Below are positions 1 through 64,000 of a DNA stretch of 64,000 bases, one piece after another (the stretch's first letter is position 1; each line of letters starts with the position of its first letter). Below the pieces are notes generated by a model. That model had not been told where the DNA came from. It saw nothing but the letters and a program-made list of their open reading frames with translations, and searched no databases. Origin of the DNA: an uncultured Oscillospiraceae bacterium (GTDB taxonomy: Bacteria; Bacillota; Clostridia; Oscillospirales; Oscillospiraceae); the NCBI GenBank assembly GCA_964609305.1, contig CAZSRK010000001.1:20411-84410 (forward strand), in the 5' to 3' direction. The translations under genes were made by a program, and so were the position numbers.

Positions 1-1263
1 GGAGCAGAACCACTGCGGCGTCGCGCGGAAGATGATAGTGCCCTTGCAGCGCCAGCAGTGCGGATAGGAGTGGACGATGTCCTCGCTTGCAAAGAGCATG
101 CCGGACTGCCGCATGTCCTCGAGGATGACGGGGTTGGACTCCTCCGTCCTGAGCCCGGCATATTTCCCGGCGTAGTCGGTGTGACGTCCCTGATCGTCCA
201 CGGGCACGACCAGCTCCAGCCCATAGCGCAGGCAGGTCTGATAGTCGTCCGCGCCGAATCCGGGTGCCGTGTGCACACAGCCTGTACCGGAATCCATCGT
301 GACATAGTCTGCAGTCATAAGATAACTGGTCTTGGGCAGGAACGGATGATCCGCTATCATTTTCTCAAAGAAAGCGCCGTTATGGGTCTCAAGAATCTCC
401 CATTCTTCAAAACCGCCGACCTTCATGACCTTTTCGACCAGGGGCTTGGCTATTATATACATCTCACTATTGGGTGCCTTTACGATGGCATAGGTCTCCT
501 CGGGATGGAGCGTGATACCCATGTTCCCGGGCAGAGTCCAGATGGTCGTCGTCCATATAAGGAAAAACAGTTTTGACTTGTCCAGATCCGGCAGCCTGCC
601 CAGGTCGTCATTCATGCGGAACTTGACGTACGCCGTGGTGCAGGGGTCGTCCTGATACTCGATCTCAGCCTCAGCCAGCGCCGTTTCGTCCTTCGGGCAC
701 CAGTAGACCGGCTTGAATCCCTTGTAGATATACCCTTTTTTGTACATCTCCCCAAATATCCTGACTTCCTGCGCTTCAAAAGTGGGATTCATCGTCTTGT
801 ACGGGTGTTCCCAGTCGCCGAGGACTCCCATGCGCTTGAAACCCTTCATCTGCACGTCGATATAGTGGTCTGCGAACTCATGGCAGGCATTGCGGAAATC
901 AGGCACCGACATCTGCTTGCGGTTGAGCTTGTTCTGCTTTATGATCGCGCTTTCTATCGGCATACCGTGATTATCCCAGCCGGGGATATACGGCGTGTAG
1001 TAGCCACGCATGGCATAGCTGCGCGTGATGAAGTCCTTGAGCGCCTTGTTCAGGGCATGACCCATGTGCAGATCACCGTTGGAAAAGGGAGGTCCGTCAT
1101 GCAGCGAGAACAGGGGCTTTCCCTTGTTCTTCCGGAGCAGTTCGTTGTACACATCCTCCTTTTCCCAGCGCACCTGCATCTCCGGCTCGCGCTTGGGCAG
1201 GCCGGCACGCATGGGAAAATCTGTTTTGGGAAGGTTTACTGTCGCATTGTAGTCCTGGGACAT
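1..1263 (-). CDS. ileS: isoleucyl-tRNA synthetase, N-terminal part (C-terminus lies beyond the window start)
   Basis: Absent from the ORF track because it runs off the window edge. My minus-strand translation from the ATG at 1263 reads MSQDYNATVNLPKTDFPMRAGLPKREPEMQ...HDGPPFSNGDLHMGHALNK (class I HIGH-type motif)...IPGWDNHGMPIE...YWCPKDETALAEAEIEY. A purine-rich RBS lies upstream. Confidence 0.88.
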   Translation of the reverse strand, partial: MSQDYNATVNLPKTDFPMRAGLPKREPEMQVRWEKEDVYNELLRKNKGKPLFSLHDGPPFSNGDLHMGHALNKALKDFITRSYAMRGYYTPYIPGWDNHGMPIESAIIKQNKLNRKQMSVPDFRNACHEFADHYIDVQMKGFKRMGVLGDWEHPYKTMNPTFEAQEVRIFGEMYKKGYIYKGFKPVYWCPKDETALAEAEIEYQDDPCTTAYVKFRMNDDLGRLPDLDKSKLFFLIWTTTIWTLPGNMGITLHPEETYAIVKAPNSEMYIIAKPLVEKVMKVGGFEEWEILETHNGAFFEKMIADHPFLPKTSYLMTADYVTMDSGTGCVHTAPGFGADDYQTCLRYGLELVVPVDDQGRHTDYAGKYAGLRTEESNPVILEDMRQSGMLFASEDIVHSYPHCWRCKGTIIFRATPQWFCS

Positions 1264-1350
1264 ATCTTCTTTTCTCCTGTTCTTTTCTCTTCTCTTTTTC
1301 CCGCGTCTTTACCGACGCTTCGTCAGTGCGGATACCCGGGTCCTTTCGGC

Positions 1351-1390
1351 AAAAAACAGGGCGCGCGCACGCGTCAGGGTGCGCCGCCCG
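1351..1390 (-). terminator. GC-rich hairpin plus T-run between divIVA and ileS (intrinsic terminator, possibly an attenuator)
   Basis: The minus strand reads GGGCGGCGCAC-CCTGACGC-GTGCGCGCGCCC followed by TGTTTTTTG. It sits about 70 nt after the divIVA stop and about 90 nt before the ileS ATG. Confidence 0.6.
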
Positions 1391-1460
1391 TTTTGATGTC
1401 GCTGGCCTGTTTCCCGGACGGCGGCCGGTCGGCGCGTCGACAGTGCGGGTCTTTCGTTCC

Positions 1461-2204
1461 TCAGTCGTCGAAACTCAGCGCCTCGAAATCAAACTGGAGT
1501 GGATCGGCGTCCGCGGCGGCGGGGGCCGATGCAGAAACGGCATTGTACAGCCGCGTGGGTTCGTCCGTAGTCTCCGTCTCCCGTGAACCGAGCACGGAGC
1601 CGATGTCTATCTGAGGCTCATCCTGCGCAGGTGCGTCAACCACCTTTGCAACGCTGTCCTCTATGGTCTTGACCGTATCGCGGATATCGACAGAAGGCTC
1701 CGCCGACTTTTTCGCAGGAGGAAGCTGAAGCTCGTCCAGCCTGTCCAGAAAAGCGAGCTGCTCATTGCACATGCGGCGTATGCGCTCTATAAAATTGGCG
1801 GTGGCCTGCTTTGCCGCGTCAATTTTCGCCTGCTCCGTCGCGACGGAATTCTTCGCCTCGGAAACGATACGCTCAGCCTCGGCTTTTGCGTTTGCAATGC
1901 GGTCGGTGCTCTGCTTTTCTACCTCTGCGGTGAGGTTTTTGGCCTTGTCCTTGGCCTCGTTTTCTATCTGCACGCTCATCTTCTGAGCGCTGAGCAACGC
2001 AAGACGCATCGCATCCTCCGTGGAACGGTACTCCTCAATCTTATCGACAAGCACTTTCATCTTGCCCTTGAGGACCGCATTCTCCTTCTGGAGCGCAGTG
2101 AAACCGTCGGCGACCTCTTCTAGGAAATCGTCAACACCGGCCATATCATAGCCGCCGAACACGGCCTTTTCAAACGTTTTTTCCTTTATATCCTGAGCTG
2201 TCAT
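1461..2204 (-). CDS. divIVA: DivIVA-domain cell-division protein
   Basis: The N-terminus MTAQDIKEKTFEKAVFGGYDMAGVDDFLEEV is the canonical DivIVA start. The rest is coiled-coil and the tail is acidic. Confidence 0.9.
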   Translation of the reverse strand: MTAQDIKEKTFEKAVFGGYDMAGVDDFLEEVADGFTALQKENAVLKGKMKVLVDKIEEYRSTEDAMRLALLSAQKMSVQIENEAKDKAKNLTAEVEKQSTDRIANAKAEAERIVSEAKNSVATEQAKIDAAKQATANFIERIRRMCNEQLAFLDRLDELQLPPAKKSAEPSVDIRDTVKTIEDSVAKVVDAPAQDEPQIDIGSVLGSRETETTDEPTRLYNAVSASAPAAADADPLQFDFEALSFDD

Positions 2205-2260
2205 ATCTGATTATCACCTTTCGCTGCATTTTTTATTTTTGTCGGAAGCGCGTTTGTCGA

Positions 2261-2818
2261 TTAAAAATACATGCCGTTGTTCTCGAGCTCGTCAATCAGA
2301 TCTCCCATAAGATTGACGTTATACGGTGTGATGATATATGTGCTGACCGCGACCTTTTTTATCTTGCCGTCCTGCGCATAGGCCACGCCGGACAAAAAGT
2401 CGATAAGGCGGCGGGAGACCTCTTTGCCGGTCTGCTCCAGATTCATGACGACGGTCCGCTTCTCCCTGAGGTGGTCGGCTATCTCCGCGGCGGCTTCGAA
2501 CCGCTCCGGCTTGACGAGCACGACCTGTACCTGCGCCGTCGCATTTATGTTCACAACGCGGTTGTCACGAGCCTGGGAGCGCAGATTCTGGTAAGAGCTC
2601 ACACGGCTCTGCGTCTGCCTCTGAGGCTGCTCATGTCCGCCGCCGTGGGATGAAGAAAAGGGATTTGTCCGCTTTTCCTGTGCGGTCACGGCAGCCTGCC
2701 GTTCGTGGGACTCGGAAACCTGTTCGGGCTCGTATTCCTCGTCCTCCATCTCGTCAAGAAAATCCTCGTCATCGTCGTACGGCCTGGTTATCTCTTTAAG
2801 CTTATCAAGAAATCCCAT
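2261..2818 (-). CDS. sepF: cell division protein SepF
   Basis: It has a disordered acidic N-terminal half. The C-terminal domain reads VVLVKPERFEAAAEIADHLREKRTVVMNLEQ...RLIDFLSGVAYAQDGKIKKV, typical of SepF. It sits between yggS and divIVA. Confidence 0.9.
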   Translation of the reverse strand: MGFLDKLKEITRPYDDDEDFLDEMEDEEYEPEQVSESHERQAAVTAQEKRTNPFSSSHGGGHEQPQRQTQSRVSSYQNLRSQARDNRVVNINATAQVQVVLVKPERFEAAAEIADHLREKRTVVMNLEQTGKEVSRRLIDFLSGVAYAQDGKIKKVAVSTYIITPYNVNLMGDLIDELENNGMYF

Positions 2819-3534
2819 TATATCTTTACCTCCGGGGAATAGTTTCGTAAGCCGAATATGGCCGTGCCCACACGCACCATATTCGCGCCCTCCGTAATAG
2901 CGTCCTCAAAATCGCCGCTCATGCCCATGGACAGAAAATCCATGGATACATTATTATATTTTTTCTTCACGTTGTCAACAAAAAGCTGATGCATGCGGCT
3001 AAAATATGGCCGGTTCTCGCCCTTTTCATGCGAAATGGGTGGAATTGCCATAAGTCCGCGCACCAGGATCCCGTCCAGCCGGGACGCCAGCTCCAGCATT
3101 TCGGGCAGGAGCTCTGGCTCGGCGCCGGTCTTTGCCTGCTCGCCTGCGATATTCAGCTCAATGAGTATCTCCTGCTTTATGCCAAGGCTTTCCGCGCGCG
3201 AGGAGATAAGCTGCATGAGCTCCAGCGAATCGACGGATTCTATAAGCTGTACCCTGCCGACGACCTGGCGCACCTTGTTTTTCTGAAGATGCCCGATAAA
3301 GTGCAGCGGTGCCCCCTCATACGCGCCCTGCTCCAGTTTTTCCAGCATCTCCTGTGCTCGGTTTTCACCACAGGCGTCGACTCCGGCCGCGATCGCCTCG
3401 CGCACGCGCTCAGCCGGATTCGTTTTTGTCGCCGCGACGAGCCGTATATCGGACGCATCGCGCCCTGCCCGCTGTGCGGCCAGCTCTATCCTCTGTCTGA
3501 CAAGCCTTACGTTCTCAGCAATATCCATGCCCAT
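2818..3534 (-). CDS. yggS: YggS/YlmE-family PLP-binding homeostasis protein
   Basis: The 238-aa product contains LVAATKT (PLP lysine), HFIGHLQKNK and SMGMSGDFEDAI. It has the conserved position upstream of sepF. Confidence 0.9.
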   Translation of the reverse strand: MGMDIAENVRLVRQRIELAAQRAGRDASDIRLVAATKTNPAERVREAIAAGVDACGENRAQEMLEKLEQGAYEGAPLHFIGHLQKNKVRQVVGRVQLIESVDSLELMQLISSRAESLGIKQEILIELNIAGEQAKTGAEPELLPEMLELASRLDGILVRGLMAIPPISHEKGENRPYFSRMHQLFVDNVKKKYNNVSMDFLSMGMSGDFEDAITEGANMVRVGTAIFGLRNYSPEVKI

Positions 3535-3542
3535 TCTCCATT

Positions 3543-4745
3543 CTATCCGATGACCTTGCCATCATAGATGTCGTTGCCTTTTGTTATTATCTCGTTGCCT
3601 TCACGCAGGGCGTCCGCCTCCGGCTCGACCTCGGCAAGGCAGAAGTTCTCGTCCTCGTAGACTATGGTTATGTCCTTTCTCTCAGCCTGAAGGCCCGTGA
3701 CAACGTATACATACATGCTCCCGTCCTCCACGTCCGTATATATGGCCTCGGTCGGGACCCTGATCCCGCTGTACTCGCTGAATATGACCTCGGCCTGCGC
3801 CTTTCGCATGGCAAGGGTATCCGACAGCGAGTCACGGCACAGGAAAACGACGACCCTGTTGCCGCTTTCGTCCTCCGGCCCGATGTTATATACCTCGGCC
3901 GGGACATTCCCGCTTATTCCCCCGTCAAAATTCAGTTGTACGGAGTCCCCGGTCTCAAGTCCGTCGGAGTATTCGCCGTCCACGGCAGCGGCATAGTACC
4001 AGACGTATGACGTGACCAGCTTGCCATATGCCGCTTCCGGCACGGATGGCTCCGCCTGCTCAAGAGAATCCAGGGTCTCCGGAGTTATGCCCGTTACATC
4101 CTCGACTGTAAGCTGCTCCCATCCATCTACTATCGTTGTGAAGACGCCCGAGCGGTCCGTGGTTATGTCGGTCGTGTCAGTCGTCGAGTTCGTCAAAAGC
4201 CCGAAAAGCTCGCTTTTGAGCTCGTTGAGCTGTTCTTCGGTCGCTTCCGAGGAGCCGTCGTCGAAAACGAGAGAGCCGAGGCTCAGGCAACAGACATCAA
4301 GCTCTTCCAGTTCCTGCCTTGCAACGGCGGAGCCAAGAGAAATGACGGCCTGCTGCACTGCCTCGGCCTGTATTGCGATATCCTCGTTGTCCGCGCCGGA
4401 GAGCGCGGTCTCAACACGCGAGATCTCAAGCTGCAGCTCGCGGATGCGCCCTGCCCTGTCAAGCGCGGCCTCGTCGCTGTAAGCCCTTGCGACAGTCGCG
4501 CCCTTCGCGACGTGCCCGCCGTCGGTCGCCGTTATGTAAAGATTCGGTTCGTTACTGGTGAGGGTGGACTCTTCCCTGACTATCAGCCCCGACACCGGAG
4601 TTGAAATAGTTACTGTGGTTTGAACGGCAAGGGCGGTCTGGAAGCTGTTTACAAGGCTGTCCCAGGCATAGAAACCCAGATAGGCCAGCATTGCCAGAAA
4701 CAGCAGCACCCCAACAACTTTTATCAGCTTATCGGTTTTTTCCAT
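3543..4745 (-). CDS. membrane-anchored HlyD/barrel-sandwich-like protein of unknown role
   Basis: It has a single N-terminal TM helix (VVGVLLFLAMLAYLGFYAW), a lipoyl-like hairpin motif (VSGLIVRE...GGHVAKGATVARAY) and a coiled-coil segment. No specific family was recognised. Confidence 0.5.
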   Translation of the reverse strand: MEKTDKLIKVVGVLLFLAMLAYLGFYAWDSLVNSFQTALAVQTTVTISTPVSGLIVREESTLTSNEPNLYITATDGGHVAKGATVARAYSDEAALDRAGRIRELQLEISRVETALSGADNEDIAIQAEAVQQAVISLGSAVARQELEELDVCCLSLGSLVFDDGSSEATEEQLNELKSELFGLLTNSTTDTTDITTDRSGVFTTIVDGWEQLTVEDVTGITPETLDSLEQAEPSVPEAAYGKLVTSYVWYYAAAVDGEYSDGLETGDSVQLNFDGGISGNVPAEVYNIGPEDESGNRVVVFLCRDSLSDTLAMRKAQAEVIFSEYSGIRVPTEAIYTDVEDGSMYVYVVTGLQAERKDITIVYEDENFCLAEVEPEADALREGNEIITKGNDIYDGKVIG

Positions 4746-4773
4746 GTCCGGACTCCTTGTCGTTTTGCACGCG

Positions 4774-5004
4774 CTACTCCTGCGTCGTATGTATGGTTAT
4801 CGGTTTTGGCGGCACAAGCGTCGAAATGGCGTGCTTGTATATCATCTGCTGCTTCCCGTCCGAGTCGACGATCACAACAAAATTGTCAAACCCCCGGACG
4901 ACGCCCTTGAGCTGAAACCCGTTCATCAGGAACACGGTTATCGGCGTCCTGTCCTGCCTCACCTGATTGAGAAACATATCCTGCAGATTCTGTGTCTTTT
5001 GCAT
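4774..5004 (-). CDS. hfq: RNA chaperone Hfq
   Basis: [41 protein letters not shown] matches the Sm1/Sm2 core. The gene lies directly downstream of miaA, as in many bacteria. Confidence 0.95.
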
Positions 5005-5120
5005 TTTGTAGCCAACTCCCTTTCGGGTGAGCGGCTATTTGAGATTTTACCATAAGCCGCGCCCCTGTTAAATAGTAATATTGTACAAAATCGGACCCAT
5101 TGGGACGATCAATGTACGCC

Positions 5121-6071
5121 TCAGCATTCTATACTGTGGGCACGCAGAAAATCAGTCGAACGCCGTCGTGCAAAGTCCATGTTCGGCTCATTTTCCCACT
5201 CGATCCAGAAAACCGTTTTATCCCGCCGGAGCCAGGTAAGCTGCCGCTTGGCATAACGGCGCGACTGGCGCTTTATCGTCTCGACCGCTTCGGCCACCGT
5301 CGTCCGGCCGAGCAGCGCCTGCGCCATCTCCTTATATCCGATGGCCTGCATCGCGGTGGTCTCAAGCCCCACGCCTTCCGCCATAAGGGCACGCACCTCG
5401 TTTTCAAGCCCCCGCTCCATCATCAGGTCGACACGGCGATCGATGCGTTCATACAGCCGCCGCCTGTCGGCAAACGTCAGCGCGATCTTCACAGCGTCAT
5501 AACGCGGGGGCAGATTTCTGGTGTGCTCGTCATGCTCCGTGATCGTCCTGCCCGTCGTCTCGAACACCTCTATCGCGCGGATTATGCGGCGCTTGTCCGA
5601 GGGATGCAGCCGTGCGGCCCTGTCCGGGTCGAATAAACGCAGGCGCTCGAGTATGGCCTCTCCGCCGACGGCGTCATATTCGCCGGACAGAGCCTCGCGC
5701 AGCCTGCTGTCGCCGGGCTGCGCCGCAAAATCCCGTCCCGAGACGAGCGAATCTATATACAGTCCCGTTCCCCCAACGATAACCGGCATCCTGCCCCTGG
5801 CGAGTATCCCGTTCATACAGAGCGAGGCCTCCCGGCAGAATCGCGCGGCCGAATAGTTCTCCGACGGTTCCGCGATATCTATCATGTGATGGGGAACGCC
5901 GCGCATCTCCCCGGCAGTTGGCTTCGCCGTGCCTATGTCCATGCGGCGGTAGATCTGCATGGAATCGGCCGAGACGACCTCTCCGCCGAGCGAGAGCGCA
6001 AGCTCAACGCCCAGCGCGGTCTTTCCCGTGGCAGTCGGACCGGTTATCACAATAACGCGTGGCGGCATCAC
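5121..6071 (-). CDS. miaA: tRNA dimethylallyltransferase
   Basis: It has a P-loop (VIVITGPTATGKTALGVELA), plus SADSMQIYRRMDIGTAKP and GGTGLYIDSL. Confidence 0.95.
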   Translation of the reverse strand: MMPPRVIVITGPTATGKTALGVELALSLGGEVVSADSMQIYRRMDIGTAKPTAGEMRGVPHHMIDIAEPSENYSAARFCREASLCMNGILARGRMPVIVGGTGLYIDSLVSGRDFAAQPGDSRLREALSGEYDAVGGEAILERLRLFDPDRAARLHPSDKRRIIRAIEVFETTGRTITEHDEHTRNLPPRYDAVKIALTFADRRRLYERIDRRVDLMMERGLENEVRALMAEGVGLETTAMQAIGYKEMAQALLGRTTVAEAVETIKRQSRRYAKRQLTWLRRDKTVFWIEWENEPNMDFARRRSTDFLRAHSIEC

Positions 6072-6307
6072 TCCCTGCCCTTCATGAGCTCGCCGTATTT
6101 TTCGATATAATCGGTAAGCTCGCGCACCTCGTTGAAACGGGCCTCTTCGCTCTGCGCAAGCCTGCTGTACTCAGCTTTAATCGCCTCGTCCGGGACGTCA
6201 AGGGCCGTGCGCTGGAAGTCGAACATACTCTGATAGCAATCCTCTGTATATTCGCGGAGCACATCCTTCAGCAGCTCAAACTGTTTATCCGTTAGGTCAA
6301 GTTTCAC
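6068..6307 (-). CDS. small acidic helical protein, unknown function
   Basis: The 79-aa ORF has a stop that overlaps the miaA GTG start (GTGA overlap). An RBS-like GGAGGAAAT lies upstream. No recognisable family. Confidence 0.45.
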   Translation of the reverse strand: MKLDLTDKQFELLKDVLREYTEDCYQSMFDFQRTALDVPDEAIKAEYSRLAQSEEARFNEVRELTDYIEKYGELMKGRE

Positions 6308-6390
6308 TATATTTCCTCCGTTTCGTATTTTTTATTTGCATTTCATGATATATGTGTTAGAATTAGACTATCACTAAGGAGGGATTTCCC

Positions 6391-7233
6391 ATGAAAATTA
6401 AGGTCACGGCCGACAGTACCTGTGATCTTTCCCAGGAGCTCCTGGACAAGTATAACATAACCGTCATTCCGTTGTTCATAGTCAAGGACGGGGAGAGTTT
6501 TATCGACGGCGTCGAAATCTTTCCGGACGATATATTCAAATATGTCTCGGAGACCGGCAAGCTCTGCTCCACCACGGCTGTCAACGTCGCCGACTATGTC
6601 GAAAAATTCACCGAACTGCGCCGTGAATACGACGCGATCATCCATTTCACCATTTCAAGCGAAATGTCCGCCTGCTACCAGAACGCCTGCCTGGCGGCGG
6701 AGGAGGTTTCCGGTGTCTACCCCTTTGACGCGCGCAATCTCTCCACCGGGATCGGCCATCTCGCGATCGACGCCTCCATCATGGCGCAAAGCGGCATGGA
6801 CCCCGAGGAGATAGTCGCCGTATTGAACAAGAAAAGGGAAAAGCTCGACGTCAGCTTTATAATCGACACTCTCCTGTATCTGTGGAAAGGCGGCCGCTGC
6901 AGCGGCGTTGCTATGCTCGGCGCCAACCTGCTCAGTCTCAAACCCTGCATCGAGGTACGCGACGGCAGCATGGGCGTTGCAAAGAAATACCGTGGCTCGC
7001 TGAAAAAGTGCCTTGTCCAGTATGTCCGCGACAGGCTTAAGGACCGCGAGGATATCGATACCAGAAGAATATTCATAACCGACTCAGGTGTCAGTGAGGA
7101 TATCTATAACGCTGTTTATGAAGCGGTTTCCGAGTGCCAGCAGTTCGACGAGATACTGCACACCCGCGCAGGCAGCACCATATCCAACCATTGCGGGCCG
7201 AATTGCCTTGGCATCCTGTATTATCACAAATAA
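6391..7233 (+). CDS. DegV-family fatty-acid-binding protein
   Basis: MKIKVTADSTCDLSQELLDKYNITVIPL is the typical DegV start. The length is 280 aa and an AGGAGGG RBS is present. Confidence 0.9.
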   Translation: MKIKVTADSTCDLSQELLDKYNITVIPLFIVKDGESFIDGVEIFPDDIFKYVSETGKLCSTTAVNVADYVEKFTELRREYDAIIHFTISSEMSACYQNACLAAEEVSGVYPFDARNLSTGIGHLAIDASIMAQSGMDPEEIVAVLNKKREKLDVSFIIDTLLYLWKGGRCSGVAMLGANLLSLKPCIEVRDGSMGVAKKYRGSLKKCLVQYVRDRLKDREDIDTRRIFITDSGVSEDIYNAVYEAVSECQQFDEILHTRAGSTISNHCGPNCLGILYYHK

Positions 7234-7243
7234 GCCCGATTTT

Positions 7244-7274
7244 CCCGCCGGAGATATCTCCGGCGGGCTTTTTT
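7244..7274 (+). terminator. intrinsic terminator after degV
   Basis: Perfect palindrome CCCGCCGGAGAT/ATCTCCGGCGGG followed by CTTTTTTC. Confidence 0.8.
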
Positions 7275-7363
7275 CACTTTTTGCACTTTTTATGGCCTGT
7301 TCCGGCCTGCATGTCTGAGGAGCGTTTTTGCCCTTCTCGCGCTGCCCGGGCACTTTCGGCACG

Positions 7364-9223
7364 TCAGACTATCCGCTTGAACTGTTTGTCCAGCTCCTTT
7401 TTTGTGAGCGTGACGGCGACCGGTCTTCCGTGCGGGCAGTATTTTATCTCTCCCGAGCAGACGCGCGCGGCGATGGCCTCCAGCTCGGCCAGGTCGGAAC
7501 GTTTCCCCGCCTTGATGGCCGCTTTACAGGCCACCGTGTGCAGGATATCGTCCCTTTTGGATTCGGGTGTGCCGCCAAGCCGCAGTTTTTCACATATCTC
7601 CTCGACCGCGGCTTCCTCCTGCCCCTCAAGCTCTGCGGGTACGGCTCGGATCACAACGGCGTTTTCCCCATATGTGTCTATCTCAAACCCCACACGCTCG
7701 AGCGCGGCGCGGTTTTCCTCCAGCAGTTCCAGGCTGTCGCCTCCGCAGCGCCAGACTATCGGTGCCAGCAGACTCTGGCTCATTACCGGCAGGCTATCCT
7801 CACGGAGCCTGTCGAATATCATGCGTTCATGCGCTGCATGCTTGTCGATAAGGACAAGCTCCTGACCCTTTTCGACGATGATATAGGTCTCCATCGCCTC
7901 GCCTATGACGCGCAGCGGCGTTTCCTCCGGCAGATCCGGCAGCGTGACGTTTTCCGGCTCCACCGCCTTTGCCGTCCGGGCAGTCTGCTGCCTGCCCGGC
8001 GCGGCGCTTTCCACGGGTTCCCGTGTCGAAAACGGTGCCTGACAACTGCGTGCCGTCAGCGTGCCGGGGGTCCGGCTGCTTTCCCGGCGGTACTGCTCAC
8101 TGGTCATCGAACGGAAAAAGTCACTGTCAGGCCTGGCTGCGGCTCTCTCCGTCGGGGCAGCCTGCGCGCTCTCCCGTCGGAATGGACTGACCGCCTTTTC
8201 CGTACCGGAGGAGAGCTTTACCTCGGCCGTGCCGCGCTCGCTTTCAAGCGCGCCCAACGCCGCGTAATATACGGCGTCGAACACTTTCTTTTCCTCAGAG
8301 AATTTGACCTCGTTCTTCGTCGGATGGACGTTAACATCCACGCTGCCGCAGCTTATGGTTATGTACAATACGCAGGATGGGAAGCGCCCGGTCAAAAGAG
8401 TGTTCCGATAGCTTTGCTCGAGCGCAGCCTGGAGCGTGGAGGAGCGTATCGACCGGCCGTTTACAAAGAAAAACTGCGCCGAGCGGTTGCCCCTTCCGGC
8501 GTGCGGCGCGCTGACAAAGCCCTTTACTGACACGCCGTCGCTCTCCAGCTCACAGGAGAGCATGGACTTTGCCATGTCGCGGCCAAGCAGGCTGTAAACG
8601 CATGAATCCATCCTGCCGTCGCCGGATGTAAAGAACTCCTCCCTGCCGTCGCGCAGGCAGCGCACAGATACCTCCGGCCGGCCGAGCGCGCAGCGCAGGG
8701 CGAGACTGACGCAGTGCGTGCCCTCAGCACGGTCGGACTTGAGGAATTTTCGTCTGGCCGGCGTATTGTAAAACAGGTCCCTGACGGTTATGACCGTGCC
8801 CTCGGGACAGCCGGCCTCATGCATATCTACGATCTCGCCGTGATCGAGTACGACGCGCGTGCCGGAGGCTGCGCCCTTCTCCCTCGTGAGCAGCTCTACG
8901 CGCGATACGGCGGCTATGGCCGCCAGAGCCTCTCCGCGGAAGCCAAGGGTCTCGATCGCCTCAAGCCCGCGCTCGTCGTGCAGTTTGCTCGTCGCATGGC
9001 GCAGGAAAGCGATGCCCGCATCCTCCGGCGACATGCCGCAGCCGTCGTCCGTCACGCGGATGAGCGTCTGTCCGCCGCCGCGAAGCTCGACTGTTATGCT
9101 CTTTGCGCCCGCGTCGATGGAGTTTTCCATAAGCTCTTTTACGACGCTGCCGGGCCTCTCGACGACCTCGCCGGCGGCTATCATATCCGCGACCAGCGGC
9201 GATAGAATATTGATAACGGACAT
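7364..9223 (-). CDS. mutL: DNA mismatch repair protein MutL
   Basis: The N-terminal GHKL ATPase region reads IAAGEVVERPGSVVKELMENSIDAGA, followed by GFRGEALAAI. The C-terminal dimerisation domain carries ACKAAIKAG. Confidence 0.95.
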   Translation of the reverse strand: MSVINILSPLVADMIAAGEVVERPGSVVKELMENSIDAGAKSITVELRGGGQTLIRVTDDGCGMSPEDAGIAFLRHATSKLHDERGLEAIETLGFRGEALAAIAAVSRVELLTREKGAASGTRVVLDHGEIVDMHEAGCPEGTVITVRDLFYNTPARRKFLKSDRAEGTHCVSLALRCALGRPEVSVRCLRDGREEFFTSGDGRMDSCVYSLLGRDMAKSMLSCELESDGVSVKGFVSAPHAGRGNRSAQFFFVNGRSIRSSTLQAALEQSYRNTLLTGRFPSCVLYITISCGSVDVNVHPTKNEVKFSEEKKVFDAVYYAALGALESERGTAEVKLSSGTEKAVSPFRRESAQAAPTERAAARPDSDFFRSMTSEQYRRESSRTPGTLTARSCQAPFSTREPVESAAPGRQQTARTAKAVEPENVTLPDLPEETPLRVIGEAMETYIIVEKGQELVLIDKHAAHERMIFDRLREDSLPVMSQSLLAPIVWRCGGDSLELLEENRAALERVGFEIDTYGENAVVIRAVPAELEGQEEAAVEEICEKLRLGGTPESKRDDILHTVACKAAIKAGKRSDLAELEAIAARVCSGEIKYCPHGRPVAVTLTKKELDKQFKRIV

Positions 9224-9352
9224 TTTCTATATCTCCCGTATTTCACCGATTATATAACACTGACATGATATCACAAATACATTGAAATTTCCACCGGTAA
9301 ATGATAAACTGTTAGATCAGGAATATCTGACCGCAAAAGGAACAGGGTAAAA

Positions 9353-10771
9353 ATGAGCTACACGAGAAAAGAGATACCGGCGCAGGATATCGCCCGTCAG
9401 TATGAGATATGCCGCCGGATAAAACAGGACAATCTGCTCAGCGGACCGCGCGGGCTTCTCGCGTTTGTCGACACCTACGGCTGCCAGCAGAACGAGGCTG
9501 ACAGCGAGCATATACGCGGCTGGCTGGCCGAGATGGGCTATGGCTTCACGCAGGATGAGTTTGAGGCCGACGTCATCGTCGTGAACACCTGCGCCGTGCG
9601 CGAGCATGCGGAGATGCGCGTGTTAGGCAACGTCGGCGCGCTGAACCATACAAAAAAGAACAAGCCCGGGCAGATCATCGCCGTCTGCGGCTGTATGGTC
9701 CAGCAGGAGCATATGGCCCAGAAACTCAAAAACTCTTTCCGAATAGTGGATCTGGTGTTCGGCCCGCACGAGCTCTGGCGTTTTCCGGAGCTGTTTGAGC
9801 GCGTGCTGGAGGAAAAAAAGCGCGTCTTCGCGACCGGGCCGGACGACGGCGCGGTGACGGAGGGTCTGCCCGTGCGCCGCGACGGCAAAGTCAAGGCCTG
9901 GCTTTCAATCATGTACGGCTGCAACAACTTCTGCTCCTACTGCATAGTGCCATATGTCCGCGGCCGCGAACGCTCGCGCAGGCCGGAGCAAATCGTCGAG
10001 GAAGCCCGCGCGCTCGTGCAGGAGGGGTACAAAGATATCACGCTGCTGGGCCAGAACGTGAACTCATATGGCCGCGATCTGGACAGCGGGGTCGACTTTG
10101 CAGACCTTCTTGCAATGATAAACGACATCCCGGGCGATTTCCTCATCCGGTTTATGACCAGCCATCCAAAGGACGCAACAGAAAAGCTTTTTGTGACTAT
10201 GGCCAGATGCGAAAAATGCGCAAGGCACATACATCTGCCCGTGCAGTCCGGCTCCGACCGCGTGCTCAGGCGCATGAACCGGGTATATACACGCGAGAAG
10301 TATCTTGAGACCGTGCGTCTTGCCAGAAGCTATATGCCGGACATCGTGCTCACCACGGACATAATCGTCGGCTTTCCCGGAGAGACGGAGGAGGATTTTT
10401 CCGACACCCTCTCACTGGTTGAACAGGTGCGATATGACGCAATGTTCACCTTTATATACTCCAAGCGCGTCGGCACCCCCGCTTCTGAGATGCCCGATCC
10501 CTATTCTAGGGAGGAAAAACAGGCGCATTTTGACCGCCTGTTGGAGCTAGCAAACCGCATCTCTGGCGAAAAACACGCCGAATACGTCGGAAGGACGCTG
10601 CGCGTACTCGTCGACGGTGAGACTGGCAGCGACAAATACAATCTATCCAGCCGCACGAACGGCGGCAGGCTTGTGCATCTGGCGGGAGATGCCGCGCTTA
10701 TCGGCAGATTCATAAATGTCCGTATCACCGGCAGCACCACCTGGGCGCTGTTCGGCGAAAAGGCGGACTGA
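9353..10771 (+). CDS. miaB: tRNA-i6A37 methylthiotransferase
   Basis: It has a UPF0004 N-domain (TYGCQQNEADSE), a radical-SAM CNNFCSYCIVP motif and a C-terminal TRAM domain. Confidence 0.9.
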   Translation: MSYTRKEIPAQDIARQYEICRRIKQDNLLSGPRGLLAFVDTYGCQQNEADSEHIRGWLAEMGYGFTQDEFEADVIVVNTCAVREHAEMRVLGNVGALNHTKKNKPGQIIAVCGCMVQQEHMAQKLKNSFRIVDLVFGPHELWRFPELFERVLEEKKRVFATGPDDGAVTEGLPVRRDGKVKAWLSIMYGCNNFCSYCIVPYVRGRERSRRPEQIVEEARALVQEGYKDITLLGQNVNSYGRDLDSGVDFADLLAMINDIPGDFLIRFMTSHPKDATEKLFVTMARCEKCARHIHLPVQSGSDRVLRRMNRVYTREKYLETVRLARSYMPDIVLTTDIIVGFPGETEEDFSDTLSLVEQVRYDAMFTFIYSKRVGTPASEMPDPYSREEKQAHFDRLLELANRISGEKHAEYVGRTLRVLVDGETGSDKYNLSSRTNGGRLVHLAGDAALIGRFINVRITGSTTWALFGEKAD

Positions 10772-10788
10772 GAGAATGAGGAATATCA

Positions 10789-13389
10789 ATGGCCGAACTC
10801 ACCCCGATGAAGAGACAATACAACCGCATTAAATCGGAGCATCAGGACTGTCTGCTGTTTTTCCGGCTGGGCGACTTTTACGAGATGTTCGACGACGACG
10901 CCATCACCGCCTCGCGTGAGCTGGACCTGACATTGACAACACGCGACAGGGGCAAGGCCGAAGATGAGCAGACGCCCATGTGCGGCGTTCCCTATCACAG
11001 CAGCGAGGCATATATCGCACGTCTCATTGCAAAGGGATACAAGGTCGCCATATGCGAGCAGACCGAGGATCCGAAAAGCGCCATCGGCCTTGTCGACCGC
11101 GAGGTCATACGCATAATAACCCCCGGCACTGTCACGGACAGCTCCATGCTCGAAGAGGGAAACTCCAACTATCTGGGCGCCGTGTGGCTGGATGCCGGAA
11201 GCGGCGCAGTCGCATTCTGCGACATCTCCACCGGCGAATTCTGCGTCGCCTCGTTTTACGAGGACTGCGCGCAGCATATCATAAACGAGCTGGGCCGCTT
11301 CTCCCCGCGCGAGGTCGTGCTCAGCTCCGGCGCGCAGGAGGACGCTGCAATATCCGACTTTCTGCGCCGGCGGCTGGACTGCATGCTGGAAGAAGGCGGA
11401 GCCCGATTTGACTATATGCAGGCCTGCGCACGCGTCTGCGAGCGTTTTAATGCGCCCGATGTCGACGCACTCGGCCTCGGCGCGGACAGCGCGGCGGTGA
11501 TTGCCGCCGGCGGGCTGCTTTCCTATGTCGAGGAGACGCAAAAATTCGACCTGAGCCATATAAACGCATTGGACGTGATGGCCTCCGGCCGTTTCATGGA
11601 ACTGGACTACACCACACGCCGCAATCTGGAGCTGACGGAAAACCTGCGCGCCGGGGAAAAACGCGGCAGCCTGCTGTGGGTGCTCGACAGAACGAAAACG
11701 CCCATGGGAGGACGGCTCCTCCGCTCCTGGGTGGAGCGGCCTCTGTTGTCTCCCGTCGCTATCCGGCGCCGCCTGTCCGCCGTCGGAGAGCTGTACGAGT
11801 CGAACATTCTCCGCGCCGAGCTGATCGAGCTGCTCTCCGGCGTGGGCGATATGCGCCGCCTCATCGGCAGGGCTGTCTACGGCTCAGCCAATGCGCGGGA
11901 TCTTCAGGCGCTGGGCAGCTATATCGCAATGCTGCCGGATATAGCGCGGCTGCTCTCCGGCGTGAAGAGCGCCTCCCTGAAGGAGATCGGCGGCATGGAC
12001 ACGATGCCCGAGCTTGCGCAGATGCTCCAAAACGCGATTGACGACAAACCACCGTCTTCCGTACGAGAGGGCGGCATGATGCGCAGCGGATATAACGAGG
12101 AGCTGGACTATCTGCGGAAAGTGCGCGACAACGGGACGCAGATGATAGCCGACCTGGAGCAGCGCGAGCGCGAGCGCACCGGCATCAAAAAGCTCAAAGT
12201 CGGCTATAACAAGGTCTTTGGCTATTACATCGACATGCCAAAAAGCGCAGGAGAAGCCGCCGTCCCCCCGGAATACATAAGAAAGCAGACCCTGGTCTCA
12301 AACGAGCGGTACTTCACGCCGGAGCTTAAGGAACTTGAAAACACGCTGCTTTCCGCGCGCGATCGCATCTGTGAGCTGGAATTTCGCCTGTTTTCCGAAA
12401 TACGCCAGGCCGTGGCCGAACAGGTCGGCAGGGTACAGCACGCCTCCGACTGCGTTGCACAGCTTGACGTATACTGCTCCCTTGCCGAGGTGGCCGTGCG
12501 CAACGGCTATACCATGCCGGAGGTGGACACCGGCTCCACGCTGCAGATAACCGAGGGCCGCCATCCAGTCGTCGAGCAGGCGCGCGATGATGTCATGTTC
12601 GTGCCGAACGATGTTTTTCTCAACGACAGTACTGACCGTGTTGCCATCATAACCGGCCCGAACATGGCCGGAAAAAGCACATATATGCGCCAGACCGCAC
12701 TGATCGTACTGATGGCGCAGATGGGCTCCTTCGTACCTGCCAAAAGCGCGGTCATCGGAATTGTAGACCGGGTTTTCACCCGTATCGGCGCATCCGACGA
12801 CCTGGCCTCGGGCCAGAGCACATTTATGGTTGAGATGACGGAGGTCGCCTCCATCCTCGAACACGCCACGAAGAAAAGCCTTCTCATCCTCGACGAGATA
12901 GGCCGCGGCACATCCACCTTCGACGGCATGGCGATAGCGCGCGCTGTGCTGGAATACTGCGCCGACAGACGAAAGCTCGGCGCAAAGACCATGTTTGCAA
13001 CGCACTATCACGAGCTTTCCGCTCTGGAAAGCGAGCTGGACGGCGTGCGCAACTATAACATTACCGCGAAAAAACAAAACGGCCAGCTCATCTTCCTTCG
13101 CAAGATAGTGCGCGGAGCCGCCGACGACAGCTACGGCATAGAGGTCGCAAAGCTCGCCGGCGTTCCTGAGAGCATCATATCCAGCGCAAAGAGCCACCTT
13201 CGCGAACTGGAATCCGGCAGCGGTGACGTTCCTTCGGCTCCTGAGCGAGGAGAGGATGGTCAGCTTACGCTCGGCGATATCGGCGCGGATGAGGTCCGGC
13301 AGCGCCTGCGCGACGTCAGCCTTGACACCATGACGCCATTGGAGGCCCTGAATCTGCTTTATGAACTCAAGAGGATGGTAAATAACTGA
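10789..13389 (+). CDS. mutS: DNA mismatch repair protein MutS
   Basis: MAELTPMKRQYNRIKSEHQDCLLFFRLGDFYEMFDDDA (mismatch-binding domain with the FYE motif). The Walker A is ITGPNMAGKSTYMRQ, followed by STFMVEM and DEIGRGTSTFDG. Confidence 0.97.
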   Translation: MAELTPMKRQYNRIKSEHQDCLLFFRLGDFYEMFDDDAITASRELDLTLTTRDRGKAEDEQTPMCGVPYHSSEAYIARLIAKGYKVAICEQTEDPKSAIGLVDREVIRIITPGTVTDSSMLEEGNSNYLGAVWLDAGSGAVAFCDISTGEFCVASFYEDCAQHIINELGRFSPREVVLSSGAQEDAAISDFLRRRLDCMLEEGGARFDYMQACARVCERFNAPDVDALGLGADSAAVIAAGGLLSYVEETQKFDLSHINALDVMASGRFMELDYTTRRNLELTENLRAGEKRGSLLWVLDRTKTPMGGRLLRSWVERPLLSPVAIRRRLSAVGELYESNILRAELIELLSGVGDMRRLIGRAVYGSANARDLQALGSYIAMLPDIARLLSGVKSASLKEIGGMDTMPELAQMLQNAIDDKPPSSVREGGMMRSGYNEELDYLRKVRDNGTQMIADLEQRERERTGIKKLKVGYNKVFGYYIDMPKSAGEAAVPPEYIRKQTLVSNERYFTPELKELENTLLSARDRICELEFRLFSEIRQAVAEQVGRVQHASDCVAQLDVYCSLAEVAVRNGYTMPEVDTGSTLQITEGRHPVVEQARDDVMFVPNDVFLNDSTDRVAIITGPNMAGKSTYMRQTALIVLMAQMGSFVPAKSAVIGIVDRVFTRIGASDDLASGQSTFMVEMTEVASILEHATKKSLLILDEIGRGTSTFDGMAIARAVLEYCADRRKLGAKTMFATHYHELSALESELDGVRNYNITAKKQNGQLIFLRKIVRGAADDSYGIEVAKLAGVPESIISSAKSHLRELESGSGDVPSAPERGEDGQLTLGDIGADEVRQRLRDVSLDTMTPLEALNLLYELKRMVNN

Positions 13390-14090
13390 TGCCTGTTTAC
13401 GAAAAGCCCCCATTTGTTCTCAACATGTCAAAGCCGGCCAGGATACTCGGCTGGTGCTATTTGCCGGTGCATATATTCGTTCTTCCACTGCTGCTGAACA
13501 TCTATGCCTCCGTCTCGGCCGACGGGCTCAGCGACAGGGCAATGAACATCATATACTACGGCATCGGCGCGGCTTTCGTCCTGGTGTTCATGCTCCGCTA
13601 TCTCAGAGCTGACCTCGACCCTCTGCTCGATCACAAAATCGGGAACCTGCTTCTTCTTGTGTCCGGATACTTTATGGACCTGCTGCTGTCGTACGCCGCA
13701 CTCATCGCGCTCGAGTTCATACTGGGCGCCGTGTCCAACCCCAACGAACAGGCCCTCGACGCCATCTCGCAGAACAATTACAGCATGATGCTCGGGCTTG
13801 CCGTATTCCTGGCGCCGATGGTCGAGGAGCCGCTGTTCCGCGGTGTCGTATTCGGGACTTTGCGCGAAAAGAACACAGTGCTGGCCTATCTCGTGTCGGT
13901 TCTGCTGTTTTCGCTCTATCACGTATGGCAGTATGCCGTGGCATATTGGGACGCGGGCCTGCTGATCTATATGATACAGTATATACCGGTATCCTTCGTC
14001 CTCGCCTGGCTGTATGACCGCAGCCGCACGATCTGGCTGCCAATAATATTCCACATGTTTCTGAACGCCATGGCGCTCTCCTACATGTAA
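13389..14090 (+). CDS. CPBP-family intramembrane glutamic endopeptidase
   Basis: A polytopic membrane protein with EEPLFRGVVFG, FSLYH and FHMFLN motifs. Its start overlaps the mutS stop (TGATG). Confidence 0.85.
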   Translation: MPVYEKPPFVLNMSKPARILGWCYLPVHIFVLPLLLNIYASVSADGLSDRAMNIIYYGIGAAFVLVFMLRYLRADLDPLLDHKIGNLLLLVSGYFMDLLLSYAALIALEFILGAVSNPNEQALDAISQNNYSMMLGLAVFLAPMVEEPLFRGVVFGTLREKNTVLAYLVSVLLFSLYHVWQYAVAYWDAGLLIYMIQYIPVSFVLAWLYDRSRTIWLPIIFHMFLNAMALSYM

Positions 14091-14186
14091 AAAAAAGCGG
14101 GGCAGGCATCCTGACGGACGCCTGTCCCGCTCAGGCCGTCAAAAAAGTCTCTTAGACTTTTTTGACAACCTGAACAATCTCTTTTC

Positions 14187-15035
14187 TCAATACTCCCGGG
14201 GCGGACGGTAAAATTCAAATATAACCGCGTCGTTGTCCTTCTGCGCGTCCAGGCCATGACTGGTCCAGGCGACCTTCATCGCACCCATCTTCTCGCACAG
14301 TCTGACAGCGAGATTCTTTTTACCTATCGCGTACGCTATAAACTGCGGCCGGCCAATGAAATTTGCCGCCAGCCTGCTCAGCAGGAAAGCCAGGGGCTTT
14401 TTCGCCCCCTCACCATATCTCTCCGCGGGACAGGCAAGCTGTCCGCGCAGGACATCCGGCGCGTTCCTGCGGAACCATCTGACGATAGTCGGGTCAAAGC
14501 TCTCGACACAGACGTGCCCGCTGTAACTGTCCATCAGGGCCAGCGTTTTCTCGCAAAGCTCCTTGTTTCTTTTCCCCGTTTTCAGCTCTATTATGACGGG
14601 CACACGGCTGTCGGCGGCCTCAAACACGTCAAAAACCTCCGATAGTTTGGGAATGCGTTCTTCCGTCCGGACCAGGCAAAGCTCCGACAGTTCGGCAAAG
14701 GTCTTTTCCCCGACCGAACCCTGAACGCCGCACATACGCTCAAGCCCGTCGTCATGGAAAACAACGACCTCTCCGTCCGCGGTCAGACGTACGTCGAGCT
14801 CCACTCCGTAGCCGGCTTCCGCAGCGGCCCGGAAAGCAGCCAGAGAGTTTTCCGGCACGGACCTGTCCGGCCGGTGCAGCCCACGGTGCGCAAAGTTCCG
14901 TCGCAGGAACGGCTCCTTCTGCCCCTGCTCCGCCTTTCCCGGCGCCAGCGCGAACACGGCGGCCGCGGCCAGCCCCGCGGCTGCTCCGGCTGTTGGCAGC
15001 AATATCTTAAGCATCTTGTTCATATCATCGCTCAC
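14187..15035 (-). CDS. glycerophosphodiester phosphodiesterase family protein (membrane-anchored)
   Basis: N-terminal TM helix, then FAHRGLH...PENSLAAF...GVELDVRLTADGEVVVFHD, which are GDPD signatures. Confidence 0.85.
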   Translation of the reverse strand: MSDDMNKMLKILLPTAGAAAGLAAAAVFALAPGKAEQGQKEPFLRRNFAHRGLHRPDRSVPENSLAAFRAAAEAGYGVELDVRLTADGEVVVFHDDGLERMCGVQGSVGEKTFAELSELCLVRTEERIPKLSEVFDVFEAADSRVPVIIELKTGKRNKELCEKTLALMDSYSGHVCVESFDPTIVRWFRRNAPDVLRGQLACPAERYGEGAKKPLAFLLSRLAANFIGRPQFIAYAIGKKNLAVRLCEKMGAMKVAWTSHGLDAQKDNDAVIFEFYRPPREY

Positions 15036-15128
15036 CTCCTGAACGATATTATTTTATCACCGTGTGAAGAGCTCGTCAATTTGTTGTTGCGCTTATCTTC
15101 CATATCGGTTAAAATTGCCCGTGAAAGG

Positions 15129-16457
15129 ATGTGTTACCAGGTGAAACTAAACAGCAGGCGCACAATACTCGTCGGCTTTGCCTTCATGTCCATCTGCGCG
15201 TTGTGGCAGCTTTACGACAGCATCGTCCCTCTCATCCTCAAAAACACTTTCGACCTCAACGACGCTCTGTCGGGCCTTATCATGGCGCTGGACAACGTGC
15301 TGGCGCTTTTCATGCTCCCTCTGTTCGGCGCGCTGTCCGACCGCACGAACACTCGCATAGGACGCAGGATGCCGTATATAATCGTCGGCACCGTCTGCGC
15401 CTGCGTTTTCGCGATGGTCCTGCCCGTTGCTGACAGGATAAGCTCGCTTCCGCTTTTCCTCACGGCTCTGGGGCTGCTGCTGATCTCGATGTCGGTCTAC
15501 CGTTCCCCAGCGGTCGCGCTGATGCCGGACGTGACGCCCAAACCGCTGCGCAGCAAGGCCAACGCCATCATTAACCTTATGGGCGCAGTCGGCGGCATAA
15601 TTGCGCTGGCCGCCATATCCCTGCTCGTCGGAAGCGAGGACAGGCCGGATTATATTCCGCTATTTTCTGTGATAATCGGCTTCATGCTCGTTTGTCTGAT
15701 AATACTCGTATCCACGATACGCGAGCCGCGTCTGGCAGAGATTGCCCAGCGCGAGGCGGAGGCACTTGGCCAGGACGACGCGGATGATGAACAGGGCCAG
15801 GATGGCGGCTCGATGTCCCCAAAGGTGCGCCGCTCCTTCCGGCTTATCCTGGTCTCCATCTTCCTGTGGTTCATGGGCTATAACGCGATCACGACCAGCT
15901 TTTCCCGGTACGCCAACGTATACTGGGGCCTAACCGGAGGCTCATTTGCCTACACTCTGATAATAGCGCAGGCCGCCGCCATAGTCAGCTATATACCCGT
16001 CGGCATAATAGCGACCAGGGTCGGGCGCAAAAAGACCATACTCGGCGGCGTTGTTATGCTTACCGTCGCCTTTGGAAGCTGCATTTTCTTCAGGAGCTTC
16101 GGCGGGCTGATATTCTTTTTCTTCATCCTCGCCGGTTTCGGCTGGGCCGCGATCAATGTCAACAGCTACCCCATGGTAGTCGAGATGAGCCGCGGCGCGA
16201 ACGTCGGGAAATATACCGGTTACTACTACACCGCCTCTCAGTCGGCGCAGATAATAACCCCAATCCTCTCGGGCGCCGTGCTTGAATACGGCTATCTGCT
16301 CCTGGGCAGCGCGGACCCTGACGCGGGTTACGTCCTGCTCTTCCCCTACGGGGCGCTGTTCGTCGCAGCCAGCTTTGTGAGCATGCTGTTTGTCAAACAC
16401 GGCGACAGCAAGGCCGTGAAAAAAAGCGGGATCGAATATCTCGACACGGACGGCTGA
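15129..16457 (+). CDS. MFS transporter (GPH/SLC45-like)
   Basis: About 12 predicted TM helices and an RIGRRMPYI loop motif. The track ORF starts at 14754 but overlaps the GDPD gene. The ATG at 15129 or the GTG at 15141 after GAAAGGA is the plausible start. Confidence 0.8.
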   Translation: MCYQVKLNSRRTILVGFAFMSICALWQLYDSIVPLILKNTFDLNDALSGLIMALDNVLALFMLPLFGALSDRTNTRIGRRMPYIIVGTVCACVFAMVLPVADRISSLPLFLTALGLLLISMSVYRSPAVALMPDVTPKPLRSKANAIINLMGAVGGIIALAAISLLVGSEDRPDYIPLFSVIIGFMLVCLIILVSTIREPRLAEIAQREAEALGQDDADDEQGQDGGSMSPKVRRSFRLILVSIFLWFMGYNAITTSFSRYANVYWGLTGGSFAYTLIIAQAAAIVSYIPVGIIATRVGRKKTILGGVVMLTVAFGSCIFFRSFGGLIFFFFILAGFGWAAINVNSYPMVVEMSRGANVGKYTGYYYTASQSAQIITPILSGAVLEYGYLLLGSADPDAGYVLLFPYGALFVAASFVSMLFVKHGDSKAVKKSGIEYLDTDG

Positions 16458-16485
16458 TCCCCTGAAACGGTTCTTTGATAGGCTG

Positions 16486-16521
16486 AAAAATCCCCGGAAA
16501 CAATAGTTTCCGGGGATTTTT
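16486..16521. terminator. bidirectional terminator between the MFS gene and beta-helix paralog A
   Basis: AAAAATCCCCGGAAAC-AATA-GTTTCCGGGGATTTTT, a perfect stem flanked by A-run and T-run. Confidence 0.85.
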
Positions 16522-16556
16522 GCATCTAAGTGAATTGCATCTAATCTAAATCAATT

Positions 16557-18362
16557 TCAGGCTTTGAGGACTATATCGCCCTTATAACTGCCGGCGGCGA
16601 TGTCAACGGGCCTTCCGTCAACAATCATGGAGGAGGCCACGATCCTGGCATCTGGCCCTATCTCCAGCGCCGTGAGGTAGCTGGTGCCGGTGACGGTCCA
16701 CTGCGTATTCCCGAGAAGTTTGACAATAACGCCGTTGTTGACGGCGGGGCAGGCTGTGTTCGTCACCATGCCCATCTCGATGTTCAGAGCCTTGGTGATA
16801 GACGGAACGTTATGCTTTGCCGTCGAGGAGCTTATCGTGCTCTCGAGCTTTACGTTCTCAAACGAGAGTATCAGGTTTATCGGCTTCTCGGTCGAGGGCG
16901 GAAGCGGCGGGGGCGGGGCCTTCGGCGCGTCGCTGTCCTCCTGTGCGGGCGGCTCGGGCGGGGGGCCCTCGGGCAGGATCATGCCAACGCGGCAGGCATT
17001 GGTCGTGGCGTTATAGAAGTCGCCCCTGAGCTCCATATCAGCAAAGCTTGCGCGCAGGTCGGTGGAGTAGTCCTTCAAATCAAAGGTGAACATACGGCAG
17101 TCGGTGAAGTTCTCGGCGTGCACGTCATGTTCAGGGTCCTTGACGGGCACGAGGTTATCCACCTCTATGCGCAGATCGTCGCCGAACATGCCGGGGTCGT
17201 CATTGTCCATGAGCTGCAAAATGACCCCGTTTCCGGAGTTTATGACGGAGTTTTTCACCTTCAGCTCGGGATAGCAGCCCTTGACGAGGAAGGTCGTAAG
17301 GCCCGTGTTGAACACGGCGTTTTCTATCACGGCCTCACCGTGCTGGTTTGCATGCCACATCAGGCCGAAGCGCCCGGAGTCGACGGTCGTGCCGTTTATG
17401 AAGTCGCAGGCGGCATACTCATTGGCCGCGATCAGCGCATAGTCGGGCACGCTTATTTTGCAGTTGTCAAAGCTGTTGCGGCAGGCGCCTATTGAATAGG
17501 ACCCGTATCCGCTCTCCCCGGTTATCTCGACCCGGCTGTTCACAACGTTCATACGCACACAGTAATCGCCGAACTTCTCCGGCATGTCCACGCCGTCCGT
17601 GGACAGGACGCCCCAGCCTTCAGCCTTTATGGTGCTGTCAATATAGCTGGCCCTGCCGCTTCCGACGATATTGGTTGCGCGGTTGGTTCCGCGCAGGCCG
17701 AGCACCCAGGGAACACCGGACATGTTCCCCGTCTCCTCGCGCAGCTGTATCTGCTCCGCGGTGGTCCCGCCGATGCAGTCTATATCCGCGCCGCGGAAAG
17801 TGACCTCGGCATGGTCGGCAACGGTGACGGCGTTGCGAATAACGCCATGGCTGCGCACGCGCAGATTTTTGACTTCCGCCTTCGCTTCGCCCGCGAAGAG
17901 CATGCCGCTTCCCCAACCGGAGAAGTCGTTGCCGCCGTGGCCGTTCATGACGATGTCGAGGTTTTCAACGTCGTACTGCCCGTTTTCCACAATAAGCGTA
18001 TTGAACAGCGGGCCGTCAGAACGCACGCACACATCCTTCATGCCCTTATCGTCGTACTGTCCGCCGATGAGCGCGGAGCGCGCGCTGCGCTCCGGAATTA
18101 TCTTCCCGTCCCTGACATACAGCGCGGTGCGATACCCCGTTGTGTCAAAATCGTCGACGGGGCAGGGGAAATCCTCCGTCACGCTGATGACCGCGTTGAC
18201 ATAGCTGCCGGGAGCCAGAGGCTTCTCACGGCCGTTCTCGGTCAGCGTAAGCAGCTTGCCCTCGGGCGCAGAAAGCTCGACCCCTTCGGATACGATCAGC
18301 TCGTCAAACGAACTTGTCTGCTCGATAACCGTATTTTTATCAAATATCATTGGCATCATCAC
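16557..18362 (-). CDS. uncharacterised beta-helix-like repeat protein, paralog A (no signal peptide)
   Basis: The roughly 600-aa product shares GGNDF, GTNRATN, GWGVLSTDG, GNGVILQLMDNDDPGM, NATTN, VNNGVIV and WTVTGTSYLT motifs with the ORFs at 58882-60658 and 60766-62628. It has a proline-rich linker (PEGPPPEPP...PPPPLPP). The start may be the ATG at 18350, by alignment to the paralogs. Confidence 0.8.
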   Translation of the reverse strand: MMMPMIFDKNTVIEQTSSFDELIVSEGVELSAPEGKLLTLTENGREKPLAPGSYVNAVISVTEDFPCPVDDFDTTGYRTALYVRDGKIIPERSARSALIGGQYDDKGMKDVCVRSDGPLFNTLIVENGQYDVENLDIVMNGHGGNDFSGWGSGMLFAGEAKAEVKNLRVRSHGVIRNAVTVADHAEVTFRGADIDCIGGTTAEQIQLREETGNMSGVPWVLGLRGTNRATNIVGSGRASYIDSTIKAEGWGVLSTDGVDMPEKFGDYCVRMNVVNSRVEITGESGYGSYSIGACRNSFDNCKISVPDYALIAANEYAACDFINGTTVDSGRFGLMWHANQHGEAVIENAVFNTGLTTFLVKGCYPELKVKNSVINSGNGVILQLMDNDDPGMFGDDLRIEVDNLVPVKDPEHDVHAENFTDCRMFTFDLKDYSTDLRASFADMELRGDFYNATTNACRVGMILPEGPPPEPPAQEDSDAPKAPPPPLPPSTEKPINLILSFENVKLESTISSSTAKHNVPSITKALNIEMGMVTNTACPAVNNGVIVKLLGNTQWTVTGTSYLTALEIGPDARIVASSMIVDGRPVDIAAGSYKGDIVLKA

Positions 18363-18446
18363 TTCCTGTATAAATTATGCTAAAATTATATTACACCGGC
18401 GGCGTATATGGCAGTGTCAGAATCCTGTCGGCCACGGCATTTTCCG

Positions 18447-18475
18447 TTGACATTTCGTGCACGAATGTCTATAAT
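18447..18475 (+). promoter_or_regulatory. consensus sigma-A promoter of the IclR gene with a palindromic operator in the spacer
   Basis: TTGACA (18447-18452), a 17-nt spacer, then TATAAT (18470-18475). The spacer contains the perfect 12-bp palindrome TTCGTGCACGAA (18454-18465). Confidence 0.65.
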
Positions 18476-18508
18476 GATGACAAATCCTTTATATAGGAGT
18501 GATCTCAC

Positions 18509-19285
18509 ATGCCTGAAAACACGGAACATGCTACGATACAATCCGTCTCCCGCGCGCTTAGCATACTTGAGGTCATCTTTGAGTCCAACCAGCCCATGAG
18601 CGTCCAGGAGATAAGTCAGGCCCTCGGACTGAGCAGGACGACGGCGCACGGCCTTGTCAGGACACTGGTCGCCTGCAAGTACATCGAAAAAGAGCCGCTC
18701 ACGCGCAAATACATGCCCACCTCGAAGATGTACGGGATGAGCTGCGCATACCCGGACAAGCTTAAGGTCATGCAGGTGATAAATCCCTACCTGCGCAGCC
18801 TGCTGACGCGGTACCGCCAGACGATACACCTTGGCATCATGTCCACGCGCGACACCGTGCTGCTGCTCAAGGCGTATTTTCCCGAGCGCGTGCCCAACCT
18901 GACGCGCATATTCAATCTGCCCATGCACGCGACCGGAATCGGCAAAACAATGCTCGCCTTCCTCCCGCCTGAGCAGCGCGAGGCCATACTGGAAAACATC
19001 GAGCTTACGCCATATACCAAAAACACCATAACCGACCTTGACCGCCTGCGCGAGGAGATCGAAACCATACGTCAGCGGGGATACGGCTATGACATGGCCG
19101 AATACCTCGACAACACATTCTGCGTCGGCTTTCCCATCCTCGGTGACAGGGACGAAGCCGTGGCCGCGTTCAGCGTCTCTGGACAGCAAAAGGATATCGA
19201 GCCGCTGTTTCCCGAGCTGATACCGGAAAGCCTTCAGGTCAGCAAGACCTGCTCCGGTGAGATGGGCTGGACCCCGATATTTTAG
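18509..19285 (+). CDS. IclR-family transcriptional regulator
   Basis: The N-terminal wHTH reads SVSRALSILEVIFESNQPMSVQEISQALGLSRTTAHGLVRTL, and the C-terminal half is an IclR effector domain. It is divergent from paralog A. Confidence 0.9.
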   Translation: MPENTEHATIQSVSRALSILEVIFESNQPMSVQEISQALGLSRTTAHGLVRTLVACKYIEKEPLTRKYMPTSKMYGMSCAYPDKLKVMQVINPYLRSLLTRYRQTIHLGIMSTRDTVLLLKAYFPERVPNLTRIFNLPMHATGIGKTMLAFLPPEQREAILENIELTPYTKNTITDLDRLREEIETIRQRGYGYDMAEYLDNTFCVGFPILGDRDEAVAAFSVSGQQKDIEPLFPELIPESLQVSKTCSGEMGWTPIF

Positions 19286-19337
19286 CACGGCGTCGCAGGC
19301 TGCCGTAGCCTGTACTGCGCCTGCGCACTAAAAGCTG

Positions 19338-19376
19338 CCCTATACGGACGATTTTCGTCCGTATAGGGCTTTTTTG
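19338..19376 (+). terminator. intrinsic terminator after the IclR gene
   Basis: CCCTATACGGACGA-TT-TCGTCCGTATAGGG followed by CTTTTTTG. Confidence 0.85.
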
Positions 19377-19498
19377 CCTTTTTGCCACGATGACGGGGAA
19401 GGCCGCGCCGGCTGGCCCTGGGAACGGCGCAGAAAATCGCCGGAATTTTCGGATGTCCCGAACTCCGGCGCCGGTCAAAAAAATTTTCAAATTTCCCC

Positions 19499-19552
19499 TT
19501 GACAATAATACGAAATCGGATTATAATGACCGCCGATATTACGAAATCGGAT
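19499..19552 (+). promoter_or_regulatory. consensus sigma-A promoter of the marR-ABC operon with two copies of a 13-nt box
   Basis: TTGACA (19499-19504), a 17-nt spacer, then TATAAT (19522-19527). TACGAAATCGGAT occurs at 19509-19521 and again at 19540-19552 (31-nt phasing). Each copy sits inside an imperfect palindrome (ATAAT..ATTAT and ATAT..ATAT). Confidence 0.6.
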
Positions 19553-19565
19553 ATACAACGGGGGT

Positions 19566-20021
19566 ATGTTTATGAGGTACAGACAGAGCCAAGACATGCG
19601 TGATTTCGCGCGCCTTTATAAGGAGCTTGAGGAAATGTATCATATACTGGCGGTACGCTCGGGGCTGTCCGACAGCGCCTTTATAATATTCTATGCGATG
19701 ATAGAGCTCGGGGAGGGCTGCCTGCAGAAAGAGATATCAAACCAGTATCACATCAGTCCGCAGACGATCAATTCCTCGGTTCGCAGTCTGGAGAAAAAAG
19801 GGTACATATACCTGGAGCCCGGTAAAAGGCGCGATATGCACATCTATCTGACCGAGTCCGGCAGGCAGATACTTGAGCAGCGGCTGGGCCCCGTCGTGGA
19901 GTTTGAAAACGGGGTTTTCAACGCCATGCCGCCGGATGAACGCCGGCAGCTTCTGCACCTGACACGGAAATATATCGATCTCTATCGCAAAAAACTCAAT
20001 ACTTTTTCATCGGAGGACTGA
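19566..20021 (+). CDS. MarR-family transcriptional regulator
   Basis: The 151-aa product has a winged helix (QKEISNQYHISPQTINSSVRSLEKKGYIYLEPGKRRDMHIYLTESG). Confidence 0.85.
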   Translation: MFMRYRQSQDMRDFARLYKELEEMYHILAVRSGLSDSAFIIFYAMIELGEGCLQKEISNQYHISPQTINSSVRSLEKKGYIYLEPGKRRDMHIYLTESGRQILEQRLGPVVEFENGVFNAMPPDERRQLLHLTRKYIDLYRKKLNTFSSED

Positions 20022-20258
20022 ACATCGCAATGTTCCGCCGGACTGTGTTCCGGCCCCGGTCAGACAAGGTGACGAGTGCGCTCGGTTATTTTTCAGGATA
20101 ACCGGGCGCTTTTTTCAACACAGCGTGCGTCTGCATGCGCTGCACAGCGCACCGGGCGCGCCCTTATCGGCGGCGCGAAACGCGCGGCCGGCACGGCCGA
20201 ACAGGCCGGATACACAAATCTTCACATATTCTTGCAAAACACAGGGAGGGAACTTTTC

Positions 20259-21887
20259 ATGTTCAAACTGATAAGATTCCTGTCATCGTATAAAGGACGT
20301 GTGGCAGTGATGCTCATATTGCTGTTCCTGCAGGTACTGGGGACGCTGTATATCCCCACCCTGACCGCGGACATAGTCAACAACGGCATCGTCGCCGGGG
20401 ATCTCGACCACATCTGGCGTACCGGCGGCTTCATGCTGGCGGTCGCTGTTCTGATTGCCGCCGTCTCGATAACCGAAACCTATTTCTCCACCTCTGTTTT
20501 TTCAAAAATGGGCCGGGATATCCGTGACGCCCTGTTTGAAAAATCCCAGAGGCTGACGATCGACCAGTTTAACCGCTTCGGCCCGGCGTCCATGATAACC
20601 CGCTGCACCAATGACATAACGCAGATACAGACGGCGTATATGGCCGGCACCGAGATGATACTTCCGGCGCCCGTCATGACGATAGCTGGACTTCTGCTGG
20701 CTTTCTCCAAAAGCCCGGCTCTGGCCCTTGTCATTATCGGCGTCATGCTTGTGGTGTGTTTATTTACGATTTGCCTTGCAAGGAAGGCAATGCCGCTTTT
20801 TTCAAAGCTTCAGACCCTGCTCGACAGGATCAACCGCACCCTTCGAGAGACTCTGACCGGAATCCGCGTTATCCGCGCTTTCAACCGCTCGGAGTTTGAG
20901 CGTGACCGCGCCGACCGCGCCTTCGGCGATTATGCGCGCAGCGCCATCCGCATCAACAAGATCTTTGCTGTCATGATGCCGATCATCATGCTGCTGATGA
21001 ATTTCTGCACGGTCGTCATCATCGCCGTGGGCGGACAGCGGGTCGCGGACGGGCTGATGGAGATCGGCGACATCATGGCGCTTACGGAATATGCGGTCCT
21101 GATCCTCATGCATCTGATCATGGGCATCATGGTCTTTATGATATTCCCGCGGGCGCAGTCCTGTGCAAACCGTGTCAACGAGGTTCTTGCCGTCGATACC
21201 GACACAGCGGTCGCCGCGGGGCAGGCGAGCAGACACCCGAACAGGGCAAAGCTGGAGTTTCGCAACGTAACGTTTCAGTATCAGGGCGCGGAGGAACCTG
21301 TGCTCAACAACATAAGCTTTACCGCCGACATCGGCAAAACCACGGCGATCATCGGCGGCACCGGATTCGGCAAGTCGACGATAGCCAGCCTTATCCCGCG
21401 TTTTTACGATATCCAGAGCGGCACGATCCTCGATAATTTCCGGCACGGTAAAAAGGACGCAACGATGCAGGAGATTCGCCACGCGGCGCAGATCGCGCAG
21501 ATCGATGAATTCATCAACGGACTCGAGGACGGCTACGATACGCGCGTCTCCCAGGGCGGCAACAATTTTTCCGGCGGCCAGAAACAGCGTCTCGCCATTG
21601 CCAGAGCCCTCGTAAAGAAGCCTGAAATCTATATTTTCGACGACAGTTTCTCCGCTCTGGACTTTAAGACGGACGCAAAGCTGCGCTCCGCTCTGAAAGA
21701 CGAGGTGCGCGATGCGGCGGTCATCCTGGTTGCCCAGAGGATAAGCACCATTATGGACGCCGACCAGATCGTGGTCCTGGACGAGGGCCGGGTCGCCGGT
21801 ATCGGCACACACAGGCAGCTTATGGAATCCTGCACTGTATACCAGCAGATTGCACGCTCTCAGCTAAGTGAGGAGGAATTGACATGA
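20259..21887 (+). CDS. ABC exporter permease/ATPase subunit 1 (degenerate-site half, with an apparent internal deletion in the NBD)
   Basis: The start at MFKLIRFLSSYKG follows AGGGAGGG. It has a six-TM type I exporter domain, Walker A GGTGFGKST, signature FSGGQKQR, and Walker B IYIFDDS (Asp in place of the catalytic Glu). The segment between RFYDIQSGTI and LDNFRHGKKDAT is about 33 aa shorter than in subunit 2. Confidence 0.85.
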   Translation: MFKLIRFLSSYKGRVAVMLILLFLQVLGTLYIPTLTADIVNNGIVAGDLDHIWRTGGFMLAVAVLIAAVSITETYFSTSVFSKMGRDIRDALFEKSQRLTIDQFNRFGPASMITRCTNDITQIQTAYMAGTEMILPAPVMTIAGLLLAFSKSPALALVIIGVMLVVCLFTICLARKAMPLFSKLQTLLDRINRTLRETLTGIRVIRAFNRSEFERDRADRAFGDYARSAIRINKIFAVMMPIIMLLMNFCTVVIIAVGGQRVADGLMEIGDIMALTEYAVLILMHLIMGIMVFMIFPRAQSCANRVNEVLAVDTDTAVAAGQASRHPNRAKLEFRNVTFQYQGAEEPVLNNISFTADIGKTTAIIGGTGFGKSTIASLIPRFYDIQSGTILDNFRHGKKDATMQEIRHAAQIAQIDEFINGLEDGYDTRVSQGGNNFSGGQKQRLAIARALVKKPEIYIFDDSFSALDFKTDAKLRSALKDEVRDAAVILVAQRISTIMDADQIVVLDEGRVAGIGTHRQLMESCTVYQQIARSQLSEEELT

Positions 21888-23731
21888 GTATGGAAAAAGA
21901 TACCCGTGAAACAACGACAAACGGCTTTGAAGACGAGATGACCGCTGATCGCGCTAAAAACGTCAAGGGCACAGCCCTGCGCCTGTTCAGGAAACTGTTA
22001 GAGCAAAAATGGAAGCTGCTGGTCATTGTTGTCAGCATTATTGCAGGCTCGGTCTTCAATCTCCTGTCCCCAAAAGTGACGGGTGTCGCGGTCAACGAGA
22101 TTTTCAACGGTATCCAATCCGCGCTGTCGGATGGAAAGACCTTCTCGGTCAGCTTTGAAACGATGGACGCGGTGCTGTTTGGCCTTGCCGCGCTGTATCT
22201 GCTGACCTCGCTGTTTTCCTATATACAGCAGAACACGATGGCCAGCGTCTCGCAGACACTTACCCTAACCCTCCGCAGGGAGATCAGTGAAAAGCTGGGC
22301 CGCTTGCCCCTGCGCTACTTTGACAGTCACAAAAAGGGAGAGATACTCAGCCGCGCCACAAGCGACCTGGAGAAGGTGGCCGACACTCTGCAGGAGAGCC
22401 TGTCACAGCTCGTGACCTCGTTTTTCGGCATTATCGGCGCGTTTATCATGATGCTTATGATAAGCCCGACGCTGACTCTGATAGCGGCGGTGACTATCTT
22501 CATCAGCCTTATCACCGCGGCCCTTGTCTCCGGTCGGACGCAGCGCTACTTCGCCGCTAACCAGGAGGCGCTCGGCCAGCTCAACGCAAGCATCGAGGAA
22601 TCCTTTACGGGGAATATCGTCATCAAGGCGTTCAATCTTGAGCAGACGACCGTTGAAAACACAAGGGTCCTCAACGACAGGCTCTTCCATGCGGGCAAAA
22701 AGGCAATGTTCATGAACTATATGATAAGCCCGCTCATCCGGCTTATCAACCAGTTCGGCTATGTCGCCGTCGCTGTCGGCGGCGCGATGGCCGTTATCCG
22801 GGGCGCCATCTCCATCGGCGATATCCAGGCGTTTATCCAGTATGTCAACCAGGCGTCGGAGCCGGTAACGCAGATATCCTATACCGTCAACTCCCTTCAG
22901 GGCGCCATCGCGGCTGCAGAACGGGTCTTTGAACTGCTCGACGAGCAGGAAGAGATGCCGGACGCGGCAAATCCGCAGCGGCTTGAATCGCCGAAGGGCA
23001 GCGTTAGCTTTGAACACGTCCGTTTCGGCTACAGCGCCGACCATATCCTGATGAAAGATATCTCCTTTGACGTAAAGGCGGGCAGCAAGATCGCGATCGT
23101 CGGTCCAACCGGAGCTGGGAAAACAACGCTTGTCAATCTGCTCATGCGCTTTTATGAGCTTCAGGGCGGACGTATCACGATCGACGGCGCAGACATCGCC
23201 GGGATGACGCGAAGCCATCTGCGCTCGCTGATGGGCACGGTCCTTCAGGATACCTGGCTGTTCGGCGGCACGATACGGGAAAACATCGCCTACGGCCGCG
23301 AAAACGCAACGGATGAGGAGATCTGCGCAGCGGCAAGGGCGGCCCGTGCGGACCACTTTATCCGTACCATGCCGTCGGGTTATGACACCGTCCTCAGCGA
23401 CGAGATAGCATCCCTGTCTCAGGGCCAGCGTCAGCTCCTGACGATCGCGCGCGCCATTCTGGCAGACCCTGCGATACTTATCCTTGATGAGGCCACGTCC
23501 AGCGTTGACACCCGGACGGAGCTTGAGATACAGAAGGCCATGGACGCGCTCATGAAGGGGCGCACCAGCTTTATCATCGCGCACCGTCTTTCCACCATAC
23601 GCGACGCCGATCAGATACTCGTGATGAAAGACGGTACCATCATCGAAAAGGGCAGCCATACGGAGCTGATGGAGCTTGGCGGCTTCTACGCTGAGCTATA
23701 CAACAGCCAGTTCTCCGCAAAAGCAGGCTGA
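21884..23731 (+). CDS. ABC exporter permease/ATPase subunit 2 (consensus-site half)
   Basis: Walker A GPTGAGKTT, Q-loop VLQDTWLF, signature LSQGQRQ, Walker B ILILDEATS. Its start overlaps the subunit 1 stop. Confidence 0.9.
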   Translation: MSMEKDTRETTTNGFEDEMTADRAKNVKGTALRLFRKLLEQKWKLLVIVVSIIAGSVFNLLSPKVTGVAVNEIFNGIQSALSDGKTFSVSFETMDAVLFGLAALYLLTSLFSYIQQNTMASVSQTLTLTLRREISEKLGRLPLRYFDSHKKGEILSRATSDLEKVADTLQESLSQLVTSFFGIIGAFIMMLMISPTLTLIAAVTIFISLITAALVSGRTQRYFAANQEALGQLNASIEESFTGNIVIKAFNLEQTTVENTRVLNDRLFHAGKKAMFMNYMISPLIRLINQFGYVAVAVGGAMAVIRGAISIGDIQAFIQYVNQASEPVTQISYTVNSLQGAIAAAERVFELLDEQEEMPDAANPQRLESPKGSVSFEHVRFGYSADHILMKDISFDVKAGSKIAIVGPTGAGKTTLVNLLMRFYELQGGRITIDGADIAGMTRSHLRSLMGTVLQDTWLFGGTIRENIAYGRENATDEEICAAARAARADHFIRTMPSGYDTVLSDEIASLSQGQRQLLTIARAILADPAILILDEATSSVDTRTELEIQKAMDALMKGRTSFIIAHRLSTIRDADQILVMKDGTIIEKGSHTELMELGGFYAELYNSQFSAKAG

Positions 23732-23752
23732 ACGACAGCCGCATACCCGAAA

Positions 23753-23787
23753 AGAACCGGCATGGCCGAAAGCCATGCCGGTTCTTA
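23753..23787. terminator. bidirectional hairpin between the ABC operon and the histidine kinase gene
   Basis: AGAACCGGCATGGC-CGAAA-GCCATGCCGGTTCT. Confidence 0.7.
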
Positions 23788-23840
23788 CATTTGCAGTTTT
23801 TCCCCACCGGAGCCGGAGCTTTTGCATCCGCGTGCCGTTG

Positions 23841-25754
23841 TTACATGGACTCGCCCTCGTACAGCATCGGGAAGCTGACGACGGCCTTGAACAGATCGCC
23901 GTCGAGAAATATCTCAAAATTCCCGCCCATGAGCTCTGCGAGGCTGCGCGCTATCGAAAGGCCCAGCCCGCTGCCCTCGGTGCTGCGGGAGCTGTCGCCG
24001 CGCACGAAGCGCTCCATGAGCTCCGCAGGCGTTATGTTCAGCTCGTTTGCCGAGATATTGCGGAAAGTTACGAACACGCCGCCATGCACGCCCTCGGCAC
24101 TTATATAGGCGCGCGTGCCCGGGAGGGCATATTTGCGGATGTTGGACAGAAGATTTTCAAAGATGCGCCAGACCTGGCGGCCGTCAGCCATTATCGGAAG
24201 CGCCCTGTCCGGCACCGAGAGCACGAGCTTCAGCCCCGCCTGGGCAAGCCGGTCGCTGTACTCTCCTGCGGACTGCCGCAGCATTTCGGACACGTCGACA
24301 CGCTCCATGTCAAGCTTTATCGCACCGGAGCTGGCCTTTGATGCCTCGACAAGATCCTCCATCAGTTTCTTGAGCCGCGCCGACTGGCGGTCGATGACCT
24401 CGATATATTCCTGTGCCTTCTCATTTTCTATGTCCTCTTTCTTGAGCAGGTCAACATAGCTTATTATGCTCGTCAGAGGGGTCTTGATGTCGTGGCTGAC
24501 GTTTGTGATAAGCTCAGTCTTGAACCGCTCGGACTTCATGCGTTCCTCGACGGCCCTGGACATTCCCTCGGACACGCTGTTTAGATTCTCCGCGTGCTTC
24601 TTAAACTCCCAGAACATGCCGTTTGTGTCCGTTTTGAAGTCGATATTTCCCTTTGCAAGCTCCTGAGCGCCCTGCTGAAGCCTGCGCATCTGAAGCGCGA
24701 CATATCCCACGCCTACTAGCAGCGCGCAGTCGAGCACGAACAGCAGGAAAAACGCAAGGCCGCTCGAGAGCATGAACACGGCCAGCACGATGTTGAGAAA
24801 CGCCGCCGCACAGAACACGACAAGGCTCTTCCACACCAGAGGCAGGCTGTTGAATACTGATTTTACGGCGCGGAAAAACTTCTTAACAAGTCTCCAGCAC
24901 CATCTGATCACCTTGTAGCAGATGGTGTTGCGCCACCACGCCCCCGCCTTTGCCCGCGCGGAAAAACAGACGATGACATGGGCGCACAGCGCGGCGAAGG
25001 CCGCGGTGCACAGCGCAGCGAAAACAAGCCTCAGAGTGTTCAGGCTCACCGCGCTGTCCAGGCTCACATCATCCAGCGCTATTAGGAAACCCGCGCCAAG
25101 CAGGACGCCGACTGCGAGAGCAAGGGCGAGGTGCAGATCCAGCGGAAAGCGGCGGTTTATCCACGCAAGGCACACCTGTTCCGAGCCGTTCTTTCTGCCC
25201 GCTCCGCAAACGAGGAACACAAGGCAGACTATCGCAGCTGCAAAGGATATGAGCGTCAGCACCAGTACCGCACCGCGGTTTTGCATGGCCCAGTTATAGG
25301 CTGCGTAGGTAAAGTACAGCCCGTCCCTTACCATCGGTGAGCGCAGATAGAAGCTGACGGTAAAGTCCTGCTCCTCCCATTCCCCGTCGCCTGTCTGGAC
25401 CCAGTGGTCGAGGCCGATGGAGTCTATGAACACGGCCCGCTCGCCGTCACAGTTTTGCATAAGAGCCCTGCCGTCTTCATCGTACAGGACGTAGAGCAGG
25501 TTTTCGCTTTCGATATACGGCTCATTATCGTTAAGGTATGCATCCATTATGTCATAATAGTTGCTCCAGAGCTCGCCATGGAGAATACCGCTGTCATAAA
25601 ATCCCCGGCTGTCGTTGTCGAACCAGGCCTCCTCGATGCCCAGAACGCATGTGAGGCCGCCCGCACAAACGGCCACGGCCAGCGCCGCAAACAGAAGAAA
25701 GCAGATTATCTTGCACGGCAGCGTATAAGTAAAGTGGAATTTTTCCTTTTCCAT
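23841..25754 (-). CDS. sensor histidine kinase with a large polytopic N-terminal domain
   Basis: H-box VSHDIKTPLTSIISYVDLL, N-box IFENLLSNIRKYA and G-box GSGLGLSIARSL. Several TM helices lie upstream. Confidence 0.9.
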   Translation of the reverse strand: MEKEKFHFTYTLPCKIICFLLFAALAVAVCAGGLTCVLGIEEAWFDNDSRGFYDSGILHGELWSNYYDIMDAYLNDNEPYIESENLLYVLYDEDGRALMQNCDGERAVFIDSIGLDHWVQTGDGEWEEQDFTVSFYLRSPMVRDGLYFTYAAYNWAMQNRGAVLVLTLISFAAAIVCLVFLVCGAGRKNGSEQVCLAWINRRFPLDLHLALALAVGVLLGAGFLIALDDVSLDSAVSLNTLRLVFAALCTAAFAALCAHVIVCFSARAKAGAWWRNTICYKVIRWCWRLVKKFFRAVKSVFNSLPLVWKSLVVFCAAAFLNIVLAVFMLSSGLAFFLLFVLDCALLVGVGYVALQMRRLQQGAQELAKGNIDFKTDTNGMFWEFKKHAENLNSVSEGMSRAVEERMKSERFKTELITNVSHDIKTPLTSIISYVDLLKKEDIENEKAQEYIEVIDRQSARLKKLMEDLVEASKASSGAIKLDMERVDVSEMLRQSAGEYSDRLAQAGLKLVLSVPDRALPIMADGRQVWRIFENLLSNIRKYALPGTRAYISAEGVHGGVFVTFRNISANELNITPAELMERFVRGDSSRSTEGSGLGLSIARSLAELMGGNFEIFLDGDLFKAVVSFPMLYEGESM

Positions 25755-25769
25755 ATGTCAGTCCCCCAG

Positions 25770-26458
25770 TCAGGTTTCGGAGAGCTTGTAGCCTTTCCCC
25801 CAGACGACCTTGATAAAGCGCGGCTCGGCCGGGTTTATCTCCAGCTTCTCGCGCAGATGCCGGATGTGCACGGCGACGGTCCCCTCGGCGCCGTAGGGGT
25901 CGTCCTTCCACACGGCCTTGTAGATCTGCGCGGATGAAAACACCTTGCCCGGCGAGCGCATCAGAAGGCTGAGTATGTCATACTCCGTCGGCGTGAGCGA
26001 GACCGGCTCCCCCGCGTTGGTCACGCTCTTGGCCTCATCGTCGAGCGTCAGCGGCCCTATGGTTATAACGCCATCGCGCTTTGCCATACCGCCGAGGTCC
26101 GTATATCTGCGAAGCTGTGCACGCACGCGCGCCATCAGTTCGACGGGGTTGAAAGGCTTTGTGACATAGTCATCCGCTCCGACGTTCAGACCCAGTATCT
26201 TATCCATGTCCTCCCCCTTTGCCGACAGGAAGATAACGGGCACGTTCGAGCTCTCGCGTATTTTGCCGTTGCCGTGACGCCGTCCATATCCGGCATCATG
26301 ATGTCCATAAGCACCAGCTCTATACGCTCCCTGCCGAGCACCTCGAGGGCCTGCCGGCCGTCGGCCGCCTCATATATGCCGTAGCCCTCGGCGCGCAGGT
26401 ATATGGCCAGTGCGTTTCTTATGTCGCGCTCATCGTCGCAGATGAGAATGTTCAGCAT
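25770..26458 (-). pseudogene. OmpR-family response regulator, split by a 1-nt frameshift
   Basis: ORF 26186-26458 encodes the receiver N-half (ILICDDERDIRNAL...VLMDIMMPDMDGVTATAK). ORF 25770-26243, in another frame, continues with PVIFLSAKGEDMDKILGLNVGADDYVTKPF and the winged helix (VWGKGYKL). The junction maps to a short A/T run near 26261-26264. Confidence 0.85.
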
Positions 26459-26606
26459 GTTCCGCAGCTCCTTCCGTCATGGAGATTATATCGTAATAAT
26501 TTTTAAGATAAAAGCGAGCAATGTTTTAAGATTTTCTTATCTCTTCCCGGGCATGGAAAGGCCGCCGTACGCTGCTGAAAACGGCGGCGGCCTTTAAGCC
26601 GTCCTG

Positions 26607-27311
26607 TCAGCCGACGACCTTTCCAAGTATGCGGAAAAGCGACGGGTCGGATATGACGATGTCCGGATAATTCATGTTTATCGACTGAAGGCGCACTCCG
26701 CCGACACGGTCGCGCAGGCGCTTCATATAGGCGTTGTCGTCATAAAGGAAGACACCTATCTCCCCGTGGCCCAGAGTCTGCTGCTGGTGTACCCAGACGA
26801 CCTGCCCGTCGTGATAGTCCGGCTCCATACTGTCGCCGGCGATGCGCACACCGAAGTTGGCCGACAGGGGAACGTCGGCGCCGACCTCGACAAGCTCATA
26901 GTCGCTGCTGTCAAGGAACTGCCCCGTACCTGCGGAGACCGCGATGCTGTAAAGCGGCAGCGTGCGCAGCCGGCCGATAGGCGTCACGTCCGCGGTGGGC
27001 GCAAACATCCCGGAGGCGCGCAGGATATCGGCGTATTCGTTGACCTTCCTGCGTCCCTCGCTGTTCAGGCCAACCAGCGGCCCGTTCTCCTGCGTGCCCA
27101 GAAACACGGCGGAGATGTCCTGCACACCCAGCTCGTCACAAAGGACAAGAAACTGGCTGGCGTTCGGCTGCGTGGCTCCGTTCTCCCATTTGGAGATACC
27201 CTGATTCGTTATGTCCATGCCCCTCTTGCGCAGCAATCGCGCAAGCTCTTTCTGCGAGATGCCCTTTTCCCGCCGCAGATCGGTTATTATCGCCCCAATC
27301 GTCTTGCTCAT
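26607..27311 (-). CDS. XRE-HTH / S24 (LexA-like) self-cleaving repressor
   Basis: The start at MSKTIG follows AAAGGGGA. The HTH reads ISQKELARLLRKRGMDITNQGISKWENG, and the S24 Ser/Lys dyad context is AGDSMEPDY...AYMKRL. Confidence 0.85.
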   Translation of the reverse strand: MSKTIGAIITDLRREKGISQKELARLLRKRGMDITNQGISKWENGATQPNASQFLVLCDELGVQDISAVFLGTQENGPLVGLNSEGRRKVNEYADILRASGMFAPTADVTPIGRLRTLPLYSIAVSAGTGQFLDSSDYELVEVGADVPLSANFGVRIAGDSMEPDYHDGQVVWVHQQQTLGHGEIGVFLYDDNAYMKRLRDRVGGVRLQSINMNYPDIVISDPSLFRILGKVVG

Positions 27312-27472
27312 ATCGCAAAATTCCCCTTTATATCTTTTTATCCCAGTATATATTCTATATCGCACAAATGCAAGACATTCTTTGTGTTTATATCTAAAAA
27401 AGATAGAATTTCCTCTTTACCTATCTCTAAAAGAGAATTATAATGATTTTAGTATCTTTTAAGGAGACGGCT

Positions 27473-28715
27473 ATGGAGAGGGTTATCCTGCACTCTGATA
27501 TAAACGCCTGTTTTGCGAATATAGAACTGCTTTACAGACCGGAGCTGCGCGGAAAACCCATGGCCGTGGCAGGCGATGCCGAGTCGAGGCATGGGATAGT
27601 CCTGGCCAAGGAGGAGCTTGCAAAGCGCGCCGGAGTCAGGACCGGCATGGCTCTGTGGCAGGCAAGGCAGGTTTGCCCCGAACTTACTTTTGTCGAACCG
27701 CGCATGGAGCTTTACGTCAGCGTGACAAAGCAGGTCCGGCGCATTTACAGCCTGTACACCGACATGCACGAGAGCTTCGGCATCGACGAGAGCTGGCTGG
27801 ACCTTACGGGCTGCGGTGAGAGGGACGGCGGGTATCTCGCCGCCGACGAGCTGCGCCGGCGCATCAAGGCCGAGACGGGCCTAACAGTCAGCATAGGCGT
27901 GTCATGGAACAAGGTGTTTGCAAAGCTTGGCTCGGACTATAAAAAGCCGGACGCCGTGACCGTCATAAACCGCGAGAACTTCCGCAGTCTGCTCTGGCCC
28001 CTGCCGGTCGATGCACTGCTCTGGGTCGGGCGCGCCACGGCGCGGAAGCTGCGCTCGGTCGGCATCAGCACGATAGGCGAGCTTGCAAACACTGACCCGG
28101 AACTGCTGCGTTCCTGGTTCGGCAAAAACGGCTATACGCTTTACAGCGGAGCAAACGGGCTGGACGTCTCCCCCGTGCGCCGCGCCGGGGAGAGGGAAAC
28201 CGTAAAATCCGTCGGCAACAGCTCGACTGCGCCGCGCGACCTCAAGAGCCGGAACGATATGCGCACCGAGCTCATGTCCCTGTGCGAGCGCGTCGGGATG
28301 CGCCTGCGCGGACTTTCCATGCGCGCGCGCGTCGTGGAGGTCTCCATAAGAAGCGCGCAGACCCTCGGCTGGCGCAGCCGCCAGCTCACGCTCGAACGTC
28401 AGACTGATCTGACGGGCAAGATATTCGCCGTGTCAGAAAAACTCTGCTTTGAGCTGTGGGACGGCTCTCCCGCGCGCGGCGTCGGCGTACGTGTCTCCGG
28501 CCTGTCCCTCCTTAGACGAGCCGGAGCAGCTTGACCTGTTCTCCGACCATGAAAAAAGGGAAAAGCTGCGCCGGCTGGACGCCGCAACGGACGCCATACG
28601 CGATCGCTTCGGCTTTGGCAGCATAGCACGCGGGCTGACCCTGGCCGAGCCGTCCCTGGGCGGCAGCCACGGAGAGGACAGCAAAGTCTCCTCATTCGGT
28701 ATCGAAATTGCATAA
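27473..28715 (+). pseudogene. Y-family DNA polymerase (DinB/UmuC-like), C-terminal tail out of frame
   Basis: MERVILHSDINACFANIELLYRPELRGKPMAVAG...IDESWLD are Y-family catalytic motifs. The main ORF stops at 28534. ORF 28449-28715, in another frame, encodes the expected tail LDEPEQLDLFSDHEKREKLRRLDAATDAIRDRFGFGSI. The junction lies near the C-run at 28506-28508. Confidence 0.8.
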
Positions 28716-28720
28716 GGCAG

Positions 28721-28766
28721 AAAAACGCCCCTGTCAAGATTTTTATATCTTGACAGGAGCGTTTTA
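28721..28766. terminator. bidirectional terminator between the polymerase gene and the carbamate kinase gene
   Basis: ACGCCCCTGTCAAGAT-TTTTAT-ATCTTGACAGGAGCGT, flanked by A-run and T-run. Confidence 0.85.
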
Positions 28767-28771
28767 ACTTA

Positions 28772-29710
28772 TTATTGCCTGATTATACGGGTCCCGGTCT
28801 CTCCCCGGACGCCGGCGCCGGCCTTTTCCAAAAGGGTTATCAGCGCCTCTCGCCCTTCGCCGCCACTCACGAACTGCACCGATGCCTCCATCTTCGGCAA
28901 CATTGAGCCCGTGCCAAACTGCCCCTCGAGCGCGTATTTCTCCGCCTGCTCCACTGTTATACAGTCGAGCTCCTGCTGGTCCTCCCGTCCAAAATTGATG
29001 CAGACCTTTTCTACCGCGGTCAGAATGATAAGTCGGTCGGCGCCGAGCTTATCGGCCAGCAGGGCCGAGGCAAAGTCCTTATCTATGACAGCCGCTGCGC
29101 CCTTGAGGTGATACCCCTCGGTGCGGAAGACCGGGATCCCGCCTCCGCCGCAGGCAATCACCACAAGACCCGCCTCGACCATGTCCCGGATGGAGTCTAT
29201 CTCTATTATGCGCCGCGGCATGGGAGAGGACACCACGCGGCGGTAGCCGCGGCCCGAATCCTCAATGACGGTATAGCCGCGCTCCTTCGTCAGGTGCCGC
29301 GCCTCCTCCGCCGTCATAAACGCGCCAATGGGTTTGGTGGGGTTCTGGAACGCGGGATCTTCCCTGTCGACCTCCACCTGCGTCAGGACAGTGGAAACAC
29401 CTTTGGATATCCCGCGCCCGAGCATCTCCTCGCGCAGGGCGTTTTGCAGGTCATAGCCAATGTAGCCCTGGCTCATCGCCACGCAGACGGACAGGGGGCA
29501 TGGTATATATTTCTCCGGATCGGAACGGGTCAGCTCCGTCATGGCCTGCTGGAGCATACCGACCTGCGGCCCGTTACCATGGGTTATTACTATGTCATGC
29601 CCGGCCTCTATAAGATCCGTTATTGCCCTTGCAGTCTGCTTGACCGCCTTCATCTGCTCCGGCAGGTTGGAGCCGAGGGCATTTCCCCCAAGCGCAATTA
29701 CTATCCTCAA
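28772..29710 (-). CDS. arcC: carbamate kinase
   Basis: MRIVIALGGNAL...VITHGNGPQVG...ACGGGGIPV are carbamate kinase signatures. It is the last gene of the ygeW operon, like E. coli yqeA. Confidence 0.9.
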   Translation of the reverse strand: MRIVIALGGNALGSNLPEQMKAVKQTARAITDLIEAGHDIVITHGNGPQVGMLQQAMTELTRSDPEKYIPCPLSVCVAMSQGYIGYDLQNALREEMLGRGISKGVSTVLTQVEVDREDPAFQNPTKPIGAFMTAEEARHLTKERGYTVIEDSGRGYRRVVSSPMPRRIIEIDSIRDMVEAGLVVIACGGGGIPVFRTEGYHLKGAAAVIDKDFASALLADKLGADRLIILTAVEKVCINFGREDQQELDCITVEQAEKYALEGQFGTGSMLPKMEASVQFVSGGEGREALITLLEKAGAGVRGETGTRIIRQ

Positions 29711-29721
29711 CTTTTTCTCCC

Positions 29722-30924
29722 TCAGCCATTGAGCGTCTGTCTCTCAACGCCCCACTCGTCAAGCTTTTCCAGCATTTTGGCCGGGTCTTTGACCTTTGCA
29801 AGGAAGATCATCGCCGCGATTATATACGGCTTGAAGCCGGCCTGCTTATAAAGAGGCACGCGGTAACGGTCAAAGACGGAGCCGACCACCTCGCCCTCGG
29901 CGCAGGACACTCCGGTTATATCTGCCGGCAGGCAATGCAGATACAGCGCCTTGCCCCCGCGCGTGAGCGCCATCATCTCCTCGGTGCACTCCCAGTCCCT
30001 GTGCTCGGAATTCTGCGCCAGAAGCTCCTTCTCCAATGCGTCTATTCCGTCAAAATCGCCGTTTCCGTAAAGCTCCGTGCGCTTTTCCATCGCGGCAAAG
30101 GGCGCCCAGCTCTTGGGATAGACGATGTCAGCATCCTTGAACGCCTCGGCCATGGAATTTGTCTTGGTAAACGAGCCGCCGGACTTTTCCGCGTTGGCCA
30201 GCGCAACCTGTTCTACCTCGGGCATTACCTCATAGCCCTCCGGATGGGCCAGCACAACGTCCATGCCGAAGCGTGTGAACAGGCCGATGACACCCTGAGG
30301 CACGGACAGAGGTTTGCCGTAGCTGGGCGAATATGCCCAGGTCATTGCAATTTTTTTACCCTTGAGGTTTTCCACGCCGCCGAACTCATGGATCACATGC
30401 AGCAGGTCGGCCATGGTCTGGGTCGGGTGGTCGATGTCGCACTGAAGGTTCACCAGCACCGGGCGCTGCTTGAGCACGCCGTCCTCATACCCCTCTCTGA
30501 CCGCATCGGAAACGGATTTCTGATAGGTATGGCCCTTGCCTATGTACATATCGTCGCGGATGCCTATCACATCGGCCATGAAGGAAATCATGTTCGCAGT
30601 CTCCCTCACAGTCTCCCCATGTGCTATCTGGCTCTTGCCCTCGTCAAGATCCTGCACCTGCAGGCCAAGGAGGTTGCAGGCCGATGCAAAGGAAAATCGC
30701 GTGCGGGTGGAGTTGTCGCGGAAGTTGGATATGCCGAGTCCGGAATCAAATATCCTGCAGGATATGTTGCGCTCACGCAGGTTGCGCAGGGCGTCGGCCA
30801 CGGCGAAAACGGCGTCCAGCTCGTCGTCGGTCTTGTCCCAGGTGAGGAAAAAGTCCTCGCCATACATGTCCTTGCAGTCGAGTTTTTTGAGCCTTTCCAC
30901 AAGCTTTTTGAGTTTTGCGTCCAT
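29722..30924 (-). CDS. ygeW: YgeW-type (knotted) carbamoyltransferase
   Basis: The start at MDAKLKKLVERL follows AAGGAGAG. DNSTRTRFSFASA is the carbamoyl-phosphate site, and DIDHPTQTMADLLH and HCLPADITG are also present. The overall pattern matches YgeW rather than OTC or ATC. Confidence 0.8.
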   Translation of the reverse strand: MDAKLKKLVERLKKLDCKDMYGEDFFLTWDKTDDELDAVFAVADALRNLRERNISCRIFDSGLGISNFRDNSTRTRFSFASACNLLGLQVQDLDEGKSQIAHGETVRETANMISFMADVIGIRDDMYIGKGHTYQKSVSDAVREGYEDGVLKQRPVLVNLQCDIDHPTQTMADLLHVIHEFGGVENLKGKKIAMTWAYSPSYGKPLSVPQGVIGLFTRFGMDVVLAHPEGYEVMPEVEQVALANAEKSGGSFTKTNSMAEAFKDADIVYPKSWAPFAAMEKRTELYGNGDFDGIDALEKELLAQNSEHRDWECTEEMMALTRGGKALYLHCLPADITGVSCAEGEVVGSVFDRYRVPLYKQAGFKPYIIAAMIFLAKVKDPAKMLEKLDEWGVERQTLNG

Positions 30925-30946
30925 CTTTGTGACTCTCCTTTGTTTT

Positions 30947-32359
30947 TTATTTGATGTCATTGCCGGTCAGCGCGGCACGAAACTGCGTGGCGTCCTGCGT
31001 CCCTTCCTCCCGCCTGTACAGCCCGGGTACCGCCGCATACACCGCCGCGCAGGTGACCAGGTCCTGCTTCCAGGTTATCTCGTTCGGCGCGTGCGCCCAG
31101 CTCTCCGCGCCGGGACCAAAGCCAACGCAGGGAATACCATAGCGGCCCTGTATGGACACGCCGTTTGTTGAAAAGGTCCACTTGTCGGTCAACGGCCGGC
31201 CGCGGCGCAGATGCATCGCGTCGCGGTAATTATCCTCATCGGCATAGCCGATGCGCTCTTCGCCGAACATGGCGCGGTGCGCCTGTGCGAGCGCCTGCAC
31301 ATGTGCGGAGGTCTGCCTGTTTATCCAGGTCGGGAAATAGCATTCGGTCTCATATACCTCGCCTGTCCAGCTCGGCCGGTCGTACATATACATGGATACC
31401 GTGACGTCCTGTCCGTACTTTTTGACGGCGGGCAGCGCGCGTATCTCGTCCAGACAGGAATCCCAGGTTTCGCCGGCGGTCATACGCCTGTCTATCGACA
31501 CGGAGCAGGAGTCGGCCACCGCACAGCGGCTCGGGCTTGTAAAGAAGATCTCGCTGACCGTGCAGGTACCCCGGCCCAGAAAGCGCGCATCCTGCCAGTG
31601 TTCCGGGTTGTATTCCGGCTCCAGCATCTTTACAAGGCCCTTGATCTCCACGCTGTCATCCGCCGGGTTTTCGTTCAGCGCTCGCACGTCCTGAAGAATA
31701 TCCGCCATTTTATATATCGCGTTGTCGCCGCGCTCCGGCGCGCTGCCGTGGCAGGATACGCCCCTGACGTCGACGCGTATCTCCATGCGTCCGCGGTGGC
31801 CGCGGTATATGCCGCCGTCGGTCGGCTCCGTCGAAATGACAAATTCGATCCTGCTTCTCGCGTCCTCGGGTCCGTCAAAGTACTTGTTGACGATGTACTG
31901 CCAGCACATGCCGTCGCAGTCCTCCTCCTGTACGGAGCCGACGACCATGAGCCTGTATTCCTCGGGTATCAGGTCGAGATCTTTCATTATCTTCGCGCCG
32001 TACACGGCGGAGGCCATGCCCCCCTCCTGGTCGCTGCCGCCGCGGCCGTAGATTATCTCGTTGTCCTCCCAGCCCTCGTAGGGGTCGGCGCTCCAGTTGT
32101 CGATATTGCCGATGCCGACGGTGTCGATGTGGGAGTCGATGGCGATTATCCTGTCCCCATCGCCCATCCAGCCGATTACGTTGCCGAGCCCGTCGACCTC
32201 CACTTTGTCGAAGCCGAGCTTTTCCATCTCCGCCTTTATACAGGCGACGACCTCTCCCTCGTGGCAGCTCTCGCTCGGAAGCCTTATCATCGCGCGCAGG
32301 AACGCGCTCATGTCCTCCCGGTATCCCTTAGCAGCCGCCTTTATCGCTTCAAAATCCAT
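30947..32359 (-). CDS. ygeY: YgeY-like M20-family amidohydrolase
   Basis: [20 protein letters not shown] and EEDCDG are M20 metal and catalytic motifs. It is adjacent to ygeW and ygfK, as in the E. coli yge/ygf region. Confidence 0.8.
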
Positions 32360-32378
32360 AAATTTCCCTCCTTTTGTA

Positions 32379-35351
32379 TCAGTAAACCAGCCAACTGTAA
32401 TTATTTATGACGGCCCGGACCATATCTCCGGCCATATCAGGTATCTCATCAAGCGTATATTCGTTAGTTCCTTCTCCGATACGGACAAGTATCTGATTAT
32501 TTTCAAGAATAAGGAAACCGGGATTTTCACTGCTGTCAAAGTCCTCGCGCGTTGAAAAGAGTGTGAACTTCGTGCGGTACGGCCCGCCAACATAGGGGCA
32601 GAAGACCTCACAGTTGCCGCACTCGTTGCACATGGCGTCAACATGAAGTATCTGCCGCGCGCCGTTTACAGTCACGGCGATGTTTGCCCTGTTCGGACAT
32701 ACCTCACAGCAGGTCTCGCAGACGGTCGGGCACTCAAGGCAGCGGTAGGAATTGCTGACGTTATCAAGATCAGTGGCAAGATACCCGCGCTTGAACCTTG
32801 CAGACGTATCGTCAGGAGCAGCGTTTATCTCTTCATATTTTGACAGGTCGAGTCCGGCGATTGCCTGCACCGCCGCCGTCGCGCCTGCGATCGCCTCGAC
32901 GACTGTCTTGGGGCCGGTCCTCGCGTCGCCGGCGAGCCAGACTCCCTTAACATTAGTGCTTCCATCGGCATTGCAGACGGGCCTTCCCCGCTTGTCAAGC
33001 TCGATACCGAAACGGGAATAGAGCTCGCTGTCGGTACGCTCCCCGACAGCGGCGATGACGACGTCCGCGTCGACGTCCTGCGTCTGGCCGGTCGCGACAG
33101 GGCTGCGGCGGCCGCTGGAGTCCGGCTCGCCCAGACGCATGACCTGACAGGTCAGTTTGCCATCCCTCACCCCGACGGGCGCCAGCAGCGGCCGGAACTC
33201 GACGCCTTCGTGCATCGCCTCGACAAGTTCCTCCTCGTCGGCGGGCATGTTGCGCACATCCCGGCGATAGACGAGCGATACCTTCTCAACACCGCGGCAG
33301 CGCAGCGCGGCGCGTGCGGCGTCCATGGCGGTATTGCCTCCGCCGACTATGACAACGTTTTTACCGGGCTGAAGCGCCTCGCCCCGGGTCTTGAAATCAC
33401 GAAGAAATTCGATGACATTCCTCGCCTCGCCGTACTCCAGCCCGAGCTTTCCGGGATTCCATGCTCCTGTTGCGATAATAATGGTCTCAAAGCCAAGGGC
33501 TGCTATCTCATTTGGAGAATTTATCTCTCTGCCCGTTATGAACTCGACGCCCAGCGCCCGACAGAGCTCGAGGTCCCGATCAACCGTCTCTTCGCTGATG
33601 CGGAAGGAGGGAATTACGTTCCTGACGATGCCTCCGGGCTTTTCCAGGCGCTCGAATACCGTCGCCTTAAAACCCGCGCGGGCCAGGAAAAAAGCGCAGG
33701 ATATGCCGGCGGGGCCGCCGCCTATGATACCCACCTTTCGGCCGTTTGGCGCGGCTGGCCTGATCTCATTCAGAAGCTCTGCCTGCCCGTTCAGGGCGCT
33801 TTCAAGCTTGACGGCGCGGATGTCTACCGGCGCCTCATAGTGGTTTCTCATGCACTTGTTCATGCAGGTATGCGGGCAGATGGTGCCCGTGATGTTCGGC
33901 AGAGGGTTACGCTCGGTTATAACACGCAGCGCCTCGAGGTATCGTCCCTCTCCTGCCAGTCGCAGGTATGCGGGTATATCCTGATTTATCGGGCAGGTAC
34001 GGTGACAGGGTGCGGTAAAGCAGTCGAAGACAGGAAGCTGCTGCTCCAGCCTGCGCGAGGGCAGGGGCTTTACCGGCTTGCGGTAATGCCCGTCCTGCAA
34101 AGCCGCCGCGGCAAGAGCCGAGACCTTTTCCGTGCTTACCTTCTCAAATGGAACGTATTCCACATCCGCCATCATATCCGCAAGCTGGCACAGCCTGTTG
34201 TATCCGCCGGATTTGAGCAGCGTCGTGGCCATGGTTATGGGCCAGATGCCCGCGTTGAACAGATCCTCAATATTAAACGCATCCGCTCCCCCGCAGTAGC
34301 TTATCCGGAGCTTTCCATCAAATTCCGCGGCGAGCCGGCTGCACAGCTCTACCGTGAGCGGATACAGGCTCCTGCCGGACATATACATCTCCTCGGCCGG
34401 GAGCTCACCCTGCGTGACCTTGACGGGAAACGTGTTCGTGAGCTTGACCCCGAAGCTCAGGCCATGGCTTTCGGCCAGCGCCATGAGCCGGCGGAACATC
34501 GGCACCGCATCGGCATACTGCAGATCGTCGTTGAAGTGGAAATCGTCAAAGGCCATGTAATCGAAGCCCAGCGAATCAAGCGTTGAACGGGCAAATTTAT
34601 ATCCGAGCAGCGTGGGGTTGCATTTCACGAAAGTGTTGAGCTTTTTTCTCTCAACAAGATATGTCGCAATGCTTTCTATCTCTTTTGGAGGACATCCGTG
34701 CAGTGTAGAGAGGGTTATGCCGGAGCAGATACGCGGGGAAATACTGTCGATATAGTCCCAGCTTACCTTGTAGAAGCTGGAGAGATTGCCTTTGGCCCAG
34801 GACATACACTCCTGCCAGACGGCGGAGCCGGACGCGTCCCTGAGCCCCTCTATGAAAGCGTCTATCTTCGGCGACTGTATTCCGGCCAGGTCGTATCCTA
34901 CGGACATGTTGAACATGAACCCGTCCGGACGGCCGAGGCCGAATTCCAGTGAGATGAGCTTGAGCACAAACCAGGCCTTGACATACTCGTCGAACGCCTC
35001 CTGTACGGTCAGCTCGGTCGACCACTCGCAGTTATAGGCCTCGTCGCCGGAGGCGATGCAGGGCTTGTTTACACATGCGGCCAGCTCCCGTCCATCCACG
35101 GTCTGGACAGTCTTGAGCTCGAAAAAACGTCCGCCGGCGACATAGGCTGCGACTATGTTCTGCGCAAGCTGCGTATTCGGGCCTGCTGCGGGGCCGAAGG
35201 GCGTCTCCAGTTTCTCTCCGAACAGCTCCAGTGTCCGGCCGGGGGCCCTGTGCAGCTTTGAAACCCCGAAGACCGTGCCCTGGCTGCGGTATTCGGCGAG
35301 GATATGGGTCATCAGTTTTTCAAATGGTATCGGTTTCATTATATCGCTCAT
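32379..35351 (-). CDS. ygfK: YgfK-like Fe-S flavoprotein oxidoreductase (DPD-like barrel, GltD-like FAD/NAD(P) domains, ferredoxin domain)
   Basis: The 990-aa product has two dinucleotide folds ([21 protein letters not shown] and [15 protein letters not shown]). The C-terminus carries cysteine clusters [19 protein letters not shown] and [12 protein letters not shown]. Confidence 0.85.
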
Positions 35352-35370
35352 AATCTACCTCCTGTCGGGC

Positions 35371-36702
35371 TTAGCCGTTGAGCTCTTTCCAGAGCTTGTC
35401 CGCACTCGCCCGTATATGGGCGTTTATCGCTTCCTCATCGATATTCACGAGCTCTCGGTCGCGCATGAGCACCTTTCCGTTTACGACGGTGGTCTGGCAC
35501 TGTCGGCCGGTCATGCCGAATATCATGTGCCCGTCTATATTCGCGTCGGAGAACTGGGTAAAGGGCTTATAGTCCATGACGATGACGTCTGCGGCAGCGC
35601 CCTCGGATAGTATGCCCAGCGGTTTTCCGAAGTGGCGCGAGGCGATGGCCGGGTTGTTTCTGAACATTGCCCCCGTTACCTCCGTCCATGCGACGCCGGG
35701 CAGACAGGCGTTGTGCCGCTGGATGATGAGCGCGACTTTCAGGCTCTCGAGCATGTCGTGGGTATAGGCGTCCGTGCCCAGACCGACAGTTATGCCCTTT
35801 TTGCACATCTGGAGCACCGGCGAGCAGCCGACGGCATTGCCCATATTGGACTCCGGATTATTCACGACCGCCGTGTTCGTCTCTTTTATCAATTCCATCT
35901 CCGCAGTATTTATATGTATGCAGTGGCCAAGCAGCGTACGCTCGCCGAGTATACCGTGGTCATGCAGGCGCTGGACAGGACGGCGGCCATAATTTTGCAG
36001 GCTGTCATATACGTCGTTCATCCCCTCCGAGACATGGATGTGGTAACCCATGAGGCCGTTGTTCTCCTGTACGCAGCGCTCAAAGGTCTTGTCGGAGAGT
36101 GTGAAGAGCGCATGCATGCCGAACATCGGCTTTATCATGTCGCTGTTCTGCTCGATTGCCCATCTGCCAAACTCGACGTTCTCACGTATCGCCTGAAGGC
36201 ACTTCTCCTCCCCGTCACGGTCGGACACCTCGTAGCACAGGCAGGCGCGCTCGCCCAGCTCCTTTGCAACGTCGGCTATCGCAAAAAGTGATCCGGGGAT
36301 CTCCGCATAGCTGGCGTGATGGTCAAATATGGTCGTCACTCCCTGCTTTATACAGTCGATGATCGTCGCATAGGCGCTCGCGCGCGTGCCCTCGATGGTC
36401 AGATGGCGGTCAATGTTCCACCACATCCCGTCGAGCACTTCGAAAAAGTTCGTCGGCGCATACCCGTTTATGGACAGGCCGCGGGCCAGCGCGCTGTAAA
36501 TATGCGTGTGCGCGTTTATAAAGCCGGGCATTATCACACCTCCGCGCGCGTCGACGAACTCAGCGCCGAGATACTTCTGGCGTATCTGTGAAAAATCGCC
36601 GACCTCCACGATGGTATCCCCGTTGCAGGCGACCGCACCGTCCTCAAAATACGGTTTTTTCTCATCCCTTGTAATGACTTTTCCGTTTCCTATTATGAGC
36701 AT
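35371..36702 (-). CDS. ssnA: SsnA-like amidohydrolase
   Basis: The start at MLIIGNGKV follows GGAGG. It has the metal-binding motif PGFINAHTHIYS and lies immediately upstream of ygfK, as in E. coli. Confidence 0.8.
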   Translation of the reverse strand: MLIIGNGKVITRDEKKPYFEDGAVACNGDTIVEVGDFSQIRQKYLGAEFVDARGGVIMPGFINAHTHIYSALARGLSINGYAPTNFFEVLDGMWWNIDRHLTIEGTRASAYATIIDCIKQGVTTIFDHHASYAEIPGSLFAIADVAKELGERACLCYEVSDRDGEEKCLQAIRENVEFGRWAIEQNSDMIKPMFGMHALFTLSDKTFERCVQENNGLMGYHIHVSEGMNDVYDSLQNYGRRPVQRLHDHGILGERTLLGHCIHINTAEMELIKETNTAVVNNPESNMGNAVGCSPVLQMCKKGITVGLGTDAYTHDMLESLKVALIIQRHNACLPGVAWTEVTGAMFRNNPAIASRHFGKPLGILSEGAAADVIVMDYKPFTQFSDANIDGHMIFGMTGRQCQTTVVNGKVLMRDRELVNIDEEAINAHIRASADKLWKELNG

Positions 36703-36898
36703 TGCGACTTTACCTCCTCGATGCTTTTCCATCAAAAAGGGCGTCCACCTTTCGTGAACGCCCTTTCACGCGGCAGCAAAACGGCTTCAGCCTGCTCAAA
36801 GAGCGGGAGTATCAGCCCGTGCGCGAAGCACTTCGTTACAGCCGAAGAATATATTACCTGTATATCTGATTTTACCATCACTGTGTATTCCATTGCAA
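36703..36898 (-). promoter_or_regulatory. promoter plus about 165-nt structured leader ending in an intrinsic terminator, upstream of ssnA (candidate riboswitch or attenuator, class unknown)
   Basis: On the minus strand: TTGCAA (36893-36898), an 18-nt spacer, then TGgTAAAAT (-10 at 36869-36874). Several local hairpins follow. The terminator AAGGGCGTTCAC-GAAA-GGTGGACGCCCTT plus TTTTG (about 36731-36767) lies only about 25 nt before the ssnA RBS. A competing hairpin CGTGAA-AGGGCG-TTCACG overlaps the terminator 5' arm. Confidence 0.5.
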
Positions 36899-36906
36899 TA
36901 GCCAAA

Positions 36907-38169
36907 TCAAAAAATTCTTTTTCCGGACACAAATTTTGCGCAGCAGTCCTCTCCGCGGGAGAGGAAAATGAACCGCTCGAGACGCTCGCGCATCGAATAG
37001 GGCCGATTTGTACCGAACCTCGCCTCGTCGGCGACGACGGCGTCGAACTCAAACCCCTCGCAGAAAGCGCCGGTGTCTCCGAAGAACGCGCCTGCTCCGC
37101 GTGTCGCGAGATAGAACACCTCGTTGCAGCCGAGCGCTGCCTCCGGCTCCGAGCACAGCCTTGCGCGCAGTTTTGACGCTCGCATCGCCTCGCGCATCGC
37201 CTCGTTTATATCAAGGCTTTCTCCGCCGGATATGTCCGTACCCAGGCCGATGTTGACCCCCGCCTCGAGATATCGGCGCACGGGGGCGACGCCGCTTTTG
37301 ATATTGGAGTTGGAGCTGGGGCAATGGGCGATGAATGCGCCGCGCTGGAGCATAAGCTCAGTCTCCCGCCGGTCGTTATAAAGACAGTGCGCCATAACCG
37401 TCCTGTCCGTCAGCAGCCCGAAGCCGTCATATACGTCGGCATAATCCAGTGCGGAGGGGAAGAGCCTTTTGACCCACTCTATTTCGTCGTGCGTCTCGTC
37501 CAGATGTGACTGGACATACAGCCCCCGCCCGCGCACGAGCTCTCCCAGCCGGCGCAGCAGCTCATCCGTGCAGCTGGGCGCAAAGCGCGGGGTTATTATG
37601 GGTTTTGTGTTTTCAAACCCGGCGCAGCCGTCCAGCCAGCGCAAAGTCTCGCGCATCGAGCTGTTCGCGTCTTTCTCCCTCAGGAAATCGGGACAGTTCC
37701 TGTCCATGTTTACCTTTCCAACCAGGGTATGCAGCCCGCTCTCCTCCAGAAGACGCATGAGAAGCAAAGTCGCGGGCACATGCACCGTTGCGAATATGGC
37801 CGCCCGGGTCGTGAATCCCCGCCGGAGCTCTCCGACGAACGCGGCGTAGACCTTTTCGGCATACTGCATGTCCTCAAACTTTGCCTCTTCGGGAAAGGTC
37901 AGGCCGTCGAGCCACTGTATGAGCTCATGGTCCATGCCCAGTCCGAGGTCGGCATACTGGCTGGCATGGGTATGCAGATCGGAAAAGCCCGGCATCACGA
38001 ACTTTCCGGAAAAATCCAAAATGGGCAGTCCGGAATATCTCTCCGGCAGGGATCGAAACAATCCGGCGCAGCGCCCATCTTCACAGACAAGGAAAGAATC
38101 CTCCGAAAATTCGGCGCCTTTAGGTGTCGGCGCATGCACTATGTCGCCGCGCAGAACAAAATCCTTCAT
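36907..38169 (-). CDS. guaD: amidohydrolase-superfamily guanine-deaminase-like enzyme
   Basis: The start at MKDFVLRGDIVH follows ACGGAGG (the track ORF extends to 38328). Motifs are PGFSDLHTHASQ, HLDETHDEIEWV and GLGTDISGG. Confidence 0.65.
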   Translation of the reverse strand: MKDFVLRGDIVHAPTPKGAEFSEDSFLVCEDGRCAGLFRSLPERYSGLPILDFSGKFVMPGFSDLHTHASQYADLGLGMDHELIQWLDGLTFPEEAKFEDMQYAEKVYAAFVGELRRGFTTRAAIFATVHVPATLLLMRLLEESGLHTLVGKVNMDRNCPDFLREKDANSSMRETLRWLDGCAGFENTKPIITPRFAPSCTDELLRRLGELVRGRGLYVQSHLDETHDEIEWVKRLFPSALDYADVYDGFGLLTDRTVMAHCLYNDRRETELMLQRGAFIAHCPSSNSNIKSGVAPVRRYLEAGVNIGLGTDISGGESLDINEAMREAMRASKLRARLCSEPEAALGCNEVFYLATRGAGAFFGDTGAFCEGFEFDAVVADEARFGTNRPYSMRERLERFIFLSRGEDCCAKFVSGKRIF

Positions 38170-38372
38170 CAATACCGCCTCCGTTTTTGCCGCCATCCTG
38201 CTCCGGAACGGCGGATATATGCCCCTGCGCCCGTGCCCCATCCGGCATGAGAATGGCGCATATAATAAAATTGCGCAATATATTTTATCATATACGCCGG
38301 AGCAAAACAACTTGTGTTCGTCTGCCATTTATCGTATACTTGACTCAACCAGATAATTCGGGAGGATGTATC

Positions 38373-39833
38373 ATGATCGACCTTACCATAAACAAAGACG
38401 CGCTTGGGCGCAACATCTCCATCGCCCGCGAAAACGGCATCACGATCCCCACCTTTGCGCAGATGAAAGATCCGGGACTCATACCGGACGATATAAAGCA
38501 AAAACTCAAAACCACCGGCATGTGGGACGTTGACCCGGTCAACCTTTTCCGTGTGACCTGGAAAAACGAACCTGTCAGCAGCGGCGGTCTTTTCGGCGCG
38601 CCGAACTACATCGAGCTGCCCAGTGAGCTGACCGGCGTACCCTGCCGTATCCTTGCGCTGGTAGGAAAGTGGTTTCCGACCGGATGCCATAAGGTCGGTG
38701 CCTCCTTCGCCTGCCTGGTACCCCGTCTCGTGACCGGCCAGTTCGACGCGCGCAACCAGCGGGCCGTCTGGCCCAGTACAGGCAACTATTGCCGCGGCGG
38801 CGCGTTCAACTCCCGCCTGCTCGGCGCGCAGGGCGTGGCTATCCTCCCTGCGGAGATGAGCCAGGAGCGCTTTGACTGGCTCAGGAGCATCGGCTCACAG
38901 GTGATCGCGACCCCGGGCTGCGAATCCAATGTCAAGGAGATTTTCGACAAGACCAACGAGCTGCGTCAGGATCCCTCCTGCATGATATTCAACCAGTTTG
39001 AGGAGATGGGCAACCACCTGTGGCATTATGAGGTCACAGGCTCTGCCCTGGCAGAAACGTTTGAGAGCATAAAGCGTCCCGGCGACCGCTTCGCCGGCGC
39101 GTGCTTCACGACGGGCTCTGCCGGCACCATCGGCTCCGGCGACAGGCTAAAGGAGCTTTATCCGGGACTGAAGCTCGCCGCAGGAGAGGCGCTGCAGTGC
39201 CCAACCCTGCTTGAAAACGGCTTCGGCGGCCACCGTATCGAGGGCATCGGCGACAAGCACGTTCCCTGGATACACAACGTCAGGAATACAGACCTTGTTA
39301 TCGATATCGACGACAACGACAGCTTTGACCTGACCCGCCTGTTCAACGAGCCGCAGGGCCGCGAATACCTCGTGCGGGAGCTAGGCGTCGAGCCGGAGTT
39401 TGTCCAGAAGCTCGGCCTTCTCGGCATCTCGGGCATCGCCAACGTCCTGTGCTGCATCAAAATGGCAAAGTATTATGAATTTGACGAGCATGATATCGTG
39501 GCGACCGTGCTGACCGACAGCATAGACATGTACGGCAGCCGCATCGAGGAGCTGCGCGAGCGCGACGGCGAGTACACGCCGACAAAGGCCGCCGTCGACT
39601 ATGCCCTGCATCTGGGCGGTATCAAGACCGACAACATGCTGGAGCTGACCTATCCCGCGCGCAAGCGTGTGCACAACCTCAAGTATTACACCTGGGTCGA
39701 GCAGCAGGGGCACACTGCCGATGAGCTCAACGCGCTCTGGTACGACGTTGAGGGCACCTGGGGCGCCGTGCATAAACAGGCGCAGGAGATCGACGAGCTG
39801 ATATGCCAGTTCAACGAGGCGGTCAGGGCATGA
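38373..39833 (+). CDS. fold-type-II (Trp-synthase-beta/cysteine-synthase-like) PLP-dependent enzyme with long N- and C-terminal extensions
   Basis: The start at MIDLTINKD follows GGGAGG. The candidate PLP lysine is in PTGCHKVGASF, and STGNYCRGGA and TTGSAGTIGSG (glycine loop) are present. At 486 aa it is larger than CysK or DAP ammonia-lyase. Confidence 0.6.
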   Translation: MIDLTINKDALGRNISIARENGITIPTFAQMKDPGLIPDDIKQKLKTTGMWDVDPVNLFRVTWKNEPVSSGGLFGAPNYIELPSELTGVPCRILALVGKWFPTGCHKVGASFACLVPRLVTGQFDARNQRAVWPSTGNYCRGGAFNSRLLGAQGVAILPAEMSQERFDWLRSIGSQVIATPGCESNVKEIFDKTNELRQDPSCMIFNQFEEMGNHLWHYEVTGSALAETFESIKRPGDRFAGACFTTGSAGTIGSGDRLKELYPGLKLAAGEALQCPTLLENGFGGHRIEGIGDKHVPWIHNVRNTDLVIDIDDNDSFDLTRLFNEPQGREYLVRELGVEPEFVQKLGLLGISGIANVLCCIKMAKYYEFDEHDIVATVLTDSIDMYGSRIEELRERDGEYTPTKAAVDYALHLGGIKTDNMLELTYPARKRVHNLKYYTWVEQQGHTADELNALWYDVEGTWGAVHKQAQEIDELICQFNEAVRA

Positions 39834-41056
39834 AAAACGTCAAGTGCCTCAAATGCATAAAATGCGGCCGGGAGTATTCGCCCGCACCGGACGCCACGAT
39901 CTGCCAGTGCGGCGGCATCCTGGACGTGGTTTACGACTATGACTACATACGCTCCGTTGTCAGCCGCAGGTATTATGCGCAGCACAGCGAGCGCTCCATG
40001 TGGCGTTACCGCGCCTTCCTCCCGGTCGAGGATGAAACCCCGGCGCCGCCGCTGCGTGTCGGATGGTCCCCGCTGTATGAGAAACCGGGGCTGGCTTCCG
40101 ACCTGGGCATCGCGCGCCTCTGGGTCAAGGACGACGGGCTGAACCCGACCTCCAGCCTCAAGGACCGGGCAAGCTCCATGGCGGTCGCCAAGGCCATGGA
40201 AGCGGGATATGGCACCATCGCCTGCTCCAGCACCGGCAACGCCGCCTCCTCTTTGGCGGGGAACGCGGCGGCGGCCGGCCTTAAGACCTATATATTCGTG
40301 CCGTCCCGCGCGCCCGCCGGCAAGGTCGCGCAGCTTCGCATTTTCGGCGCGACGGTGATCTCCGTCGAGGGCAGCTATGAGGATACCTTTCGCCTGTCTG
40401 CCGAGGCGATAGAAAAATACGGCTGGTACAACCGCAACGCCGCCATAAACCCGTATCTCATGGAGGGGAAAAAGACCGTTGCGCTCGAAATCGCCGAGCA
40501 GCTCGGCTGGGAGGTCCCGGACTATGTTGCGCTTTCGGTCGGCGATGGCTGCACCATTGCGGGGGTCTGGAAGGGCTTTAAGGACCTGTACGGTGCCGAG
40601 CTTATCGACAGGCTGCCCCGGCTCATAAGCGTTCAGGCACAGGGCTGCTGCCCGATAAACCGTGCGCTCGAAACCGGAAGGCCCGTCGAGCCAATGGGCG
40701 AGAACACCATTGCCGACAGCATCGCCGTCGGCGTGCCGCGAAACCCCGACAAGGCGATGGCCGCCGTACGCGAATCGAACGGCCTGACTGTCGAGGTGTC
40801 GGACGAGGAGATATTCTCCGCAATGCGGCTGCTTGGCCGCAGCTGCGGCGTTTTTGGCGAGCCTGCCGGCGCTGCCGGTACTGCGGGCCTGGTCAGGGCC
40901 TGTGAAAAGGGCCTGCTCCCTGCCAACGCTACCGTGGTGTCGATCGTGACGGGAAACGGGCTAAAAGATACGGCCAGCGGCATCAAGGCCGCCGGGGAGC
41001 CCGTCCGTGTCGAGCCCTGCCTTGAGCTGGTTGAAAAGGCGCTTGGCCTTCAATAA
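39830..41056 (+). CDS. threonine-synthase-like PLP-dependent enzyme with an N-terminal zinc ribbon
   Basis: MKNVKCLKCIKCGREYSPAPDATICQCGG provides four cysteines. NPTSSLKDRAS carries the PLP lysine, and SSTGNAASS and TGNGLKD are present. Its start overlaps the stop of the preceding PLP gene (ATGA). Confidence 0.65.
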   Translation: MKNVKCLKCIKCGREYSPAPDATICQCGGILDVVYDYDYIRSVVSRRYYAQHSERSMWRYRAFLPVEDETPAPPLRVGWSPLYEKPGLASDLGIARLWVKDDGLNPTSSLKDRASSMAVAKAMEAGYGTIACSSTGNAASSLAGNAAAAGLKTYIFVPSRAPAGKVAQLRIFGATVISVEGSYEDTFRLSAEAIEKYGWYNRNAAINPYLMEGKKTVALEIAEQLGWEVPDYVALSVGDGCTIAGVWKGFKDLYGAELIDRLPRLISVQAQGCCPINRALETGRPVEPMGENTIADSIAVGVPRNPDKAMAAVRESNGLTVEVSDEEIFSAMRLLGRSCGVFGEPAGAAGTAGLVRACEKGLLPANATVVSIVTGNGLKDTASGIKAAGEPVRVEPCLELVEKALGLQ

Positions 41057-41062
41057 AACACA

Positions 41063-41101
41063 AAGGCCATGAAAGGCAGGCAGCCTTTCATGGCCTTTTT
41101 T
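41063..41101 (+). terminator. intrinsic terminator after the PLP gene pair
   Basis: AAGGCCATGAAAGG-CAGGCAG-CCTTTCATGGCCTT followed by TTTT. Confidence 0.85.
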
Positions 41102-41136
41102 AAATATACCGGATTTCATCGTGAAGAAGGAGCGGA

Positions 41137-41817
41137 TCAGGCTTCCGTCCAGACTTTTTCGCCGTCCATTTGTCCGAGAAGGTACTGCCCAAGCTCCCGG
41201 ACTGTCCCGACAGTTTTGACAGCGCCCGCCGCCTCTAGCTCTCCCGGCTCGGCATAGCCGTAATACACGCCTATGCAGTCGATGCCGCACTCGGCCGCGC
41301 CTGCAACGTCATAGCTGCGGTCGCCTACCATGACCACGGTCGACGGGTCGGAAACTGCCAGCATCTCGAGCACGTCCTTTATGACCTCCGCCTTGCTGTG
41401 CCGCCGTCCGTCGAACTCGCTGCCCAGAACGACGTCGAAATACGGCATTATGCCGTAGCTTTCAACGATCTGGGTCGAGAACTTCGTGGGCTTGCTGGTC
41501 GCAACGGCGAGGCGCGCTCCCGCAGCGCGCAGTTTTTGCAGAAGCTCGTCAACGCCGTCATACATGCGGTTTTCCCTGATACCAACGGTCGAAAAACGCT
41601 CGCGATAGAGGCTCTGTGCCTGACCCGCGGTCTCGGCGTCCATTCCAAGCTTCTGCATGAACATCTGTTTGAGCGGCGGGCCAACGAAACAGTAGTACAG
41701 CTCCTCCCGCGGCGCTTCTATACCCATATGCTCGAGAGCATACTGCACACAATTTATTATCCCCTCGGCGGAATCAGACAGCGTTCCGTCAAGATCGAAA
41801 AGTATCGTATCGTACAT
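41137..41817 (-). CDS. HAD-IA family phosphatase (phosphoglycolate phosphatase / nucleotidase-like)
   Basis: The start is MYDTILFDLDGTLSDS (the DxDGT nucleophile motif). ATSK and VMVGDRSYDV are also present. Confidence 0.8.
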   Translation of the reverse strand: MYDTILFDLDGTLSDSAEGIINCVQYALEHMGIEAPREELYYCFVGPPLKQMFMQKLGMDAETAGQAQSLYRERFSTVGIRENRMYDGVDELLQKLRAAGARLAVATSKPTKFSTQIVESYGIMPYFDVVLGSEFDGRRHSKAEVIKDVLEMLAVSDPSTVVMVGDRSYDVAGAAECGIDCIGVYYGYAEPGELEAAGAVKTVGTVRELGQYLLGQMDGEKVWTEA

Positions 41818-41921
41818 AAAAAACACCCCTGCCTCCATATCCTACTATATTGTACCGCCGTTGTCAAACCGCGGGGCCCCGGCATAGTCTGTAATGTAAT
41901 TCATAAAAAGGATTGGTTTTT

Positions 41922-43001
41922 ATGCCTGATAATAAGATAACACGTTTTTTTCTGGGAGCCAACTCAGAACAGGGCTTTTACTCGCTTTATGACGGTTTTG
42001 CCCGTCCGGAGGACGGGGTGTTCCTATACGTGCTCAAGGGCGGGCCCGGCTGCGGCAAGTCGAGCTTTATGAAGCGCATCGGTGCCCGCGCAGACTGTGA
42101 GGGTCTGGACGTTGAATACATCCACTGCTCCGGCGACCCCGAATCACTCGACGCGGTATATATCCCCGCGCTCGGCGTCGCCTACGCCGACGGCACGTCG
42201 CCGCACGTTCTCGACCCTCCGTATCCCGCAGCGGGCGGCGCATACCTCGACCTTGGCAGCTTTTACGACATCGATAATCTCAAGCCAAGGCTTGCGGAGA
42301 TCATGGCCCTTAACCGAAGGTACAAGGGTAAATATAAGGAAAGTTATGCTCTCCTCTCCTCCGCAGGCAGCGTCGCTGTCCGCCCCCTGCCGGAGCTGAT
42401 GACCAGGGACGTGGACAGCTCCGTCCGGCGGCGCGCCCGGTCGCTCATCGGCAGGGAACTGGACAGAGTATCCGCCTCCGGAACCGGACGTATCGACAAA
42501 CGCTTCCTGTCCGCAATAAGCTGCCAGGGCAGCGTTTTCTTCGATGCCACGATTTACGAGATCGCGCCGCGCGTGTGCGTACTTGACAACGACCTCGGCT
42601 TTGCGCAGGCATATCTGGACGAATGCGTAAAAGCCGCGCATGAGCGCGGATATGACATGATCGTATGCCCCGACTGCCTGACGCCGGAAAAGACCCAGGC
42701 CGTGCTCATACCCGAGGCGGGGCTGGCGCTGCTGGAGTCCGGTCGGCGCTCGCGCTGGACGGGTGAGGTATACCGCCACGTGCGCCTGGACGCCATGGCT
42801 GACACACAGGCGCTCTCACAGCTTCGCCCGGCCATGCGCACGGCCGAAAAGCTGCGCGCGGCGATAATAGCCGAGGCGGAGAAAAAGCTTGCTGCGGCGA
42901 AAGCCCTGCATGATGAGGTTGAGGCCGTGTATAACCCGCATGTTGACTTTGGCGGAGTATATGAGCTGGTCGAAAAACACGCCGAAATGCTTGGCATCTG
43001 A
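41922..43001 (+). CDS. P-loop ATPase of unknown function
   Basis: Walker A LKGGPGCGKSSFMKRI. No further family assignment is possible from the sequence alone. Confidence 0.6.
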   Translation: MPDNKITRFFLGANSEQGFYSLYDGFARPEDGVFLYVLKGGPGCGKSSFMKRIGARADCEGLDVEYIHCSGDPESLDAVYIPALGVAYADGTSPHVLDPPYPAAGGAYLDLGSFYDIDNLKPRLAEIMALNRRYKGKYKESYALLSSAGSVAVRPLPELMTRDVDSSVRRRARSLIGRELDRVSASGTGRIDKRFLSAISCQGSVFFDATIYEIAPRVCVLDNDLGFAQAYLDECVKAAHERGYDMIVCPDCLTPEKTQAVLIPEAGLALLESGRRSRWTGEVYRHVRLDAMADTQALSQLRPAMRTAEKLRAAIIAEAEKKLAAAKALHDEVEAVYNPHVDFGGVYELVEKHAEMLGI

Positions 43002-43137
43002 TATGCGAAAGCAGAATTTTTCAATTTGAAACTCAAGTCCGTTAGATTTTTGTTTTAAGCGATCGCATGACAACGCTTATTTCCCCCTTTGTGGCTGTTA
43101 ATAGCTTATTCTATGGGATAATTTTAAACTGTTTATG

Positions 43138-43185
43138 CTTCGGGGAGGTACTTTTCTGCTCGTTCAGAAAAGTACCTCCCCGAAG
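43138..43185. repeat. perfect 21-bp inverted repeat (hairpin) in an AT-rich orphan spacer
   Basis: CTTCGGGGAGGTACTTTTCTG-CTCGTT-CAGAAAAGTACCTCCCCGAAG. There is no flanking T-run on either strand. Confidence 0.8.
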
Positions 43186-43406
43186 GGCAACAAGCTTCGT
43201 TTAACAAACGCTTTGTTTAAAAGAGAAAAGTATCATAATGGAGAATACAGTACTTGAAAGTACTATAAAAGGGACTAAAACGTCAAAGGAACACATAACC
43301 CGTAGCCCGATACTCTCCGCACTCATCAAGCTCATCGCCGGCGAGGCCACAGGAGCATAGGCCGGCAGGTTTCAAAAACGATTTGGTCATACAAATACAG
43401 CGCAAA

Positions 43407-43451
43407 TAAAAAACCAGACCCTGCGTCAAACGGCGCGGGGTCCGGTTTTTT
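43407..43451 (-). terminator. intrinsic terminator of the pyrophosphatase gene
   Basis: The minus strand reads ACCGGACCC...GGGTCTGGT followed by TTTTTTA. It starts about 25 nt after the stop codon. Confidence 0.75.
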
Positions 43452-43474
43452 ATCAGTAACTGTGCGATCAGGCC

Positions 43475-45463
43475 TTACAGAAGTCCACCGATGGAAACAA
43501 AGATGGGAGCAAAAACGACCGCAACGATGGTCATGAGCTTTATGAGGATGTTGATGGACGGGCCTGAGGTATCCTTGAACGGATCGCCAACGGTGTCGCC
43601 CACAACGGCAGCCTTGTGCGCCTCGGAGCCCTTACCTCCATGATGGCCTTCCTCAATGTACTTCTTGGCGTTGTCCCAGGCACCGCCGGCGTTGGACATG
43701 AAGATAGCCATAAGCACGCCGGTAACGACCGCGCCGGCCAGCATACCGCCGAGAGCGGCCGGGCCGATGACGATGCCGACAACGATGGGCGCGAGAACGG
43801 CGATAATGCCGGGCAGCAGCATCTCCTTGAGGGACGCGGTGGTGGAAATGGCAACGCAGGTCTTGTAATCAGGCTTGGCCGTTCCCACGAGTATGCCGGG
43901 GATGGTGCGGAACTGACGGCGGACCTCCTCGATCATGCTGTAAGCTGCCTTGGACACGCTCTCCATAGTCATTGCGGAGAACACGAAAGGCAGCATACCG
44001 CCGATGAGAAGTCCGATGGTGACATAGGGTGAGAGGATATCTATCTCGGTGATGCCGACCGCCTGAGCGTAGGACACGAACAGGGCCAGCGCGGTGAGCG
44101 CGGCGGAACCGATGGCAAAGCCCTTGCCCATAGCGGCGGTGGTGTTGCCGACGGAGTCGAGCTTGTCAGTGATCTCTCGGACAGACTCGTCCAGCTCGCT
44201 CATCTCGGCGATACCGCCGGCATTGTCGGCGATGGGGCCATAGGCGTCGACCGCGACGGTGATGCCGGTGGTGGAGAGCATGCCGACAGCGGCAAGCGCG
44301 ATACCATACAGGCCGGCAAAATTATATGCAAAGAAGATGCCGACACAGATGAGCAGCATGGGAATGACAGTGGAATGCATGCCGACGGCCAGGCCCTGGA
44401 TAATCGTGGTGGCAGAGCCGGTCTCGGACTGCTGGGCGATCCTTTTGACGGACTTATAGTCGCTGGAAGTATATACCTCGGTCACGATGCCGATTATGAG
44501 GCCAACGATCAGTCCGGCGATGATGGCGATGGACTGGTCAAAGCTGTCGAAGAACAGCTTGCTCAGGATGATGGCGGCTATTACGACGACGATAGACGAG
44601 ACATAGGAGCCCATCTTCAACGCCTTATGCGGGTTGGAGTTCTCATCACCGCGGACGAAAAAGCAGCCTATGATGGACGCAAGGATACCAATCGCTGAAA
44701 GCACGAGCGGGTATACGACTCCTGCGCCTGTGAAAACGCCTGTGACAGCAACGCCGAGGGTGAGCGCGGAGACTATCGCGCCGACATAGGACTCAAACAG
44801 GTCGGCGCCCATACCGGCAACGTCGCCGACGTTGTCACCGACGTTATCGGCGATAACGGCAGGGTTGCGCGGGTCATCCTCGGGAATACCGGCCTCGACC
44901 TTACCGACAAGGTCTGCGCCGACGTCGGCCGCCTTGGTGTATATACCACCGCCGACACGGGCAAACAGCGCGATGGAGGACGCGCCGAGGGAGAAGCCGG
45001 TCAGGATCTCCACATCCTCAGTCACGATGTAGATCAGCGCACAGCCCAGAACGCCCAGGCCGACGACGCACATGCCCATAACGCTGCCGCCGGAAAAGGC
45101 GATGCCGAGAGCCTTGTTCATGCCGCTGCTCTGGGCCGCGGCCGCGGTGCGGACGTTGGCCTTGGTCGCAACGTTCATACCGACATAACCGGCCGCAACG
45201 GAGAACACAGCACCTATCAGAAAGCACACGGCTGTCTTCCAGCTGATGAACACGCTGATGAGAATAAACAGAACTATGACAAAGACGACGAGTATTTTAT
45301 ACTCGGCAAACAGAAATGCCCTGGCGCCCTCGCTTATGCTGGCGGCGATCTCCTTCATGCGGTCGTTGCCCGCATCCGCCCGGGAGACCACTGCGGTCTT
45401 GTATCCGGCAAATACAAGAGCGAGAACCGCCAGAACGGGGGCGATCCAGATAAGATTTTCCAC
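43475..45463 (-). CDS. hppA: membrane-bound ion-translocating pyrophosphatase
   Basis: [40 protein letters not shown] and [16 protein letters not shown]. The GTG start at 45463 follows GAGGAG. The track ORF extends to 45547 without an RBS. Confidence 0.93.
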
Positions 45464-45612
45464 TTGTGATTCACTCCTCAATATTTTTTCTGACCAAGAA
45501 ATGCCCAAGCCTGCCTGCCCGTCTCCTGTACGAACGAAAAAGGACATGTTTGGACGCTGAACTATAATATACTATTTATAAGCATTTTGCAAACACAAAA
45601 AGTAACAAAAGA

Positions 45613-45641
45613 TTGTAATTTTCAGCCCAAAGTTGTATAAT
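45613..45641 (+). promoter_or_regulatory. candidate sigma-A promoter for ade-hyuA
   Basis: TTGTAA (45613-45618), a 17-nt spacer, then TATAAT (45636-45641), about 88 nt upstream of the ade ATG. Confidence 0.5.
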
Positions 45642-45728
45642 CTATGACTAAACAGGTATCTGTATTTTTTTACTTTCGTTAATTATGACAATACGATATT
45701 CCATAAAAATTGAAAAGGAGGTTTTTCC

Positions 45729-47522
45729 ATGTTACGCCACTTCTGCAGATCCCCGCTTTGCGACGCGGCTCCGGCTCTCATCTCGACCGCAATGGGCCGC
45801 TCGCCGGCGGAGCTGGTCATCCGCTCGGCAAGGCTTGTGAACGTCTGCACTGGCGAAATATTGCCGGATACGGACGTGGCCGTCACCCAAGGCCGCATCG
45901 CGCTGGTCGGCGACGCGGCGCATTGCATAGGAGAAGGCACACGGGTAATAGATGCAAACGGCGCATATCTCGCCCCCGGTTTTCTGGACGGGCATATACA
46001 TGTCGAGTCGTCCATGCTCTCTGTCGGGGAGTATGCCCGGGCCGTCGTGCCGCACGGCACCGTCGGCATATATATGGACCCTCACGAGATATGCAATGTC
46101 CTCGGCATGGAGGGCGTGCGCTGTATGATAGAGGATTCGCACCGTGCTCCGCTCAAGACGATGGTCACGGTACCCTCCTGCGTGCCCGGAGTGCCGGGGT
46201 TTGAGGATACGGGCGCCGAGATAACGGCGGAAAACGTCGCGGAAATGCTGAGCTGGCCGGAGGTAGTAGGTCTCGGAGAGATGATGAACTATCCCGGCAT
46301 CCTCGAGGGCAGCGAGCGTCCGCTGTCCGTCGTACGCGAGACGCAAAAGGCAGGGATGCCCGTCACGGGGCACTACCCCTCTTCTGATATCAGGGGCCTG
46401 AACGCATACATAGCCGCCGGCATAAATTGCTGCCACGAATCCACGACTGAGACGGACACACTTTCCAAAATGCGCCTTGGAATGTATGCGATGCTGCGCG
46501 AGGGCAGCGCGTGGCACGACTTGGCCGAGGTCTCCAAGGCCGTCACTCGGCACGAGGTCGACACGCGCCTTGCCCTTCTCGTGACGGACGACGCACATCC
46601 CAATACGCTTATTACAAACGGGCACCTTGACTATCTGCTGCGCCGCGCCATGCAGGAGGGCATTCCCGCCATTCAGGCGATACAGATGGTCACGATAAAT
46701 ACCGCGACCTGCTTCGGCATGCAGGCCGAGCTGGGCAGCATCGCGCCCGGAAAATGCGCGGACATGGTGCTCATCGGTTCACTCGAGGATATGGACGTGA
46801 GGATGGTGTTTATTGACGGCGAGCTTGTCGCCGAAAATGGCCGGATGACCCGGGAACCGGGAAAATATGAATACCCCGCCTTTGCGCGCAGCACAATGAA
46901 CGTCGGCGGCCCCGTCTCCCCCGAAGTTTTCCGGCTCCCCGCCCCGTCGGAGGGACTGACCCGCGTCAGGTGTATCGAGGTCATCTCGGGAAAGACCGTC
47001 AACCGCGAACGCATCGTCACGCTTCCGGTAACAGAGGGATACGTCGGCAGCGACACGTCGCAGGACGTGCTCAAGGCGGTCGTGTTCGAGCGGCACAGGG
47101 CCACAGGCAAAAAAGGCTTCGGCTTTGTCAAGGGGTTTGGAATACGCCGCGGCGCGATGGCCTCGACCGTCTCGCACGACGCGCACAATCTCCTCGTTGT
47201 CGGCACCTGCGACGAGGACATGGCCCTGGCGGCAAACACGCTCATCGAAAGCGGCGGCGGGATGTGCGCCGTACGGGACGGAAGGGTCCTGGGACATGTG
47301 AAGCTGCCCATAGCCGGGCTCATGAACGACCGTCCGGCGCAGGATATGGCCGCTGACGTGGCCGTGCTCGAAGACGCCTGGCGTGAGATAGGCTGTACAT
47401 TGCCGTCCCCGTTCATGACGATGGCGCTTATCCCGCTGGCCTGCATCCCGGAGCTGCGGCTGACTGACCGCGGGCTCGTTGACTGCCGCGATTACCGCTT
47501 TGCGGAGCTTTTTATCGGGTGA
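45729..47522 (+). CDS. ade: adenine deaminase
   Basis: The 597-aa product has PGFLDGHIHVESS and a two-domain architecture typical of Ade. A strong AAAGGAGG RBS is present. Confidence 0.85.
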   Translation: MLRHFCRSPLCDAAPALISTAMGRSPAELVIRSARLVNVCTGEILPDTDVAVTQGRIALVGDAAHCIGEGTRVIDANGAYLAPGFLDGHIHVESSMLSVGEYARAVVPHGTVGIYMDPHEICNVLGMEGVRCMIEDSHRAPLKTMVTVPSCVPGVPGFEDTGAEITAENVAEMLSWPEVVGLGEMMNYPGILEGSERPLSVVRETQKAGMPVTGHYPSSDIRGLNAYIAAGINCCHESTTETDTLSKMRLGMYAMLREGSAWHDLAEVSKAVTRHEVDTRLALLVTDDAHPNTLITNGHLDYLLRRAMQEGIPAIQAIQMVTINTATCFGMQAELGSIAPGKCADMVLIGSLEDMDVRMVFIDGELVAENGRMTREPGKYEYPAFARSTMNVGGPVSPEVFRLPAPSEGLTRVRCIEVISGKTVNRERIVTLPVTEGYVGSDTSQDVLKAVVFERHRATGKKGFGFVKGFGIRRGAMASTVSHDAHNLLVVGTCDEDMALAANTLIESGGGMCAVRDGRVLGHVKLPIAGLMNDRPAQDMAADVAVLEDAWREIGCTLPSPFMTMALIPLACIPELRLTDRGLVDCRDYRFAELFIG

Positions 47523-47527
47523 TACTT

Positions 47528-48904
47528 ATGGATAAGGTTCTTAAAATCAAAAACGGAGAAATCGTAACCTCCGATTCCGTCATGCGTTCGGACATCTACG
47601 TGGAAAACGGGCGCATCGCTCAGATTGGCGGCGAGCTGCCCTGCGATATCGAATACGACGCGCGCGGCTGTCTTATCTTTCCCGGCTTTATCGACAGCCA
47701 CACCCACCTGGGCATGGACGCCGGCAGCACATGGACCATTGACGACTGGGCCAGCGGCACACGTGCGGCCCTCGCCGGCGGCACCACGACCGTTTTGGAC
47801 TTTGCGACGCAGGACAGGGGCGACACCCTTGCCCATGCGCTGGAGGTCTGGCATTCCCGCGCCGACGGGCATGCCTTTTGCGACTACGGCTTCCACATGG
47901 CCGTGACCGACTGGAACGGGCATACGCGCCGCGAAATATCCGAGATGCCGGCAGCCGGCGTGACAAGCTTCAAGGCGTACATGGCCTATGACAATCTGCG
48001 CCTTGGCGATGACGAGCTGCTGGAGCTTCTCCGGGAAACACGGGACATCGGCTATGTCGGCGTGCACTGCGAGATCGGAGTCGAGGTGAACCGCCGCGTG
48101 CGCGAGCTGCTCGGCAGCGGCTGCACCGGCCCGGAATACCATCCCCTGTCACGTCCAAACGAGGTCGAGGCGGCGGCTGTCCGACGGTTCATGGAGCTGG
48201 CGGAGCTGGCCGGATCGCCTGCATGGGTCGTGCATCTGAGCACCCGCGAGGGGCTCGCGGAGATACTCAGCGCCCGTAAACGCGGCCTGGACGTACTTAC
48301 GGAAACCTGCCCTCAGTATCTCGCGCTCACGGATAAGGTTTACATAACTGGAAGATTTGAGGCCGCTAAATTTGTCTGTTCCCCTCCGATACGTTCGCTG
48401 GCAGATCAGCAGGCATTGTGGGACGCGATCTCCGGCAATGAAGTTGACATAATATCGACAGATCATTGCAGCTTCAATTTTCGCGGTCAAAAGGAACTTG
48501 GCCGCGGGGACTTCTCAAAGATACCGAACGGTCTGCCGGCCATAGAGCACCGTCCGGCCCTGATATGGGACAGCGGAGTTGTCGGAGGGCGCATAACGGC
48601 CTGCCGCATGGCGCAGCTTTTGTCGGAAACTCCGGCAAAAGCTTTCGGGATGTGGCCGCGCAAGGGCAACATCAGCCCCGGCGCGGACGCCGATCTGGTC
48701 GTCTGGGACCCGGAAGCGGAGTGGACGATAACGGCGGCAGACCAGCTCATGCGCGCAGACTACTCCCCCTGGGAGGGCAGGCGGATACGCGGACAGGCCC
48801 GCGCCGTGTTCCTGCACGGACAGCTCGCGGCGGAAAACGGCGCCGTAAACGGAAAGGCTGCCGGACGCTACATCTTCCGCTCAGTACGTGTAGGGGCTGA
48901 TTAA
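47528..48904 (+). CDS. hyuA: dihydropyrimidinase/D-hydantoinase-family cyclic amidohydrolase (HyuA/YgeZ-like)
   Basis: PGFIDSHTHL, SFKAYMAY (carboxylated-lysine context), VHCE and STDHCSF. It starts 5 nt after the ade stop. Confidence 0.85.
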   Translation: MDKVLKIKNGEIVTSDSVMRSDIYVENGRIAQIGGELPCDIEYDARGCLIFPGFIDSHTHLGMDAGSTWTIDDWASGTRAALAGGTTTVLDFATQDRGDTLAHALEVWHSRADGHAFCDYGFHMAVTDWNGHTRREISEMPAAGVTSFKAYMAYDNLRLGDDELLELLRETRDIGYVGVHCEIGVEVNRRVRELLGSGCTGPEYHPLSRPNEVEAAAVRRFMELAELAGSPAWVVHLSTREGLAEILSARKRGLDVLTETCPQYLALTDKVYITGRFEAAKFVCSPPIRSLADQQALWDAISGNEVDIISTDHCSFNFRGQKELGRGDFSKIPNGLPAIEHRPALIWDSGVVGGRITACRMAQLLSETPAKAFGMWPRKGNISPGADADLVVWDPEAEWTITAADQLMRADYSPWEGRRIRGQARAVFLHGQLAAENGAVNGKAAGRYIFRSVRVGAD

Positions 48905-48913
48905 ATTTACCTC

Positions 48914-48952
48914 TTGCGTTCCGTGCGGAATTTGATATAATGTATGATACAT
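48914..48952 (+). promoter_or_regulatory. candidate promoter of the GntR gene with an overlapping palindromic operator
   Basis: TTGCGT, a 16-nt spacer, then TATAAT (48936-48941). The perfect 6-1-6 palindrome ATGTAT-G-ATACAT (48940-48952) resembles HutC/GntR GT..AC-type sites. Confidence 0.5.
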
Positions 48953-49006
48953 ATCTTACGTTATGTCGATATATCAATACAATGACCGCACAGGAGAAAT
49001 GTACTT

Positions 49007-49792
49007 ATGCAAAACAGCCCTATTCTGCTCAGCAAGCTTTCGCTTGACAGCGACATCCCGCTTTACTCACAGCTTGTGGGCATAGTAAAACGCAACATAT
49101 CTGCTGGGACGCTGACCGCCGGCGATCTCCTTCCCTCCGAAACCGAGCTGTGCAAGGCTTTTGACATCAGCCGCAGCACCGTGCGCCAGGCTATCGGCGC
49201 GCTGGAGAGCGAGGGGCTTGTCGTACGCAAACAGGGGCGCGGCACCTTTGTTGCCGAGCCGAAGATGCACAGAAAGACAGACACTGTGTATTCATTCACA
49301 AGCGAGATAAGCGCAATGGGTCTTACCCCGTCAAGCACGCTGCTCGAGTTCGACATTGTCGAACCGTCTCCGGAGATAATAGCTGTGCTGGAGCTGGGCA
49401 GTCCGGATACGCCAATATACCGCTTCTCCCGCATCAGGAATGTCGACGGTGAACCGCTGATACTGGAGACGAGCTATTACCCGCAGTACATCTATCCCCG
49501 GCTTACGCGCGAGCTTTTGCAGACACACAGTTTTTACAGCCTGCTGTACGAGGTCGGCATCGTACCTTTCTCCGCCGTGGATACTTACAGCGCCGTCACT
49601 CTCTCCGGGCGCGAGGCGAAGCTCCTCGGCTGCAACGCGGGGGATCCCGCTTTCTCCGCACAGCGCAGGACGAGGACGGAGTCCGGCATGACCTACGAAT
49701 TCACGCACAGCATCATCCGCGCCGATCGGGTGAGCCTCGACGTTGCGCTCACGCGCGACGGGGTCTCCTTCGCAAGGCGTGTTGACAAATAA
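49007..49792 (+). CDS. GntR/HutC-family transcriptional regulator (UTRA effector domain)
   Basis: LYSQLVGIVKRNISAGTLTAGDLLPSETELCKAFDISRSTVRQAIGALESEGLVVRKQGRGTFV is the GntR wHTH. The C-terminal region has UTRA-like length. Confidence 0.9.
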   Translation: MQNSPILLSKLSLDSDIPLYSQLVGIVKRNISAGTLTAGDLLPSETELCKAFDISRSTVRQAIGALESEGLVVRKQGRGTFVAEPKMHRKTDTVYSFTSEISAMGLTPSSTLLEFDIVEPSPEIIAVLELGSPDTPIYRFSRIRNVDGEPLILETSYYPQYIYPRLTRELLQTHSFYSLLYEVGIVPFSAVDTYSAVTLSGREAKLLGCNAGDPAFSAQRRTRTESGMTYEFTHSIIRADRVSLDVALTRDGVSFARRVDK

Positions 49793-50003
49793 AATCGCGA
49801 CAATAATCCCGGCCCGCGAAAACCTCGGGCCGGGTTTTTCCTATGTTACAGCAGGGGCGACTCGCTGGCCGCCGTTTTTTGATTGACTTTTTATCCCGGG
49901 AGCCTTTATAATTTATAATCATAGTCATAAACTGCCTATGGCTTTTTGCCGCGGGCCTTTCCGGGCCGCGCGGCTATATTTTCGGAAGGAGGCGGAACGG
50001 CAA

Positions 50004-50576
50004 ATGGAGGATGTCAGATCTATCGTCGCAAGCAATATAATAGAGCTTCGCACCAAGGCCGGCATGACACAGCTTGCGCTGGCCGAACAGCTCAACTATT
50101 CGGACAAGTCCGTCTCAAAATGGGAACGGGCAGAGTCGCTGCCCGACGTTGTCATACTAAAAAACATCGCGGACATTTTCGGCGTCACCGTCGATTATCT
50201 TATCAGCCCGCATGAGGAATACGTACGCCCCAGGAAGCAGCGCTCCATCCCCTATCGGACCATCACACAGATAGCAATAGCCGGTATCTGGACGCTGGCG
50301 CTGCTGCTGTTTATCATCTTCTGGCTGATGGGGGACGTCATCTGGCTCATCCTTCTGTACGCCGTGCCGGTTTCCTTTATAACGCTGCTCGTGCTCAACT
50401 CCATCTGGGAGGGGGGACGGCACAACTATATCATCATCGCTTCTCTCGTATTTTGCCTTATAGTGTGCGTTTATCTCACTTTTTTAAGCCGAAACTGGTG
50501 GCAGCTTTTTCTTCTGTCGATTCCTGCTGAACTTATTGTTTATCTGTGTTTTCGTCTGAAAAAAAACGTCAGATAG
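50004..50576 (+). CDS. XRE-family HTH protein with a C-terminal four-TM membrane domain
   Basis: The start at MEDVRS follows GGAAGGAGG. The HTH reads MTQLALAEQLNYSDKSVSKWERAES and is followed by hydrophobic helices. Confidence 0.8.
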   Translation: MEDVRSIVASNIIELRTKAGMTQLALAEQLNYSDKSVSKWERAESLPDVVILKNIADIFGVTVDYLISPHEEYVRPRKQRSIPYRTITQIAIAGIWTLALLLFIIFWLMGDVIWLILLYAVPVSFITLLVLNSIWEGGRHNYIIIASLVFCLIVCVYLTFLSRNWWQLFLLSIPAELIVYLCFRLKKNVR

Positions 50577-50786
50577 CGGCGTTCTACCATTGGTAGAGTC
50601 CCCTTCCGGGGGCTCTACTTTTGTTTTTCCATACAGTAGATGTGTCTCTCAAGGGAATAGGTTGAACTTTGATTTTTCCAATGTTACCGTTATTGGGCAT
50701 TGAGCACAAGCCCCTCCAGAGCCCGGCGCGGCGTCGCTTTTTTCCAGTCGGAGGGGAAATCCAGTCAGAAAACAAGGCGGTCATAA

Positions 50787-51647
50787 ATGATAAGATTATT
50801 CACAGACACATCCGCAAACCTTCCTCTCAAACTTGTGCGGCAAAATGGGATAACCGTTTTGCCGTTTTCCTACACCGTCAACGGGGTCGAGGCGGAAAAC
50901 AGTGCGGAGACAGACTTCGACGGCAAGGCCTTCTACGACTCCATGCGCAGCGGCTCTATCGTCAAGACCTCCATGATAAACATAGTGTCGTTCATGCTGC
51001 CATTTGAGCAGGCACTTAAAAATGGGGATGACGTTCTTTACATCGGCATGTCCGGTGGCATCAGCGGTACAGCCTCCTCCGCGGCGATCGCGATAAATGA
51101 ACTTAAAGAGGCCTATCCGCAGCGCAGGGCTGCCGCCATCGACACGCTCGCCGCCTCGCTCGGCGAGGGGATGCAGGTCCTTGAGGCGGCGCAGATGATA
51201 AAAGACGGGCTGGATTTTGACGAGATTGTCCGCCGCGTCGACGAAGCGCGCGCGACTATGTGTCAGTTTTTCACCGTCGACGACCTGGAGTACCTCAAGC
51301 GCGGCGGCAGGATAACCGGCGCGGTCGCATTTGTCGGCACTGTCCTGCACATAAACCCCATACTGCGCGGCGACGAGCTTGGCCGCATCGTCACCTGCGG
51401 CAAGACCCGCGGCATGAAACGCGCGCTTGATACGCTCGCCGACAAATACGACAAGCTTGTCCTCGACAGAGCCGCCCCCATCGGCATCGCGCATGCGGAC
51501 AATGACAGCGGCGTTGAATATCTGCTCGGGAAGCTGCGCAGCCTCGGCTTTTCGGGCGAGTGCCTGACCGTATGCTATGAGCCGGTCACCGGGTCGCACG
51601 TCGGCCCCGGCACGGTCGCGCTGTTCTTCCGCGGTCGGCATAAATAG
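50787..51647 (+). CDS. DegV-family fatty-acid-binding protein (second copy)
   Basis: MIRLFTDTSANLPLKLVRQNGITVLPF, 286 aa. Confidence 0.9.
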   Translation: MIRLFTDTSANLPLKLVRQNGITVLPFSYTVNGVEAENSAETDFDGKAFYDSMRSGSIVKTSMINIVSFMLPFEQALKNGDDVLYIGMSGGISGTASSAAIAINELKEAYPQRRAAAIDTLAASLGEGMQVLEAAQMIKDGLDFDEIVRRVDEARATMCQFFTVDDLEYLKRGGRITGAVAFVGTVLHINPILRGDELGRIVTCGKTRGMKRALDTLADKYDKLVLDRAAPIGIAHADNDSGVEYLLGKLRSLGFSGECLTVCYEPVTGSHVGPGTVALFFRGRHK

Positions 51648-51763
51648 CGTCTGTCCGGGCCGGACTTTTACGTCCCTGTTACTTATACGATAAACAGCCG
51701 CCTGTGAATCGCGGGATTCTAGTTGAATTTGGACAAATTTCCTCTTCTGCGGGTGGAAGACAG

Positions 51764-51792
51764 TTGACACTCGCCCGCGGACATGTTAGGAT
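51764..51792 (+). promoter_or_regulatory. candidate promoter driving the lysine riboswitch
   Basis: TTGACA (51764-51769), a 17-nt spacer, then TAGGAT (51787-51792). Confidence 0.5.
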
Positions 51793-51814
51793 ACATCTAA
51801 TAAAATTGGATCGC

Positions 51815-51965
51815 AGTCAGATAGAGGCGCGGGACTGATGAGTATCGCCGGAAGAGACAGGCATCTGTCCGGCGGGAAAGGCCGCTCCGCCGAAGCGTTC
51901 CGGCGCTGCCTGGTGCCGGGATGGCTGGGCCGCAGGGAAATACTCTGCGGACTGTCACATGAGTT
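51815..51965 (+). promoter_or_regulatory. lysine riboswitch (L-box) aptamer
   Basis: GATAGAGGCGCGGGACTGATGAGTATCGCC...GGAAAGGCCGCTCCGCCGAAGC...CTGGGCCGCAGGG...GCGGACTGTCACA matches the B. subtilis lysC L-box block by block (AGAGGUGCG, GAGUA, CGCCGAAG, CUGG, GGCUGUCA). Confidence 0.88.
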
Positions 51966-52012
51966 TCGTGTGAAGCGCTATCACGGGTCGAACCGGCAAA
52001 GTCCGTATTCCC

Positions 52013-52047
52013 TCATGAACCGCTTGACACAGGCGGTTCATTTTTTA
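52013..52047 (+). terminator. riboswitch expression-platform terminator
   Basis: ATGAACCGC-TTGACACAG-GCGGTTCAT followed by TTTTTT, about 45 nt before the transporter start. Confidence 0.85.
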
Positions 52048-52091
52048 ATGAGGCGGGTTTTTCCGCACAAAATAAACGGAAGGTGACATAA

Positions 52092-52934
52092 ATGAAGAGA
52101 CTCCTTGCATTGCTCCTGGCTCTTGCCATGGTCATGGGCTTTACCGCCTGTGGTTCCGAAGAGGTCGCGTCCGGCGTGGAGGACGGCGTGCTGACCATCG
52201 CCATGGAATGCGCCTACGCCCCGTACAACTGGACGCAGTACGACGACTCCAACGGTGCCGTCGCGATATCCGGCACCAACGGCGAATACGCCAACGGCTA
52301 CGATGTCATGATTGCAAAGAAGATCTGCGAGGCCAACGGATGGGAGCTTGAGATCATCCGCACCGACTGGGATTCGCTTGTCCCGGGCGTACAGACCGGC
52401 ACCTATGACGCCGTCATCGCCGGACAATCCATGACCGAGGACCGCATGGAGCAGGTCGACTTTGCCGGACCCTACTTCTATGCATCCATCGTCTGCGTAA
52501 CGAAGCAGGACAGCCCCTATGCCTCCGCGACCGGACTTTCCGACCTTTCCGGCGGTACCTGCACCGCGCAGATCGCCACGATCTGGTACACGGACATGCT
52601 TCCGCAGATCGAGGGCGCGCAGATACAGACCGCGGCTGAGACGGCTCCCGCCATGCTCATGGCGCTTGAGACCGACACCGTCGACTTTATCTGCACCGAT
52701 ATGCCGACCGCACTGGGCGCTGTCGCAGCATATCCTGACATGGTGATACTTGACTTCTCCGACTCCGACGACGGTTTCGAGGTCGACGAGGGCGAGATCA
52801 ATATAGGCATCTCCGTCATGAAGGGCAACACCGTGCTCAAGGACGCCATCGACGAGGTCCTCTCGACTATGACCGTCGACGACTTCAACGAGCTGATGGA
52901 TGAAGCCATTTCTATCCAGCCTCTGAGCGAGTAA
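52092..52934 (+). CDS. polar amino-acid ABC transporter substrate-binding lipoprotein
   Basis: The lipoprotein signal is MKRLLALLLALAMVMGFTAC. The rest has type-3 SBP-like features. Confidence 0.85.
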   Translation: MKRLLALLLALAMVMGFTACGSEEVASGVEDGVLTIAMECAYAPYNWTQYDDSNGAVAISGTNGEYANGYDVMIAKKICEANGWELEIIRTDWDSLVPGVQTGTYDAVIAGQSMTEDRMEQVDFAGPYFYASIVCVTKQDSPYASATGLSDLSGGTCTAQIATIWYTDMLPQIEGAQIQTAAETAPAMLMALETDTVDFICTDMPTALGAVAAYPDMVILDFSDSDDGFEVDEGEINIGISVMKGNTVLKDAIDEVLSTMTVDDFNELMDEAISIQPLSE

Positions 52935-53009
52935 TCGGGTGCACGGCGAGGGACGGCCATCGTCCCTCGCTTTTTCCCGTTTTTGAATTAAGGAAAGGAG
53001 CGTGTCCCC

Positions 53010-53891
53010 GTGAACAAGTTTGTCGAGCTCTTTGGCGACATTGGCGAGCTGCTTGAAACCTATGGCGGAGCCTATCTCGACGGCATACTCAACACGCTGG
53101 CGCTCGCGCTGGTGGCAACTTTCATTGGCTGCCTGATAGGTTTCCTGTGCGGCATTTTACAGACTATACCGCACTCCAAAACCGACCATCCGGTCAAGCG
53201 GTTCGTGCTTACGTTTATCCGCGCCGTCGTGCGCATCTATGTTGAGATCTTCCGCGGCACGCCGATGGTGCTGCAGGCCGTGTTCCTCTACTATGGCCTG
53301 CCCTATTTTTCCGACAACACCGTACGCTTTGGCAGCGTCTGGTCCGCGGCCATCTTCGTTGTGTCGATAAACACCGGCGCTTATATGGCGGAGACCGTGC
53401 GCGGAGGCATCCTCTCGATCGACCCTGGCCAGACCGAGGGCGCCATGGCCGTAGGTATGAACCATTTCCAGACGATGACGAGCGTCATCCTGCCGCAGGC
53501 CCTGCGCAACATCCTGCCGCAGATAGGCAACAATTTCATAATTAATATCAAGGATACCTCCGTGATGTTCATTATCAGCTTCACAGACTTTTTCGCCGTA
53601 CACCGCGCGGCCGTCGGCGCGACCTATCTCTACTTCCCCTCCGCGACGGTGGAGATGGCCGGATACCTGTGCATGACGCTGATAGCATCGTTTTTGCTGC
53701 GCTGGCTCGAACGGCGGCTTGAAGGCGCGGACAACTACGAGCTGGTACAGGCAGACCAGCTCACCATGGCGGCCGGAACCTACAACCATCCCGAGCGGGG
53801 CAGCAACTTTGACGAGCGCAGCCTTGAGTACGAGGAAGCCCGGAACCGCTCCAAATGGAACAGAAATCAAAGTTCGAGAGGAGAGCGGTAA
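53010..53891 (+). CDS. polar amino-acid ABC transporter permease
   Basis: His/Glu/Gln/Arg-family permease motifs ([27 protein letters not shown]). It has an unusual hydrophilic C-terminal tail of about 60 aa. Confidence 0.85.
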
Positions 53892-53893
53892 AA

Positions 53894-54634
53894 ATGAGCG
53901 AGCCCATCCTGGAAATCCAGCATCTTTCAAAATCTTTCGGCCAGAACGAGGTGCTCCGGGACATCGATTTCACCGTCTCGCCGGGCGATGTGATAAGCAT
54001 CATCGGTGCCTCCGGCTCCGGCAAATCTACCCTGCTTCGCTGCATCAATCTGCTGGAGACCCCGACTTCAGGCGAGATACTCTTTCACGGCAAAAGCGTC
54101 CTCGCGCGCGGTGTCAAGGCTCCGCAATACCGGGCCAAGGTAGGAATGGTGTTCCAGTCGTTTAACCTTTTCGCAAATATGAGCGTGCTGGAAAACTGCA
54201 TGGCCGGCCAGATAAAGGTCCTCAAGCGAAAAAAGGACGAGGCAAAGCAGACGGCGCTGCGCTATCTTGACCGCGTCGGTATGCTGCCGTACATAAACGC
54301 CCGGCCACGGCAGATCTCCGGCGGGCAGAAGCAGCGTGTCGCCATTGCGCGCGCGCTTGCGATGGACCCTGAGATACTGCTATTTGACGAGCCGACCAGC
54401 GCGCTCGACCCCGAGATGGTCGGCGAAGTGCTCTCGGTCATGCGTTCTCTGGCACTCGACGGCATGACGATGCTCGTCGTTACGCACGAGATGAGCTTTG
54501 CGCGCGACGTCTCAAGCAGCGTCGTCTATATGAACCAGGGCATCATCTGTGAACAGGGCGCGCCGGAACAGGTGTTCGGCGCACCAAAACGGGCGGAGAC
54601 ACGCGAATTCCTCTCACGTTTTCTCCAGGGCTGA
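53894..54634 (+). CDS. polar amino-acid ABC transporter ATP-binding protein
   Basis: The start is [16 protein letters not shown]. Motifs are Walker [10 protein letters not shown], signature SGGQKQR and Walker [12 protein letters not shown]. Confidence 0.92.
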
Positions 54635-54725
54635 ACCCCGCCACGGCGAATTCATCAGCCACCCGGCTCACAAAGCAGCTTCCCGGCCCCATTCAATGTC
54701 AACACTGCGCCCGATGGGCGCACCA

Positions 54726-54760
54726 AAGCGGACGCCTTTCCGGGCGTCCGCTTTTTTAGT
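54726..54760. terminator. bidirectional terminator between the ABC importer and the ADI operon
   Basis: AAGCGGACGCC-TTTCCG-GGCGTCCGCTT followed by TTTT. Confidence 0.8.
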
Positions 54761-54796
54761 TTTTATAGATTGATAGTATTTAGCAAGGCTTCGCAG

Positions 54797-56190
54797 CTAA
54801 AGTCCGGAAACCAGGGCCCCCAGAGCCAGGAACGCGGCAATCAGCACTGCGAACAAAACAATCAGCTTCCAGACAAATTTCACCCAGCGGTCATAGGATA
54901 CATGGCCAAGGGCCAGCGCGCCCATAACCACCGCTGCCGTAGGGGTGATAAGGTTCACAAGCCCGGAGGCAGATTGGAAAGCGGTTATGATCAGCGCCTC
55001 GGAGATACCGGCAAACTTGCCCAGCGGCGCCATTATCGGGATGGACAGCGTCGCCAGGCCAGACGAAGATGGGATAAGGACACTAAGGGGCAAATACAGC
55101 AGGAATACCAGAAGAATAAATGCAAGCGAGCTGGTACCTGCCAAAGCATTTTCGCCCCAATTGAGGACCGTATCCGTAATACGTCCCTGGTTCATCAGAT
55201 ATGTGATGCCCCGGCTGATGCCAATGATGAAAGCCACACCAAGAAGGTACGATGCACCGTTGACAAATTCCTCGGCGATGACCGATTCCTTCATGCGGTC
55301 GATCAGGCCGATAATAAGGCCCGCCACCAGGAACAGCCCCGACAGCTCAGGAAACCACCAGCCCAGAGCAGGCAGGGGTAGCCCCATATCATCAAAGGGT
55401 ATAACGGCATAGATCATGATGAGAAAGGTTAAGGCAAAAACCGTCAGGATAACCTTGCGTTTTCCCGTCAGCGGCGGCGCGTCCTCCGTCTTTCCGTGAT
55501 AAATCTCCCTGCCCCGGTTGACCACCACAGAGGCGGCGGGGTCTTTTTTTACCTTGGCCGCATAGGCCATAACATACCAGATGGCTGCCGCTTCAAATAC
55601 CAGCCACATGAGTATGCGCAGGACGATACCCTCTCCCAGCGATACGCCGGCAAAACCGGCGGCAATCCCGGTGGCGAAAGGATTAACAGTGGAACAGATG
55701 ACACCGGCCCCCGCTCCCAGCAGTACGACGGCAATACCCACAACGGTATCATAGCCCGCAGCCAGGAAAATGGGGATCAGAAGAGGATAAAAAGCCATAT
55801 AGTCTCCTCCCACATGCCGAAGCTGGTCCCGCCGAGGCCAAAGAGGATCATCAAAATTGGGATCAGCCATTTCTCCCGTCCGTCCAACAGCCTGATGACA
55901 TTGCTCACTCCGGCATCCACGGCTCCCGTGCGCATAACCACGCCCAGGAATCCTCCGACCATGAGGATGAATACGCACACATCCACAGCGTCGTAAAAAC
56001 CGTGAAAGGCGGCAAGGATCACATCGCCCACACCTTGAGGATTCTGTTCCTCCTCATGATAAGTGCCGGAGGCCGGAACATCCTCATGGTACTCGTACTG
56101 CCCCGCCGGGACGAACCATGTGGCCACGGCCACCAGTATGATAAGACAGAACAAAATGGTATAGGCCGTTGGCATTTTGAATCTGGACAC
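54797..56190 (-). pseudogene. YfcC/DcuC-like basic amino-acid (arginine/ornithine) antiporter-type permease, split by a 1-nt frameshift
   Basis: ORF 55777-56190 gives the N-terminal part (...ILMILFGLGGTSFGMWEETI). ORF 54797-55978, in another frame, continues with AFYPLLIPIFLAAGYD.... The junction is near 55797. It occupies the last position of the ADI operon. Confidence 0.7.
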
Positions 56191-56211
56191 AGGTATGTCC
56201 TCCTCTCCCGC

Positions 56212-57206
56212 TTATGCCAGCGTAGCCACCAGCACAGCCTTGATGGAATGCATCCGGTTCTCAGCCTCGTCGAACACCACGCTGTGGCGGCTGCGGAAGA
56301 CCTCGTCGGTGACCTCCCTTATATCCACGCCCTTGTCCATCCACTCTTTGGCCAGCGTGGTTTCAAAATCATGGAACGAGGGCAGGCAGTGCATATACAG
56401 CACGTCGGGGTTACCGGTCAGTTGCAGGGTCTCTTCCGTCACCCGGAAGGGGGACAGCAGCCTGGCCCGGTCGGGGATGAGATTTTCCTCACCCATGGAC
56501 GCCCAAATATCACCATAGATGACATCTGCGCCCCGCAGACTGTTCTTATCGCTGGTTATTTCAATTTTGGCGCCGGTCTTTTCCGCGGCCTCATTGGCGG
56601 CGGCCAGCACGGCGGTATCCACCTGTCGTACCAGCTCTTCCGGGCCCAATCCCACAAAGTGCATGCCCATCTTGGCGCAGCCATACATCCAGGCATAGCA
56701 CATGTTGTTGCGCACGTCGCCGGGGAACACCACTTTTACATCCTTCAGGGGTTTTGTGCAGTGCTCCTCGATCGTCATCATATCAGCCAGTATCTGGGTG
56801 GGATGATCAAGGTCGGTCAGCCCGTTCCACACCGGTACGCCGGACCATTTGCCAGGTCCTCGACTACCTGCTGGTCATAGCCTCGATATTCTATGCCGTC
56901 AAAGAAGCGGCCCAGGACCTTGGCGGAATCCTCCAGGGATTCCTTTTTGCCCATCTGAGAGGAACCGGAATACAGGAAGGTGACATGTGCGCCCTCCTGA
57001 GTTGCGGCCACCTCAAAGGAGCAGCGGGTGCGGGTCGAGGTCTTTTCAAACAGCAGAACGATATGCTTGCCTTTCAGCGTGGGCTCGCAGATTCCCGCGC
57101 GTCGCTTTGCCTTCAGATCGTGTCCCAGATCCAGCAGATAGCGGATCTCAGCAGTGGTCAGGTCATTGAGAGTCAAAAAGCTCTTTCCTTTCAAATTTAC
57201 AGCCAT
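56212..57206 (-). pseudogene. arcB: ornithine carbamoyltransferase, split by a 1-nt frameshift
   Basis: ORF 56817-57206 contains [18 protein letters not shown] 56212-56832, in another frame, continues with [20 protein letters not shown] and HCLPSFH. The junction lies in a short A/T run near 56848-56850. Confidence 0.85.
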
Positions 57207-57313
57207 GTTATTATATTACATCCTTTCAGTTTAGATTGAAAATTATCAGGGCTTTTTCAGGTGAAAAAGAAGCCTGTAAAAAGGTTGGATATCAAAGGGG
57301 ATCCGGAGGTGCT

Positions 57314-58543
57314 TTAGTCCACATCCTCCCGCCACAGCGGCATGGACATACATCTTGGGCCGCCCCGTCCCCGGCTCAGTTCCCCACTGGGGATAGTGTG
57401 GATTTTAACGCCGTGTTCCTCAAGCAGACGGTTGGTCACATAGTTGCGGCTGTACACCACCACCTCGCCGGGAGCAATGGCCAGTGTGTTGCTGCCGTCG
57501 TTCCACTGTTCCCTGGCCGCGTCTATCTCACTGCCGTGGCCACAGCGGATGAGCGTCACGTTGTCCAGATTCAGGTGCTCTTTAAGGATATCCTCCAGAC
57601 GGCCGTCCTCCTGGCGTATCTTTACCTGTCTGCGTTCATCCAGCTCCATGACAAACACCGTGATATCGTTTAAAATATTTGGGTGAACTGTGAACTTATC
57701 CCTGTCCACCATGGTAAAAACGGTGTCCAGGTGCATGAAGGAGCGGGTTTTTGGAATATCGAACGCCAGAATTTTTTTGAAAGTCCTGCTCTCGTTGAGA
57801 ACGGTGTACGCCAACTGGTCGATGGAGTCCTCGTGGGTGCGCTGGGATATACCAACGGCCAGCACCTCCGGCGACAGTACAAGGATATCTCCTCCCTCCA
57901 GCGAGGAGGTCTCGCCCCGGTCATACCACCGGGGCGCATTTTTGTACTCCGGATGGTATTTGAAAATGAATTTTCCAAACAGGGTCTCCCGGTTACGGGT
58001 CTGAGTATGCATTTTGTGGATACTTACACCTGTGCCGATGGTGGCAAAGGGGTCGCGGGTAAAATACAAATTGGGCATGGGGTCAATTATAAAGGGATAG
58101 TCGCCGCCGCTAAGGGTCAGAAAATCCCCCAATCGGGCTTTGTCTGACTCTTTAAGCTGGGACTTGCGCACACCGGCCATCATGGCGGATATCATCTCCT
58201 CATCGGACATGGATGAGAAATACTCCACCATCATCTCTCTGGCACGCGGCTGCTTTATGTCGGCCTCGTCCAGAAACTGATAGAGCAGTTCGTTTCGGAC
58301 CTGCTCGTCAGTGAGAGACTGCGCCACCAGGTCGGTGAGATAAACCACCTCCGCCCCTCTCTGGCGCAGGCATTCGGCGAAAGCGTCGTGCTCCCGCTGC
58401 GCCTCCTGAAGATAGGGTATATCGTCAAACAGCAGCCGCTCCAGATATTCCGGCATCAGGTTTTCCAGCTCCCTGCCTGGCCGGTGCAGCAGCACCTTCC
58501 TGAGTTTGCCGATCTCCGAAGTGTTATGGATTCCGGTATTCAA
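57314..58543 (-). CDS. arcA: arginine deiminase
   Basis: The TTG start at 58543 lies 7 nt after AAAGGAG and gives about 410 aa. Motifs are [24 protein letters not shown] and the catalytic-Cys context [10 protein letters not shown]. Confidence 0.9.
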
Positions 58544-58661
58544 AAGATCACTCCTTTTTACTGTGAGAAGCCGGCCAGAGACGGCCGTTTTCCTCTTATC
58601 TCTTAGGGTTTCTGGAAAATGCCGTTTCATGCGTCCCAATAGAAAAAATAACTTTAATGCT

Positions 58662-58775
58662 GTTTTTCGGTATATCATATCTTTTCTCCAAATGTGCAGT
58701 TTCATCCGGCGTAAGTTTGTTGGGCCTGGATTTTTTGCTTTCGGATATGCCAGTCCTATGCGTTTTTCGGTATAT
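58662..58775. repeat. two copies of GTTTTTCGGTATAT exactly 100 bp apart, upstream of arcA
   Basis: One copy is at 58662-58675 and the other at 58762-58775. Each is preceded by ATGC. Possible regulator-binding sites. Confidence 0.6.
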
Positions 58776-58824
58776 GCTGAATAATTTTCGCCCGGGAGGG
58801 AGCTCTCCGTGCTTCTACAAATGC

Positions 58825-58856
58825 AAAAACCCCGCTGTGTACATACACAGCGGGGT
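58825..58856 (-). terminator. intrinsic terminator after beta-helix paralog B
   Basis: The minus strand reads CCCCGCTGTGTA-TG-TACACAGCGGGG followed by TTTTTG. Confidence 0.85.
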
Positions 58857-58881
58857 TCTATATTATGAACTTTTAATACTC

Positions 58882-60658
58882 TTATTTAACTTCGAGCACG
58901 ATGCGACCCTTGAAGCTGCCGGCAGTGATCGCAGTCTCGACGCCGTCAACGAGCATGCGCAGCGTTTTTCCCTCGGGGGCCCTGACAACGGCTCCCTCGG
59001 CCAGCGTGAGGCTGGTTATATAGCTGGTATCGGTGACGGTCCAGACGCTGTCTTCGTCCATCGTGATGATGACGCCGTTGTTGACAGTGGGCGCGGCCTC
59101 CTGCTCAACACAGCTTATGAGGTAATAGCTCTCCGCGTTGATGACGTCGGTTCCCTCCTCGGGATACCACTGCTTCGCCGCGGACATCACGCTCTCGGCG
59201 CGGACGTTCTTCATGTCGATGACGAGGTTGTGCGCGCCCTGAAGGCCCTCGCCCATGTCCTCCCAATCCTCGGGGTCAATACCGGCCGGGATCTCCATGG
59301 GTCCGTTACGGTCGTTGGCCTTCAGCTCCGTGGTGGAATTGAGGAAGTCGCCGCAAACGTCCATGTTGGACAGGTTTACGAAAATATCCAGAGTCGGGTC
59401 GGGATTCCACAGATCGCGGTCGACGTAAACGTCGGTCTCATCATAGGGGATCTTGTAGAAGTCGCCTCCGCCCATGCCGGGGTCGTCGTTGTCCATGAGC
59501 TGGACTATCACGCCGTTGCCGGAGTAGATCTCACAGTTGTCAAAATTGAAGGTGCTGGTGGAGCCCTTGACGCAGACGGTGGAGCTGTCGGTGTTGATAA
59601 CGGTGCCGCGGTCAAAGGTCACGGTGCCATAGCGGTCGCGGAAGGCCATGACGGCAAAGAGGTTGCCCGTGATGGAGCAGTTGGAGAAGTTTCCGCCGCT
59701 CTCGGAGTGGTCCATACCACGCTTCTCAGGCTCGGAGTCGAGGAGCATCGCAAATCCGTTGACATTCAGCTCGCAGCCGTCGAAGCCGAAGTAGCAGTCG
59801 CCAATGCAGAACACGCCGTAACCGCGGGCGCGCGGGCCGGTCAGGTCGAGCGTCGTGTTGCGCAGATATGCGCGGTTATGGATGGAGCCGTCAACGGAGA
59901 TAACGCCCCAGCCGTTGGACTTCATGTACGAGTCGTTGATGTACACGGTCGCGTTTTCACATACCTGATTGGATCGGTTGGTGCCGTAAATACCCATCAG
60001 CCAGTTCGGGGATCCAAGCAGGCGGGGGTTGTCCACGGCCTTTGGGCTGTTATTGATTATACGGCTGTTATTTATAGTCAGCACCGTGTCGCCGCCAGCG
60101 TGGAAGCAGCAACGCGTCACTCCGGAGAACTGAAAATCGCAGTCCTGTATGGTGACCTGGCTCTTTCCGATAGCCGTCACACCGGCACCGACGTCGATAA
60201 AGTCGTCACTTCCGCTGCCCTCGAACTCAAAGCGGCAGTTGCCGCACCTCATATTTGCTGTCTCCATCGATGAGTATGCCGTTGACGTCATTCTCGCAGG
60301 AATAAAACTCGACGTCACAGGCATAGGTGTCGGTTATCTCTCCACGGTTTGCCATGCCGAGGAAGGAACGCTTTTCGCAAAGCTTTCCGTTATCGATCAC
60401 GGCAGCGCAGCGGAACATGGTGTCCGGCCCGCCGAACAGACGGTGCAGCCCGGAAGGCGGCATCACATAAAAATCATGGACAAGGACCTTGACGTCGCCT
60501 CGGTAAGTGCCAGGCACGGCGGCCTCATTACGTCCGTTCACCATGAGGATGACACCCTTGCCCTCAGGGGCCTCAAGCTTTCCTCCCTCTTCGATGACGA
60601 GGCTGGACAGTTCAACGGATTCTTCGACTTTCCAGACATCGTTTACAACTTTTTTCAT
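58882..60658 (-). pseudogene. uncharacterised beta-helix-like repeat protein, paralog B, split by a 1-nt frameshift
   Basis: ORF 60227-60706 (real start MKKVVNDVWKVEE at 60658, after AAGGAGAA) aligns to the first 140 aa of paralog C. ORF 58882-60324 aligns to the remainder. The restored junction would read KYEVRNCRFEFEGSGSDDF, against YTLNNVKMNLVGRGENDF in paralog C. The junction is near 60241-60250. Confidence 0.8.
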
Positions 60659-60730
60659 GCTTTTCTCCTTATCATTCATGGTATTTAAGCGTGACAGTTG
60701 CTCCACTTGGGAAAGCAGTTTCTGAGCAAA

Positions 60731-60756
60731 CCGGGGAGGGGTCTCCCCCTCCCCGG
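60731..60756 (-). terminator. GC-rich hairpin between paralogs C and B
   Basis: CCGGGGAGGGG-loop-CCCCTCCCCGG, with a short T-tract (TTTGCTC) on the minus strand. Confidence 0.55.
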
Positions 60757-60765
60757 GCCTGGTTT

Positions 60766-62628
60766 TTATTTGACCTCGAGCACGATCTTTCCGGTATAGG
60801 TGCCGGCCTTGATCGGGGTCTCGACTCCGTCGACGAGCATGCTCACGCTCATGGCCCTGGGGGCCTTAATGGTGGCGTTCGGGGACAGGGTCAGCTTGGT
60901 CAGATAGCTGGTGCCGGTGACGGTCCAGACGCTCTCGTCGTCGAGAGAGACGATGACGCCGTTATTGACAGCGGGAGCGGGGGTCTGGACGATGTTGTTG
61001 ACTTCGTCACGGTTGCGGTTGTCGATAAAGTAGACGCCCTCGCCATACTTCTGGCTGGCGGCGCTGATGATGCCGGTTACGCTGGCAGAAGTGAGGTTGA
61101 CCTCGAGGTTCTTCGCACCCTGGAGATAGGGATTGTAGCCGCCCGCGCCGCGCACGACGTCGCCGGGGATGCCGCCCATTTCTTCGGGCGTGAACGGTTC
61201 GGGATCGTCGGGATCGGGTTGCGGCATCGGCGGGGGACCTCTCCGGGGCAGGGGTTCATAGACGTCGGACTCCTTGGGCTCATCGAAGATGGCAAACAGG
61301 TTCGTCGTGGAGTTGAAAATATTGCCCTTGAGCGCGGAGTTGGAGATGTTGAAGAACACGTCCTCGTCGGGGGACGCTACGGTCAGATCACGGCCCTCTA
61401 CGTACTCGTCGACGCGATCGACGGGGACGCGGAAAGACTGCGGGCCTCCCATGCCGGGGTCGTCGTTGTCCATGAGCTGGAGGATGACGTCATTGCCCGG
61501 GAAGAATCTGGCCTTGTTGGCGTTGATGGTGAAGCGAGAGCCCTTGACGATCATCGCGGACGAGCCGGTATAGAAAGTCGCATCGTCGATATCGAGATAT
61601 CCGCCGTCGTTGCGGAAAGTCTCGGTGCCCCAGCGGCGGGAGTTAACGATGGTGCCGTTTTTGAACTCGCCGCTGGCGTTGTTGGTGCAGCAGATAAGCG
61701 CCATACCACCGACGGTGACAACGCAGTTGTCAAAGCTGTGCAGGCAGCGGGGGTCTGCCAGACCGTCATACTCGCTGTAATCATTGAAGTTGTCGGCGAT
61801 TCCCATCGCACCGTAGCCGGAGGGGCTGGTCTGCATGATGATGCAGTCTTTGTAGTACAGGTGATTGTACTTACCGCCGTCGACGCTCATCGCGCCCCAG
61901 CCGTTGGTGGAGATGAAGCAGTCGTTGTAGTAGCAGGTTGCCATGTGGCCGGCATTGGTGATACGGTTCGTGCCGTAGAGGCTCATCGACCAGTTAGGAT
62001 CGACCTTATCGTCAAACGGGGCACTCTCTCCGATGATGCGTGTGCGGTTGACAGTCAGCTCGGAATTGTTGCCGGCGAAAATAGCGCCGCGGGTGACGCC
62101 CTTGACAATGAACTCGGAGTCGTTGACGGTGACCTTGGCGTCGCCGTAGATGGCAAGGCCGGCGCCGCAGGCCTGGAAGTCGTTCTCTCCGCGGCCGACG
62201 AGATTCATCTTGACGTTGTTGAGAGTATACTCGCCCTCGCCGGTGATGTAGATGCCGTTGAGACCGCCGTCGTTGGCCTCGATCGTGACATTTTCGACGG
62301 TTTTCCCGTCAAAGCTGCCGCCCTTGACAGCGCCGGGGATGCAGTATTCCTCAACGACCTGGTTGTCTCTGAGGAAGATGCCGGTGCGGTAGAAGGTCTT
62401 CTGAGGAGTGCCCCAGATGCCGACCTTGGTCAGGTAGCTGTCACCAACGTACAGAAGGATGTCGCCCTCATAGCTGCCGGGTTTGATATCGGTCGGCATG
62501 CCGTTGAGAAACATCGTGACACCCTTGCCCCAGGGAGCCTTGACGGAAGCACCCTCATTGACGACAAGCTTGTCGAGATGTGTGGTTTCTTCGATTTTCC
62601 ACACACCGTCAATAATTTTTTCGCTCAT
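60766..62628 (-). CDS. uncharacterised beta-helix-like repeat protein, paralog C (no signal peptide)
   Basis: The 620-aa ORF follows an AGGAGGAAAG RBS. It carries the same motif set as paralogs A and B (GRGENDF, YGTNRITN, NGWGAMSVDG, GNDVILQLMDNDDPGMGG, NSTTN, VNNGVIV, WTVTGTSYLT). It has a proline-rich linker PLPRRGPPPMPQPDPDDPEP. Confidence 0.85.
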   Translation of the reverse strand: MSEKIIDGVWKIEETTHLDKLVVNEGASVKAPWGKGVTMFLNGMPTDIKPGSYEGDILLYVGDSYLTKVGIWGTPQKTFYRTGIFLRDNQVVEEYCIPGAVKGGSFDGKTVENVTIEANDGGLNGIYITGEGEYTLNNVKMNLVGRGENDFQACGAGLAIYGDAKVTVNDSEFIVKGVTRGAIFAGNNSELTVNRTRIIGESAPFDDKVDPNWSMSLYGTNRITNAGHMATCYYNDCFISTNGWGAMSVDGGKYNHLYYKDCIIMQTSPSGYGAMGIADNFNDYSEYDGLADPRCLHSFDNCVVTVGGMALICCTNNASGEFKNGTIVNSRRWGTETFRNDGGYLDIDDATFYTGSSAMIVKGSRFTINANKARFFPGNDVILQLMDNDDPGMGGPQSFRVPVDRVDEYVEGRDLTVASPDEDVFFNISNSALKGNIFNSTTNLFAIFDEPKESDVYEPLPRRGPPPMPQPDPDDPEPFTPEEMGGIPGDVVRGAGGYNPYLQGAKNLEVNLTSASVTGIISAASQKYGEGVYFIDNRNRDEVNNIVQTPAPAVNNGVIVSLDDESVWTVTGTSYLTKLTLSPNATIKAPRAMSVSMLVDGVETPIKAGTYTGKIVLEVK

Positions 62629-62758
62629 GTTTTGGTCTTTCCTCCTGTTCTTAAAAAATAGCAGATTATAGGTGCTGCGCGGGATATTTGCCGGGGGAAA
62701 TACTCAAACTCTCAGGGGCGATGAGGCACCGCCCCGAGAAACTTTGACGAAATTAGGA

Positions 62759-64000
62759 TCAGATGCCCAGATCCAGAGCCGCGAAGTAGCCCTCGTGTAC
62801 GGCGTTGGGGACCTTGCGGGCACGCTTGCAGTCGCCGGCCGCGACGAAGTCGTCCGCGCAGTCACGCAGGGAGTCGACGGTGGCGGAGTTGGCGCGCATG
62901 CCAAGGCCGAAGATGACGGTATCGGCCTCCAGTATGCTCTCGGATCCGTCCGGGTTCTTGACGCGGACGCCGTTGGGCAGGACCTCGAGACAGGTCGTGG
63001 AGGTGTGCACGCCGATGCTGTACTTCTCGATGGGCACGAGCATACCCTGCTGGCTCATCCAGTTGGCGTCGCGCGCCAGCTCCGGCAGCATCTCGACGAT
63101 GTCGACCTGGTGGCCGAGCTCGGCCAGGAATATGCCGGTCTCGCAGCCGGCCAGACCGCCGCCGACCATGACGACCTTCTTGCCGATCTTATCAAGCTCC
63201 TTGTATGCCTCGAGAACGTGCATCGCGTTCTCCTTCAGGCCCGGGATCGGGGGCTGTATCGGGCTGGAGCCGCAGGCGCAGATTATCGCATCGGGAGCCA
63301 GCTTATCCATGAGCTCGGGCGTGGCCTCAGTATTGTACATGACCTTGATGCCAAGCTTGTTTACACGGTTTACAAGATAGTTCTTGAAGCGGCGCAGGTC
63401 GACTTTCATCTCGTCATAATCGGTGAAGTTGATGATGCCGCCGAGCTTGTCGCTCTTCTCGACCAGGGTCACGTCATGGCCGCGCCCAGCCGCGGTGATG
63501 GCGGCCTTCATTCCGCCGGAACCGCCGCCGACAACGACGACGTTGAGCTTCTCCCTGACGTCGGGCTGGGAGGTCAGGCGTGCCTCGCGATATGTACGCG
63601 GGTTGACGGAGCAGTTGGCAGCGTCGGTCATCTGCAGGCCGGTCAGGCAGCTCAGGCAGCGGATGCAGGGGATGATGTCCTCGCTCTTGCCGTGCTTTGC
63701 CTTTCTTGCAAAGTCAGGGTCGGCAATGAAGGTGCGGGCGCCGGCGATGAAGTCGGCTCCGCCTTCCTCGAGGATCTGCTCGGCCAGTTCGGGAGTGTTG
63801 ATGGCGCCGATGGCGACGACGGGGCTCTTGACATGCTTTCTTATCTCGGCCGCGAGATAGGCGTTGCAGCCGTTCTTGAGGAAGATGGTCGGGTGCGTGA
63901 TAACGGCGCCCTCGTCCGTCGAGTCACGCGCGGCGGAGACGTGGATGATGTCGACATAGTCGTCGATGATCTTGCAGAACTCAACGGCATCCTGAAGGGT
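62759..64000 (-). CDS. enoate-reductase / 2,4-dienoyl-CoA-reductase-family flavoprotein, C-terminal part (N-terminus beyond the window end)
   Basis: The track ORF starts at an internal Met, but the frame stays open to 64000. My translation upstream gives ...PVVAIGAINTPELAEQILEEGGADFIAGARTFIADPDFARKAKHGKSEDIIPCIRCLSCLTG...NCSVNP (end of the OYE barrel plus the Fe-S cysteine motif). It is followed by VVVVGGGSGGMKAAITAAGRGH and VVMVGGGLAGCE dinucleotide folds. Confidence 0.85.
   Translation of the reverse strand, partial: TLQDAVEFCKIIDDYVDIIHVSAARDSTDEGAVITHPTIFLKNGCNAYLAAEIRKHVKSPVVAIGAINTPELAEQILEEGGADFIAGARTFIADPDFARKAKHGKSEDIIPCIRCLSCLTGLQMTDAANCSVNPRTYREARLTSQPDVREKLNVVVVGGGSGGMKAAITAAGRGHDVTLVEKSDKLGGIINFTDYDEMKVDLRRFKNYLVNRVNKLGIKVMYNTEATPELMDKLAPDAIICACGSSPIQPPIPGLKENAMHVLEAYKELDKIGKKVVMVGGGLAGCETGIFLAELGHQVDIVEMLPELARDANWMSQQGMLVPIEKYSIGVHTSTTCLEVLPNGVRVKNPDGSESILEADTVIFGLGMRANSATVDSLRDCADDFVAAGDCKRARKVPNAVHEGYFAALDLGI

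Follow-up and report, generated by a model that had tools for sequence, protein, structure and literature searches.

A uric acid pathway operon and a likely substitute for YgeX in the genome of a gut Clostridia bacterium

Six genes lie in the same direction on the minus strand (28772-38169) of a 64,000-nucleotide stretch of DNA (the window) from an uncultured Oscillospiraceae bacterium: guaD, ssnA, ygfK, ygeY, ygeW and a carbamate kinase gene (CK). This arrangement raises the question of which pathway these genes serve and where the same genome encodes its remaining components. An earlier note, made from the sequence alone, took them for an anaerobic urate/purine gene set, which agrees with their orthology to enzymes of the solved pathway, and described most of the reactions as unassigned, which is outdated, as two 2025 preprints (bioRxiv 10.1101/2025.05.19.654654; 10.1101/2025.04.24.650524) have assigned them all. 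In the published order, urate is converted to 2,8-dioxopurine, which is processed by YgfK/SsnA, then HyuA, then YgeW with carbamate kinase (ATP), and then YgeY, giving 2,3-diaminopropionate (DAP), from which YgeX forms pyruvate. In vitro work and genetics established these functions for the orthologues in E. coli and C. sporogenes.

The locus is an ordinary copy of this recently solved anaerobic uric acid pathway operon, in a gut Clostridia genome. Our full reading, to which we give a probability of about 0.85, is that the operon would supply the central, ATP-yielding part of the reductive uric acid (2,8-dioxopurine) pathway, that the ssnA-to-CK unit is probably switched by attenuation, and that a neighboring pair of pyridoxal phosphate (PLP) enzymes, PLP486 and a ThrC-like protein, most likely takes DAP onward. 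The six genes are given below, with NCBIfam scores as bits/curated cut-off (equivalog level for SsnA, YgfK, YgeY, YgeW and CK) and identities to E. coli proteins.

28772-29710, minus strand: carbamate kinase (CK), YqeA type; TIGR00746 364/358, NF009007 373/266; 62% identical to YqeA
29722-30960, minus strand: YgeW knotted carbamoyltransferase; TIGR03316 776/500; 67% identical
30947-32359, minus strand: YgeY M20 amidase, long form; NF009555 609/321; 59% identical
32379-35351, minus strand: YgfK (DOPOR), Fe-S flavoprotein; TIGR03315 1327/835; 43% identical, full length
35371-36702 (reading frame open to 36735), minus strand: SsnA amidohydrolase; NF005540 647/444; 32% identical
36907-38169, minus strand: guanine deaminase (guaD), amidohydrolase type; TIGR02967 344, below the cut-off of 375

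All five core proteins (SsnA, YgfK, YgeY, YgeW and CK) score above their equivalog cut-offs, with 32-67% identity to the proteins of E. coli K-12, and the guanine deaminase (31%) falls just under its own cut-off. Coordinates, scores and identities thus agree with the earlier description of six co-directional, tightly spaced genes, and the core proteins belong to the YgeW, YgeY, YgfK, SsnA and YqeA subfamilies; placement with ordinary ornithine carbamoyltransferases (OTC), GltD or generic M20 proteins was looked for and not found for any of them. The gaps from ssnA through ygfK, ygeY and ygeW to CK are 19, 19, -14 and 11 nt, and about 200 nt separate guaD from ssnA. YgeY is 66% identical to its E. 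coli counterpart over 399 aligned residues and has three insertions (7, 23 and 20 residues) and an 18-residue tail. The best solved relative of GuaD is the guanine deaminase-related protein of C. acetobutylicum (2i9u, E 4e-109), with human GDA at 1e-72; its motifs HxH...Q, TPRFAP, HLxE and GTD align with those of E. coli GuaD, and in relatives guaD adjoins xdhA-xdhB. For both SsnA and GuaD, identity to the E. coli enzyme reaches only about 32%. Translation of ssnA likely starts at the ATG at 36702, which is preceded by GAGGAGG (the NF005540 match begins at residue 12 of the open frame), and that of guaD likely at the ATG at 38169, which has a GGAGG ribosome-binding site (RBS); a longer guaD frame reaching 38328 is probably spurious.

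The following signals were found around the five core genes.

36869-36898, minus strand: promoter-like site of the ssnA-to-CK unit, TTGCAA-18-TAAAAT with an extended -10 TG; a consensus match only
36804-36851, minus strand: ssnA RNA motif (Rfam RF03031), candidate cis-regulatory RNA; 51.6 bits (gathering score 37.3), matched over its full length, 1-48
36735-36767, minus strand: candidate leader terminator (attenuator) downstream of the ssnA RNA and ahead of the ssnA ribosome-binding site; 14-bp stem and U-run, -26.8 kcal/mol, z = -5.6
28722-28765, minus strand: predicted intrinsic terminator closing the operon just past the CK stop codon; 19-bp stem then U-run, -31 kcal/mol, z = -9.4 (computed against shuffles)

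On these signals and the short gaps between the genes, ssnA-ygfK-ygeY-ygeW-CK is predicted to be a single transcription unit, with attenuation at the ssnA RNA leader as its probable switch. RF03031 occurs once in the genome, directly upstream of ssnA, and it likewise precedes ssnA orthologues in two related loci, one of which (L020) has an identical leader hairpin and the other (L067) a hairpin of different sequence at the equivalent place. The guanine deaminase gene had been described as fused to the operon. Since a promoter-like site, the ssnA RNA and a terminator lie between guaD and ssnA, guaD is a neighbor instead, and it has a promoter-like site of its own.

Two further enzymes of the pathway are encoded in the window (45729-48904) and had been overlooked.

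45729-47522, plus strand: adenine deaminase, the predicted entry point for adenine; TIGR01178 543/472
47519-48904, plus strand: HyuA-type D-hydantoinase, predicted for the step between SsnA and YgeW; TIGR02033 536/393
49007-49792, plus strand: GntR/HutC-family protein downstream of hyuA; family matches under curated cut-offs

HyuA is 39% identical to E. coli HyuA and 47% to the cluster-embedded HyuA of Butyricicoccus. The GntR/HutC-family protein is a possible local regulator; the region upstream of its gene contains the palindrome ATGTATGATACAT. The window also contains the organism's own arcA/OTC locus, at 56-58.7 kb.

The earlier note was right that xdh, ygeX, yqeB/C and selD are missing from the 64-kb window, but all of these except ygeX are present on another contig, C9, of the 117-contig assembly. 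C9 carries XdhA, XdhB, XdhC, YqeB, YqeC, SelD and a hydroxylase of the TIGR03311 family (1344 bits), so that the genome-wide search for a molybdenum hydroxylase which that note had advised was positive, and selenium genes accompany it. Genes for the molybdenum cofactor are on contig C7, and the pathway as a whole occupies three or more loci. The C9 hydroxylase is of the selenium-dependent type and has 849 residues; it is only 25% identical to E. coli XdhD, and its size and architecture match the C. sporogenes DOPDH, in which the Mo domain covers residues 307-839. Homologues of this type adjoin ygfK in all five related loci that have one. Family, size and synteny are the grounds on which we predict that it is of the DOPDH type. 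YgfM is absent from the genome, and so is YgeX, the sole pathway enzyme missing from this 97% complete genome. The cluster includes no purine transporter, and the only candidate, on contig C26, has 23-26% identity.

Divergent from guaD are two genes for PLP enzymes.

38373-39833, plus strand: PLP486, a 486-residue fold-type II PLP enzyme, CysK/TrpB-like; PF00291 only
39830-41056, plus strand: ThrC-like PLP enzyme with an N-terminal zinc ribbon; NF006050 311/303

The ATG of the second gene overlaps the stop codon of the first (ATGA). PLP486 has cysteine synthases as its nearest solved relatives (E 1e-18), with extensions of about 80 residues at the N-terminus and about 150 at the C-terminus. 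In the ThrC-like protein, Leu replaces an Arg that is invariant in solved ThrCs and GDGCT replaces GNAGN, and both changes are kept in 63 orthologues; the housekeeping ThrC is encoded separately, on contig C38. Among 59 loci of the pair with enough flanking sequence, 52 contain pathway genes and 40 contain ygeY or ygeW. The pair likely substitutes for YgeX, because it accompanies ygeY-ygeW-CK across several families of clostridia and mostly occurs where YgeX is absent (38 of 50 genomes with PLP486).

Orthology to enzymes assayed in E. coli and C. sporogenes suggests the following route. GuaD would deaminate guanine to xanthine, the deaminase at 45.7 kb would act on adenine, and XdhABC (C9) would oxidize hypoxanthine and xanthine to urate. 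The DOPDH-type hydroxylase of C9 would then remove the 6-oxo group of urate to give 2,8-dioxopurine, which YgfK would reduce before SsnA opens the ring. HyuA (47.5 kb) would open the hydantoin ring, yielding 2,3-diureidopropionate, one ureido group of which would be phosphorolysed by YgeW; the carbamoyl phosphate released would be used by carbamate kinase to form ATP. The earlier note had proposed such an ATP gain from the pairing of carbamoyltransferase and kinase, and experiments on the E. coli enzymes have demonstrated it (Liu et al., bioRxiv 10.1101/2025.04.24.650524). YgeY would hydrolyse the second ureido group to yield DAP, and the PLP486/ThrC-like pair would most likely pass DAP into central metabolism.

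It is possible, though in our view rather unlikely, that the pathway halts at DAP, which would be excreted or used otherwise, the gain being ATP from carbamoyl phosphate plus three nitrogens as ammonia; the PLP pair would then carry out other chemistry (serine, cysteine or selenium-related) and be merely co-regulated. The genome-wide absence of YgeX fits this possibility, as does the C. sporogenes ygeX mutant, which still consumes urate and accumulates DAP. YgeX is also retained in 12 of the 50 PLP486 genomes, sometimes within the same cluster, so the pair is no simple one-for-one replacement, and in nine loci serC, alone or accompanied by serA and DUF1015, comes after PLP486 or after the ThrC-like gene, which hints at serine-pathway chemistry rather than plain deamination. 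However, among the 15 YgeW-positive genomes of a class-wide sample YgeX and PLP486 show perfect complementarity (10 with YgeX and without PLP486, five the reverse). Moreover, the pair sits next to ygeY and ygeW, where E. coli has ygeX, in several families and across deep divergence (in two other families, where identity is down to 38-53%, it remains linked to pathway genes), and housekeeping CysK, ThrC and IlvA are already encoded in the genome. DAP is toxic to enteric bacteria, and leaving it unprocessed would therefore be costly. We thus favor the onward processing of DAP by the pair.

The identity of the substrate is much less in doubt. That the operon acts on a different N-heterocycle or on selenate, its likeness to the urate cluster reflecting family membership only, appears very improbable. 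SsnA has only 32% identity to the tested E. coli enzyme and the curated families are still named "putative selenate reductase" and "selenium metabolism-linked", but five genes score above equivalog cut-offs, the complete set of urate-route enzymes co-occurs in the genome with the selenium cofactor trait, and the activity of E. coli YgfK neither required selenate nor rose with it. Purines are indicated by the guanine and adenine deaminases that flank the operon and by the presence of XDH in relatives. The chance appears slighter still that C9, with its XDH, DOPDH-type and selenium genes, was misbinned and that the true genome lacks a molybdenum hydroxylase, leaving the pathway incomplete in one organism. 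The assembly is probably metagenome-derived and the hydroxylase and operon are on different contigs; nevertheless, estimated contamination is 0.13%, and C9 fits the bin in composition (58.5% GC versus 57% for the operon's contig, C1; tetranucleotide correlation with other large contigs 0.955 versus a median of 0.976). In addition, relatives have xdhA/xdhB and a DOPDH-type gene within 10 kb of PLP486, ssnA and ygfK.

The uric acid operon described here can be compared with several known systems. The closest is the E. coli uricolytic cluster, ygeW-ygeX-ygeY-hyuA-yqeA ... ygfK-ssnA-ygfM-xdhD (Li et al., bioRxiv 10.1101/2025.05.19.654654). YgeW, YgeY, YqeA, YgfK, SsnA, HyuA and GuaD are common to both (31-67% identity), as are orthologues of XdhABC, YqeB and YqeC, and the inferred reaction order and ATP step are shared. 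In the present genome, however, the genes are split over several loci, ssnA-ygfK runs straight into ygeY-ygeW-CK, the operon has an ssnA RNA leader, the predicted urate-reducing hydroxylase is of the clostridial selenium-dependent type, and MocA and the sigma-54 regulator YgeV are missing in addition to YgeX and YgfM. In C. sporogenes (Liu et al., bioRxiv 10.1101/2025.04.24.650524), which represents a Bacillota version, Fe-S and Mo domains are fused in a DOPDH (XdhAC) of about 840-850 residues that depends on SelD and YqeB/C, and hypoxanthine and xanthine are handled by a separate XDH; compared by description, the same set is encoded here. YgeX catalyzes the final step in that organism and its carbamate kinase gene lies elsewhere, whereas here the kinase is inside the operon. 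With YgeX/DpaL, both PLP486 and the ThrC-like protein share fold type II (PF00291) and the neighborhood, but neither belongs to its family (NF006058, cut-off 276 bits: ThrC-like protein 56 bits, PLP486 no match), so two proteins would stand in place of one. The ssnA RNA does not differ from the Rfam motif; here it lies ahead of an intrinsic terminator that varies in sequence between lineages, and heads the entire ssnA-to-CK operon. Finally, the arginine deiminase pathway, with its ornithine carbamoyltransferase and carbamate kinase, follows the same logic of ureido phosphorolysis to carbamoyl phosphate and ATP (Liu et al.), but in the uric acid route the carbamoyl group comes from 2,3-diureidopropionate and the transferase is of the knotted YgeW subfamily.

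Six minus-strand open reading frames, reported in the earlier note as an anaerobic purine and urate catabolic gene set, were found exactly at the positions claimed, in an assembly of 2.33 Mb in 117 contigs (completeness 97%, contamination 0.13%) of which the window is C1:20411-84410. Uncultured Oscillospiraceae and other gut Clostridia supplied the close homologues. All five core proteins scored above the curated NCBIfam cut-offs of the named subfamilies, and the ornithine carbamoyltransferase (OTC), GltD and DapE/ArgE alternatives scored far below the YgeW, YgfK and YgeY subfamily models. The genes, together with a divergent pair of genes for pyridoxal phosphate (PLP) enzymes, are as follows (identities are to the E. 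coli K-12 proteins).

Genes of the operon, its guaD-like neighbor and the divergent pair
36907-38169, minus strand: guanine deaminase-like gene (guaD-like)
35371-36702, minus strand: ssnA; NF005540, 647 bits (cut-off 444); 32% identity to SsnA
32379-35351, minus strand: ygfK; TIGR03315, 1327 bits (cut-off 835); 43% identity to YgfK
30947-32359, minus strand: ygeY; NF009555, 609 bits (cut-off 321); 59% identity to YgeY
29722-30960, minus strand: ygeW; TIGR03316, 776 bits (cut-off 500); 67% identity to YgeW
28772-29710, minus strand: carbamate kinase gene; TIGR00746, 364 bits (cut-off 358); 62% identity to YqeA
38373-39833, plus strand: PLP486, a 486-aa PLP protein
39830-41056, plus strand: ThrC-like gene

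The pathway members ssnA and ygfK are both present and adjoin each other with 19 nt between them. At 470 aa, YgeY (30947-32359, minus strand) is a long form that, relative to the 403-aa E. coli protein, has three insertions (7, 23 and 20 aa) and a tail of 18 aa; this form is common to Oscillospiraceae orthologues, and Lachnospiraceae orthologues have about 395 aa. A second carbamate kinase gene, whose product is 51% identical to the operon enzyme, lies on the same contig (C1:15865-16641) some 4 kb ahead of the window, and a weak carbamoyltransferase match (C1:12332-12889) is located about 3 kb from it.

The earlier note held that most individual reactions of this gene set were unassigned, a statement overtaken by two 2025 preprints that reconstituted the pathway, one for E. 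coli (Li et al., bioRxiv 10.1101/2025.05.19.654654) and the other for Clostridium sporogenes (Liu et al., bioRxiv 10.1101/2025.04.24.650524). According to these studies, urate is reduced to 2,8-dioxopurine by XdhD or by the urate-reducing hydroxylase of the C. sporogenes type (DOPDH), 2,8-dioxopurine is reduced by YgfK, the ring is opened by SsnA, and HyuA leads to 2,3-diureidopropionate. YgeW then catalyzes phosphorolysis of one ureido group, YqeA uses the carbamoyl phosphate to form ATP, YgeY yields 2,3-diaminopropionate (DAP), and YgeX (DpaL) converts DAP to pyruvate; the two preprints disagree over which ureido group leaves first. The ATP gain through carbamoyltransferase and carbamate kinase, deduced in the earlier note from gene order, has been demonstrated by experiment with the E. 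coli enzymes.

The guanine deaminase-like gene had been described as fused to this set. It is not: a promoter-like site, an ssnA RNA and a terminator lie between it and ssnA. Its product scores 344 bits against the guanine deaminase model TIGR02967 (cut-off 375), is 31% identical to E. coli K-12 GuaD, and matches the C. acetobutylicum guanine deaminase-related structure 2i9u with an E value of 4e-109. The motifs HxH...Q, TPRFAP, HLxE and GTD, which form metal and substrate sites and which we take to be guanine-specific, align with those of E. coli GuaD, and in relatives the gene lies beside xdhA-xdhB. The structural match, the motifs and this neighborhood favor a predicted function as guanine deaminase. 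A role as HyuA substitute was rejected because a true HyuA is encoded in the window, and 8-oxoguanine deaminase was rejected on a model score of 106 bits versus 344 for guanine deaminase.

The earlier statement that the 64 kb contain no xanthine dehydrogenase, ygeX, yqeB/yqeC or selenium genes held, but an adenine deaminase gene, hyuA directly behind it, and a GntR/HutC regulator gene after both had been overlooked. Two molybdenum hydroxylases were identified by a search of the whole genome, and contig C9 of the same assembly encodes both. The additional components are listed below.

Additional pathway and cofactor genes in the genome
45729-47522, plus strand: adenine deaminase; 543 bits (cut-off 472)
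47519-48904, plus strand: HyuA-type hydantoinase; TIGR02033, 536 bits (cut-off 393); 39% identity to E. coli HyuA
Contig C9: Fe-S/Mo fusion protein of the selenium-dependent xanthine dehydrogenase family, 849 aa; TIGR03311, 1344 bits (cut-off 830)
Contig C9: XdhA, 47% identity to E. coli XdhA
Contig C9: XdhB and XdhC
Contig C9: SelD; TIGR00476, 401 bits
Contig C9: YqeB; TIGR03309, 340 bits
Contig C9: YqeC; PF19842, 98 bits
Contig C7: moeA, moaA, moaC and moaB

The selenium-cofactor trait (SelD, YqeB and YqeC) is encoded on C9, a contig that resembles the other large contigs in GC content and tetranucleotide use. Because the 849-aa protein has the size of the C. sporogenes enzyme and its homologues adjoin ygfK in all five related loci with such a gene, we infer that it is probably the equivalent of DOPDH. 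The sole real gap in the pathway gene set of this genome is YgeX: the best NF006058 score genome-wide was 79.7 bits (cut-off 276), by a protein that is IlvA, and E. coli YgeX as query found nothing above 26% identity over 199 aa.

Two relatives carry variants at other steps. In a Butyricicoccus porcorum-type contig (L016, 12927-17385), the DOPDH homologue has 930 aa with extra 4Fe-4S ferredoxin domains, and of YgfK just the N-terminal 456 residues and a short C-terminal stretch have a counterpart in the next protein, of 546 aa. The latter lacks the pyridine-nucleotide module, which suggests that electrons might reach 2,8-dioxopurine by a different route. In genome G041, of a low-GC clostridial family, a 328-aa OTC-like carbamoyltransferase with just 33% identity to YgeW is encoded between ygeY and the carbamate kinase gene (L102, 9823-10809). 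This genome was not scored as YgeW-positive, and the OTC-like gene is possibly a second substitution within the pathway.

The divergent pair is the candidate for the missing step. PLP486 is a fold-type II PLP protein whose nearest solved relatives, cysteine synthases, match with an E value of just 1e-18; an AlphaFold2 model from a 17-row alignment (mean pLDDT 65, active-site loops below 50) was too poor for comparison of fold or pocket. The ThrC-like gene overlaps the PLP486 stop codon with its start (ATGA), and its product has an N-terminal zinc ribbon and passes NF006050 (311 bits versus 303) and TIGR00260. At the positions around the phosphate sites of substrate and PLP where solved threonine synthases have the invariant NPxR[LI]EG and VGNAGN, it has NPYLMEG and VGDGCT, and both changes (Arg to Leu and GNAGN to GDGCT) are kept in 63 orthologues. 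In the Thermus thermophilus enzyme, the Arg of NPxR[LI]EG binds the phosphate of O-phosphohomoserine. If this Arg contacts the substrate phosphate, its replacement by Leu together with the Asn to Asp change would fit a leaving group with positive charge, for example the beta-amino group of DAP. A housekeeping threonine synthase was rejected for this gene, since a long-type ThrC is encoded on contig C38, IlvA on C16 and CysK on C56, and the invariant residues are changed.

PLP486 homologues with 70-78% identity number in the thousands. We fetched 80 genomic loci, mapped pathway genes in them, and based counts on the 59 loci whose upstream flank is at least 4 kb long: pathway genes occurred in 52 of these, ygeY or ygeW in 40, and the ThrC-like gene in 50. 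In the commonest layout, ygeY, ygeW and the carbamate kinase gene, in this order, are divergent from PLP486 and the ThrC-like gene, which may be preceded by a gene for a YheO-type regulator; in Butyricicoccus the pair lies between hyuA and the DOPDH gene. Homologues with just 38-53% identity, from two other families, were again found within purine clusters. Of three loci with weaker PLP486-like matches (E about 1e-80), L102 and L104 are purine clusters with a ThrC-like partner, and the context of L103 was unrecognizable. By this genomic context, the OrtB thiolase subunit is a less likely identity for two of the three weaker matches. Neither PLP486 nor the ThrC-like enzyme is mentioned in the pathway papers searched for them or in the 2025-26 titles and abstracts retrieved on 2,8-dioxopurine.

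Of 50 PLP486 genomes, 38 lack YgeX and the other 12 have both systems, sometimes within one cluster. Anaerotignum sp. MSJ-24 is the single named isolate in the YgeX-negative group of 38; Lawsonibacter celer, Flavonifractor sp. An82 and Diplocloster spp. are examples with both systems. In a 300-genome sample of the class, 15 genomes were YgeW-positive, ten with YgeX only and five with PLP486 only, these five belonging to just two families and therefore not representing five independent events. In nine loci (L046, L051, L054, L062, L063, L072, L078, L081 and L087) PLP486 or the ThrC-like gene is followed by a co-oriented serC, accompanied by serA in six and by DUF1015 in five; canonical ygeX occurs in nine loci out of all 80, and five of the serC loci are among those with ygeX. 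The genomes with both systems and the serC loci speak against a simple replacement of YgeX by the pair, and the latter leave a serine or phosphoserine route open.

Our tentative reading, to which we assign a probability of about 0.4, is that the operon forms the core of a pathway variant that works without YgeX and is present in several clostridial families, with an exit through the PLP pair and a riboswitch upstream of ssnA. From DAP, probably as the D isomer, the pair would make a central metabolite in a reaction unlike that of DpaL. The exit might lead to pyruvate through racemization and elimination or, in lineages with serC and serA after the pair, to serine or phosphoserine and then 3-phosphoglycerate. 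The ssnA RNA would sense a purine of the pathway, e.g., urate or 2,8-dioxopurine.

On the minus strand, the guaD-like stop codon is followed by a promoter-like site (TTGCAA-18-TAAAAT with an extended -10), the ssnA RNA, a terminator (14-bp hairpin and U-run, z = -5.6), GAGGAGG and the ssnA ATG at 36702. The RNA, the only RF03031 copy in the genome, lies about 100 nt upstream of this ATG and matches the model over its full length (positions 1-48; 51.6 bits, gathering threshold 37.3). The five genes from ssnA to the carbamate kinase gene are separated by 19, 19, -14 and 11 nt, and a 19-bp terminator (z = -9.4) lies directly 3' of the last. The same layout of motif and terminator precedes ssnA in a related locus with an identical hairpin (L020) and in a more distant one whose terminator sequence is unrelated (L067), a pattern that fits attenuation control. 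In many relatives, ssnA-ygfK(-hyuA) and ygeY-ygeW-carbamate kinase form separate units; here they are joined under a single leader, and the ssnA RNA, an orphan regulatory element, putatively controls a whole ATP-yielding operon. A search of sequencing runs for RNA support of co-transcription returned four runs, each with at most 7% of the words and none a useful RNA run.

The octamer GCACGGGC, part of the ssnA RNA (36822, minus strand), is also present, again on the coding strand, in the guaD-like leader (38236, minus strand) and in the promoter spacer of the putative C9 DOPDH gene, and the two C9 hydroxylase promoters (C9 15744 and 12502, minus strand) each contain ACGGGCCGT. The octamer GCACGGGC has 141 occurrences genome-wide, and by a rough estimate about 4% of cases should show some exact 8-mer common to three of the six regions. 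An operator common to the island promoters was not counted as evidence, the octamer being near chance and 12-mer near-matches at chance level. A YheO-type regulator (PAS_6 and HTH_22 domains, about 214 aa) is encoded directly upstream of or divergent from PLP486 in 39 of the 80 loci (e.g., L028, 9360-10004). No homologue was found in the genome studied here, which instead has the GntR regulator and the ssnA RNA as candidate regulators of the cluster.

Several other features were observed in the window. A minus-strand arginine deiminase locus consists of a putative arcA, judged from the sequence of the open reading frame (57314-58705), an OTC gene (56212-57206) and a YfcC-like basic amino acid antiporter gene (54797-55978). 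An apparent frameshift near 56825 splits the OTC gene into two overlapping frames (56817-57206 and 56212-56832); either the gene is a pseudogene or the assembly is wrong at this point. An amino-acid ABC transporter operon (52092-54634) is preceded by a lysine riboswitch (RF00168, 51814-51988, plus strand, 100 bits). An OmpR/VanR-type response regulator gene (25770-26243, minus strand) matches family profiles only from about position 71 on, most of the receiver domain being missing from the open reading frame; the adjoining histidine kinase gene (23841-25754) is intact.

Anaerobic urate degraders in the gut reduce the urate load of the host, and their pathway is for this reason a therapeutic target in gout and hyperuricemia. 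The screen of Kasahara et al. defined urate degraders by five genes including ygeX, and that of Liu et al. (bioRxiv 10.1101/2025.04.24.650524) by at least four of seven C. sporogenes proteins. Genomes like the one examined here would fail the former rule and lose one marker under the latter, and the same screening loss applies to the 38 YgeX-less PLP486 genomes, from Oscillospiraceae, Lachnospiraceae and Christensenellaceae. The uricolytic capacity of these families, which are abundant in the gut, may thus be underestimated.

Overall, the finding of the earlier note is real and its interpretation correct: the operon is an ordinary instance of a known pathway, one that has been characterized and reported in more than 2,000 MAGs, and it adds no new chemistry. 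Its unusual parts lie at the edges: YgeX is absent genome-wide and has a conserved candidate substitute, and the regulatory RNA is an orphan.

Follow-up and report, generated by a model that had tools for sequence, protein, structure and literature searches.

How an operon is expressed when a strong intrinsic terminator stands just ahead of its first gene is the question raised by the ssnA locus of this uncultured Oscillospiraceae bacterium. The locus lies on the minus strand of the window, by which is meant the whole stretch of 64,000 nucleotides that was analysed. A first-pass annotation, made from the letters of the sequence, had proposed that the RNA between the promoter and ssnA is a candidate riboswitch of an unrecognised class, and that the operon must be expressed by regulated read-through of the terminator. 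The follow-up analysis dealt with what this leader is, which genes it accompanies and how it might control them.

Promoter, Leader and Terminator Ahead of ssnA

The promoter, the leader, the strong terminator, the Shine-Dalgarno sequence and ssnA were all found at the positions that the first-pass annotation had given them:

36869 to 36898, minus strand: promoter of the sigma-70 type, from a consensus scan, kept in the congeners L004 and L005
36734 to 36767, minus strand: intrinsic terminator, -26.8 kcal/mol and z = -5.4, also found by consensus scan
36700 to 36719, minus strand: Shine-Dalgarno sequence GAGGAGG (36719-36713) and ssnA start codon ATG (36702-36700), from the sequence and the ssnA profile match

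The promoter follows closely on a guaD-like gene, whose stop codon at 36909-36907 lies 9 nt ahead of the -35 element TTGCAA (36898-36893). An 18-nt spacer separates the latter from an extended -10 element, TGgTAAAAT on the minus strand, in which the TG is found at 36877-36876 and the -10 hexamer at 36874-36869. With 0.4 sites expected in shuffled sequence by the consensus scan, and with the -35, the spacing and the -10 identical in both congeners, the good promoter claimed after the guaD stop was recovered. From these elements we infer a transcription start at about 36863-36861. The leader that follows the promoter is around 160 nt long and ends in the terminator, and the four small hairpins that had been described in it are each present as written on the minus strand. 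As a whole, the folding of the leader is not unusually stable (z = -1.39).

The terminator is made up of a 5' arm at 36767-36754, a GAAAG loop at 36753-36749, a 3' arm at 36748-36735 and a U-tract at 36738-36734. It is thus a 14-bp G+C-rich stem followed by UUUUU, the G+C-rich hairpin with a direct U-tract on the transcribed strand that is expected of a Rho-independent terminator. Its strength is as had been claimed, with none of 200 shuffled sequences folding as well, and it was also picked up by a consensus scan of the wider region. No minus-strand promoter is predicted by the consensus scan between the terminator and ssnA, as the first-pass annotation had held, and regulated read-through is therefore most likely the way in which the operon is expressed.

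Two further features of this region deserve mention. The guaD-like gene itself (36907-38328, minus strand) scores 344.3 bits against the guanine deaminase model TIGR02967, under the curated cut-off of 375.4, and its product may have a different purine or a pterin as the substrate for deamination. An open reading frame of 106 codons (36732-37052, minus strand) runs from the end of this gene through the whole leader and has its stop inside the terminator U-tract. It was considered as a coding sequence and judged spurious, because the loop of the P2 helix described below is 5, 6 or 7 nt long in relatives, indels that break the frame, and the flanks are unconserved.

Identity of the Leader

A comparison with Rfam by Infernal cmscan, which the first-pass annotation had itself suggested, returned one family:

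36804 to 36851, minus strand: ssnA RNA core (RF03031, model positions 1-48 of 48), cmscan score 51.6 bits

The match (Rfam 15, searched with the window) is full-length, has an E value of 2.9e-11 and exceeds the gathering score of 37.3. RF03031 alone was returned among 4227 families for positions 36600-37000 at E values up to 10, which rules out a purine, xanthine, T-box or lysine element as the identity of the leader. The earlier reading had likewise been unable to place it among the guanine/adenine purine elements, the T-boxes or the L-boxes, and in that it was right. What stood of that reading was that the leader is a cis-regulatory RNA, with a promoter of its own and a terminator; what did not was the unrecognised class, since ssnA leaders of this type are already known and are catalogued as RF03031. 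That the leader is a member of the ssnA RNA family is virtually certain.

Rfam gives the type of RF03031 as 'Cis-reg', without a riboswitch label. The ssnA RNA reportedly belongs to the 224 candidate structured RNAs that Weinberg et al. described in 2017 (NAR 45:10811). The name of the ssnA motif is absent from the main text of PMC5737381, and a literature search found no paper on a ligand or an experimental test of the ssnA RNA. The leader and the Rfam family have in common the fold of the P1 and P2 helices, the invariant loop bases, the position ahead of ssnA and a gut bacterium of the class Clostridia as the host, and nothing essential is different between them. The RF03031 model comprises the 48-nt core alone, without an expression platform, and the surroundings of the core are those of the genus: the flanks here are CUUCGG... 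and ...CUCCCG, as against UGGUAG... and ...CUAUCA, and there is an extra 47-nt spacer before the terminator.

Known purine-sensing RNAs were also looked for individually. The purine riboswitch RF00167 has no match in 36600-37000 at E values up to 10, and none anywhere in this genome, while the control genomes did match. The xanthine riboswitch RF03054 has no match in the leader in the local scan at E values up to 10; it has none genome-wide either, and since the control genomes were also without a match, only the local scan is informative. The genome, which is 97% complete, is thus without an RF00167 match and yet contains a large purine-catabolism island. Besides RF03031, the only Rfam family at its gathering score within the window is the lysine riboswitch RF00168, of which the full model is matched at 51814-51988 on the plus strand with 100.4 bits.

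Structure and Conservation of the Core

The core consists of two short helices around an asymmetric, conserved internal loop. P1 is formed by CGGCU (36844-36840) and GGCUG (36817-36813), with 5 bp, and P2 by GUGC (36831-36828) and GCAC (36822-36819), with 4 bp. Between them, the loop has the 8-nt GUAACGAA on its 5' side and a G on its 3' side. The hairpin GUGC-UUCGC-GCAC of the first-pass annotation is P2 of the Rfam model, and the first and third of its four hairpins are alternatives to P1.

The earlier note had also called for an alignment of leaders from relatives, and 69 distinct 48-nt cores were aligned. Conservation of the sequence was amply seen, with 20 positions invariant across the 69 cores, G13, A15, A16, G18 and G34-C37 among them, and all 20 present in the window. 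RNAalifold recovers P1 and P2 independently of Rfam, and the consensus fold, with a P1 of 5 bp, an 8-nt 5' loop and a P2 of 4 bp closed by a loop of 5-7 nt, is found here. By pair counts in the core alignment, 96.8% of the cells are paired. Covariation is thin, as only three of the nine pairs vary. These are 24-30 (C-G in 61 cores, U-A in 6 and U-G in 2), 9-38 and 8-39, the latter two with mostly one-sided change. Since the other six pairs are without any variation, the fold of the core rests mainly on sequence conservation, and it is a credible one as judged from the aligned sequences. In thermodynamic ensembles, the core has a population of only 0.001-0.02, which in the model is as expected for a structure that requires an effector. 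No signal of a generic closing helix was found between the 35-nt flanks of the core (mean z = -0.06).

Distribution and Associated Genes

A single copy of the ssnA RNA is found in this genome. Across the Oscillospiraceae, 106 of the 401 genomes searched have a match to RF03031, as do 44 of the 134 genera; around 399 genomes from elsewhere in the class have none at the cut-off, so that within the genomes searched the ssnA RNA is confined to this family. In a pattern scan, the named carriers among the matches listed were Oscillibacter, Flavonifractor, Dysosmobacter, Intestinimonas, Lawsonibacter, Pseudoflavonifractor and others.

When the leaders were pooled, there were at least 194 unique ones, and in 176 of these 194 an ssnA orthologue starts no more than 500 nt downstream, whatever gene lies upstream. 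Among the 18 without ssnA downstream, about nine are truncated by the end of a contig and four are chance matches of the search pattern; the remainder precede either a gene for a hydantoinase/dihydropyrimidinase-like protein or one for a PyrK/NfnA-like flavoprotein subunit, which are enzymes of the same pathway type as ssnA. The gene upstream of the leader is unconserved: it is guaD-like in only 6 of 97 cases and divergent in about half. The element is thus tied to ssnA, and it has to be transcribed from a promoter of its own.

In a set of 61 close relatives, no genome has the motif without also having ssnA, and three have ssnA without the motif. In one of these three (G014), where the sequence was read, ssnA stands closely behind another gene, and a 90-nt spacer there (locus L340, around 515-580) has two tandem copies of AAGACAGGGGGACGGTTCTCGTGTCT, each forming a small hairpin. 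The region upstream of another motif-less ssnA (L341 in G016, 377-444) has a long, near-perfect, G+C-rich hairpin, ACGGGCGCACAGUGUGCGCCCCUAC...GUAGGGGCGCACACUGUGCGCCCGU, which surfaced solely as spurious microRNA matches.

Extra copies of the core were seen in L092, L096, L148 (Intestinimonas-type), L152 and L198, where they precede the hydantoinase/dihydropyrimidinase-like gene (MSILIRKGTLVLPEG...) or the gene for the PyrK/NfnA-like FAD subunit. An 18-bp hairpin beginning within the core serves as the terminator in L092, L096 and L148. With these copies ahead of other genes, the regulon is wider than ssnA in some genera.

The Operon Behind the Leader and Its Pathway

The genes behind the leader form one operon, ssnA-ygfK-ygeY-ygeW-carbamate kinase, whose members all score above the curated NCBIfam cut-offs:

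28772 to 36702, minus strand: the whole operon, identified by NCBIfam scores
35371 to 36702, minus strand: ssnA, 647.6 bits to NF005540 (SsnA)
32379 to 35351, minus strand: ygfK, 1327.4 bits to its NCBIfam model
30947 to 32359, minus strand: ygeY, 608.9 bits to its NCBIfam model
29722 to 30960, minus strand: ygeW, 776.2 bits to its NCBIfam model
28772 to 29710, minus strand: carbamate kinase gene, 373.4 bits to its NCBIfam model

No promoter-like or terminator-like sites were found on the minus strand inside the operon by consensus scan. As predicted from these gene assignments, the operon encodes steps of the anaerobic 2,8-dioxopurine pathway, also known as the reductive uric-acid pathway. 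YgfK and SsnA jointly reduce 2,8-dioxopurine and open its ring (PMC12507026; bioRxiv 10.1101/2025.04.24.650524). In three unrelated gut bacteria, uric acid induces ssnA, ygfK, ygeY and ygeW, which rank there among the genes with the strongest response to it, and in E. coli it induces ygfK (bioRxiv 10.1101/2022.07.24.501321). Induction of the orthologues by uric acid fits an ON switch. The GntR/HutC palindrome of the island, ATGTAT-N-ATACAT, was looked for with up to 3 mismatches allowed, and no site turned up near the ssnA promoter.

Terminators and Expression Platforms Across the Family

An element resembling a terminator, i.e., a U-tract after an arm with a strong partner, is present in around 177 of 187 usable leaders. 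The leaders were assigned to classes by the pairing of the terminator arms, a stricter terminator finder, by which 79 leaders have no terminator, being judged too strict. In 26 leaders from several genera, the 3' arm of the terminator pairs best with the conserved core itself. This direct-overlap pairing has energies of -9 to -24 kcal/mol, and in 18 of the 26 its z score is at or below -2 when compared with shuffled arms. The usual partner within the core is GCGCACGGGC, which is made up of the 3' strand of P2 and the 3' strand of P1, and in some leaders the partner is the whole P2 hairpin, or the 5' strand of P1 together with the loop. The fold of the core and the terminator are mutually exclusive in these 26 leaders, so that stabilisation of the core prevents termination, which implies an ON switch.

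Other leaders attach different platforms to the same core. In 23 of them, the sequence directly after the core (GAAUGGAC) copies the 3' arm of the terminator and can therefore pair with the 5' arm; the candidate anti-terminator that results has a median helix of 8 bp, a mean z of -2.5 and a z below -2 in 70%. A 5'-flank helix, UUCCAU/AUGGA, was considered for this class and rejected, since by eye it is unconserved across the class. The largest class, of 98 leaders, has a flank helix, UGGUAG/CUAUCA, with bases in common with both P1 and a short anti-terminator. A few leaders lack a terminator, and their ribosome binding site is near the core. With one conserved sensor joined to several unrelated platforms, it is on the RNA that selection acts. 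The pattern is by analogy typical of riboswitches, though protein-binding leaders show the same. When modelled, the coupling of core and terminator is small or positive in most relatives, and forcing the core to fold usually raises the modelled probability of the anti-terminator across leaders.

Possible Coupling of Core and Terminator in the Window

The terminator of the window begins 47 nt after the core and does not overlap it. No complementarity beyond background was found between the two, and their thermodynamic coupling in the window is nil (ddG = 0.00 kcal/mol). A connection between them would have to pass through the sequences in between, for which there are these candidates:

36798 to 36805, minus strand: candidate anti-terminator 5' strand CGCUCUUU, which pairs with AAAGGGCG (36766-36759), 8 bp
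36794 to 36804, minus strand: small hairpin GCUC-UUU-GAGC, seen in the sequence, which overlaps the anti-terminator 5' strand
36784 to 36791, minus strand: candidate decoy 'P1-alt' GGCUGAAG, which pairs with CUUCGGCU (36847-36840) in an uninterrupted helix of 8 bp

Since CUUCGGCU is made up of the 5' flank and the 5' strand of P1, the decoy pairing would compete with P1; the two use a common strand, and P1 therefore blocks the decoy. In the pre-terminator transcript, the fold of minimum energy contains the decoy helix, which is kept as CUUCGGC/GCUGAAG in L004 and L005. The decoy has a z score of -1.6 in the window, of -2.5 in the congeners and, as a mean across the family, of -1.2, with 18% below -2. 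The candidate anti-terminator has an energy of around -10 kcal/mol, has its partner in the 5' arm of the terminator and is identical in L001, L004 and L005. Compared with composition-matched shuffles, this helix is indistinguishable from them (z = -0.2 to -0.5). The decoy helix and the anti-terminator cross and are thus mutually exclusive. When the core was forced to fold, the modelled probability of the anti-terminator rose from 0.15 to 0.53 in the window; there was no effect in L004.

The hairpin GCUC-UUU-GAGC can be extended to CCCGCUC/GAGCAGG, an extension that by eye survives U-A and U-G changes in L004. A competing hairpin, CGUGAA/UUCACG, had been noted earlier at the 5' arm of the terminator. 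As an anti-terminator it fails, since L004 and L005 have AUCCAA and ACCCAA in its place. Only two independent relatives have the expression platform of the window. A metagenome-wide search for more leaders of this subtype, by the pattern CACGGGCTG-N6-14-GCTCNNNGAGCAG, gave 120 matches, all of them by chance and none with the core, the pattern being too loose.

Transcripts from Gut Communities

Transcripts are available from a Flavonifractor-type relative, L068. Metatranscriptome contigs from two independent studies, which are around 98-99% identical to this leader, run from the core through the terminator and into ssnA. The bovine contigs span positions 173-739 of L068 in one case and 580-741 plus 288-593 in another, and the pig contig spans 407-778. 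From these contigs it follows that the L068 leader and ssnA share a transcript and that the terminator is read through in the gut; as they are assembled contigs, termination is not measurable from them. A 161-nt contig from a size-fractionated library covers L068 from 775 to 615 and ends 4 nt beyond the U-tract.

The ends of the L068 contigs differ. Those from the bovine source stop at the first bases of P1 (739-741) and those from the pig source around 35 nt further (775-778), with the start predicted at around 795. This difference could be due to an assembly break caused by strain variation, a processing site or a second promoter. For the window organism itself, two 151-nt pieces were seen in one run of unspecified type.

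Proposed Mechanism

As an overall explanation, it is likely that the ssnA RNA core and the terminator together constitute an effector-responsive ON attenuation leader of the ssnA operon. Transcription attenuation by the leader is highly probable, ON polarity is fairly probable, and for a small molecule as the effector the chances are somewhat short of even. In this mechanism, transcription would start about 18 nt ahead of the 48-nt core. With its two short helices around a near-invariant loop, the core would be only marginally stable alone, and the effector would hold it folded. Once the core is so folded, the terminator at 36767-36734 would not form and the polymerase would read into ssnA; without the effector, the terminator would form. 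In the window the signal would be relayed by competition of P1 with the decoy helix CUUCGGCU/GGCUGAAG, exclusion of the anti-terminator CGCUCUUU/AAAGGGCG by the decoy, and competition of the anti-terminator with the terminator, with an ON polarity as in the direct-overlap class. This particular relay, which comes from modelling, is put forward tentatively.

A purine catabolite such as 2,8-dioxopurine or urate would be the favoured guess for the effector. Given the pathway of the operon, the induction of its orthologues by uric acid and a genome without matches to purine or xanthine riboswitches, 2,8-dioxopurine and urate are the natural first candidate ligands. That the ssnA RNA is a metabolite-binding ON riboswitch for 2,8-dioxopurine (yanthine), urate or a close catabolite is a candidate reading, possible and on present evidence doubtful.

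The closest parallel in mechanism is the adenine riboswitch of pbuE (ydhL) in B. subtilis, an ON switch in which aptamer sequence supplies the terminator. The 26 direct-overlap relatives are similar in that the 3' half of their core is also the 5' arm of the terminator, so that the folded core prevents termination, and the theme of purine-related genes switched on by their substrate is common to both. Unlike pbuE, the ssnA RNA is unrelated in sequence and fold, has no three-way junction and no RF00167 match, the terminator of the window does not overlap the core, and ligand binding is only a candidate property. A second parallel is the xanthine riboswitch (NMT1 motif, RF03054), which senses xanthine and uric acid in Proteobacteria. 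It too is a small hairpin with a highly conserved internal loop ahead of purine-catabolism genes, a precedent that makes an oxidised-purine ligand plausible for the ssnA RNA, but there is no covariance-model similarity between the two, and the phylum, the associated genes and the consensus differ.

Alternative Explanations

Attenuation could operate just as proposed with an RNA-binding antiterminator protein as the effector, in the style of PyrR, HutP or ANTAR, whose binding to the conserved core would depend on the presence of purine catabolites. The core is very small, and a protein effector is for that reason equally compatible with all of the data here: 48 nt with 8-9 bp, 20 invariant bases and almost no covariation would suit a protein site just as well, and neither the 'Cis-reg' type in Rfam nor the literature, in which no paper reporting a ligand was found, speaks for a metabolite. 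However, no gene for an RNA-binding regulator was noticed adjoining the motif, the upstream gene varying widely, and the only regulator noted in the island is a DNA-binding GntR/HutC protein. Moreover, one core with several unrelated platforms is what riboswitches typically show, and with 2,8-dioxopurine not recognised as a metabolite until 2025, it is possible that no one has tried it as a ligand. A protein effector is considered unlikely. The polarity could also be the reverse, such that the effector-bound core, closed by the flank helix, sequesters the anti-terminator strand and lets the terminator form. In the 98 leaders of the largest class, the UGGUAG/CUAUCA helix does close around the core and overlap the anti-terminator strand, by eye it has compensatory changes (e.g., GACGG/CUGUC and GACAG/CUGUC), and it reaches 11 bp in L057. 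This flank helix shares U8-A9-G10 with P1, and it is thus better read as an alternative pairing of the unbound state. In the 26 direct-overlap leaders, folding of the core can act only against termination, an opposite polarity for the same gene in sister genera is unlikely, and the operon is a catabolic one whose orthologues elsewhere are induced by substrate, all of which leaves an OFF switch rather improbable.

The simplest alternative is that there is no regulatory RNA at all, the hairpin just ending the guaD-like gene, the conserved sequence being a DNA operator or due to chance, and ssnA being expressed constitutively or from elsewhere. The terminator does lie downstream of guaD on the same strand, and the folding of the whole leader is, as noted above, unremarkable. 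Against this stand the constancy of ssnA downstream of the leaders and the rarity of a guaD-like gene upstream, where about half of the neighbours are divergent; the conserved promoter between guaD and the core; and the complementarity of the terminator arms to the core, at the RNA level, in the 26 leaders. The variable loop of P2 rules out a coding frame, and the lack of a GntR-type palindrome near the promoter does not favour an operator. By these sequence comparisons, an absence of regulatory RNA is highly improbable and appears already largely refuted.

Significance

As the element had already been catalogued, any claim to its discovery falls. What has changed since 2017 is the context, as the genes that it controls are now known to be those of the 2,8-dioxopurine (reductive uric-acid) pathway. 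Gut anaerobes clear urate of the host by this route, a process that bears on hyperuricaemia and gout. An orphan RNA has thereby acquired a handful of candidate ligands that can be put to the test. From the comparison of leaders an ON direction is predicted, and the direct-overlap leaders, e.g., L071 or L073, are natural minimal constructs with which an assay would be easiest. If validated, the element may serve as a biosensor for urate or yanthine and as a marker of purine-degrading Oscillospiraceae. Were the ssnA RNA indeed a riboswitch for 2,8-dioxopurine or urate, a new class of ligand would be sensed by an aptamer of around 40 nt, and its orphan status would be explained by a ligand that was recognised as a metabolite only in 2025. 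For the reductive uric-acid pathway of gut anaerobes, no dedicated regulator would have been described before it.

Follow-up and report, generated by a model that had tools for sequence, protein, structure and literature searches.

Beside the purine-catabolic genes of the window, by which we mean the whole 64-kb stretch of DNA analyzed here, lies a pair of genes for PLP enzymes that we term A and B. We propose, with a probability of about 60%, that A and B together are a conserved PLP module of two genes and a non-orthologous replacement of YgeX, the 2,3-diaminopropionate ammonia-lyase with which the anaerobic reductive breakdown of uric acid (the "2,8-dioxopurine" pathway) ends. Here, in a Clostridia genome of gut type, as in many of its relatives, the gene cluster of the urate pathway is without YgeX, and the uncharacterized A-B pair occupies that place. 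The linkage of the pair to pathway genes, its replacement of ygeX in position behind the same regulator family, and the near mutual exclusivity of the two solutions at the loci compared are direct observations.

The gene pair and the purine cluster

The pair and its flanking signals are arranged as follows.

38360..38366, plus strand: Shine-Dalgarno-like GGGAGGA, 6 nt 5′ of the ATG of A
38373..39833, plus strand: gene A, a 486-aa PLP enzyme with the CysK/CBS fold, from a highly conserved family that has no name
39830..39833, plus strand: ATGA start/stop overlap of A and B
39830..41056, plus strand: gene B, a 408-aa threonine-synthase-like PLP enzyme
41062..41103: 16-bp hairpin (41062-41098) and its T run, in the gap separating B from a convergent HAD-hydrolase gene

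An earlier note on this DNA had described a two-gene unit with an ATGA overlap and its own terminator, divergent from a guaD-ssnA operon, and both the coordinates and the hairpin agree with that description. The ATG of B (39830-39832) and the TGA of A (39831-39833) together make up the ATGA, and the hairpin 3′ of B is a bidirectional terminator-like site serving B and the convergent HAD-hydrolase gene. The N-terminal M-I-D of A is kept in its homologues. Upstream of A, a search for a leader RNA or riboswitch gave no Rfam match at E ≤ 1 and a fold z-score of −0.46, and sigma-70-like promoter prediction gave none on the plus strand. The translational coupling that was also claimed holds only in part: the overlap is present in the window, but in the tblastn-annotated loci of other genomes the gap between A and B is mostly 10-150 nt, and in some loci the two genes are separated or point in opposite directions. 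Conservation of the pair does not extend to its coupling, the ATGA overlap being a peculiarity of this window.

The purine genes of the window are the following.

36907..38171, minus strand: guanine-deaminase-like amidohydrolase, with which the divergent operon begins (TIGR02967, 345 bits, slightly short of the 375 cut-off; start at M54 of the long ORF)
36804..36851, minus strand: ssnA RNA motif (Rfam RF03031), 5′ of ssnA (51.6 bits, gathering score 37.3)
35371..36732, minus strand: ssnA, for a ring-opening amidohydrolase in reductive urate breakdown (NF005540, 647 bits)
32379..35351, minus strand: ygfK, flavin/Fe-S reductase (TIGR03315, 1327 bits)
30947..32359, minus strand: ygeY, M20 hydrolase (NF009555, 609 bits)
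29722..30960, minus strand: ygeW, knotted carbamoyltransferase (TIGR03316, 776 bits)
28772..29653, minus strand: carbamate kinase, the yqeA/arcC equivalent (NF009007, 359 bits)
45729..47522, plus strand: adenine deaminase
47528..48904, plus strand: hyuA-type D-hydantoinase/dihydropyrimidinase (TIGR02033, 536 bits vs 393)

The window thus holds the whole set of ssnA, ygfK, hyuA, ygeW, ygeY, and carbamate kinase genes that it shares with the reductive uric-acid cluster described by the Dodd and Wei/Zhang laboratories in 2025. It differs from that cluster in having A-B and in lacking ygeX, for which tblastn found no match in the 64 kb, nor any for xdh (xdhD/xdhAC); the rest of the genome was not covered by this search. 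In related loci xdh adjoins A-B, and the hyuA-type gene is likewise a recurrent neighbor of the pair elsewhere.

Gene neighborhoods across genomes

Loci from other genomes were annotated by tblastn with reference proteins, together with a codon-usage-scored gene caller for the GC-rich loci. Sampling was anchored on A (81 species) or on YgeX (80), and the counts of exclusivity given below are not an unbiased contingency test. Among the 81 A-anchored loci, the neighbor families are B (43), ygeY (26), a YheO-type regulator (25), ygeW (23), carbamate kinase (22), hyuA-like (13), ssnA and guaD-like (10 each), ygfK (8), and xdh (6). By tblastn, A and B are both present in 47 loci, in 33 of which they share a strand and lie no more than 300 nt apart, and look-ups anchored on B again find A beside it within purine clusters. 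The linkage reaches a second phylum as well. In a locus from Cloacimonadota, proteins 58% (A) and 39% (B) identical to those of the window are encoded in one operon with ygfK-like, M20, three OTCase, and carbamate kinase genes and two xdh sets, in a different gene order. Absence of conserved purine-gene linkage would have refuted the special role suggested by the earlier note; the linkage is instead seen in dozens of species and in both phyla.

The standard unit of the YgeX-anchored loci (n = 80) reads regulator > YgeX > ygeY > ygeW > arcC, and the order of the A-B type is arcC < ygeW < ygeY <, regulator > A > B. Sister clusters whose regulator, ygeY, ygeW, and carbamate kinase genes are orthologous to those of the A-B type have YgeX, not A-B, after the regulator. 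When only loci with ygeW/ygeY are counted, those anchored on A hold A and B in 21 cases, A only in 3, and A with YgeX in 2; those anchored on YgeX hold YgeX only in 36, A with YgeX in 1, and B with YgeX in 1. The two solutions are therefore rarely found together (21 A+B, 36 YgeX only, and 4 mixed), as counted over loci and not genomes. The two cluster types interleave in a distance tree of YgeW, for which no support values were calculated. The same regulator, the same ygeY-ygeW-carbamate kinase unit, and the rarity of co-occurrence bear out the suggestion that A-B lie in the place of ygeX. The replacement reading has its limits: only loci were compared, ygeX may be present elsewhere in A-B genomes, and the exchange of one enzyme for two is unexplained.

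Several loci show other arrangements. A occurs with YgeX and without B in L046, L080, and L111, and with ygeW/ygeY but without both B and YgeX in L044 and L086. It precedes serC-serA(-DUF1015) in L023, L026, and L039 and adjoins dapF/dapL in L017, and one A clade stands alone next to pgi, in a neighborhood without visible purine genes. In view of the serC-serA loci, A may have a wider or different role. Matches of 30% identity that are "B-like" lie 3 kb from the regulator in L153, L170, and L172. We also considered that B alone replaces YgeX, with A unrelated. This idea rested on the three loci with A and YgeX but not B, was not significant in the first sample (approximately p = 0.1), and was countered by the YgeX-anchored sample, in which YgeX-type clusters lack both A and B.

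Other roles that the neighborhoods might suggest

The neighborhoods could also reflect an assimilatory side branch, in which A-B turn part of the purine-derived 2,3-diaminopropionate (DAP), or of another intermediate whose alpha-amino group is free (albizziin, for example), into serine or cysteine while the bulk flux passes through a YgeX encoded elsewhere. The CysK-type beta-replacement residues are intact in A, and the positions of A beside serC-serA-DUF1015, beside dapF/dapL, and together with YgeX would all suit such a branch. A side branch would add to YgeX and not exclude it, however, so the near exclusivity counts against it: YgeX is absent within 10 kb in 21 of the 26 A-anchored ygeW/ygeY clusters, and A or B is almost never found in YgeX-type clusters. 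The pair also sits at the exact ygeX position behind an orthologous regulator. We consider a side branch unlikely.

CysK-type enzymes handle sulfide and selenide, and in some loci (L004, L022, L036, L063, L175, and L088) A-B are flanked not by ygeW/ygeY but by genes for xdh subunits and a MocA-like cytidylyltransferase. The pair might accordingly serve a molybdenum hydroxylase, for example by producing or supplying a sulfur or selenium donor, or some other precursor, for the maturation of a selenium-dependent xanthine dehydrogenase. This possibility appears slim, since the same set of xdh, ygfK, and ssnA is found in YgeX-type clusters that lack A-B, and since A-B associate most closely and most often with ygeY, ygeW, and carbamate kinase, whose steps are the last ones leading to DAP. 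The genes yqeB, yqeC, and selD were not identified as neighbors, in an annotation confined to the recurrent families of the window. The more general idea of the earlier note, that A-B make a cofactor or precursor for the pathway, is disfavored because YgeX-type clusters have the same cofactor needs and yet are without A-B.

Comparison of A and B with YgeX

Judged by sequence comparison, neither A nor B is an orthologue of YgeX. In BLASTP searches A matches E. coli YgeX over 46 residues only and B is 25% identical to it; under the DAP-ammonia-lyase model NF006058, B scores 62 bits where 276 are required, and A is not matched. These results agree with the first impression that neither protein resembles YgeX. 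The motif T-D-G-N is invariant in an alignment of YgeX sequences, and its Asp, D120 of the E. coli protein, is reported to be the second catalytic base (Bisht et al. 2012). Both A and B read S-T-G-N, with Thr at the Asp position. What A-B have in common with YgeX/DpaL (E. coli b2871; fold-type II PLP) is the cofactor superfamily, the place in the cluster after a YheO-type regulator and beside ygeY-ygeW-carbamate kinase, and presumably the pathway step. They differ from this single protein in being two non-orthologous ones, both without the T-D-G-N Asp.

Protein A

codon 38691-38693, plus strand: catalytic K107 of A

The sole Pfam match of A is a weak one to PALP (residues 117-325). Its AF2 model has a CysK-like core flanked by additional helices at 8-59 and 389-485, and the extensions comprise residues ~1-75 and ~389-486. 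The extensions of about 80 aa previously assigned to each end were thus roughly right, although the N-terminal one is nearer 75 aa and the C-terminal one nearer 100 aa. The best Foldseek matches are CysK/CBS/Fn1055 (TMt ~0.75, 20-25% identity), and all NCBIfam matches fall below their cut-offs, the best being cysK (86.6 vs 350.95), with cysM at 32.8 vs 394. K107, S135-T-G-N, Q208, T246-T-G-S-A-G-T, and S353 (in G-I-S353-G) are invariant in 32 sequences, and the CysK/CBS catalytic set (Lys, T/S-x-G-N loop, Gln, G-T-G-G-T-type loop, and pyridine-N1 Ser) is complete in A. By its residues A would belong to CysK/CysM, but neither its family-model score nor the ~300-320-aa single-domain architecture of that family is met.

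With the CysK-CBS clade A shares the core fold, the catalytic Lys, the Asn loop, the Gln, the phosphate loop, the N1-binding Ser, and the motif H-[KR]-I-[QE]-G-I-G. It differs in its length (~160 aa more, with helical extensions at both ends), in its 20-25% identity to the clade, in having G-I-G-D-K-H, with D294-K295-H296, where the clade has G-I-G-A-G-F, and in the invariant cysteines C105, C114, C140, C183, C244, C360, and C361. Fn1055 is a precedent for beta-replacement by water (Cys → Ser + H2S). The A family is large and very conserved (63-81% identity across the 80 species loci with the best matches) and has relatives in at least 600 GTDB species genomes; more distant homologues are those of Cloacimonadota, at the 58% given above, and of an anaerobic protist (46%). 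For ten distant cluster representatives, the names given at source go no further than "PLP-dependent enzyme" or "cysteine synthase." Identity of A with OrtB (2-amino-4-oxopentanoate thiolase) was considered and is not supported by NCBIfam, without a direct comparison with an OrtB sequence.

Protein B

39854..39910, plus strand: four-Cys zinc-ribbon motif of B (C9, C12, C25, and C27)
codon 40160-40162, plus strand: PLP-binding K111 of B
codon 40457-40459, plus strand: L210 of B, at the position of the ThrC phosphate-site Arg
codon 40544-40546, plus strand: D239 of B, at the position of the ThrC phosphate-site Asn

B matches Pfam PALP with 273 bits, and its best solved relatives by Foldseek are threonine synthases (E 1e-72, TM 0.86-0.91, 38-41% identity). 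It passes TIGR00260 (215.3 vs 167.1) and, marginally, NF006050 (311 vs 303, where a core member of the family scores 575), and public records annotate it as threonine synthase. K111, in S-L-K-D-R, and the S134-T-G-N loop are invariant in 44 orthologues. The four cysteines of the motif are invariant in these orthologues and in 30 database homologues, C6 is not conserved, and the AF2 model of the region has strands at 4-9 and 30-35 with pLDDT ~90. A 408-aa, threonine-synthase-like protein with an N-terminal four-Cys zinc ribbon, as B was first described, is therefore what we find.

The resemblance to ThrC does not extend to most of the reported phosphate site. T88, N154, S155, R160, and N188 of T. 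thermophilus ThrC are reported to bind the phosphate of O-phosphohomoserine (Omi et al. 2003), and this numbering fits the 1UIM sequence in the alignment. All five solved ThrCs keep these residues and have the motifs S-T-G-N-T, N-S-x-N-P-x-R, and G-N-A-G-N in common, whereas B and its 44 orthologues have S-T-G-N-A, N-A-A-I-N-P-Y-L, and G-D-G-C at the corresponding motifs. The residues of B at these positions are A138, N203, A204, L210, and D239, so that four of the five are changed. Across the 44 orthologues the Arg position is Leu in 42, Thr in 1, and Met in 1, and A138 and D239 are invariant. B thus qualifies as a threonine synthase by family models, fold, PLP Lys, and S-T-G-N loop but not by the reported phosphate site. 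Compared with the ThrCs of T. thermophilus (1UIM/1V7C), A. aeolicus (2ZSJ), and B. subtilis (6CGQ), it has the same fold, S-x-K-D-R, and S-T-G-N; different are its additional N-terminal zinc ribbon, the T88A, S155A, R160L, and N188D-type changes, and a purine-catabolic instead of a hom/thrB context.

Although B passes the threonine-synthase models and bears that label, the nearest solved relatives of A are cysteine synthases, and some A-B loci lie near amino-acid biosynthesis genes, it is scarcely credible that the two are an ordinary biosynthetic cysteine synthase and threonine synthase merely beside purine genes, given that no B orthologue has Arg at the R160 position, that A reaches 87 bits against 351 for cysK, and that the purine linkage recurs in Cloacimonadota with its different gene order, while hom/thrB and cysE are absent among the recurrent neighbor families, the only ones annotated, which are purine-catabolic. 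Ordinary thrC and cysK/cysM genes would have refuted a special role; the residue changes in B and the low model scores of A do not bear out such a refutation.

Proposed reactions of A and B

In the part of the pathway already known, SsnA, YgfK, and HyuA open the rings, and YgeW with carbamate kinase, and YgeY, remove the two ureido groups to give DAP, which A-B would then convert to pyruvate and ammonia. DAP accumulates in ygeX mutants of E. coli or C. sporogenes. The linkage and the ygeX position support the earlier suggestion that the pair handles the C3 amino-acid end product of the pathway. The reaction of A, that of B, and a DAP → pyruvate + 2 NH3 activity are only inferred, without biochemical or genetic data. 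B, with its derivation from ThrC and with Leu and Asp where ThrC has the phosphate-site Arg and Asn, is inferred to be the beta-eliminating ammonia-lyase. A, with intact CysK/CBS beta-replacement machinery and an Asp-Lys-His pocket for Ala-Gly-Phe, would carry out a preceding step needed by B. Most likely A exchanges the beta-amino group of DAP in a beta-replacement (DAP → serine or cysteine); alternatively, A might turn a D-isomer from the D-hydantoinase route into a form accepted by B.

A more tentative extension, which we offer as a possibility that the evidence leaves rather doubtful, is that A-B constitute an unrecognized two-step route for DAP through a free intermediate, with A as a new functional class in the CysK/CBS clade. 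In the simplest version, A would convert DAP and H2O or HS− to Ser or Cys and NH3, and B would deaminate the product to pyruvate. A bolder version has a phosphorolytic step, DAP + Pi → O-phosphoserine, followed backwards through SerC/SerA to 3-phosphoglycerate; if true, it would yield one additional ATP per urate and explain the A-serC-serA loci. In L091 and L092, whose contexts are unrelated, an A-like enzyme also has another fold-type-II enzyme as its partner, and this pairing would make the route, if true, a general catabolic module. Once the reaction of A is assigned, the pathway would be complete to its last step in A-B taxa, and new beta-replacement chemistry could come to light.

Relation to the published pathway

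The reductive uric-acid pathway of gut bacteria was described in 2025 (bioRxiv 10.1101/2025.04.24.650524; PMC12507026). Neither paper mentions A or B, and our literature search found no paper describing the pair. The anaerobic urate pathway is now used to score gut species for lowering host uric acid. Of the published marker sets, one requires ygeX outright and one counts it among 7 markers, and one of the two 2025 studies scored any PF00291 protein as YgeX. Many Oscillospiraceae-type clusters in our sample have A-B instead of ygeX, so such marker sets can overlook their organisms or score them on mistaken grounds, and databases pass on "threonine synthase" as the name of their B gene. In the screen of a 2022 preprint from the Dodd laboratory (bioRxiv 10.1101/2022.07.24.501321), Oscillibacter sp. 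KLE 1728/1745 and Anaerotruncus colihominis have the value 0, which we have taken to mean that urate was consumed.

A two-gene unit beside the urate operon

In the published pathway, urate is converted to 2,8-dioxopurine by XdhD/XdhAC, followed by YgfK, SsnA, HyuA, YgeW with YqeA, and YgeY, and in the last step YgeX converts 2,3-diaminopropionate (DAP) to pyruvate (bioRxiv 10.1101/2025.04.24.650524, PMC12507026). A tblastn search of the 64-kb window with E. coli YgeX and several xanthine-dehydrogenase proteins gave no match to YgeX or xdh. Divergent from the minus-strand urate operon, across a gap of 201 nt, lie the genes for A, a CysK/CBS-fold PLP protein, and B, a threonine synthase (ThrC)-like PLP protein.

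38373-39833, plus strand: gene A, 486 aa
39830-41056, plus strand: gene B, 408 aa
Minus strand, in operon order: guanine-deaminase-like gene, ssnA, ygfK, ygeY, ygeW, carbamate kinase
36804-36851, minus strand: ssnA RNA motif (Rfam RF03031), 51.6 bits, between the guaD-like gene and ssnA
Downstream in the window: adenine deaminase; hyuA-type D-hydantoinase

The two genes overlap by four bases, ATGA. The start of A, preceded by GGGAGGA, is sound because the N-terminus M-I-D... is kept in homologues. The earlier note's account of an overlapping two-gene unit divergent from the guaD-ssnA operon is confirmed, bar small corrections. The terminator that it assigned to the unit does exist, as a 16-bp hairpin and T run 3' of B, and is shared with a convergent HAD-hydrolase gene. 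The ATGA overlap is not a conserved property of the pair, for which the usual spacer is 10-150 nt. The ssnA RNA motif lies inside the urate operon and may act as a cis-regulatory RNA, its ligand being unknown.

YgeY of the window (30947-32359, minus strand) has 470 aa against a 399-position family profile, with an insertion of ~50 aa, and related loci carry two forms, one long and window-like, the other short and E. coli-like.

A-B and YgeX occupy the same position in two cluster types

We sampled 80 metagenome loci anchored on YgeX; the query aligned E. coli YgeX with the three YgeX homologues encountered close to A. The standard unit in these loci runs YheO-type regulator > YgeX > ygeY > ygeW > carbamate kinase, and ssnA-ygfK-xdh is in most cases divergent to it. 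Regulator family and the three enzymes are shared with the A-B type, at 65-81% identity to those of the window. YgeX thus occupies in this cluster type the position that A-B holds in the other. A-anchored loci with ygeW/ygeY contained A and B in 21 cases, A only in three, A and YgeX in two, and all three in none; the corresponding YgeX-anchored loci contained YgeX only in 36 cases, with one locus each of A with YgeX and B with YgeX, and again none with all three. The sole B-YgeX locus is a 4-kb contig that begins inside B. In a neighbor-joining tree of YgeW, without support values, the two types are interleaved; for example, L049 (A-B) falls within a YgeX clade, an A-B clade has L151 (YgeX) as its sister, and L080 (A and YgeX) groups with L093 (YgeX) as sisters. 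The samples were anchored and not random, and only 10 kb on either side was visible, not whole genomes. Within these limits, the pattern is the signature of non-orthologous gene displacement, and the positional swap and scarce co-occurrence support the proposal that A-B stands in place of ygeX.

Linkage to purine genes is conserved

The A-anchored sample comprised 80 species loci and the window, annotated by reference-protein tblastn and a codon-usage-based gene caller.

Neighbor families of A, number of loci (n = 81)
B: 43
ygeY: 26
YheO-PAS/HTH_22 regulator: 25
ygeW: 23
Carbamate kinase: 22
hyuA-like amidohydrolase: 13
Nucleoside-type ABC transporter: 12-13
ssnA: 10
guaD-like gene: 10
ygfK: 8
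xdh: 6

By tblastn, A and B occur together in 47 loci, in 33 of which they lie on the same strand at most 300 nt apart; the most frequent layout is arcC < ygeW < ygeY < | regulator > A > B. Two B-anchored look-ups again placed A next to B inside purine clusters. In a distance tree of A, one clade has A alone beside pgi, and all remaining clades are purine-linked. In one Cloacimonadota gene string, A (58% identical) and B (39% identical, ribbon present) are not direct neighbors; the string also contains genes for a YgfK-like protein, an M20 hydrolase, three OTCase paralogues, and carbamate kinase, as well as two xdh sets. A lack of conserved linkage in relatives, which would have refuted the earlier proposal, is therefore not what is found. 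Overall, comparative genomics supports A-B as a two-enzyme, non-orthologous replacement of the terminal PLP lyase of the known urate pathway; that A and B act on DAP is inferred, and genome-wide absence of ygeX is not shown.

The three OTCase-family paralogues (L088, 3317-6866) stand in a row before carbamate kinase and A, a hint that this lineage uses phosphorolysis to remove both ureido groups. In L001, a Butyricicoccus porcorum-type contig ordered ssnA, permease, hyuA, A, B, and a 930-aa xdhD-like gene, a 546-aa "half YgfK" (15745-17385) matches just the first ~427 of 1012 YgfK model positions; the surrounding 10 kb lack ygeW, ygeY, and carbamate kinase.

B is a threonine synthase homolog with changes at the presumed phosphate site

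NCBIfam scores and BLASTP against YgeX indicate that neither A nor B is a diverged YgeX. B is clearly ThrC-like in sequence (E 1e-72 to Aquifex ThrC) and predicted structure (pLDDT 86; TM 0.86-0.91 to ThrC structures). B also exceeds the cut-off of two NCBIfam "threonine synthase" models, one marginally (311 versus 303), and its orthologues are labeled threonine synthase in public records. The N-terminal four-Cys ribbon noted before is made up of C9, C12, C25, and C27; C6 is not kept in the orthologue alignment.

All five solved ThrCs aligned have S-T-G-N-T, N-S-x-N-P-x-R-[IL]-E-G-Q-K-T, and V-G-N-A-G-N. Counted along the sequence of Thermus thermophilus ThrC (1UIM), these motifs contain T88, N154, S155, R160, and N188, the PLP lysine being K61. 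The five residues reportedly hold the substrate phosphate (Omi et al. 2003). In B, the corresponding residues are A138, N203, A204, L210, and D239. Across 44 B orthologues, the arginine position is never Arg (Leu in 42, Thr in one, Met in one), and A138 and D239 are invariant; unlike B, a core member of the same NCBIfam model that adjoins a distant A-like gene retains the arginine. If the phosphate-binding roles hold, these changes would argue against a phosphorylated substrate; a leaving group with a positive charge, for example the β-ammonium of DAP, would be compatible with them. Judged by sequence, B seems not to be a functional threonine synthase, and its family is misnamed as such. ThrC enzymes are known to catalyze slow β-eliminations of serine and threonine, so that a ThrC-derived ammonia-lyase is chemically natural.

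A belongs to an unnamed, very conserved family

The sole Pfam match of A is a weak one to PALP (residues 117-325), and all NCBIfam matches are far under cut-off, the top being cysK (87 bits versus 351). Its solved relatives, cysteine synthases and cystathionine β-synthases, match only residues ~130-330. The AlphaFold model (pLDDT 77) gives a TM of ~0.75 per target to CysK, CBS, and the H2S-producing Fn1055 at 20-25% identity, and the extra terminal regions described earlier appear in it as additional helices at residues 8-59 and 389-485. BLASTP detects no similarity between A and B. The CysK-clade catalytic set is complete and invariant in 32 homologues (K107, S135-T-G-N, Q208, T246-T-G-S-A-G-T, and S353). 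The leaving-group-pocket loop, G-I-G-A-G-F in CysK, is an invariant G-I-G-D294-K-H in A, with an acidic residue added, as in B. By its residues, A keeps all that is needed to make PLP-aminoacrylate from a β-substituted alanine.

Relatives of A number more than 8000 in the database at E < 1e-10, a lower bound, and occur in at least 600 GTDB species genomes; identity is 63-81% among the best 80 of these at least 600 species loci. The family falls into few 50%-identity clusters and is thus compact and strongly constrained. A 46%-identical homolog (P0127/P0285) in Aduncisulcus paluster, an anaerobic metamonad, probably reflects the passage of a bacterial gene to a eukaryote.

A may prepare the substrate of B

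A occurs with YgeX and without B in L046, L080, and L111, and with ygeW/ygeY but neither B nor YgeX in L044 and L086. B without A was not seen in the two B-anchored look-ups; the A-anchored sample is uninformative on this point. In three loci, serC-serA(-DUF1015) follows A, and distant A-like proteins (31-45% identical) adjoin another fold-type-II gene in non-purine contexts. Together with the catalytic set, these patterns favor a preparatory role, in which A would provide the substrate of B by a reaction that remains inferred. A might exchange the β-amino group of DAP for water or sulfide, giving serine or cysteine, which B would deaminate; Fn1055 is reportedly a precedent for β-replacement with water. 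In a phosphorolytic variant, A would form O-phosphoserine from DAP and phosphate, and SerC and SerA would run backwards; this would account for the serC-serA loci and gain ATP, but by rough estimate the A step is uphill. Less likely for its clade, A would convert the D-isomer that the D-hydantoinase route should yield.

In L023, L026 (1-6264), and L039, the genes after A are serC, a short serA-type dehydrogenase gene, and DUF1015, an arrangement that points to a connection of A (or DAP) with serine/phosphoserine metabolism; in L026, a YgeX homolog begins 12 nt past DUF1015. The A-like proteins of L092 (7494-10401) and L091 (7644-10395), 45% and 31% identical, are each paired with another PLP gene of fold type II. 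In one pair, which adjoins a TRAP transporter and a sigma-54 regulator, the two genes share 8 nt; in the other they diverge, the partner being a high-scoring PRK08197 "threonine synthase" that retains the arginine presumed to bind phosphate. In L090 (9001-13275), a 47%-identical A-like gene just past an F420 biosynthesis operon precedes CoA-transferase subunits A and B and a luciferase-like (F420-type) oxidoreductase, a context unlike the urate cluster.

Treatment of A-B in published marker sets

Neither A nor B is mentioned in the two pathway papers (bioRxiv 10.1101/2025.04.24.650524, PMC12507026) or in the 2022 Dodd- and Rey-laboratory papers, and full-text searches with related term combinations found no description of A-B. 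The neighborhood analysis of Wei/Zhang scored any PF00291 protein as "YgeX", so that A and B would be silently counted as YgeX. Kasahara et al. required ygeX/dpaL as one of five markers, and the seven markers of the Dodd laboratory include YgeX, counted from 50% identity upwards (≥50%). In the 2022 screen, Oscillibacter sp. KLE 1728/1745 and Anaerotruncus colihominis have the value 0, which we read as urate consumed. Uncultured Oscillibacter loci in our sample are of the A-B type; without complete per-strain gene data, this is no more than suggestive.

Other features of the window

A divergent pair at 26607-28534, a LexA-like repressor gene (minus strand) and a DinB/Pol IV gene (plus strand), directly flanks the urate operon on its carbamate kinase side. 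The 359-aa protein encoded at 41922-43001 (plus strand) has no Pfam match; its only NCBIfam matches, below cut-off, are to "hypothetical protein" models of the PRK06851 group. A full-length lysine riboswitch (51814-51988, plus strand; 100 bits) lies upstream of an ORF at 52092-52934.

Follow-up and report, generated by a model that had tools for sequence, protein, structure and literature searches.

RESULTS

Genes at the locus. The window, a 64,000-nucleotide stretch of DNA from an uncultured gut Oscillospiraceae bacterium, encodes three related proteins of about 600 residues, referred to here as A, B, and C (Table 1). The genes for B and C are neighbors and the third copy, A, lies about 40 kb away, as the first-pass annotation had described. 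Its picture of two adjacent paralogs of about 600 residues was correct for B, which is an intact open reading frame, and had to be amended for C, which is split by a frameshift into two frames. Pairwise identity is 36% between A and B, 31% between A and C, and 41% between B and C, and alignment of the A and B subfamilies by hhalign returned a probability of 100%. In the public record, A begins at 18356 and has 599 residues, and the database protein P0225 is 100% identical to it. The short motifs reported to be shared are present in all three proteins, with small deviations only (DDF, TTE, and WTVTDTSYIT in C; GNDVI in B). Conservation also extends to the DNA itself, as a 27-nucleotide motif occurs once in each gene with at most one mismatch when none would be expected (100 shuffles). 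Related Oscillospiraceae metagenome-assembled genomes hold four to seven copies each, and thus the family is indeed expanded.

Table 1. Features in the window (positions counted from its first nucleotide)
Feature	Position	Strand	Basis or remark
MFS transporter, convergent with A	14754-16457	+	Pfam MFS_1, MFS_2, PUCC; match from residue 141
Paralog A, leaderless beta-helix protein, separate subfamily	16557-18362	-	601-aa ORF
IclR-family regulator, divergent from A	18509-19285	+	Pfam HTH_IclR and IclR_C
Intrinsic terminator 3' of C	58828-58857	-	13-bp stem, then TTTTGCATTT
Paralog C, 591-aa beta-helix gene with +1 frameshift	58882-60658	-	two overlapping ORFs
Frameshift site in C, one extra base near 60245	60241-60247	-	pairwise DNA alignment
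GC-rich hairpin between B and C, 11-bp stem, weak T tail	60731-60756	-	possible partial terminator or mRNA-stabilizing element
Paralog B, leaderless beta-helix protein, intact	60766-62628	-	620-aa ORF
Conserved DNA stretch encoding QLMDNDDPG	61453-61479	+	copies also at 59476-59502 and 17190-17216
FadH/2-enoate-reductase-type Fe-S flavoenzyme gene, 3' part (413 codons)	62759-64000	-	runs off the window end

Paralog C is read in a 159-residue frame (60227-60706) and a 480-residue frame (58882-60324). The intact ortholog in L005 is 91% identical over residues 1 to 591, and at the frameshift site it has AT-CCGC where C has GTGCGGC. The gene starts at an ATG with the ribosome binding site AAGGAG just 5' of it. 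Relative to the intact ortholog, both halves of C have a dN/dS of 0.06 to 0.09, and B, which is 91 to 92% identical to its orthologs, has a dN/dS of 0.07 to 0.08.

The adjacent reductase and the transcription unit. B and C lie downstream of a flavoprotein gene on the same strand, and the flavoprotein is of the FadH/2-enoate-reductase type. It had been called a multidomain OYE/Fe-S/FAD reductase; the Fe-S and FAD portions were found in the window, while the body of the OYE domain falls past base 64000 and was deduced from an ortholog. The portion in the window is the counterpart of residues 235 to 647 in a 647-residue ortholog (L001:4312-6255; 94% identical) and covers the final stretch of the OYE barrel (~56 positions), a C-x2-C-x2-C-x11-C motif, and an FAD/NAD domain. 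Pfam matched the fragment to Pyr_redox_2 (1.9e-35) and to the last 56 positions of Oxidored_FMN, and its translation contains the four-cysteine [4Fe-4S] motif CIRCLSCLTGLQMTDAANC and a C-terminal FAD/NAD(P) domain. The ortholog aligns to BaiCD/FadH-type NCBIfam models over residues 5 to 643 and to 2-naphthoyl-CoA reductase (PDB 6qkg) over residues 5 to 641, the N-terminal OYE region being included in both, and another member of the reductase cluster (L027) has a full-length Oxidored_FMN match. The closest PDB relatives of the ortholog are 6qkg and 2,4-dienoyl-CoA reductase (1ps9). Identity with BaiCD or BilR was rejected, as the ortholog scored 400.5 bits against a BaiCD equivalog cutoff of 825 and 375.7 bits against a BilR-long cutoff of 750.

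The reductase gene, B, and C are separated by gaps of 130 and ~107 nucleotides, and the only strong terminator in the unit follows C. Judged from the sequence, this terminator is the end of a reductase-B-C transcription unit, and the weaker hairpin between B and C may act as a partial terminator or as an mRNA-stabilizing element. Rfam and tRNA scans found no RNA element in or beside the operon. Orthologous loci have the gene order LysR< OYE> BH>(BH>), where BH is a beta-helix gene.

Fold and family. A right-handed beta-helix had been proposed from motif spacing, and confident AlphaFold models (A, pLDDT 93.8 and pTM 0.92; B, pLDDT 88.9 and pTM 0.91) agree: both are all beta and built of short, regular strands, and every Foldseek match is a beta-helix protein. 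Searched against PDB and BFVD, the models returned generic glycan lyases, hydrolases, tailspikes/depolymerases, and pertactin, mostly polysaccharide-active proteins, and the matches are weak (best E of about 1e-3, TM of about 0.3) and speak to fold class and not to a catalytic family. Lyases were the top matches of both A and B (E of 1e-3 to 1e-2), and a conserved Asp/Arg/Lys set is present.

Profile searches likewise assigned the proteins to no characterized family, as anticipated. Only the generic model PF13229 was matched, and in the window copies it fell below the gathering cutoff of 25.9 bits (B, 19.6; A, 16.1; C fragment, 22.6); among 53 family members, 32 matched at an E of ≤0.5, the best at 3.3e-9. 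There was no specific Pfam, NCBIfam, PHROG, or PDB match: NCBIfam gave only noise on A, B, and C, and PDB sequence searches with B and with a 53-sequence profile found no relative. GH28 and pectate-lyase signatures had been reported missing, and we too found no GH28, pectate-lyase, or other CAZy-type Pfam match in the window copies or the 53 members, among which PF00295 (GH28) had no match at an E of ≤1. Moreover, GH28 enzymes carry the series NTD, DD, GHG, and RIK one coil apart, and the conserved residues D150, R180, R222, W244, D250, Y272, K362, and D389 do not fit that spacing. A phage tailspike or depolymerase was rejected because no PHROG matched at an E of ≤0.01 and the neighbors are metabolic genes. 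NosD was rejected because PF05048 matched only 3 of the 53 members, weakly and below threshold (best E of 0.0049), because the window copies lack a signal peptide, and because no nos genes lie nearby. A literature search for beta-helix proteins together with OYE, SnoaL, or ene-reductase found nothing relevant. We conclude that A, B, and C are members of a large, unnamed family of right-handed beta-helix proteins of ~600 residues.

The family comprises 1,408 representatives at 50% identity. Each protein is flanked by two homologous cap modules of ~55 residues and is broken up by a variable Pro-rich loop. A row of conserved Asp, Arg, Lys, Tyr, and Trp residues occupies one turn position of successive coils. 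Counted in 121 leaderless and 49 signal-bearing members, conservation reaches 86% or more in both classes at each of D150, R180, W213, R222, W244, S248, D250, Y272, K362, and D389, which sit at equivalent G-x-x turns of successive coils. The eight residues compared with GH28 above form the polar set common to leaderless and secreted proteins.

Leader absence was judged from hydropathy and intergenic space. As first noted, A, B, and C have no N-terminal hydrophobic segment, and the intergenic gaps upstream of them are so short that they leave no room for a leader. The view of a cytoplasmic family held for the leaderless clade of the window and failed for the wider family, which also includes secreted, lipoprotein, and SLH-anchored members, many of them multimodule surface proteins with SLH, choline-binding, or Ig anchors. 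Thus, a cytoplasmic location is a property of the clade and not of the family.

Gene neighborhoods. Linkage to OYE-type reductases, which the first-pass annotation had proposed to check across related genomes, is kept among orthologs and is met again in remote clades and other phyla, but it is not universal. When the 25 family genes flanked by 5 kb or more in each direction were counted, 16 had a FadH/OYE-type reductase, an FAD_binding_2 protein, or a SnoaL_4 protein encoded within 5 kb. In a set of 90 family genes from contigs of which many are truncated, 42 have a member of the OYE cluster or an FAD_binding_2 gene no more than 3 kb away, and OYE genes make up 12% of immediate neighbors compared to about 5% at 7.5 to 10 kb, a rough gauge of enrichment by distance decay. 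OYE neighbors were recounted with the OYE N domain alone after a clustering artifact came to light at 32382-35351, where a second supposed "OYE" of the window is a Pyr_redox_2 and Fer4_20 protein with no OYE domain. By this measure, 26 of the 90 genes have a true OYE no farther than 3.5 kb away, on the same strand in 19 cases. SnoaL_4 and FAD_binding_2 proteins are equally frequent partners, and for 36% to 50% of family genes no reductase is close by.

Oscillospiraceae, Desulfobacteraceae, Treponema, and the lipoprotein branches from environmental sources all show the linkage. One member of the A subfamily (P0238) sits in the arrangement AraC<> SBP-FAD_binding_2-OYE-BH with a 15-bp gap, and a Treponema locus reads FAD_binding_2-OYE-BH, in which the beta-helix protein is a lipoprotein. 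Desulfobacteraceae loci place a Sec-signal beta-helix protein amid Tat-signal flavoproteins; there and in locus L076 both kinds of protein are exported. In the environmental branches, the beta-helix gene accompanies SnoaL_4, FAD_binding_2, ferredoxin, and an OYE-like gene. One-component regulators (usually LysR, PucR, or AraC) and solute-binding lipoproteins are usually near, and leaderless beta-helix genes lie directly 3' of such lipoprotein genes in 17 immediate adjacencies. SnoaL_4 neighbors are ~256 residues long, occur as tandem triplets, and have no NCBIfam match at 1e-20. Alpha/beta hydrolase, PS decarboxylase, low-molecular-weight phosphatase, HAD, and DUF362 genes were rejected as partners, being housekeeping or lineage specific and not family-wide, and no recurrent sugar-catabolic genes were found in the family neighborhoods. 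Open reading frames in the loci were chosen by codon-usage score, and the low-GC Clostridium loci L073 and L075 were read by hand.

Paralog A has no reductase nearby, its neighbors being the IclR regulator and the MFS transporter only; the true start of the latter is probably near 15140. Co-occurrence with IclR held for close relatives of A alone: P0227, 78% identical to A, has the same IclR<>BH arrangement and a 437-residue MFS protein in the equivalent place, and IclR is missing from the 72 other family loci.

DISCUSSION

In several phyla, the family occurs repeatedly next to flavin-dependent C=C reductases, and thus it probably supplies a missing enzyme of inducible "import-and-reduce" pathways. 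That it is a conserved enzyme preparing an imported compound for flavin-dependent reduction is the interpretation we favor, with confidence that is about evenly balanced. Across the family, the beta-helix gene is a recurrent third component of putatively substrate-specific cassettes, in which it is joined by a regulator of the one-component kind, an importer or solute-binding lipoprotein, flavin-dependent C=C reductases (FadH/OYE-type and/or FAD_binding_2), and SnoaL_4 (NTF2-like) proteins. B and C would be cotranscribed downstream of the FadH-type Fe-S flavoenzyme, and A, B, and C, having no leader, would act in the cytoplasm. The beta-helix enzyme may cleave or convert an imported compound into an enone or enoate that the flavoenzymes would then reduce. 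The compound would probably be a precursor in conjugated, glycosylated, or oligomeric form that binds in the groove of the helix, and different substrates may lie behind the expansion of paralogs. The earlier, hedged suggestion of a new enzyme or substrate-handling component came through in each part that could be put to a test. More specific, and rather doubtful as it stands, is the proposal of a new enzyme class, in which a beta-helix lyase, hydrolase, or isomerase would act on an imported conjugate or oligomer to free or form an alpha,beta-unsaturated carbonyl compound, and reduction of this product by the FadH-type or FAD_binding_2 enzyme would serve as an electron sink. One candidate route is a beta-elimination like that of polysaccharide lyases, which yield enoates. 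If cleavage and reduction are so coupled, the module would be widespread, in uncultured gut Oscillospiraceae and sediment Desulfobacterota alike.

Perhaps the proteins are instead ordinary carbohydrate-active enzymes, a new GH/PL-like family for imported oligosaccharides that lies near reductases only because the genomes are rich in them. The Foldseek neighbors are glycan lyases and hydrolases, including a cytoplasmic exopolygalacturonase of T. maritima, and secreted relatives carry the SLH, Big_2, or choline-binding anchors found on glycan-degrading enzymes of Firmicutes. SBP_bac_8 (with DUF3502) and SBP_bac_5 lipoproteins encoded directly upstream, and the family genes that lack a nearby reductase, would fit as well. 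The reductase association, however, is repeated across three phyla and across separate subfamilies, with same-strand adjacency, gaps down to 15 bp, and different regulators, and it declines with distance from the beta-helix gene. Moreover, sugar-catabolic neighbors do not recur and no GH or PL Pfam model matches, and we regard a stand-alone role as unlikely. Distinctly unlikely, in our view, is a noncatalytic binding, carrier, or scaffold protein that presents a bulky or hydrophobic substrate to the reductases, with the secreted relatives as adhesins. The top Foldseek matches include pertactin and further autotransporter passenger domains, no catalytic motif of a known family is recognizable, and multimodule surface-anchored relatives exist, a profile that also fits adhesins or plain glycan depolymerases. 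Against a carrier, D150, R180, R222, D250, K362, and D389 are near invariant across compartments and subfamilies, more like an active site than an adhesin surface, and purifying selection is strong (dN/dS, 0.06 to 0.09). In Treponema, direct handover is impossible, as the beta-helix protein is a lipoprotein and the reductases are cytoplasmic.

That difference in compartment also weighs against the idea, drawn by analogy to NosD, that the protein assists or matures the flavoenzyme or serves as one of its structural subunits. Tight operonic coupling, the few weak NosD matches, and the joint export of beta-helix proteins and flavoproteins in Desulfobacteraceae and L076 would be consistent with it, but those matches are far below threshold, many family genes occur without any reductase, and the partners vary (OYE, FAD_binding_2, or neither). 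To our knowledge, FadH-type and FAD_binding_2 enzymes need no such factor, and we consider this role very unlikely. Finally, the frameshift in C and further split genes close by might mean that the locus is decaying and has left C, possibly with the entire set, as a nonfunctional remnant. B is intact, however, and the low dN/dS values of B and of both halves of C indicate constraint; moreover, several split genes within a few kilobases point to assembly indels more than to decay, which we find highly improbable.

Uncultured Oscillospiraceae are abundant in high-fiber guts of humans, ruminants, and poultry and are suspected to convert steroids, bile acids, and compounds from plants. Here, a beta-helix family without a name, a structure, or a literature has about 1,400 representatives and recurs beside C=C reductases, NTF2-like proteins, importers, and regulators, and it is therefore a concrete, testable lead to missing reductive steps for xenobiotics and phytochemicals. 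Each paralogous cassette has its own regulator, which offers a route to the substrate through induction. If the preparing enzyme is catalytic as we favor, beta-helix enzymology would reach beyond the breakdown of glycans by secreted enzymes into small-molecule pathways of the cytoplasm.

Several known systems resemble parts of this arrangement. Beta-helix CAZymes (PL1/PL6/PL9, the fucoidan lyase FdlA, K1 capsule lyase, GH28, GH110, and phage tailspike depolymerases) share the fold of A and B, are the top structural neighbors of both models, have conserved acidic, basic, and aromatic residues along successive coils, and likewise have secreted and cell wall-anchored relatives. The family described here differs in having no sequence or HMM match to them and only weak structural matches (E of ≥1e-3, TM of about 0.3), in the leaderless window clade, in the two homologous 55-residue caps, and in a context of flavin reductases and NTF2-like proteins rather than sugar catabolism. 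NosD, the periplasmic beta-helix accessory protein of N2O reductase, is similarly tied genetically to a reductase and an ABC system; the partners here are flavoenzymes and not a copper enzyme, and the window proteins are cytoplasmic.

The bai genes (BaiCD/BaiH with BaiE/BaiI) also combine a FadH-type Fe-S flavoenzyme with SnoaL_4 proteins, and among NCBIfam models it is BaiCD that gives the reductases found here their highest score. We know of no beta-helix gene in the bai operon. Moreover, the reductases here reach about half the equivalog cutoffs (400 versus 825 bits), and no CoA ligase, CoA transferase, or HSDH neighbors were found. In the bai pathway, a SnoaL_4 dehydratase works with the FadH-type flavoenzyme, and uncultured Oscillospiraceae have been reported as bai carriers (PMC10382948). 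Finally, Eggerthella, Sutterella, and Holdemania have many paralogous reductase loci, each with its own regulator and induced by substrate (bioRxiv 10.1101/2022.12.26.521950), much as the many paralogous cassettes here come with LysR, PucR, AraC, or IclR. The reductases of those systems are for the most part exported and respiratory, of the FAD_binding_2 or molybdopterin kind, and beta-helix and SnoaL_4 partners are not described for them; the reductases here are mainly cytoplasmic, of the FadH/OYE type, and belong to Oscillospiraceae.

Results

Three paralogs of the beta-helix family had been claimed in the window, two of them adjacent genes of about 600 residues (B and C), and of that pair B is intact, but C is frameshifted and lies in two ORFs that overlap in different frames, with no single ORF (see table). 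A related Oscillospiraceae MAG (locus L005) carries an intact C ortholog with 91% identity across all 591 residues. In that alignment, a single surplus base appears in the window within GTGCGGC, around 60245, and when it is deleted C aligns in register with B. Moreover, comparison with orthologs gives a dN/dS of 0.07-0.08 for B and of 0.06-0.09 for each half of C, and thus the frameshift in C is either very recent or an assembly error. Genes for an ornithine carbamoyltransferase (OTC) and a C4-type anaerobic transporter are also split by frameshifts, and together with C they suggest assembly indels or a pseudogene patch. Two adjoining ORFs at 25773-26458 (-) fall in one homology cluster and are possibly another split gene. 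Long ORFs antisense to B and C are GC-bias artefacts that mislead length-based ORF picking, and one of the two exceeds the real gene in length. The third copy, A, was found far from the other two, as claimed. The short motifs of the first-pass annotation are indeed common to A, B, and C with small deviations (pairwise identity, 31-41%), and the proposed conservation of the DNA itself is borne out by a 27-nt stretch coding for QLMDNDDPG, present three times when none is expected.

Features of the window
Feature	Position	Strand	Remarks
Paralog A	16557-18362	-	601-aa ORF
ssnA RNA motif	36804-36851	-	Rfam, 51.6 bits
Lysine riboswitch	51814-51988	+	Rfam, 100 bits
C4-type anaerobic transporter, split	54797-55978 and 55777-56190	-	frameshift
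Ornithine carbamoyltransferase, split	56212-56832 and 56817-57206	-	frameshift
ORF antisense to C	58657-60273	+	538 aa
Intrinsic terminator 3' of C	58828-58857	-	strong
Paralog C, 3' ORF	58882-60324	-	480 aa
Paralog C, 5' ORF	60227-60706	-	159 aa
ORF antisense to B	60691-62661	+	656 aa
Paralog B	60766-62628	-	intact 620-aa ORF
Reductase gene, 3' part	62759-64000	-	413 residues; continues past window end

The gene directly 5' of B agrees with the predicted OYE/Fe-S/FAD reductase over the part inside the window: the fragment contains the end of the OYE (Old Yellow Enzyme-type) barrel, a C-x2-C-x2-C-x11-C motif, and a Pyr_redox_2 FAD/NAD domain. It shares 94% identity with residues 235-647 of an ortholog of 647 aa, for which the nearest solved structures are those of 2-naphthoyl-CoA reductase and 2,4-dienoyl-CoA reductase, and by its sequence the enzyme is assigned as a FadH/2-enoate-reductase-type Fe-S flavoenzyme. 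BaiCD and bilirubin reductase were rejected as identities because the ortholog scores about half of the respective NCBIfam cut-offs. A strong terminator follows C and the B-C gap holds a GC-rich hairpin whose T tail is poor, so reductase, B, and C plausibly form one transcription unit. Orthologous loci have a LysR gene in divergent orientation ahead of the reductase. Beyond the beta-helix operon lies an arginine deiminase pathway unit (arcA, OTC, and transporter; 57314-58705 [-] and downstream). At that position the orthologous loci L005 and L007 have DegV, MatE, and GntR genes, which in the window occur at ~45-52 kb in inverted order, and this indicates a local rearrangement. Elsewhere, the ssnA motif is located between two amidohydrolase genes in a cluster (29725-38328) that includes an M20 peptidase, a carbamoyltransferase, and a 990-aa Pyr_redox_2+Fer4_20 protein.

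The fold of the family was assigned by modeling. Pfam returned for A, B, and C the generic Beta_helix model alone, under its cut-off, and NCBIfam, PHROGs, and PDB sequence searches, including one with a 53-sequence profile, gave no match for the paralogs. AlphaFold models built from family alignments were all-beta and confident for both B (pLDDT, 88.9; pTM, 0.91) and A (pLDDT, 93.8; pTM, 0.92). Foldseek against PDB and BFVD retrieved right-handed beta-helix proteins exclusively, among them fucoidan lyase FdlA, K1 capsule lyase, PL6 lyases, GH28 and GH110 enzymes, tailspike depolymerases, and pertactin, none better than an E value of ~1e-3 and with a TM score of ~0.3. Thus, the right-handed beta-helix guessed from the sequence is settled by the models for A and B, and no characterized family can be assigned, as HMM, sequence, and structure checks named the fold class at most. 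In B, an N-terminal module (residues 7-61) precedes the central helix and is homologous to a C-terminal module (565-619; 40% identity, E value of 6e-15), and no Pfam model covers these ~55-residue modules. A low-confidence Pro-rich loop at about residues 455-500 is a variable insertion site in relatives.

How widely the family occurs, and where in the cell, was addressed with a family profile searched against 1.84 billion representatives, which found 1408 proteins at E<=1e-3, 565 of which reached E<=1e-30; almost none of the family is named. Among 224 sampled family proteins, 122 are leaderless and 86 carry a signal-like N terminus. Long members fuse two or three modules and bear signal peptides together with anchors of the SLH, Big_2, choline-binding, or Ig-like type, and a large environmental branch consists of lipoproteins. 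The claimed absence of a leader therefore stands for the window clade, in which upstream gaps are too short to hold one, but fails for the wider family, and cytoplasmic location appears from sequence to be a property of the clade rather than of the whole family. Some multimodule fusions are leaderless doubles (P0075 and P0078) and others, such as P0072, P0073, and P0099, are secreted; by analogy, they parallel the tandem B-C pair and hint that tandem copies might act together. Leaderless and signal-bearing classes both retain D150, R180, W213, R222, W244, S248, D250, Y272, K362, and D389. The conserved polar and aromatic residues occupy equivalent G-x-x turn positions on successive coils, a row expected of a single groove-shaped putative active or binding site.

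A scan of one genome per species yielded 72 family loci, mostly in uncultured Oscillospiraceae MAGs, which, consistent with the proposed expansion, carry four to seven copies each; the remainder come from Desulfobacteraceae, Treponema, Lachnospiraceae, and Clostridium. Six loci (L026, L029, L041, L046, L048, and L069) were assigned to bins labeled Barnesiella, Bacteroidaceae, Prevotella, or Flexilinea and are likely misbinned, as their gene order is that of Oscillospiraceae loci (e.g., L026 versus L025). Partners were found by unbiased clustering of neighboring ORFs followed by Pfam annotation. Recurrent were FadH/OYE-type reductases, FAD_binding_2 flavoproteins, LysR and PucR regulators, Opp-type ABC systems with SBP_bac_5, SBP_bac_8+DUF3502 lipoproteins, MatE, and SnoaL_4 proteins of ~256 aa, encoded as tandem triplets (62 genes across 19 loci). 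Typical orders, with BH denoting the family gene, are PucR/LysR - SnoaL x3 - OYE - BH and LysR< SBP-perm-perm-ATPase-BH-OYE-SnoaL x3. The reductase linkage proposed from the window recurs across related genomes, where 42/90 family genes have an OYE-cluster or FAD_binding_2 gene no more than 3 kb away. A true OYE N-domain lies within 3.5 kb of 26, on the same strand in 19. When counting was limited to family genes flanked by at least 5 kb on each side (n = 25), 16 had, within 5 kb, an OYE-cluster gene (FadH-type or related Pyr_redox_2), a FAD_binding_2 gene, or a SnoaL_4 gene. Moreover, OYE genes make up 12% of immediate neighbors versus about 5% of genes at 7.5-10 kb.

Independent cases of the association were also seen. 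P0238, an A-subfamily protein 49% identical to A, is encoded in the order AraC<> SBP_bac_1 - Fer4/FAD_binding_2 - OYE - BH, with a 15-bp gap before BH. Desulfobacteraceae loci place a Sec-signal BH among Tat-signal flavoproteins, in a Treponema locus a lipoprotein BH comes after the genes for cytoplasmic FAD_binding_2 and OYE proteins, and two environmental lipoprotein members neighbor SnoaL_4, FAD_binding_2, and ferredoxin genes and an OYE-like gene. The suggested IclR linkage was confirmed beside A and a 78%-identical homolog but is absent from the other 72 loci, so regulator type varies between cassettes. SnoaL_4 triplets (e.g., L018:~5000-8000, L027, L017, and L032) adjoin a FadH-type reductase and BH; the proteins are about twice the usual SnoaL length, had no NCBIfam match at 1e-20 and no PDB sequence relative, and may assemble into a heterotrimeric NTF2-like dehydratase or isomerase. 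On the JGI contig of P0291 (genes at 7741-9975), a 744-aa DUF5916 protein is encoded directly downstream of a lipoprotein member, at a locus with FAD_binding_2, ferredoxin, and SnoaL_4 genes, and may be an outer-membrane component of that system.

Discussion

On the best-supported reading, the family works as a conserved partner of flavin C=C reductases. BH would belong to substrate-specific cassettes with a sensor-regulator and, often, an importer, and would act on the substrate before reduction. Leaderless BH genes immediately follow lipoprotein SBP genes, which argues for action ahead of the reductase, and so does the Treponema BH, which is extracytoplasmic where the reductases are cytoplasmic. 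Both facts count against BH being a physical subunit, and a NosD-like accessory factor of the flavoenzyme, which proximity to reductase genes might suggest, is very improbable.

Whether BH is catalytic is a separate matter. Invariant charged residues and strong purifying selection favor an enzyme over a passive scaffold, and we regard a noncatalytic binder as quite unlikely. The structural neighbors suggest that BH may cleave a glycosidic or similar linkage. They would also suit a stand-alone carbohydrate-active enzyme whose reductase linkage is incidental; the linkage recurs across the scanned genomes, and we consider this reading unlikely. A conserved partner of flavin reductases remains the preferred reading.

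Databases list the family as hypothetical or "right-handed parallel beta-helix repeat-containing" proteins, and our literature search found nothing on it. Its fold is a familiar one. New to the literature, as far as we found, are the clade without a leader, the paired cap modules, and the link to flavin reductases and NTF2-like proteins throughout the family. The family offers a solid and testable way into how uncultured gut Oscillospiraceae carry out reductive metabolism. Gut bacteria carry substrate-induced reductase loci beside regulators (bioRxiv 10.1101/2022.12.26.521950), and bile-acid 7-dehydroxylation pairs a SnoaL_4 dehydratase with a FadH-type flavoenzyme (PMC10382948). Both precedents make the cassette idea plausible, and the beta-helix protein sets the present loci apart, as neither the gut reductase loci nor the bai system is known to include one.
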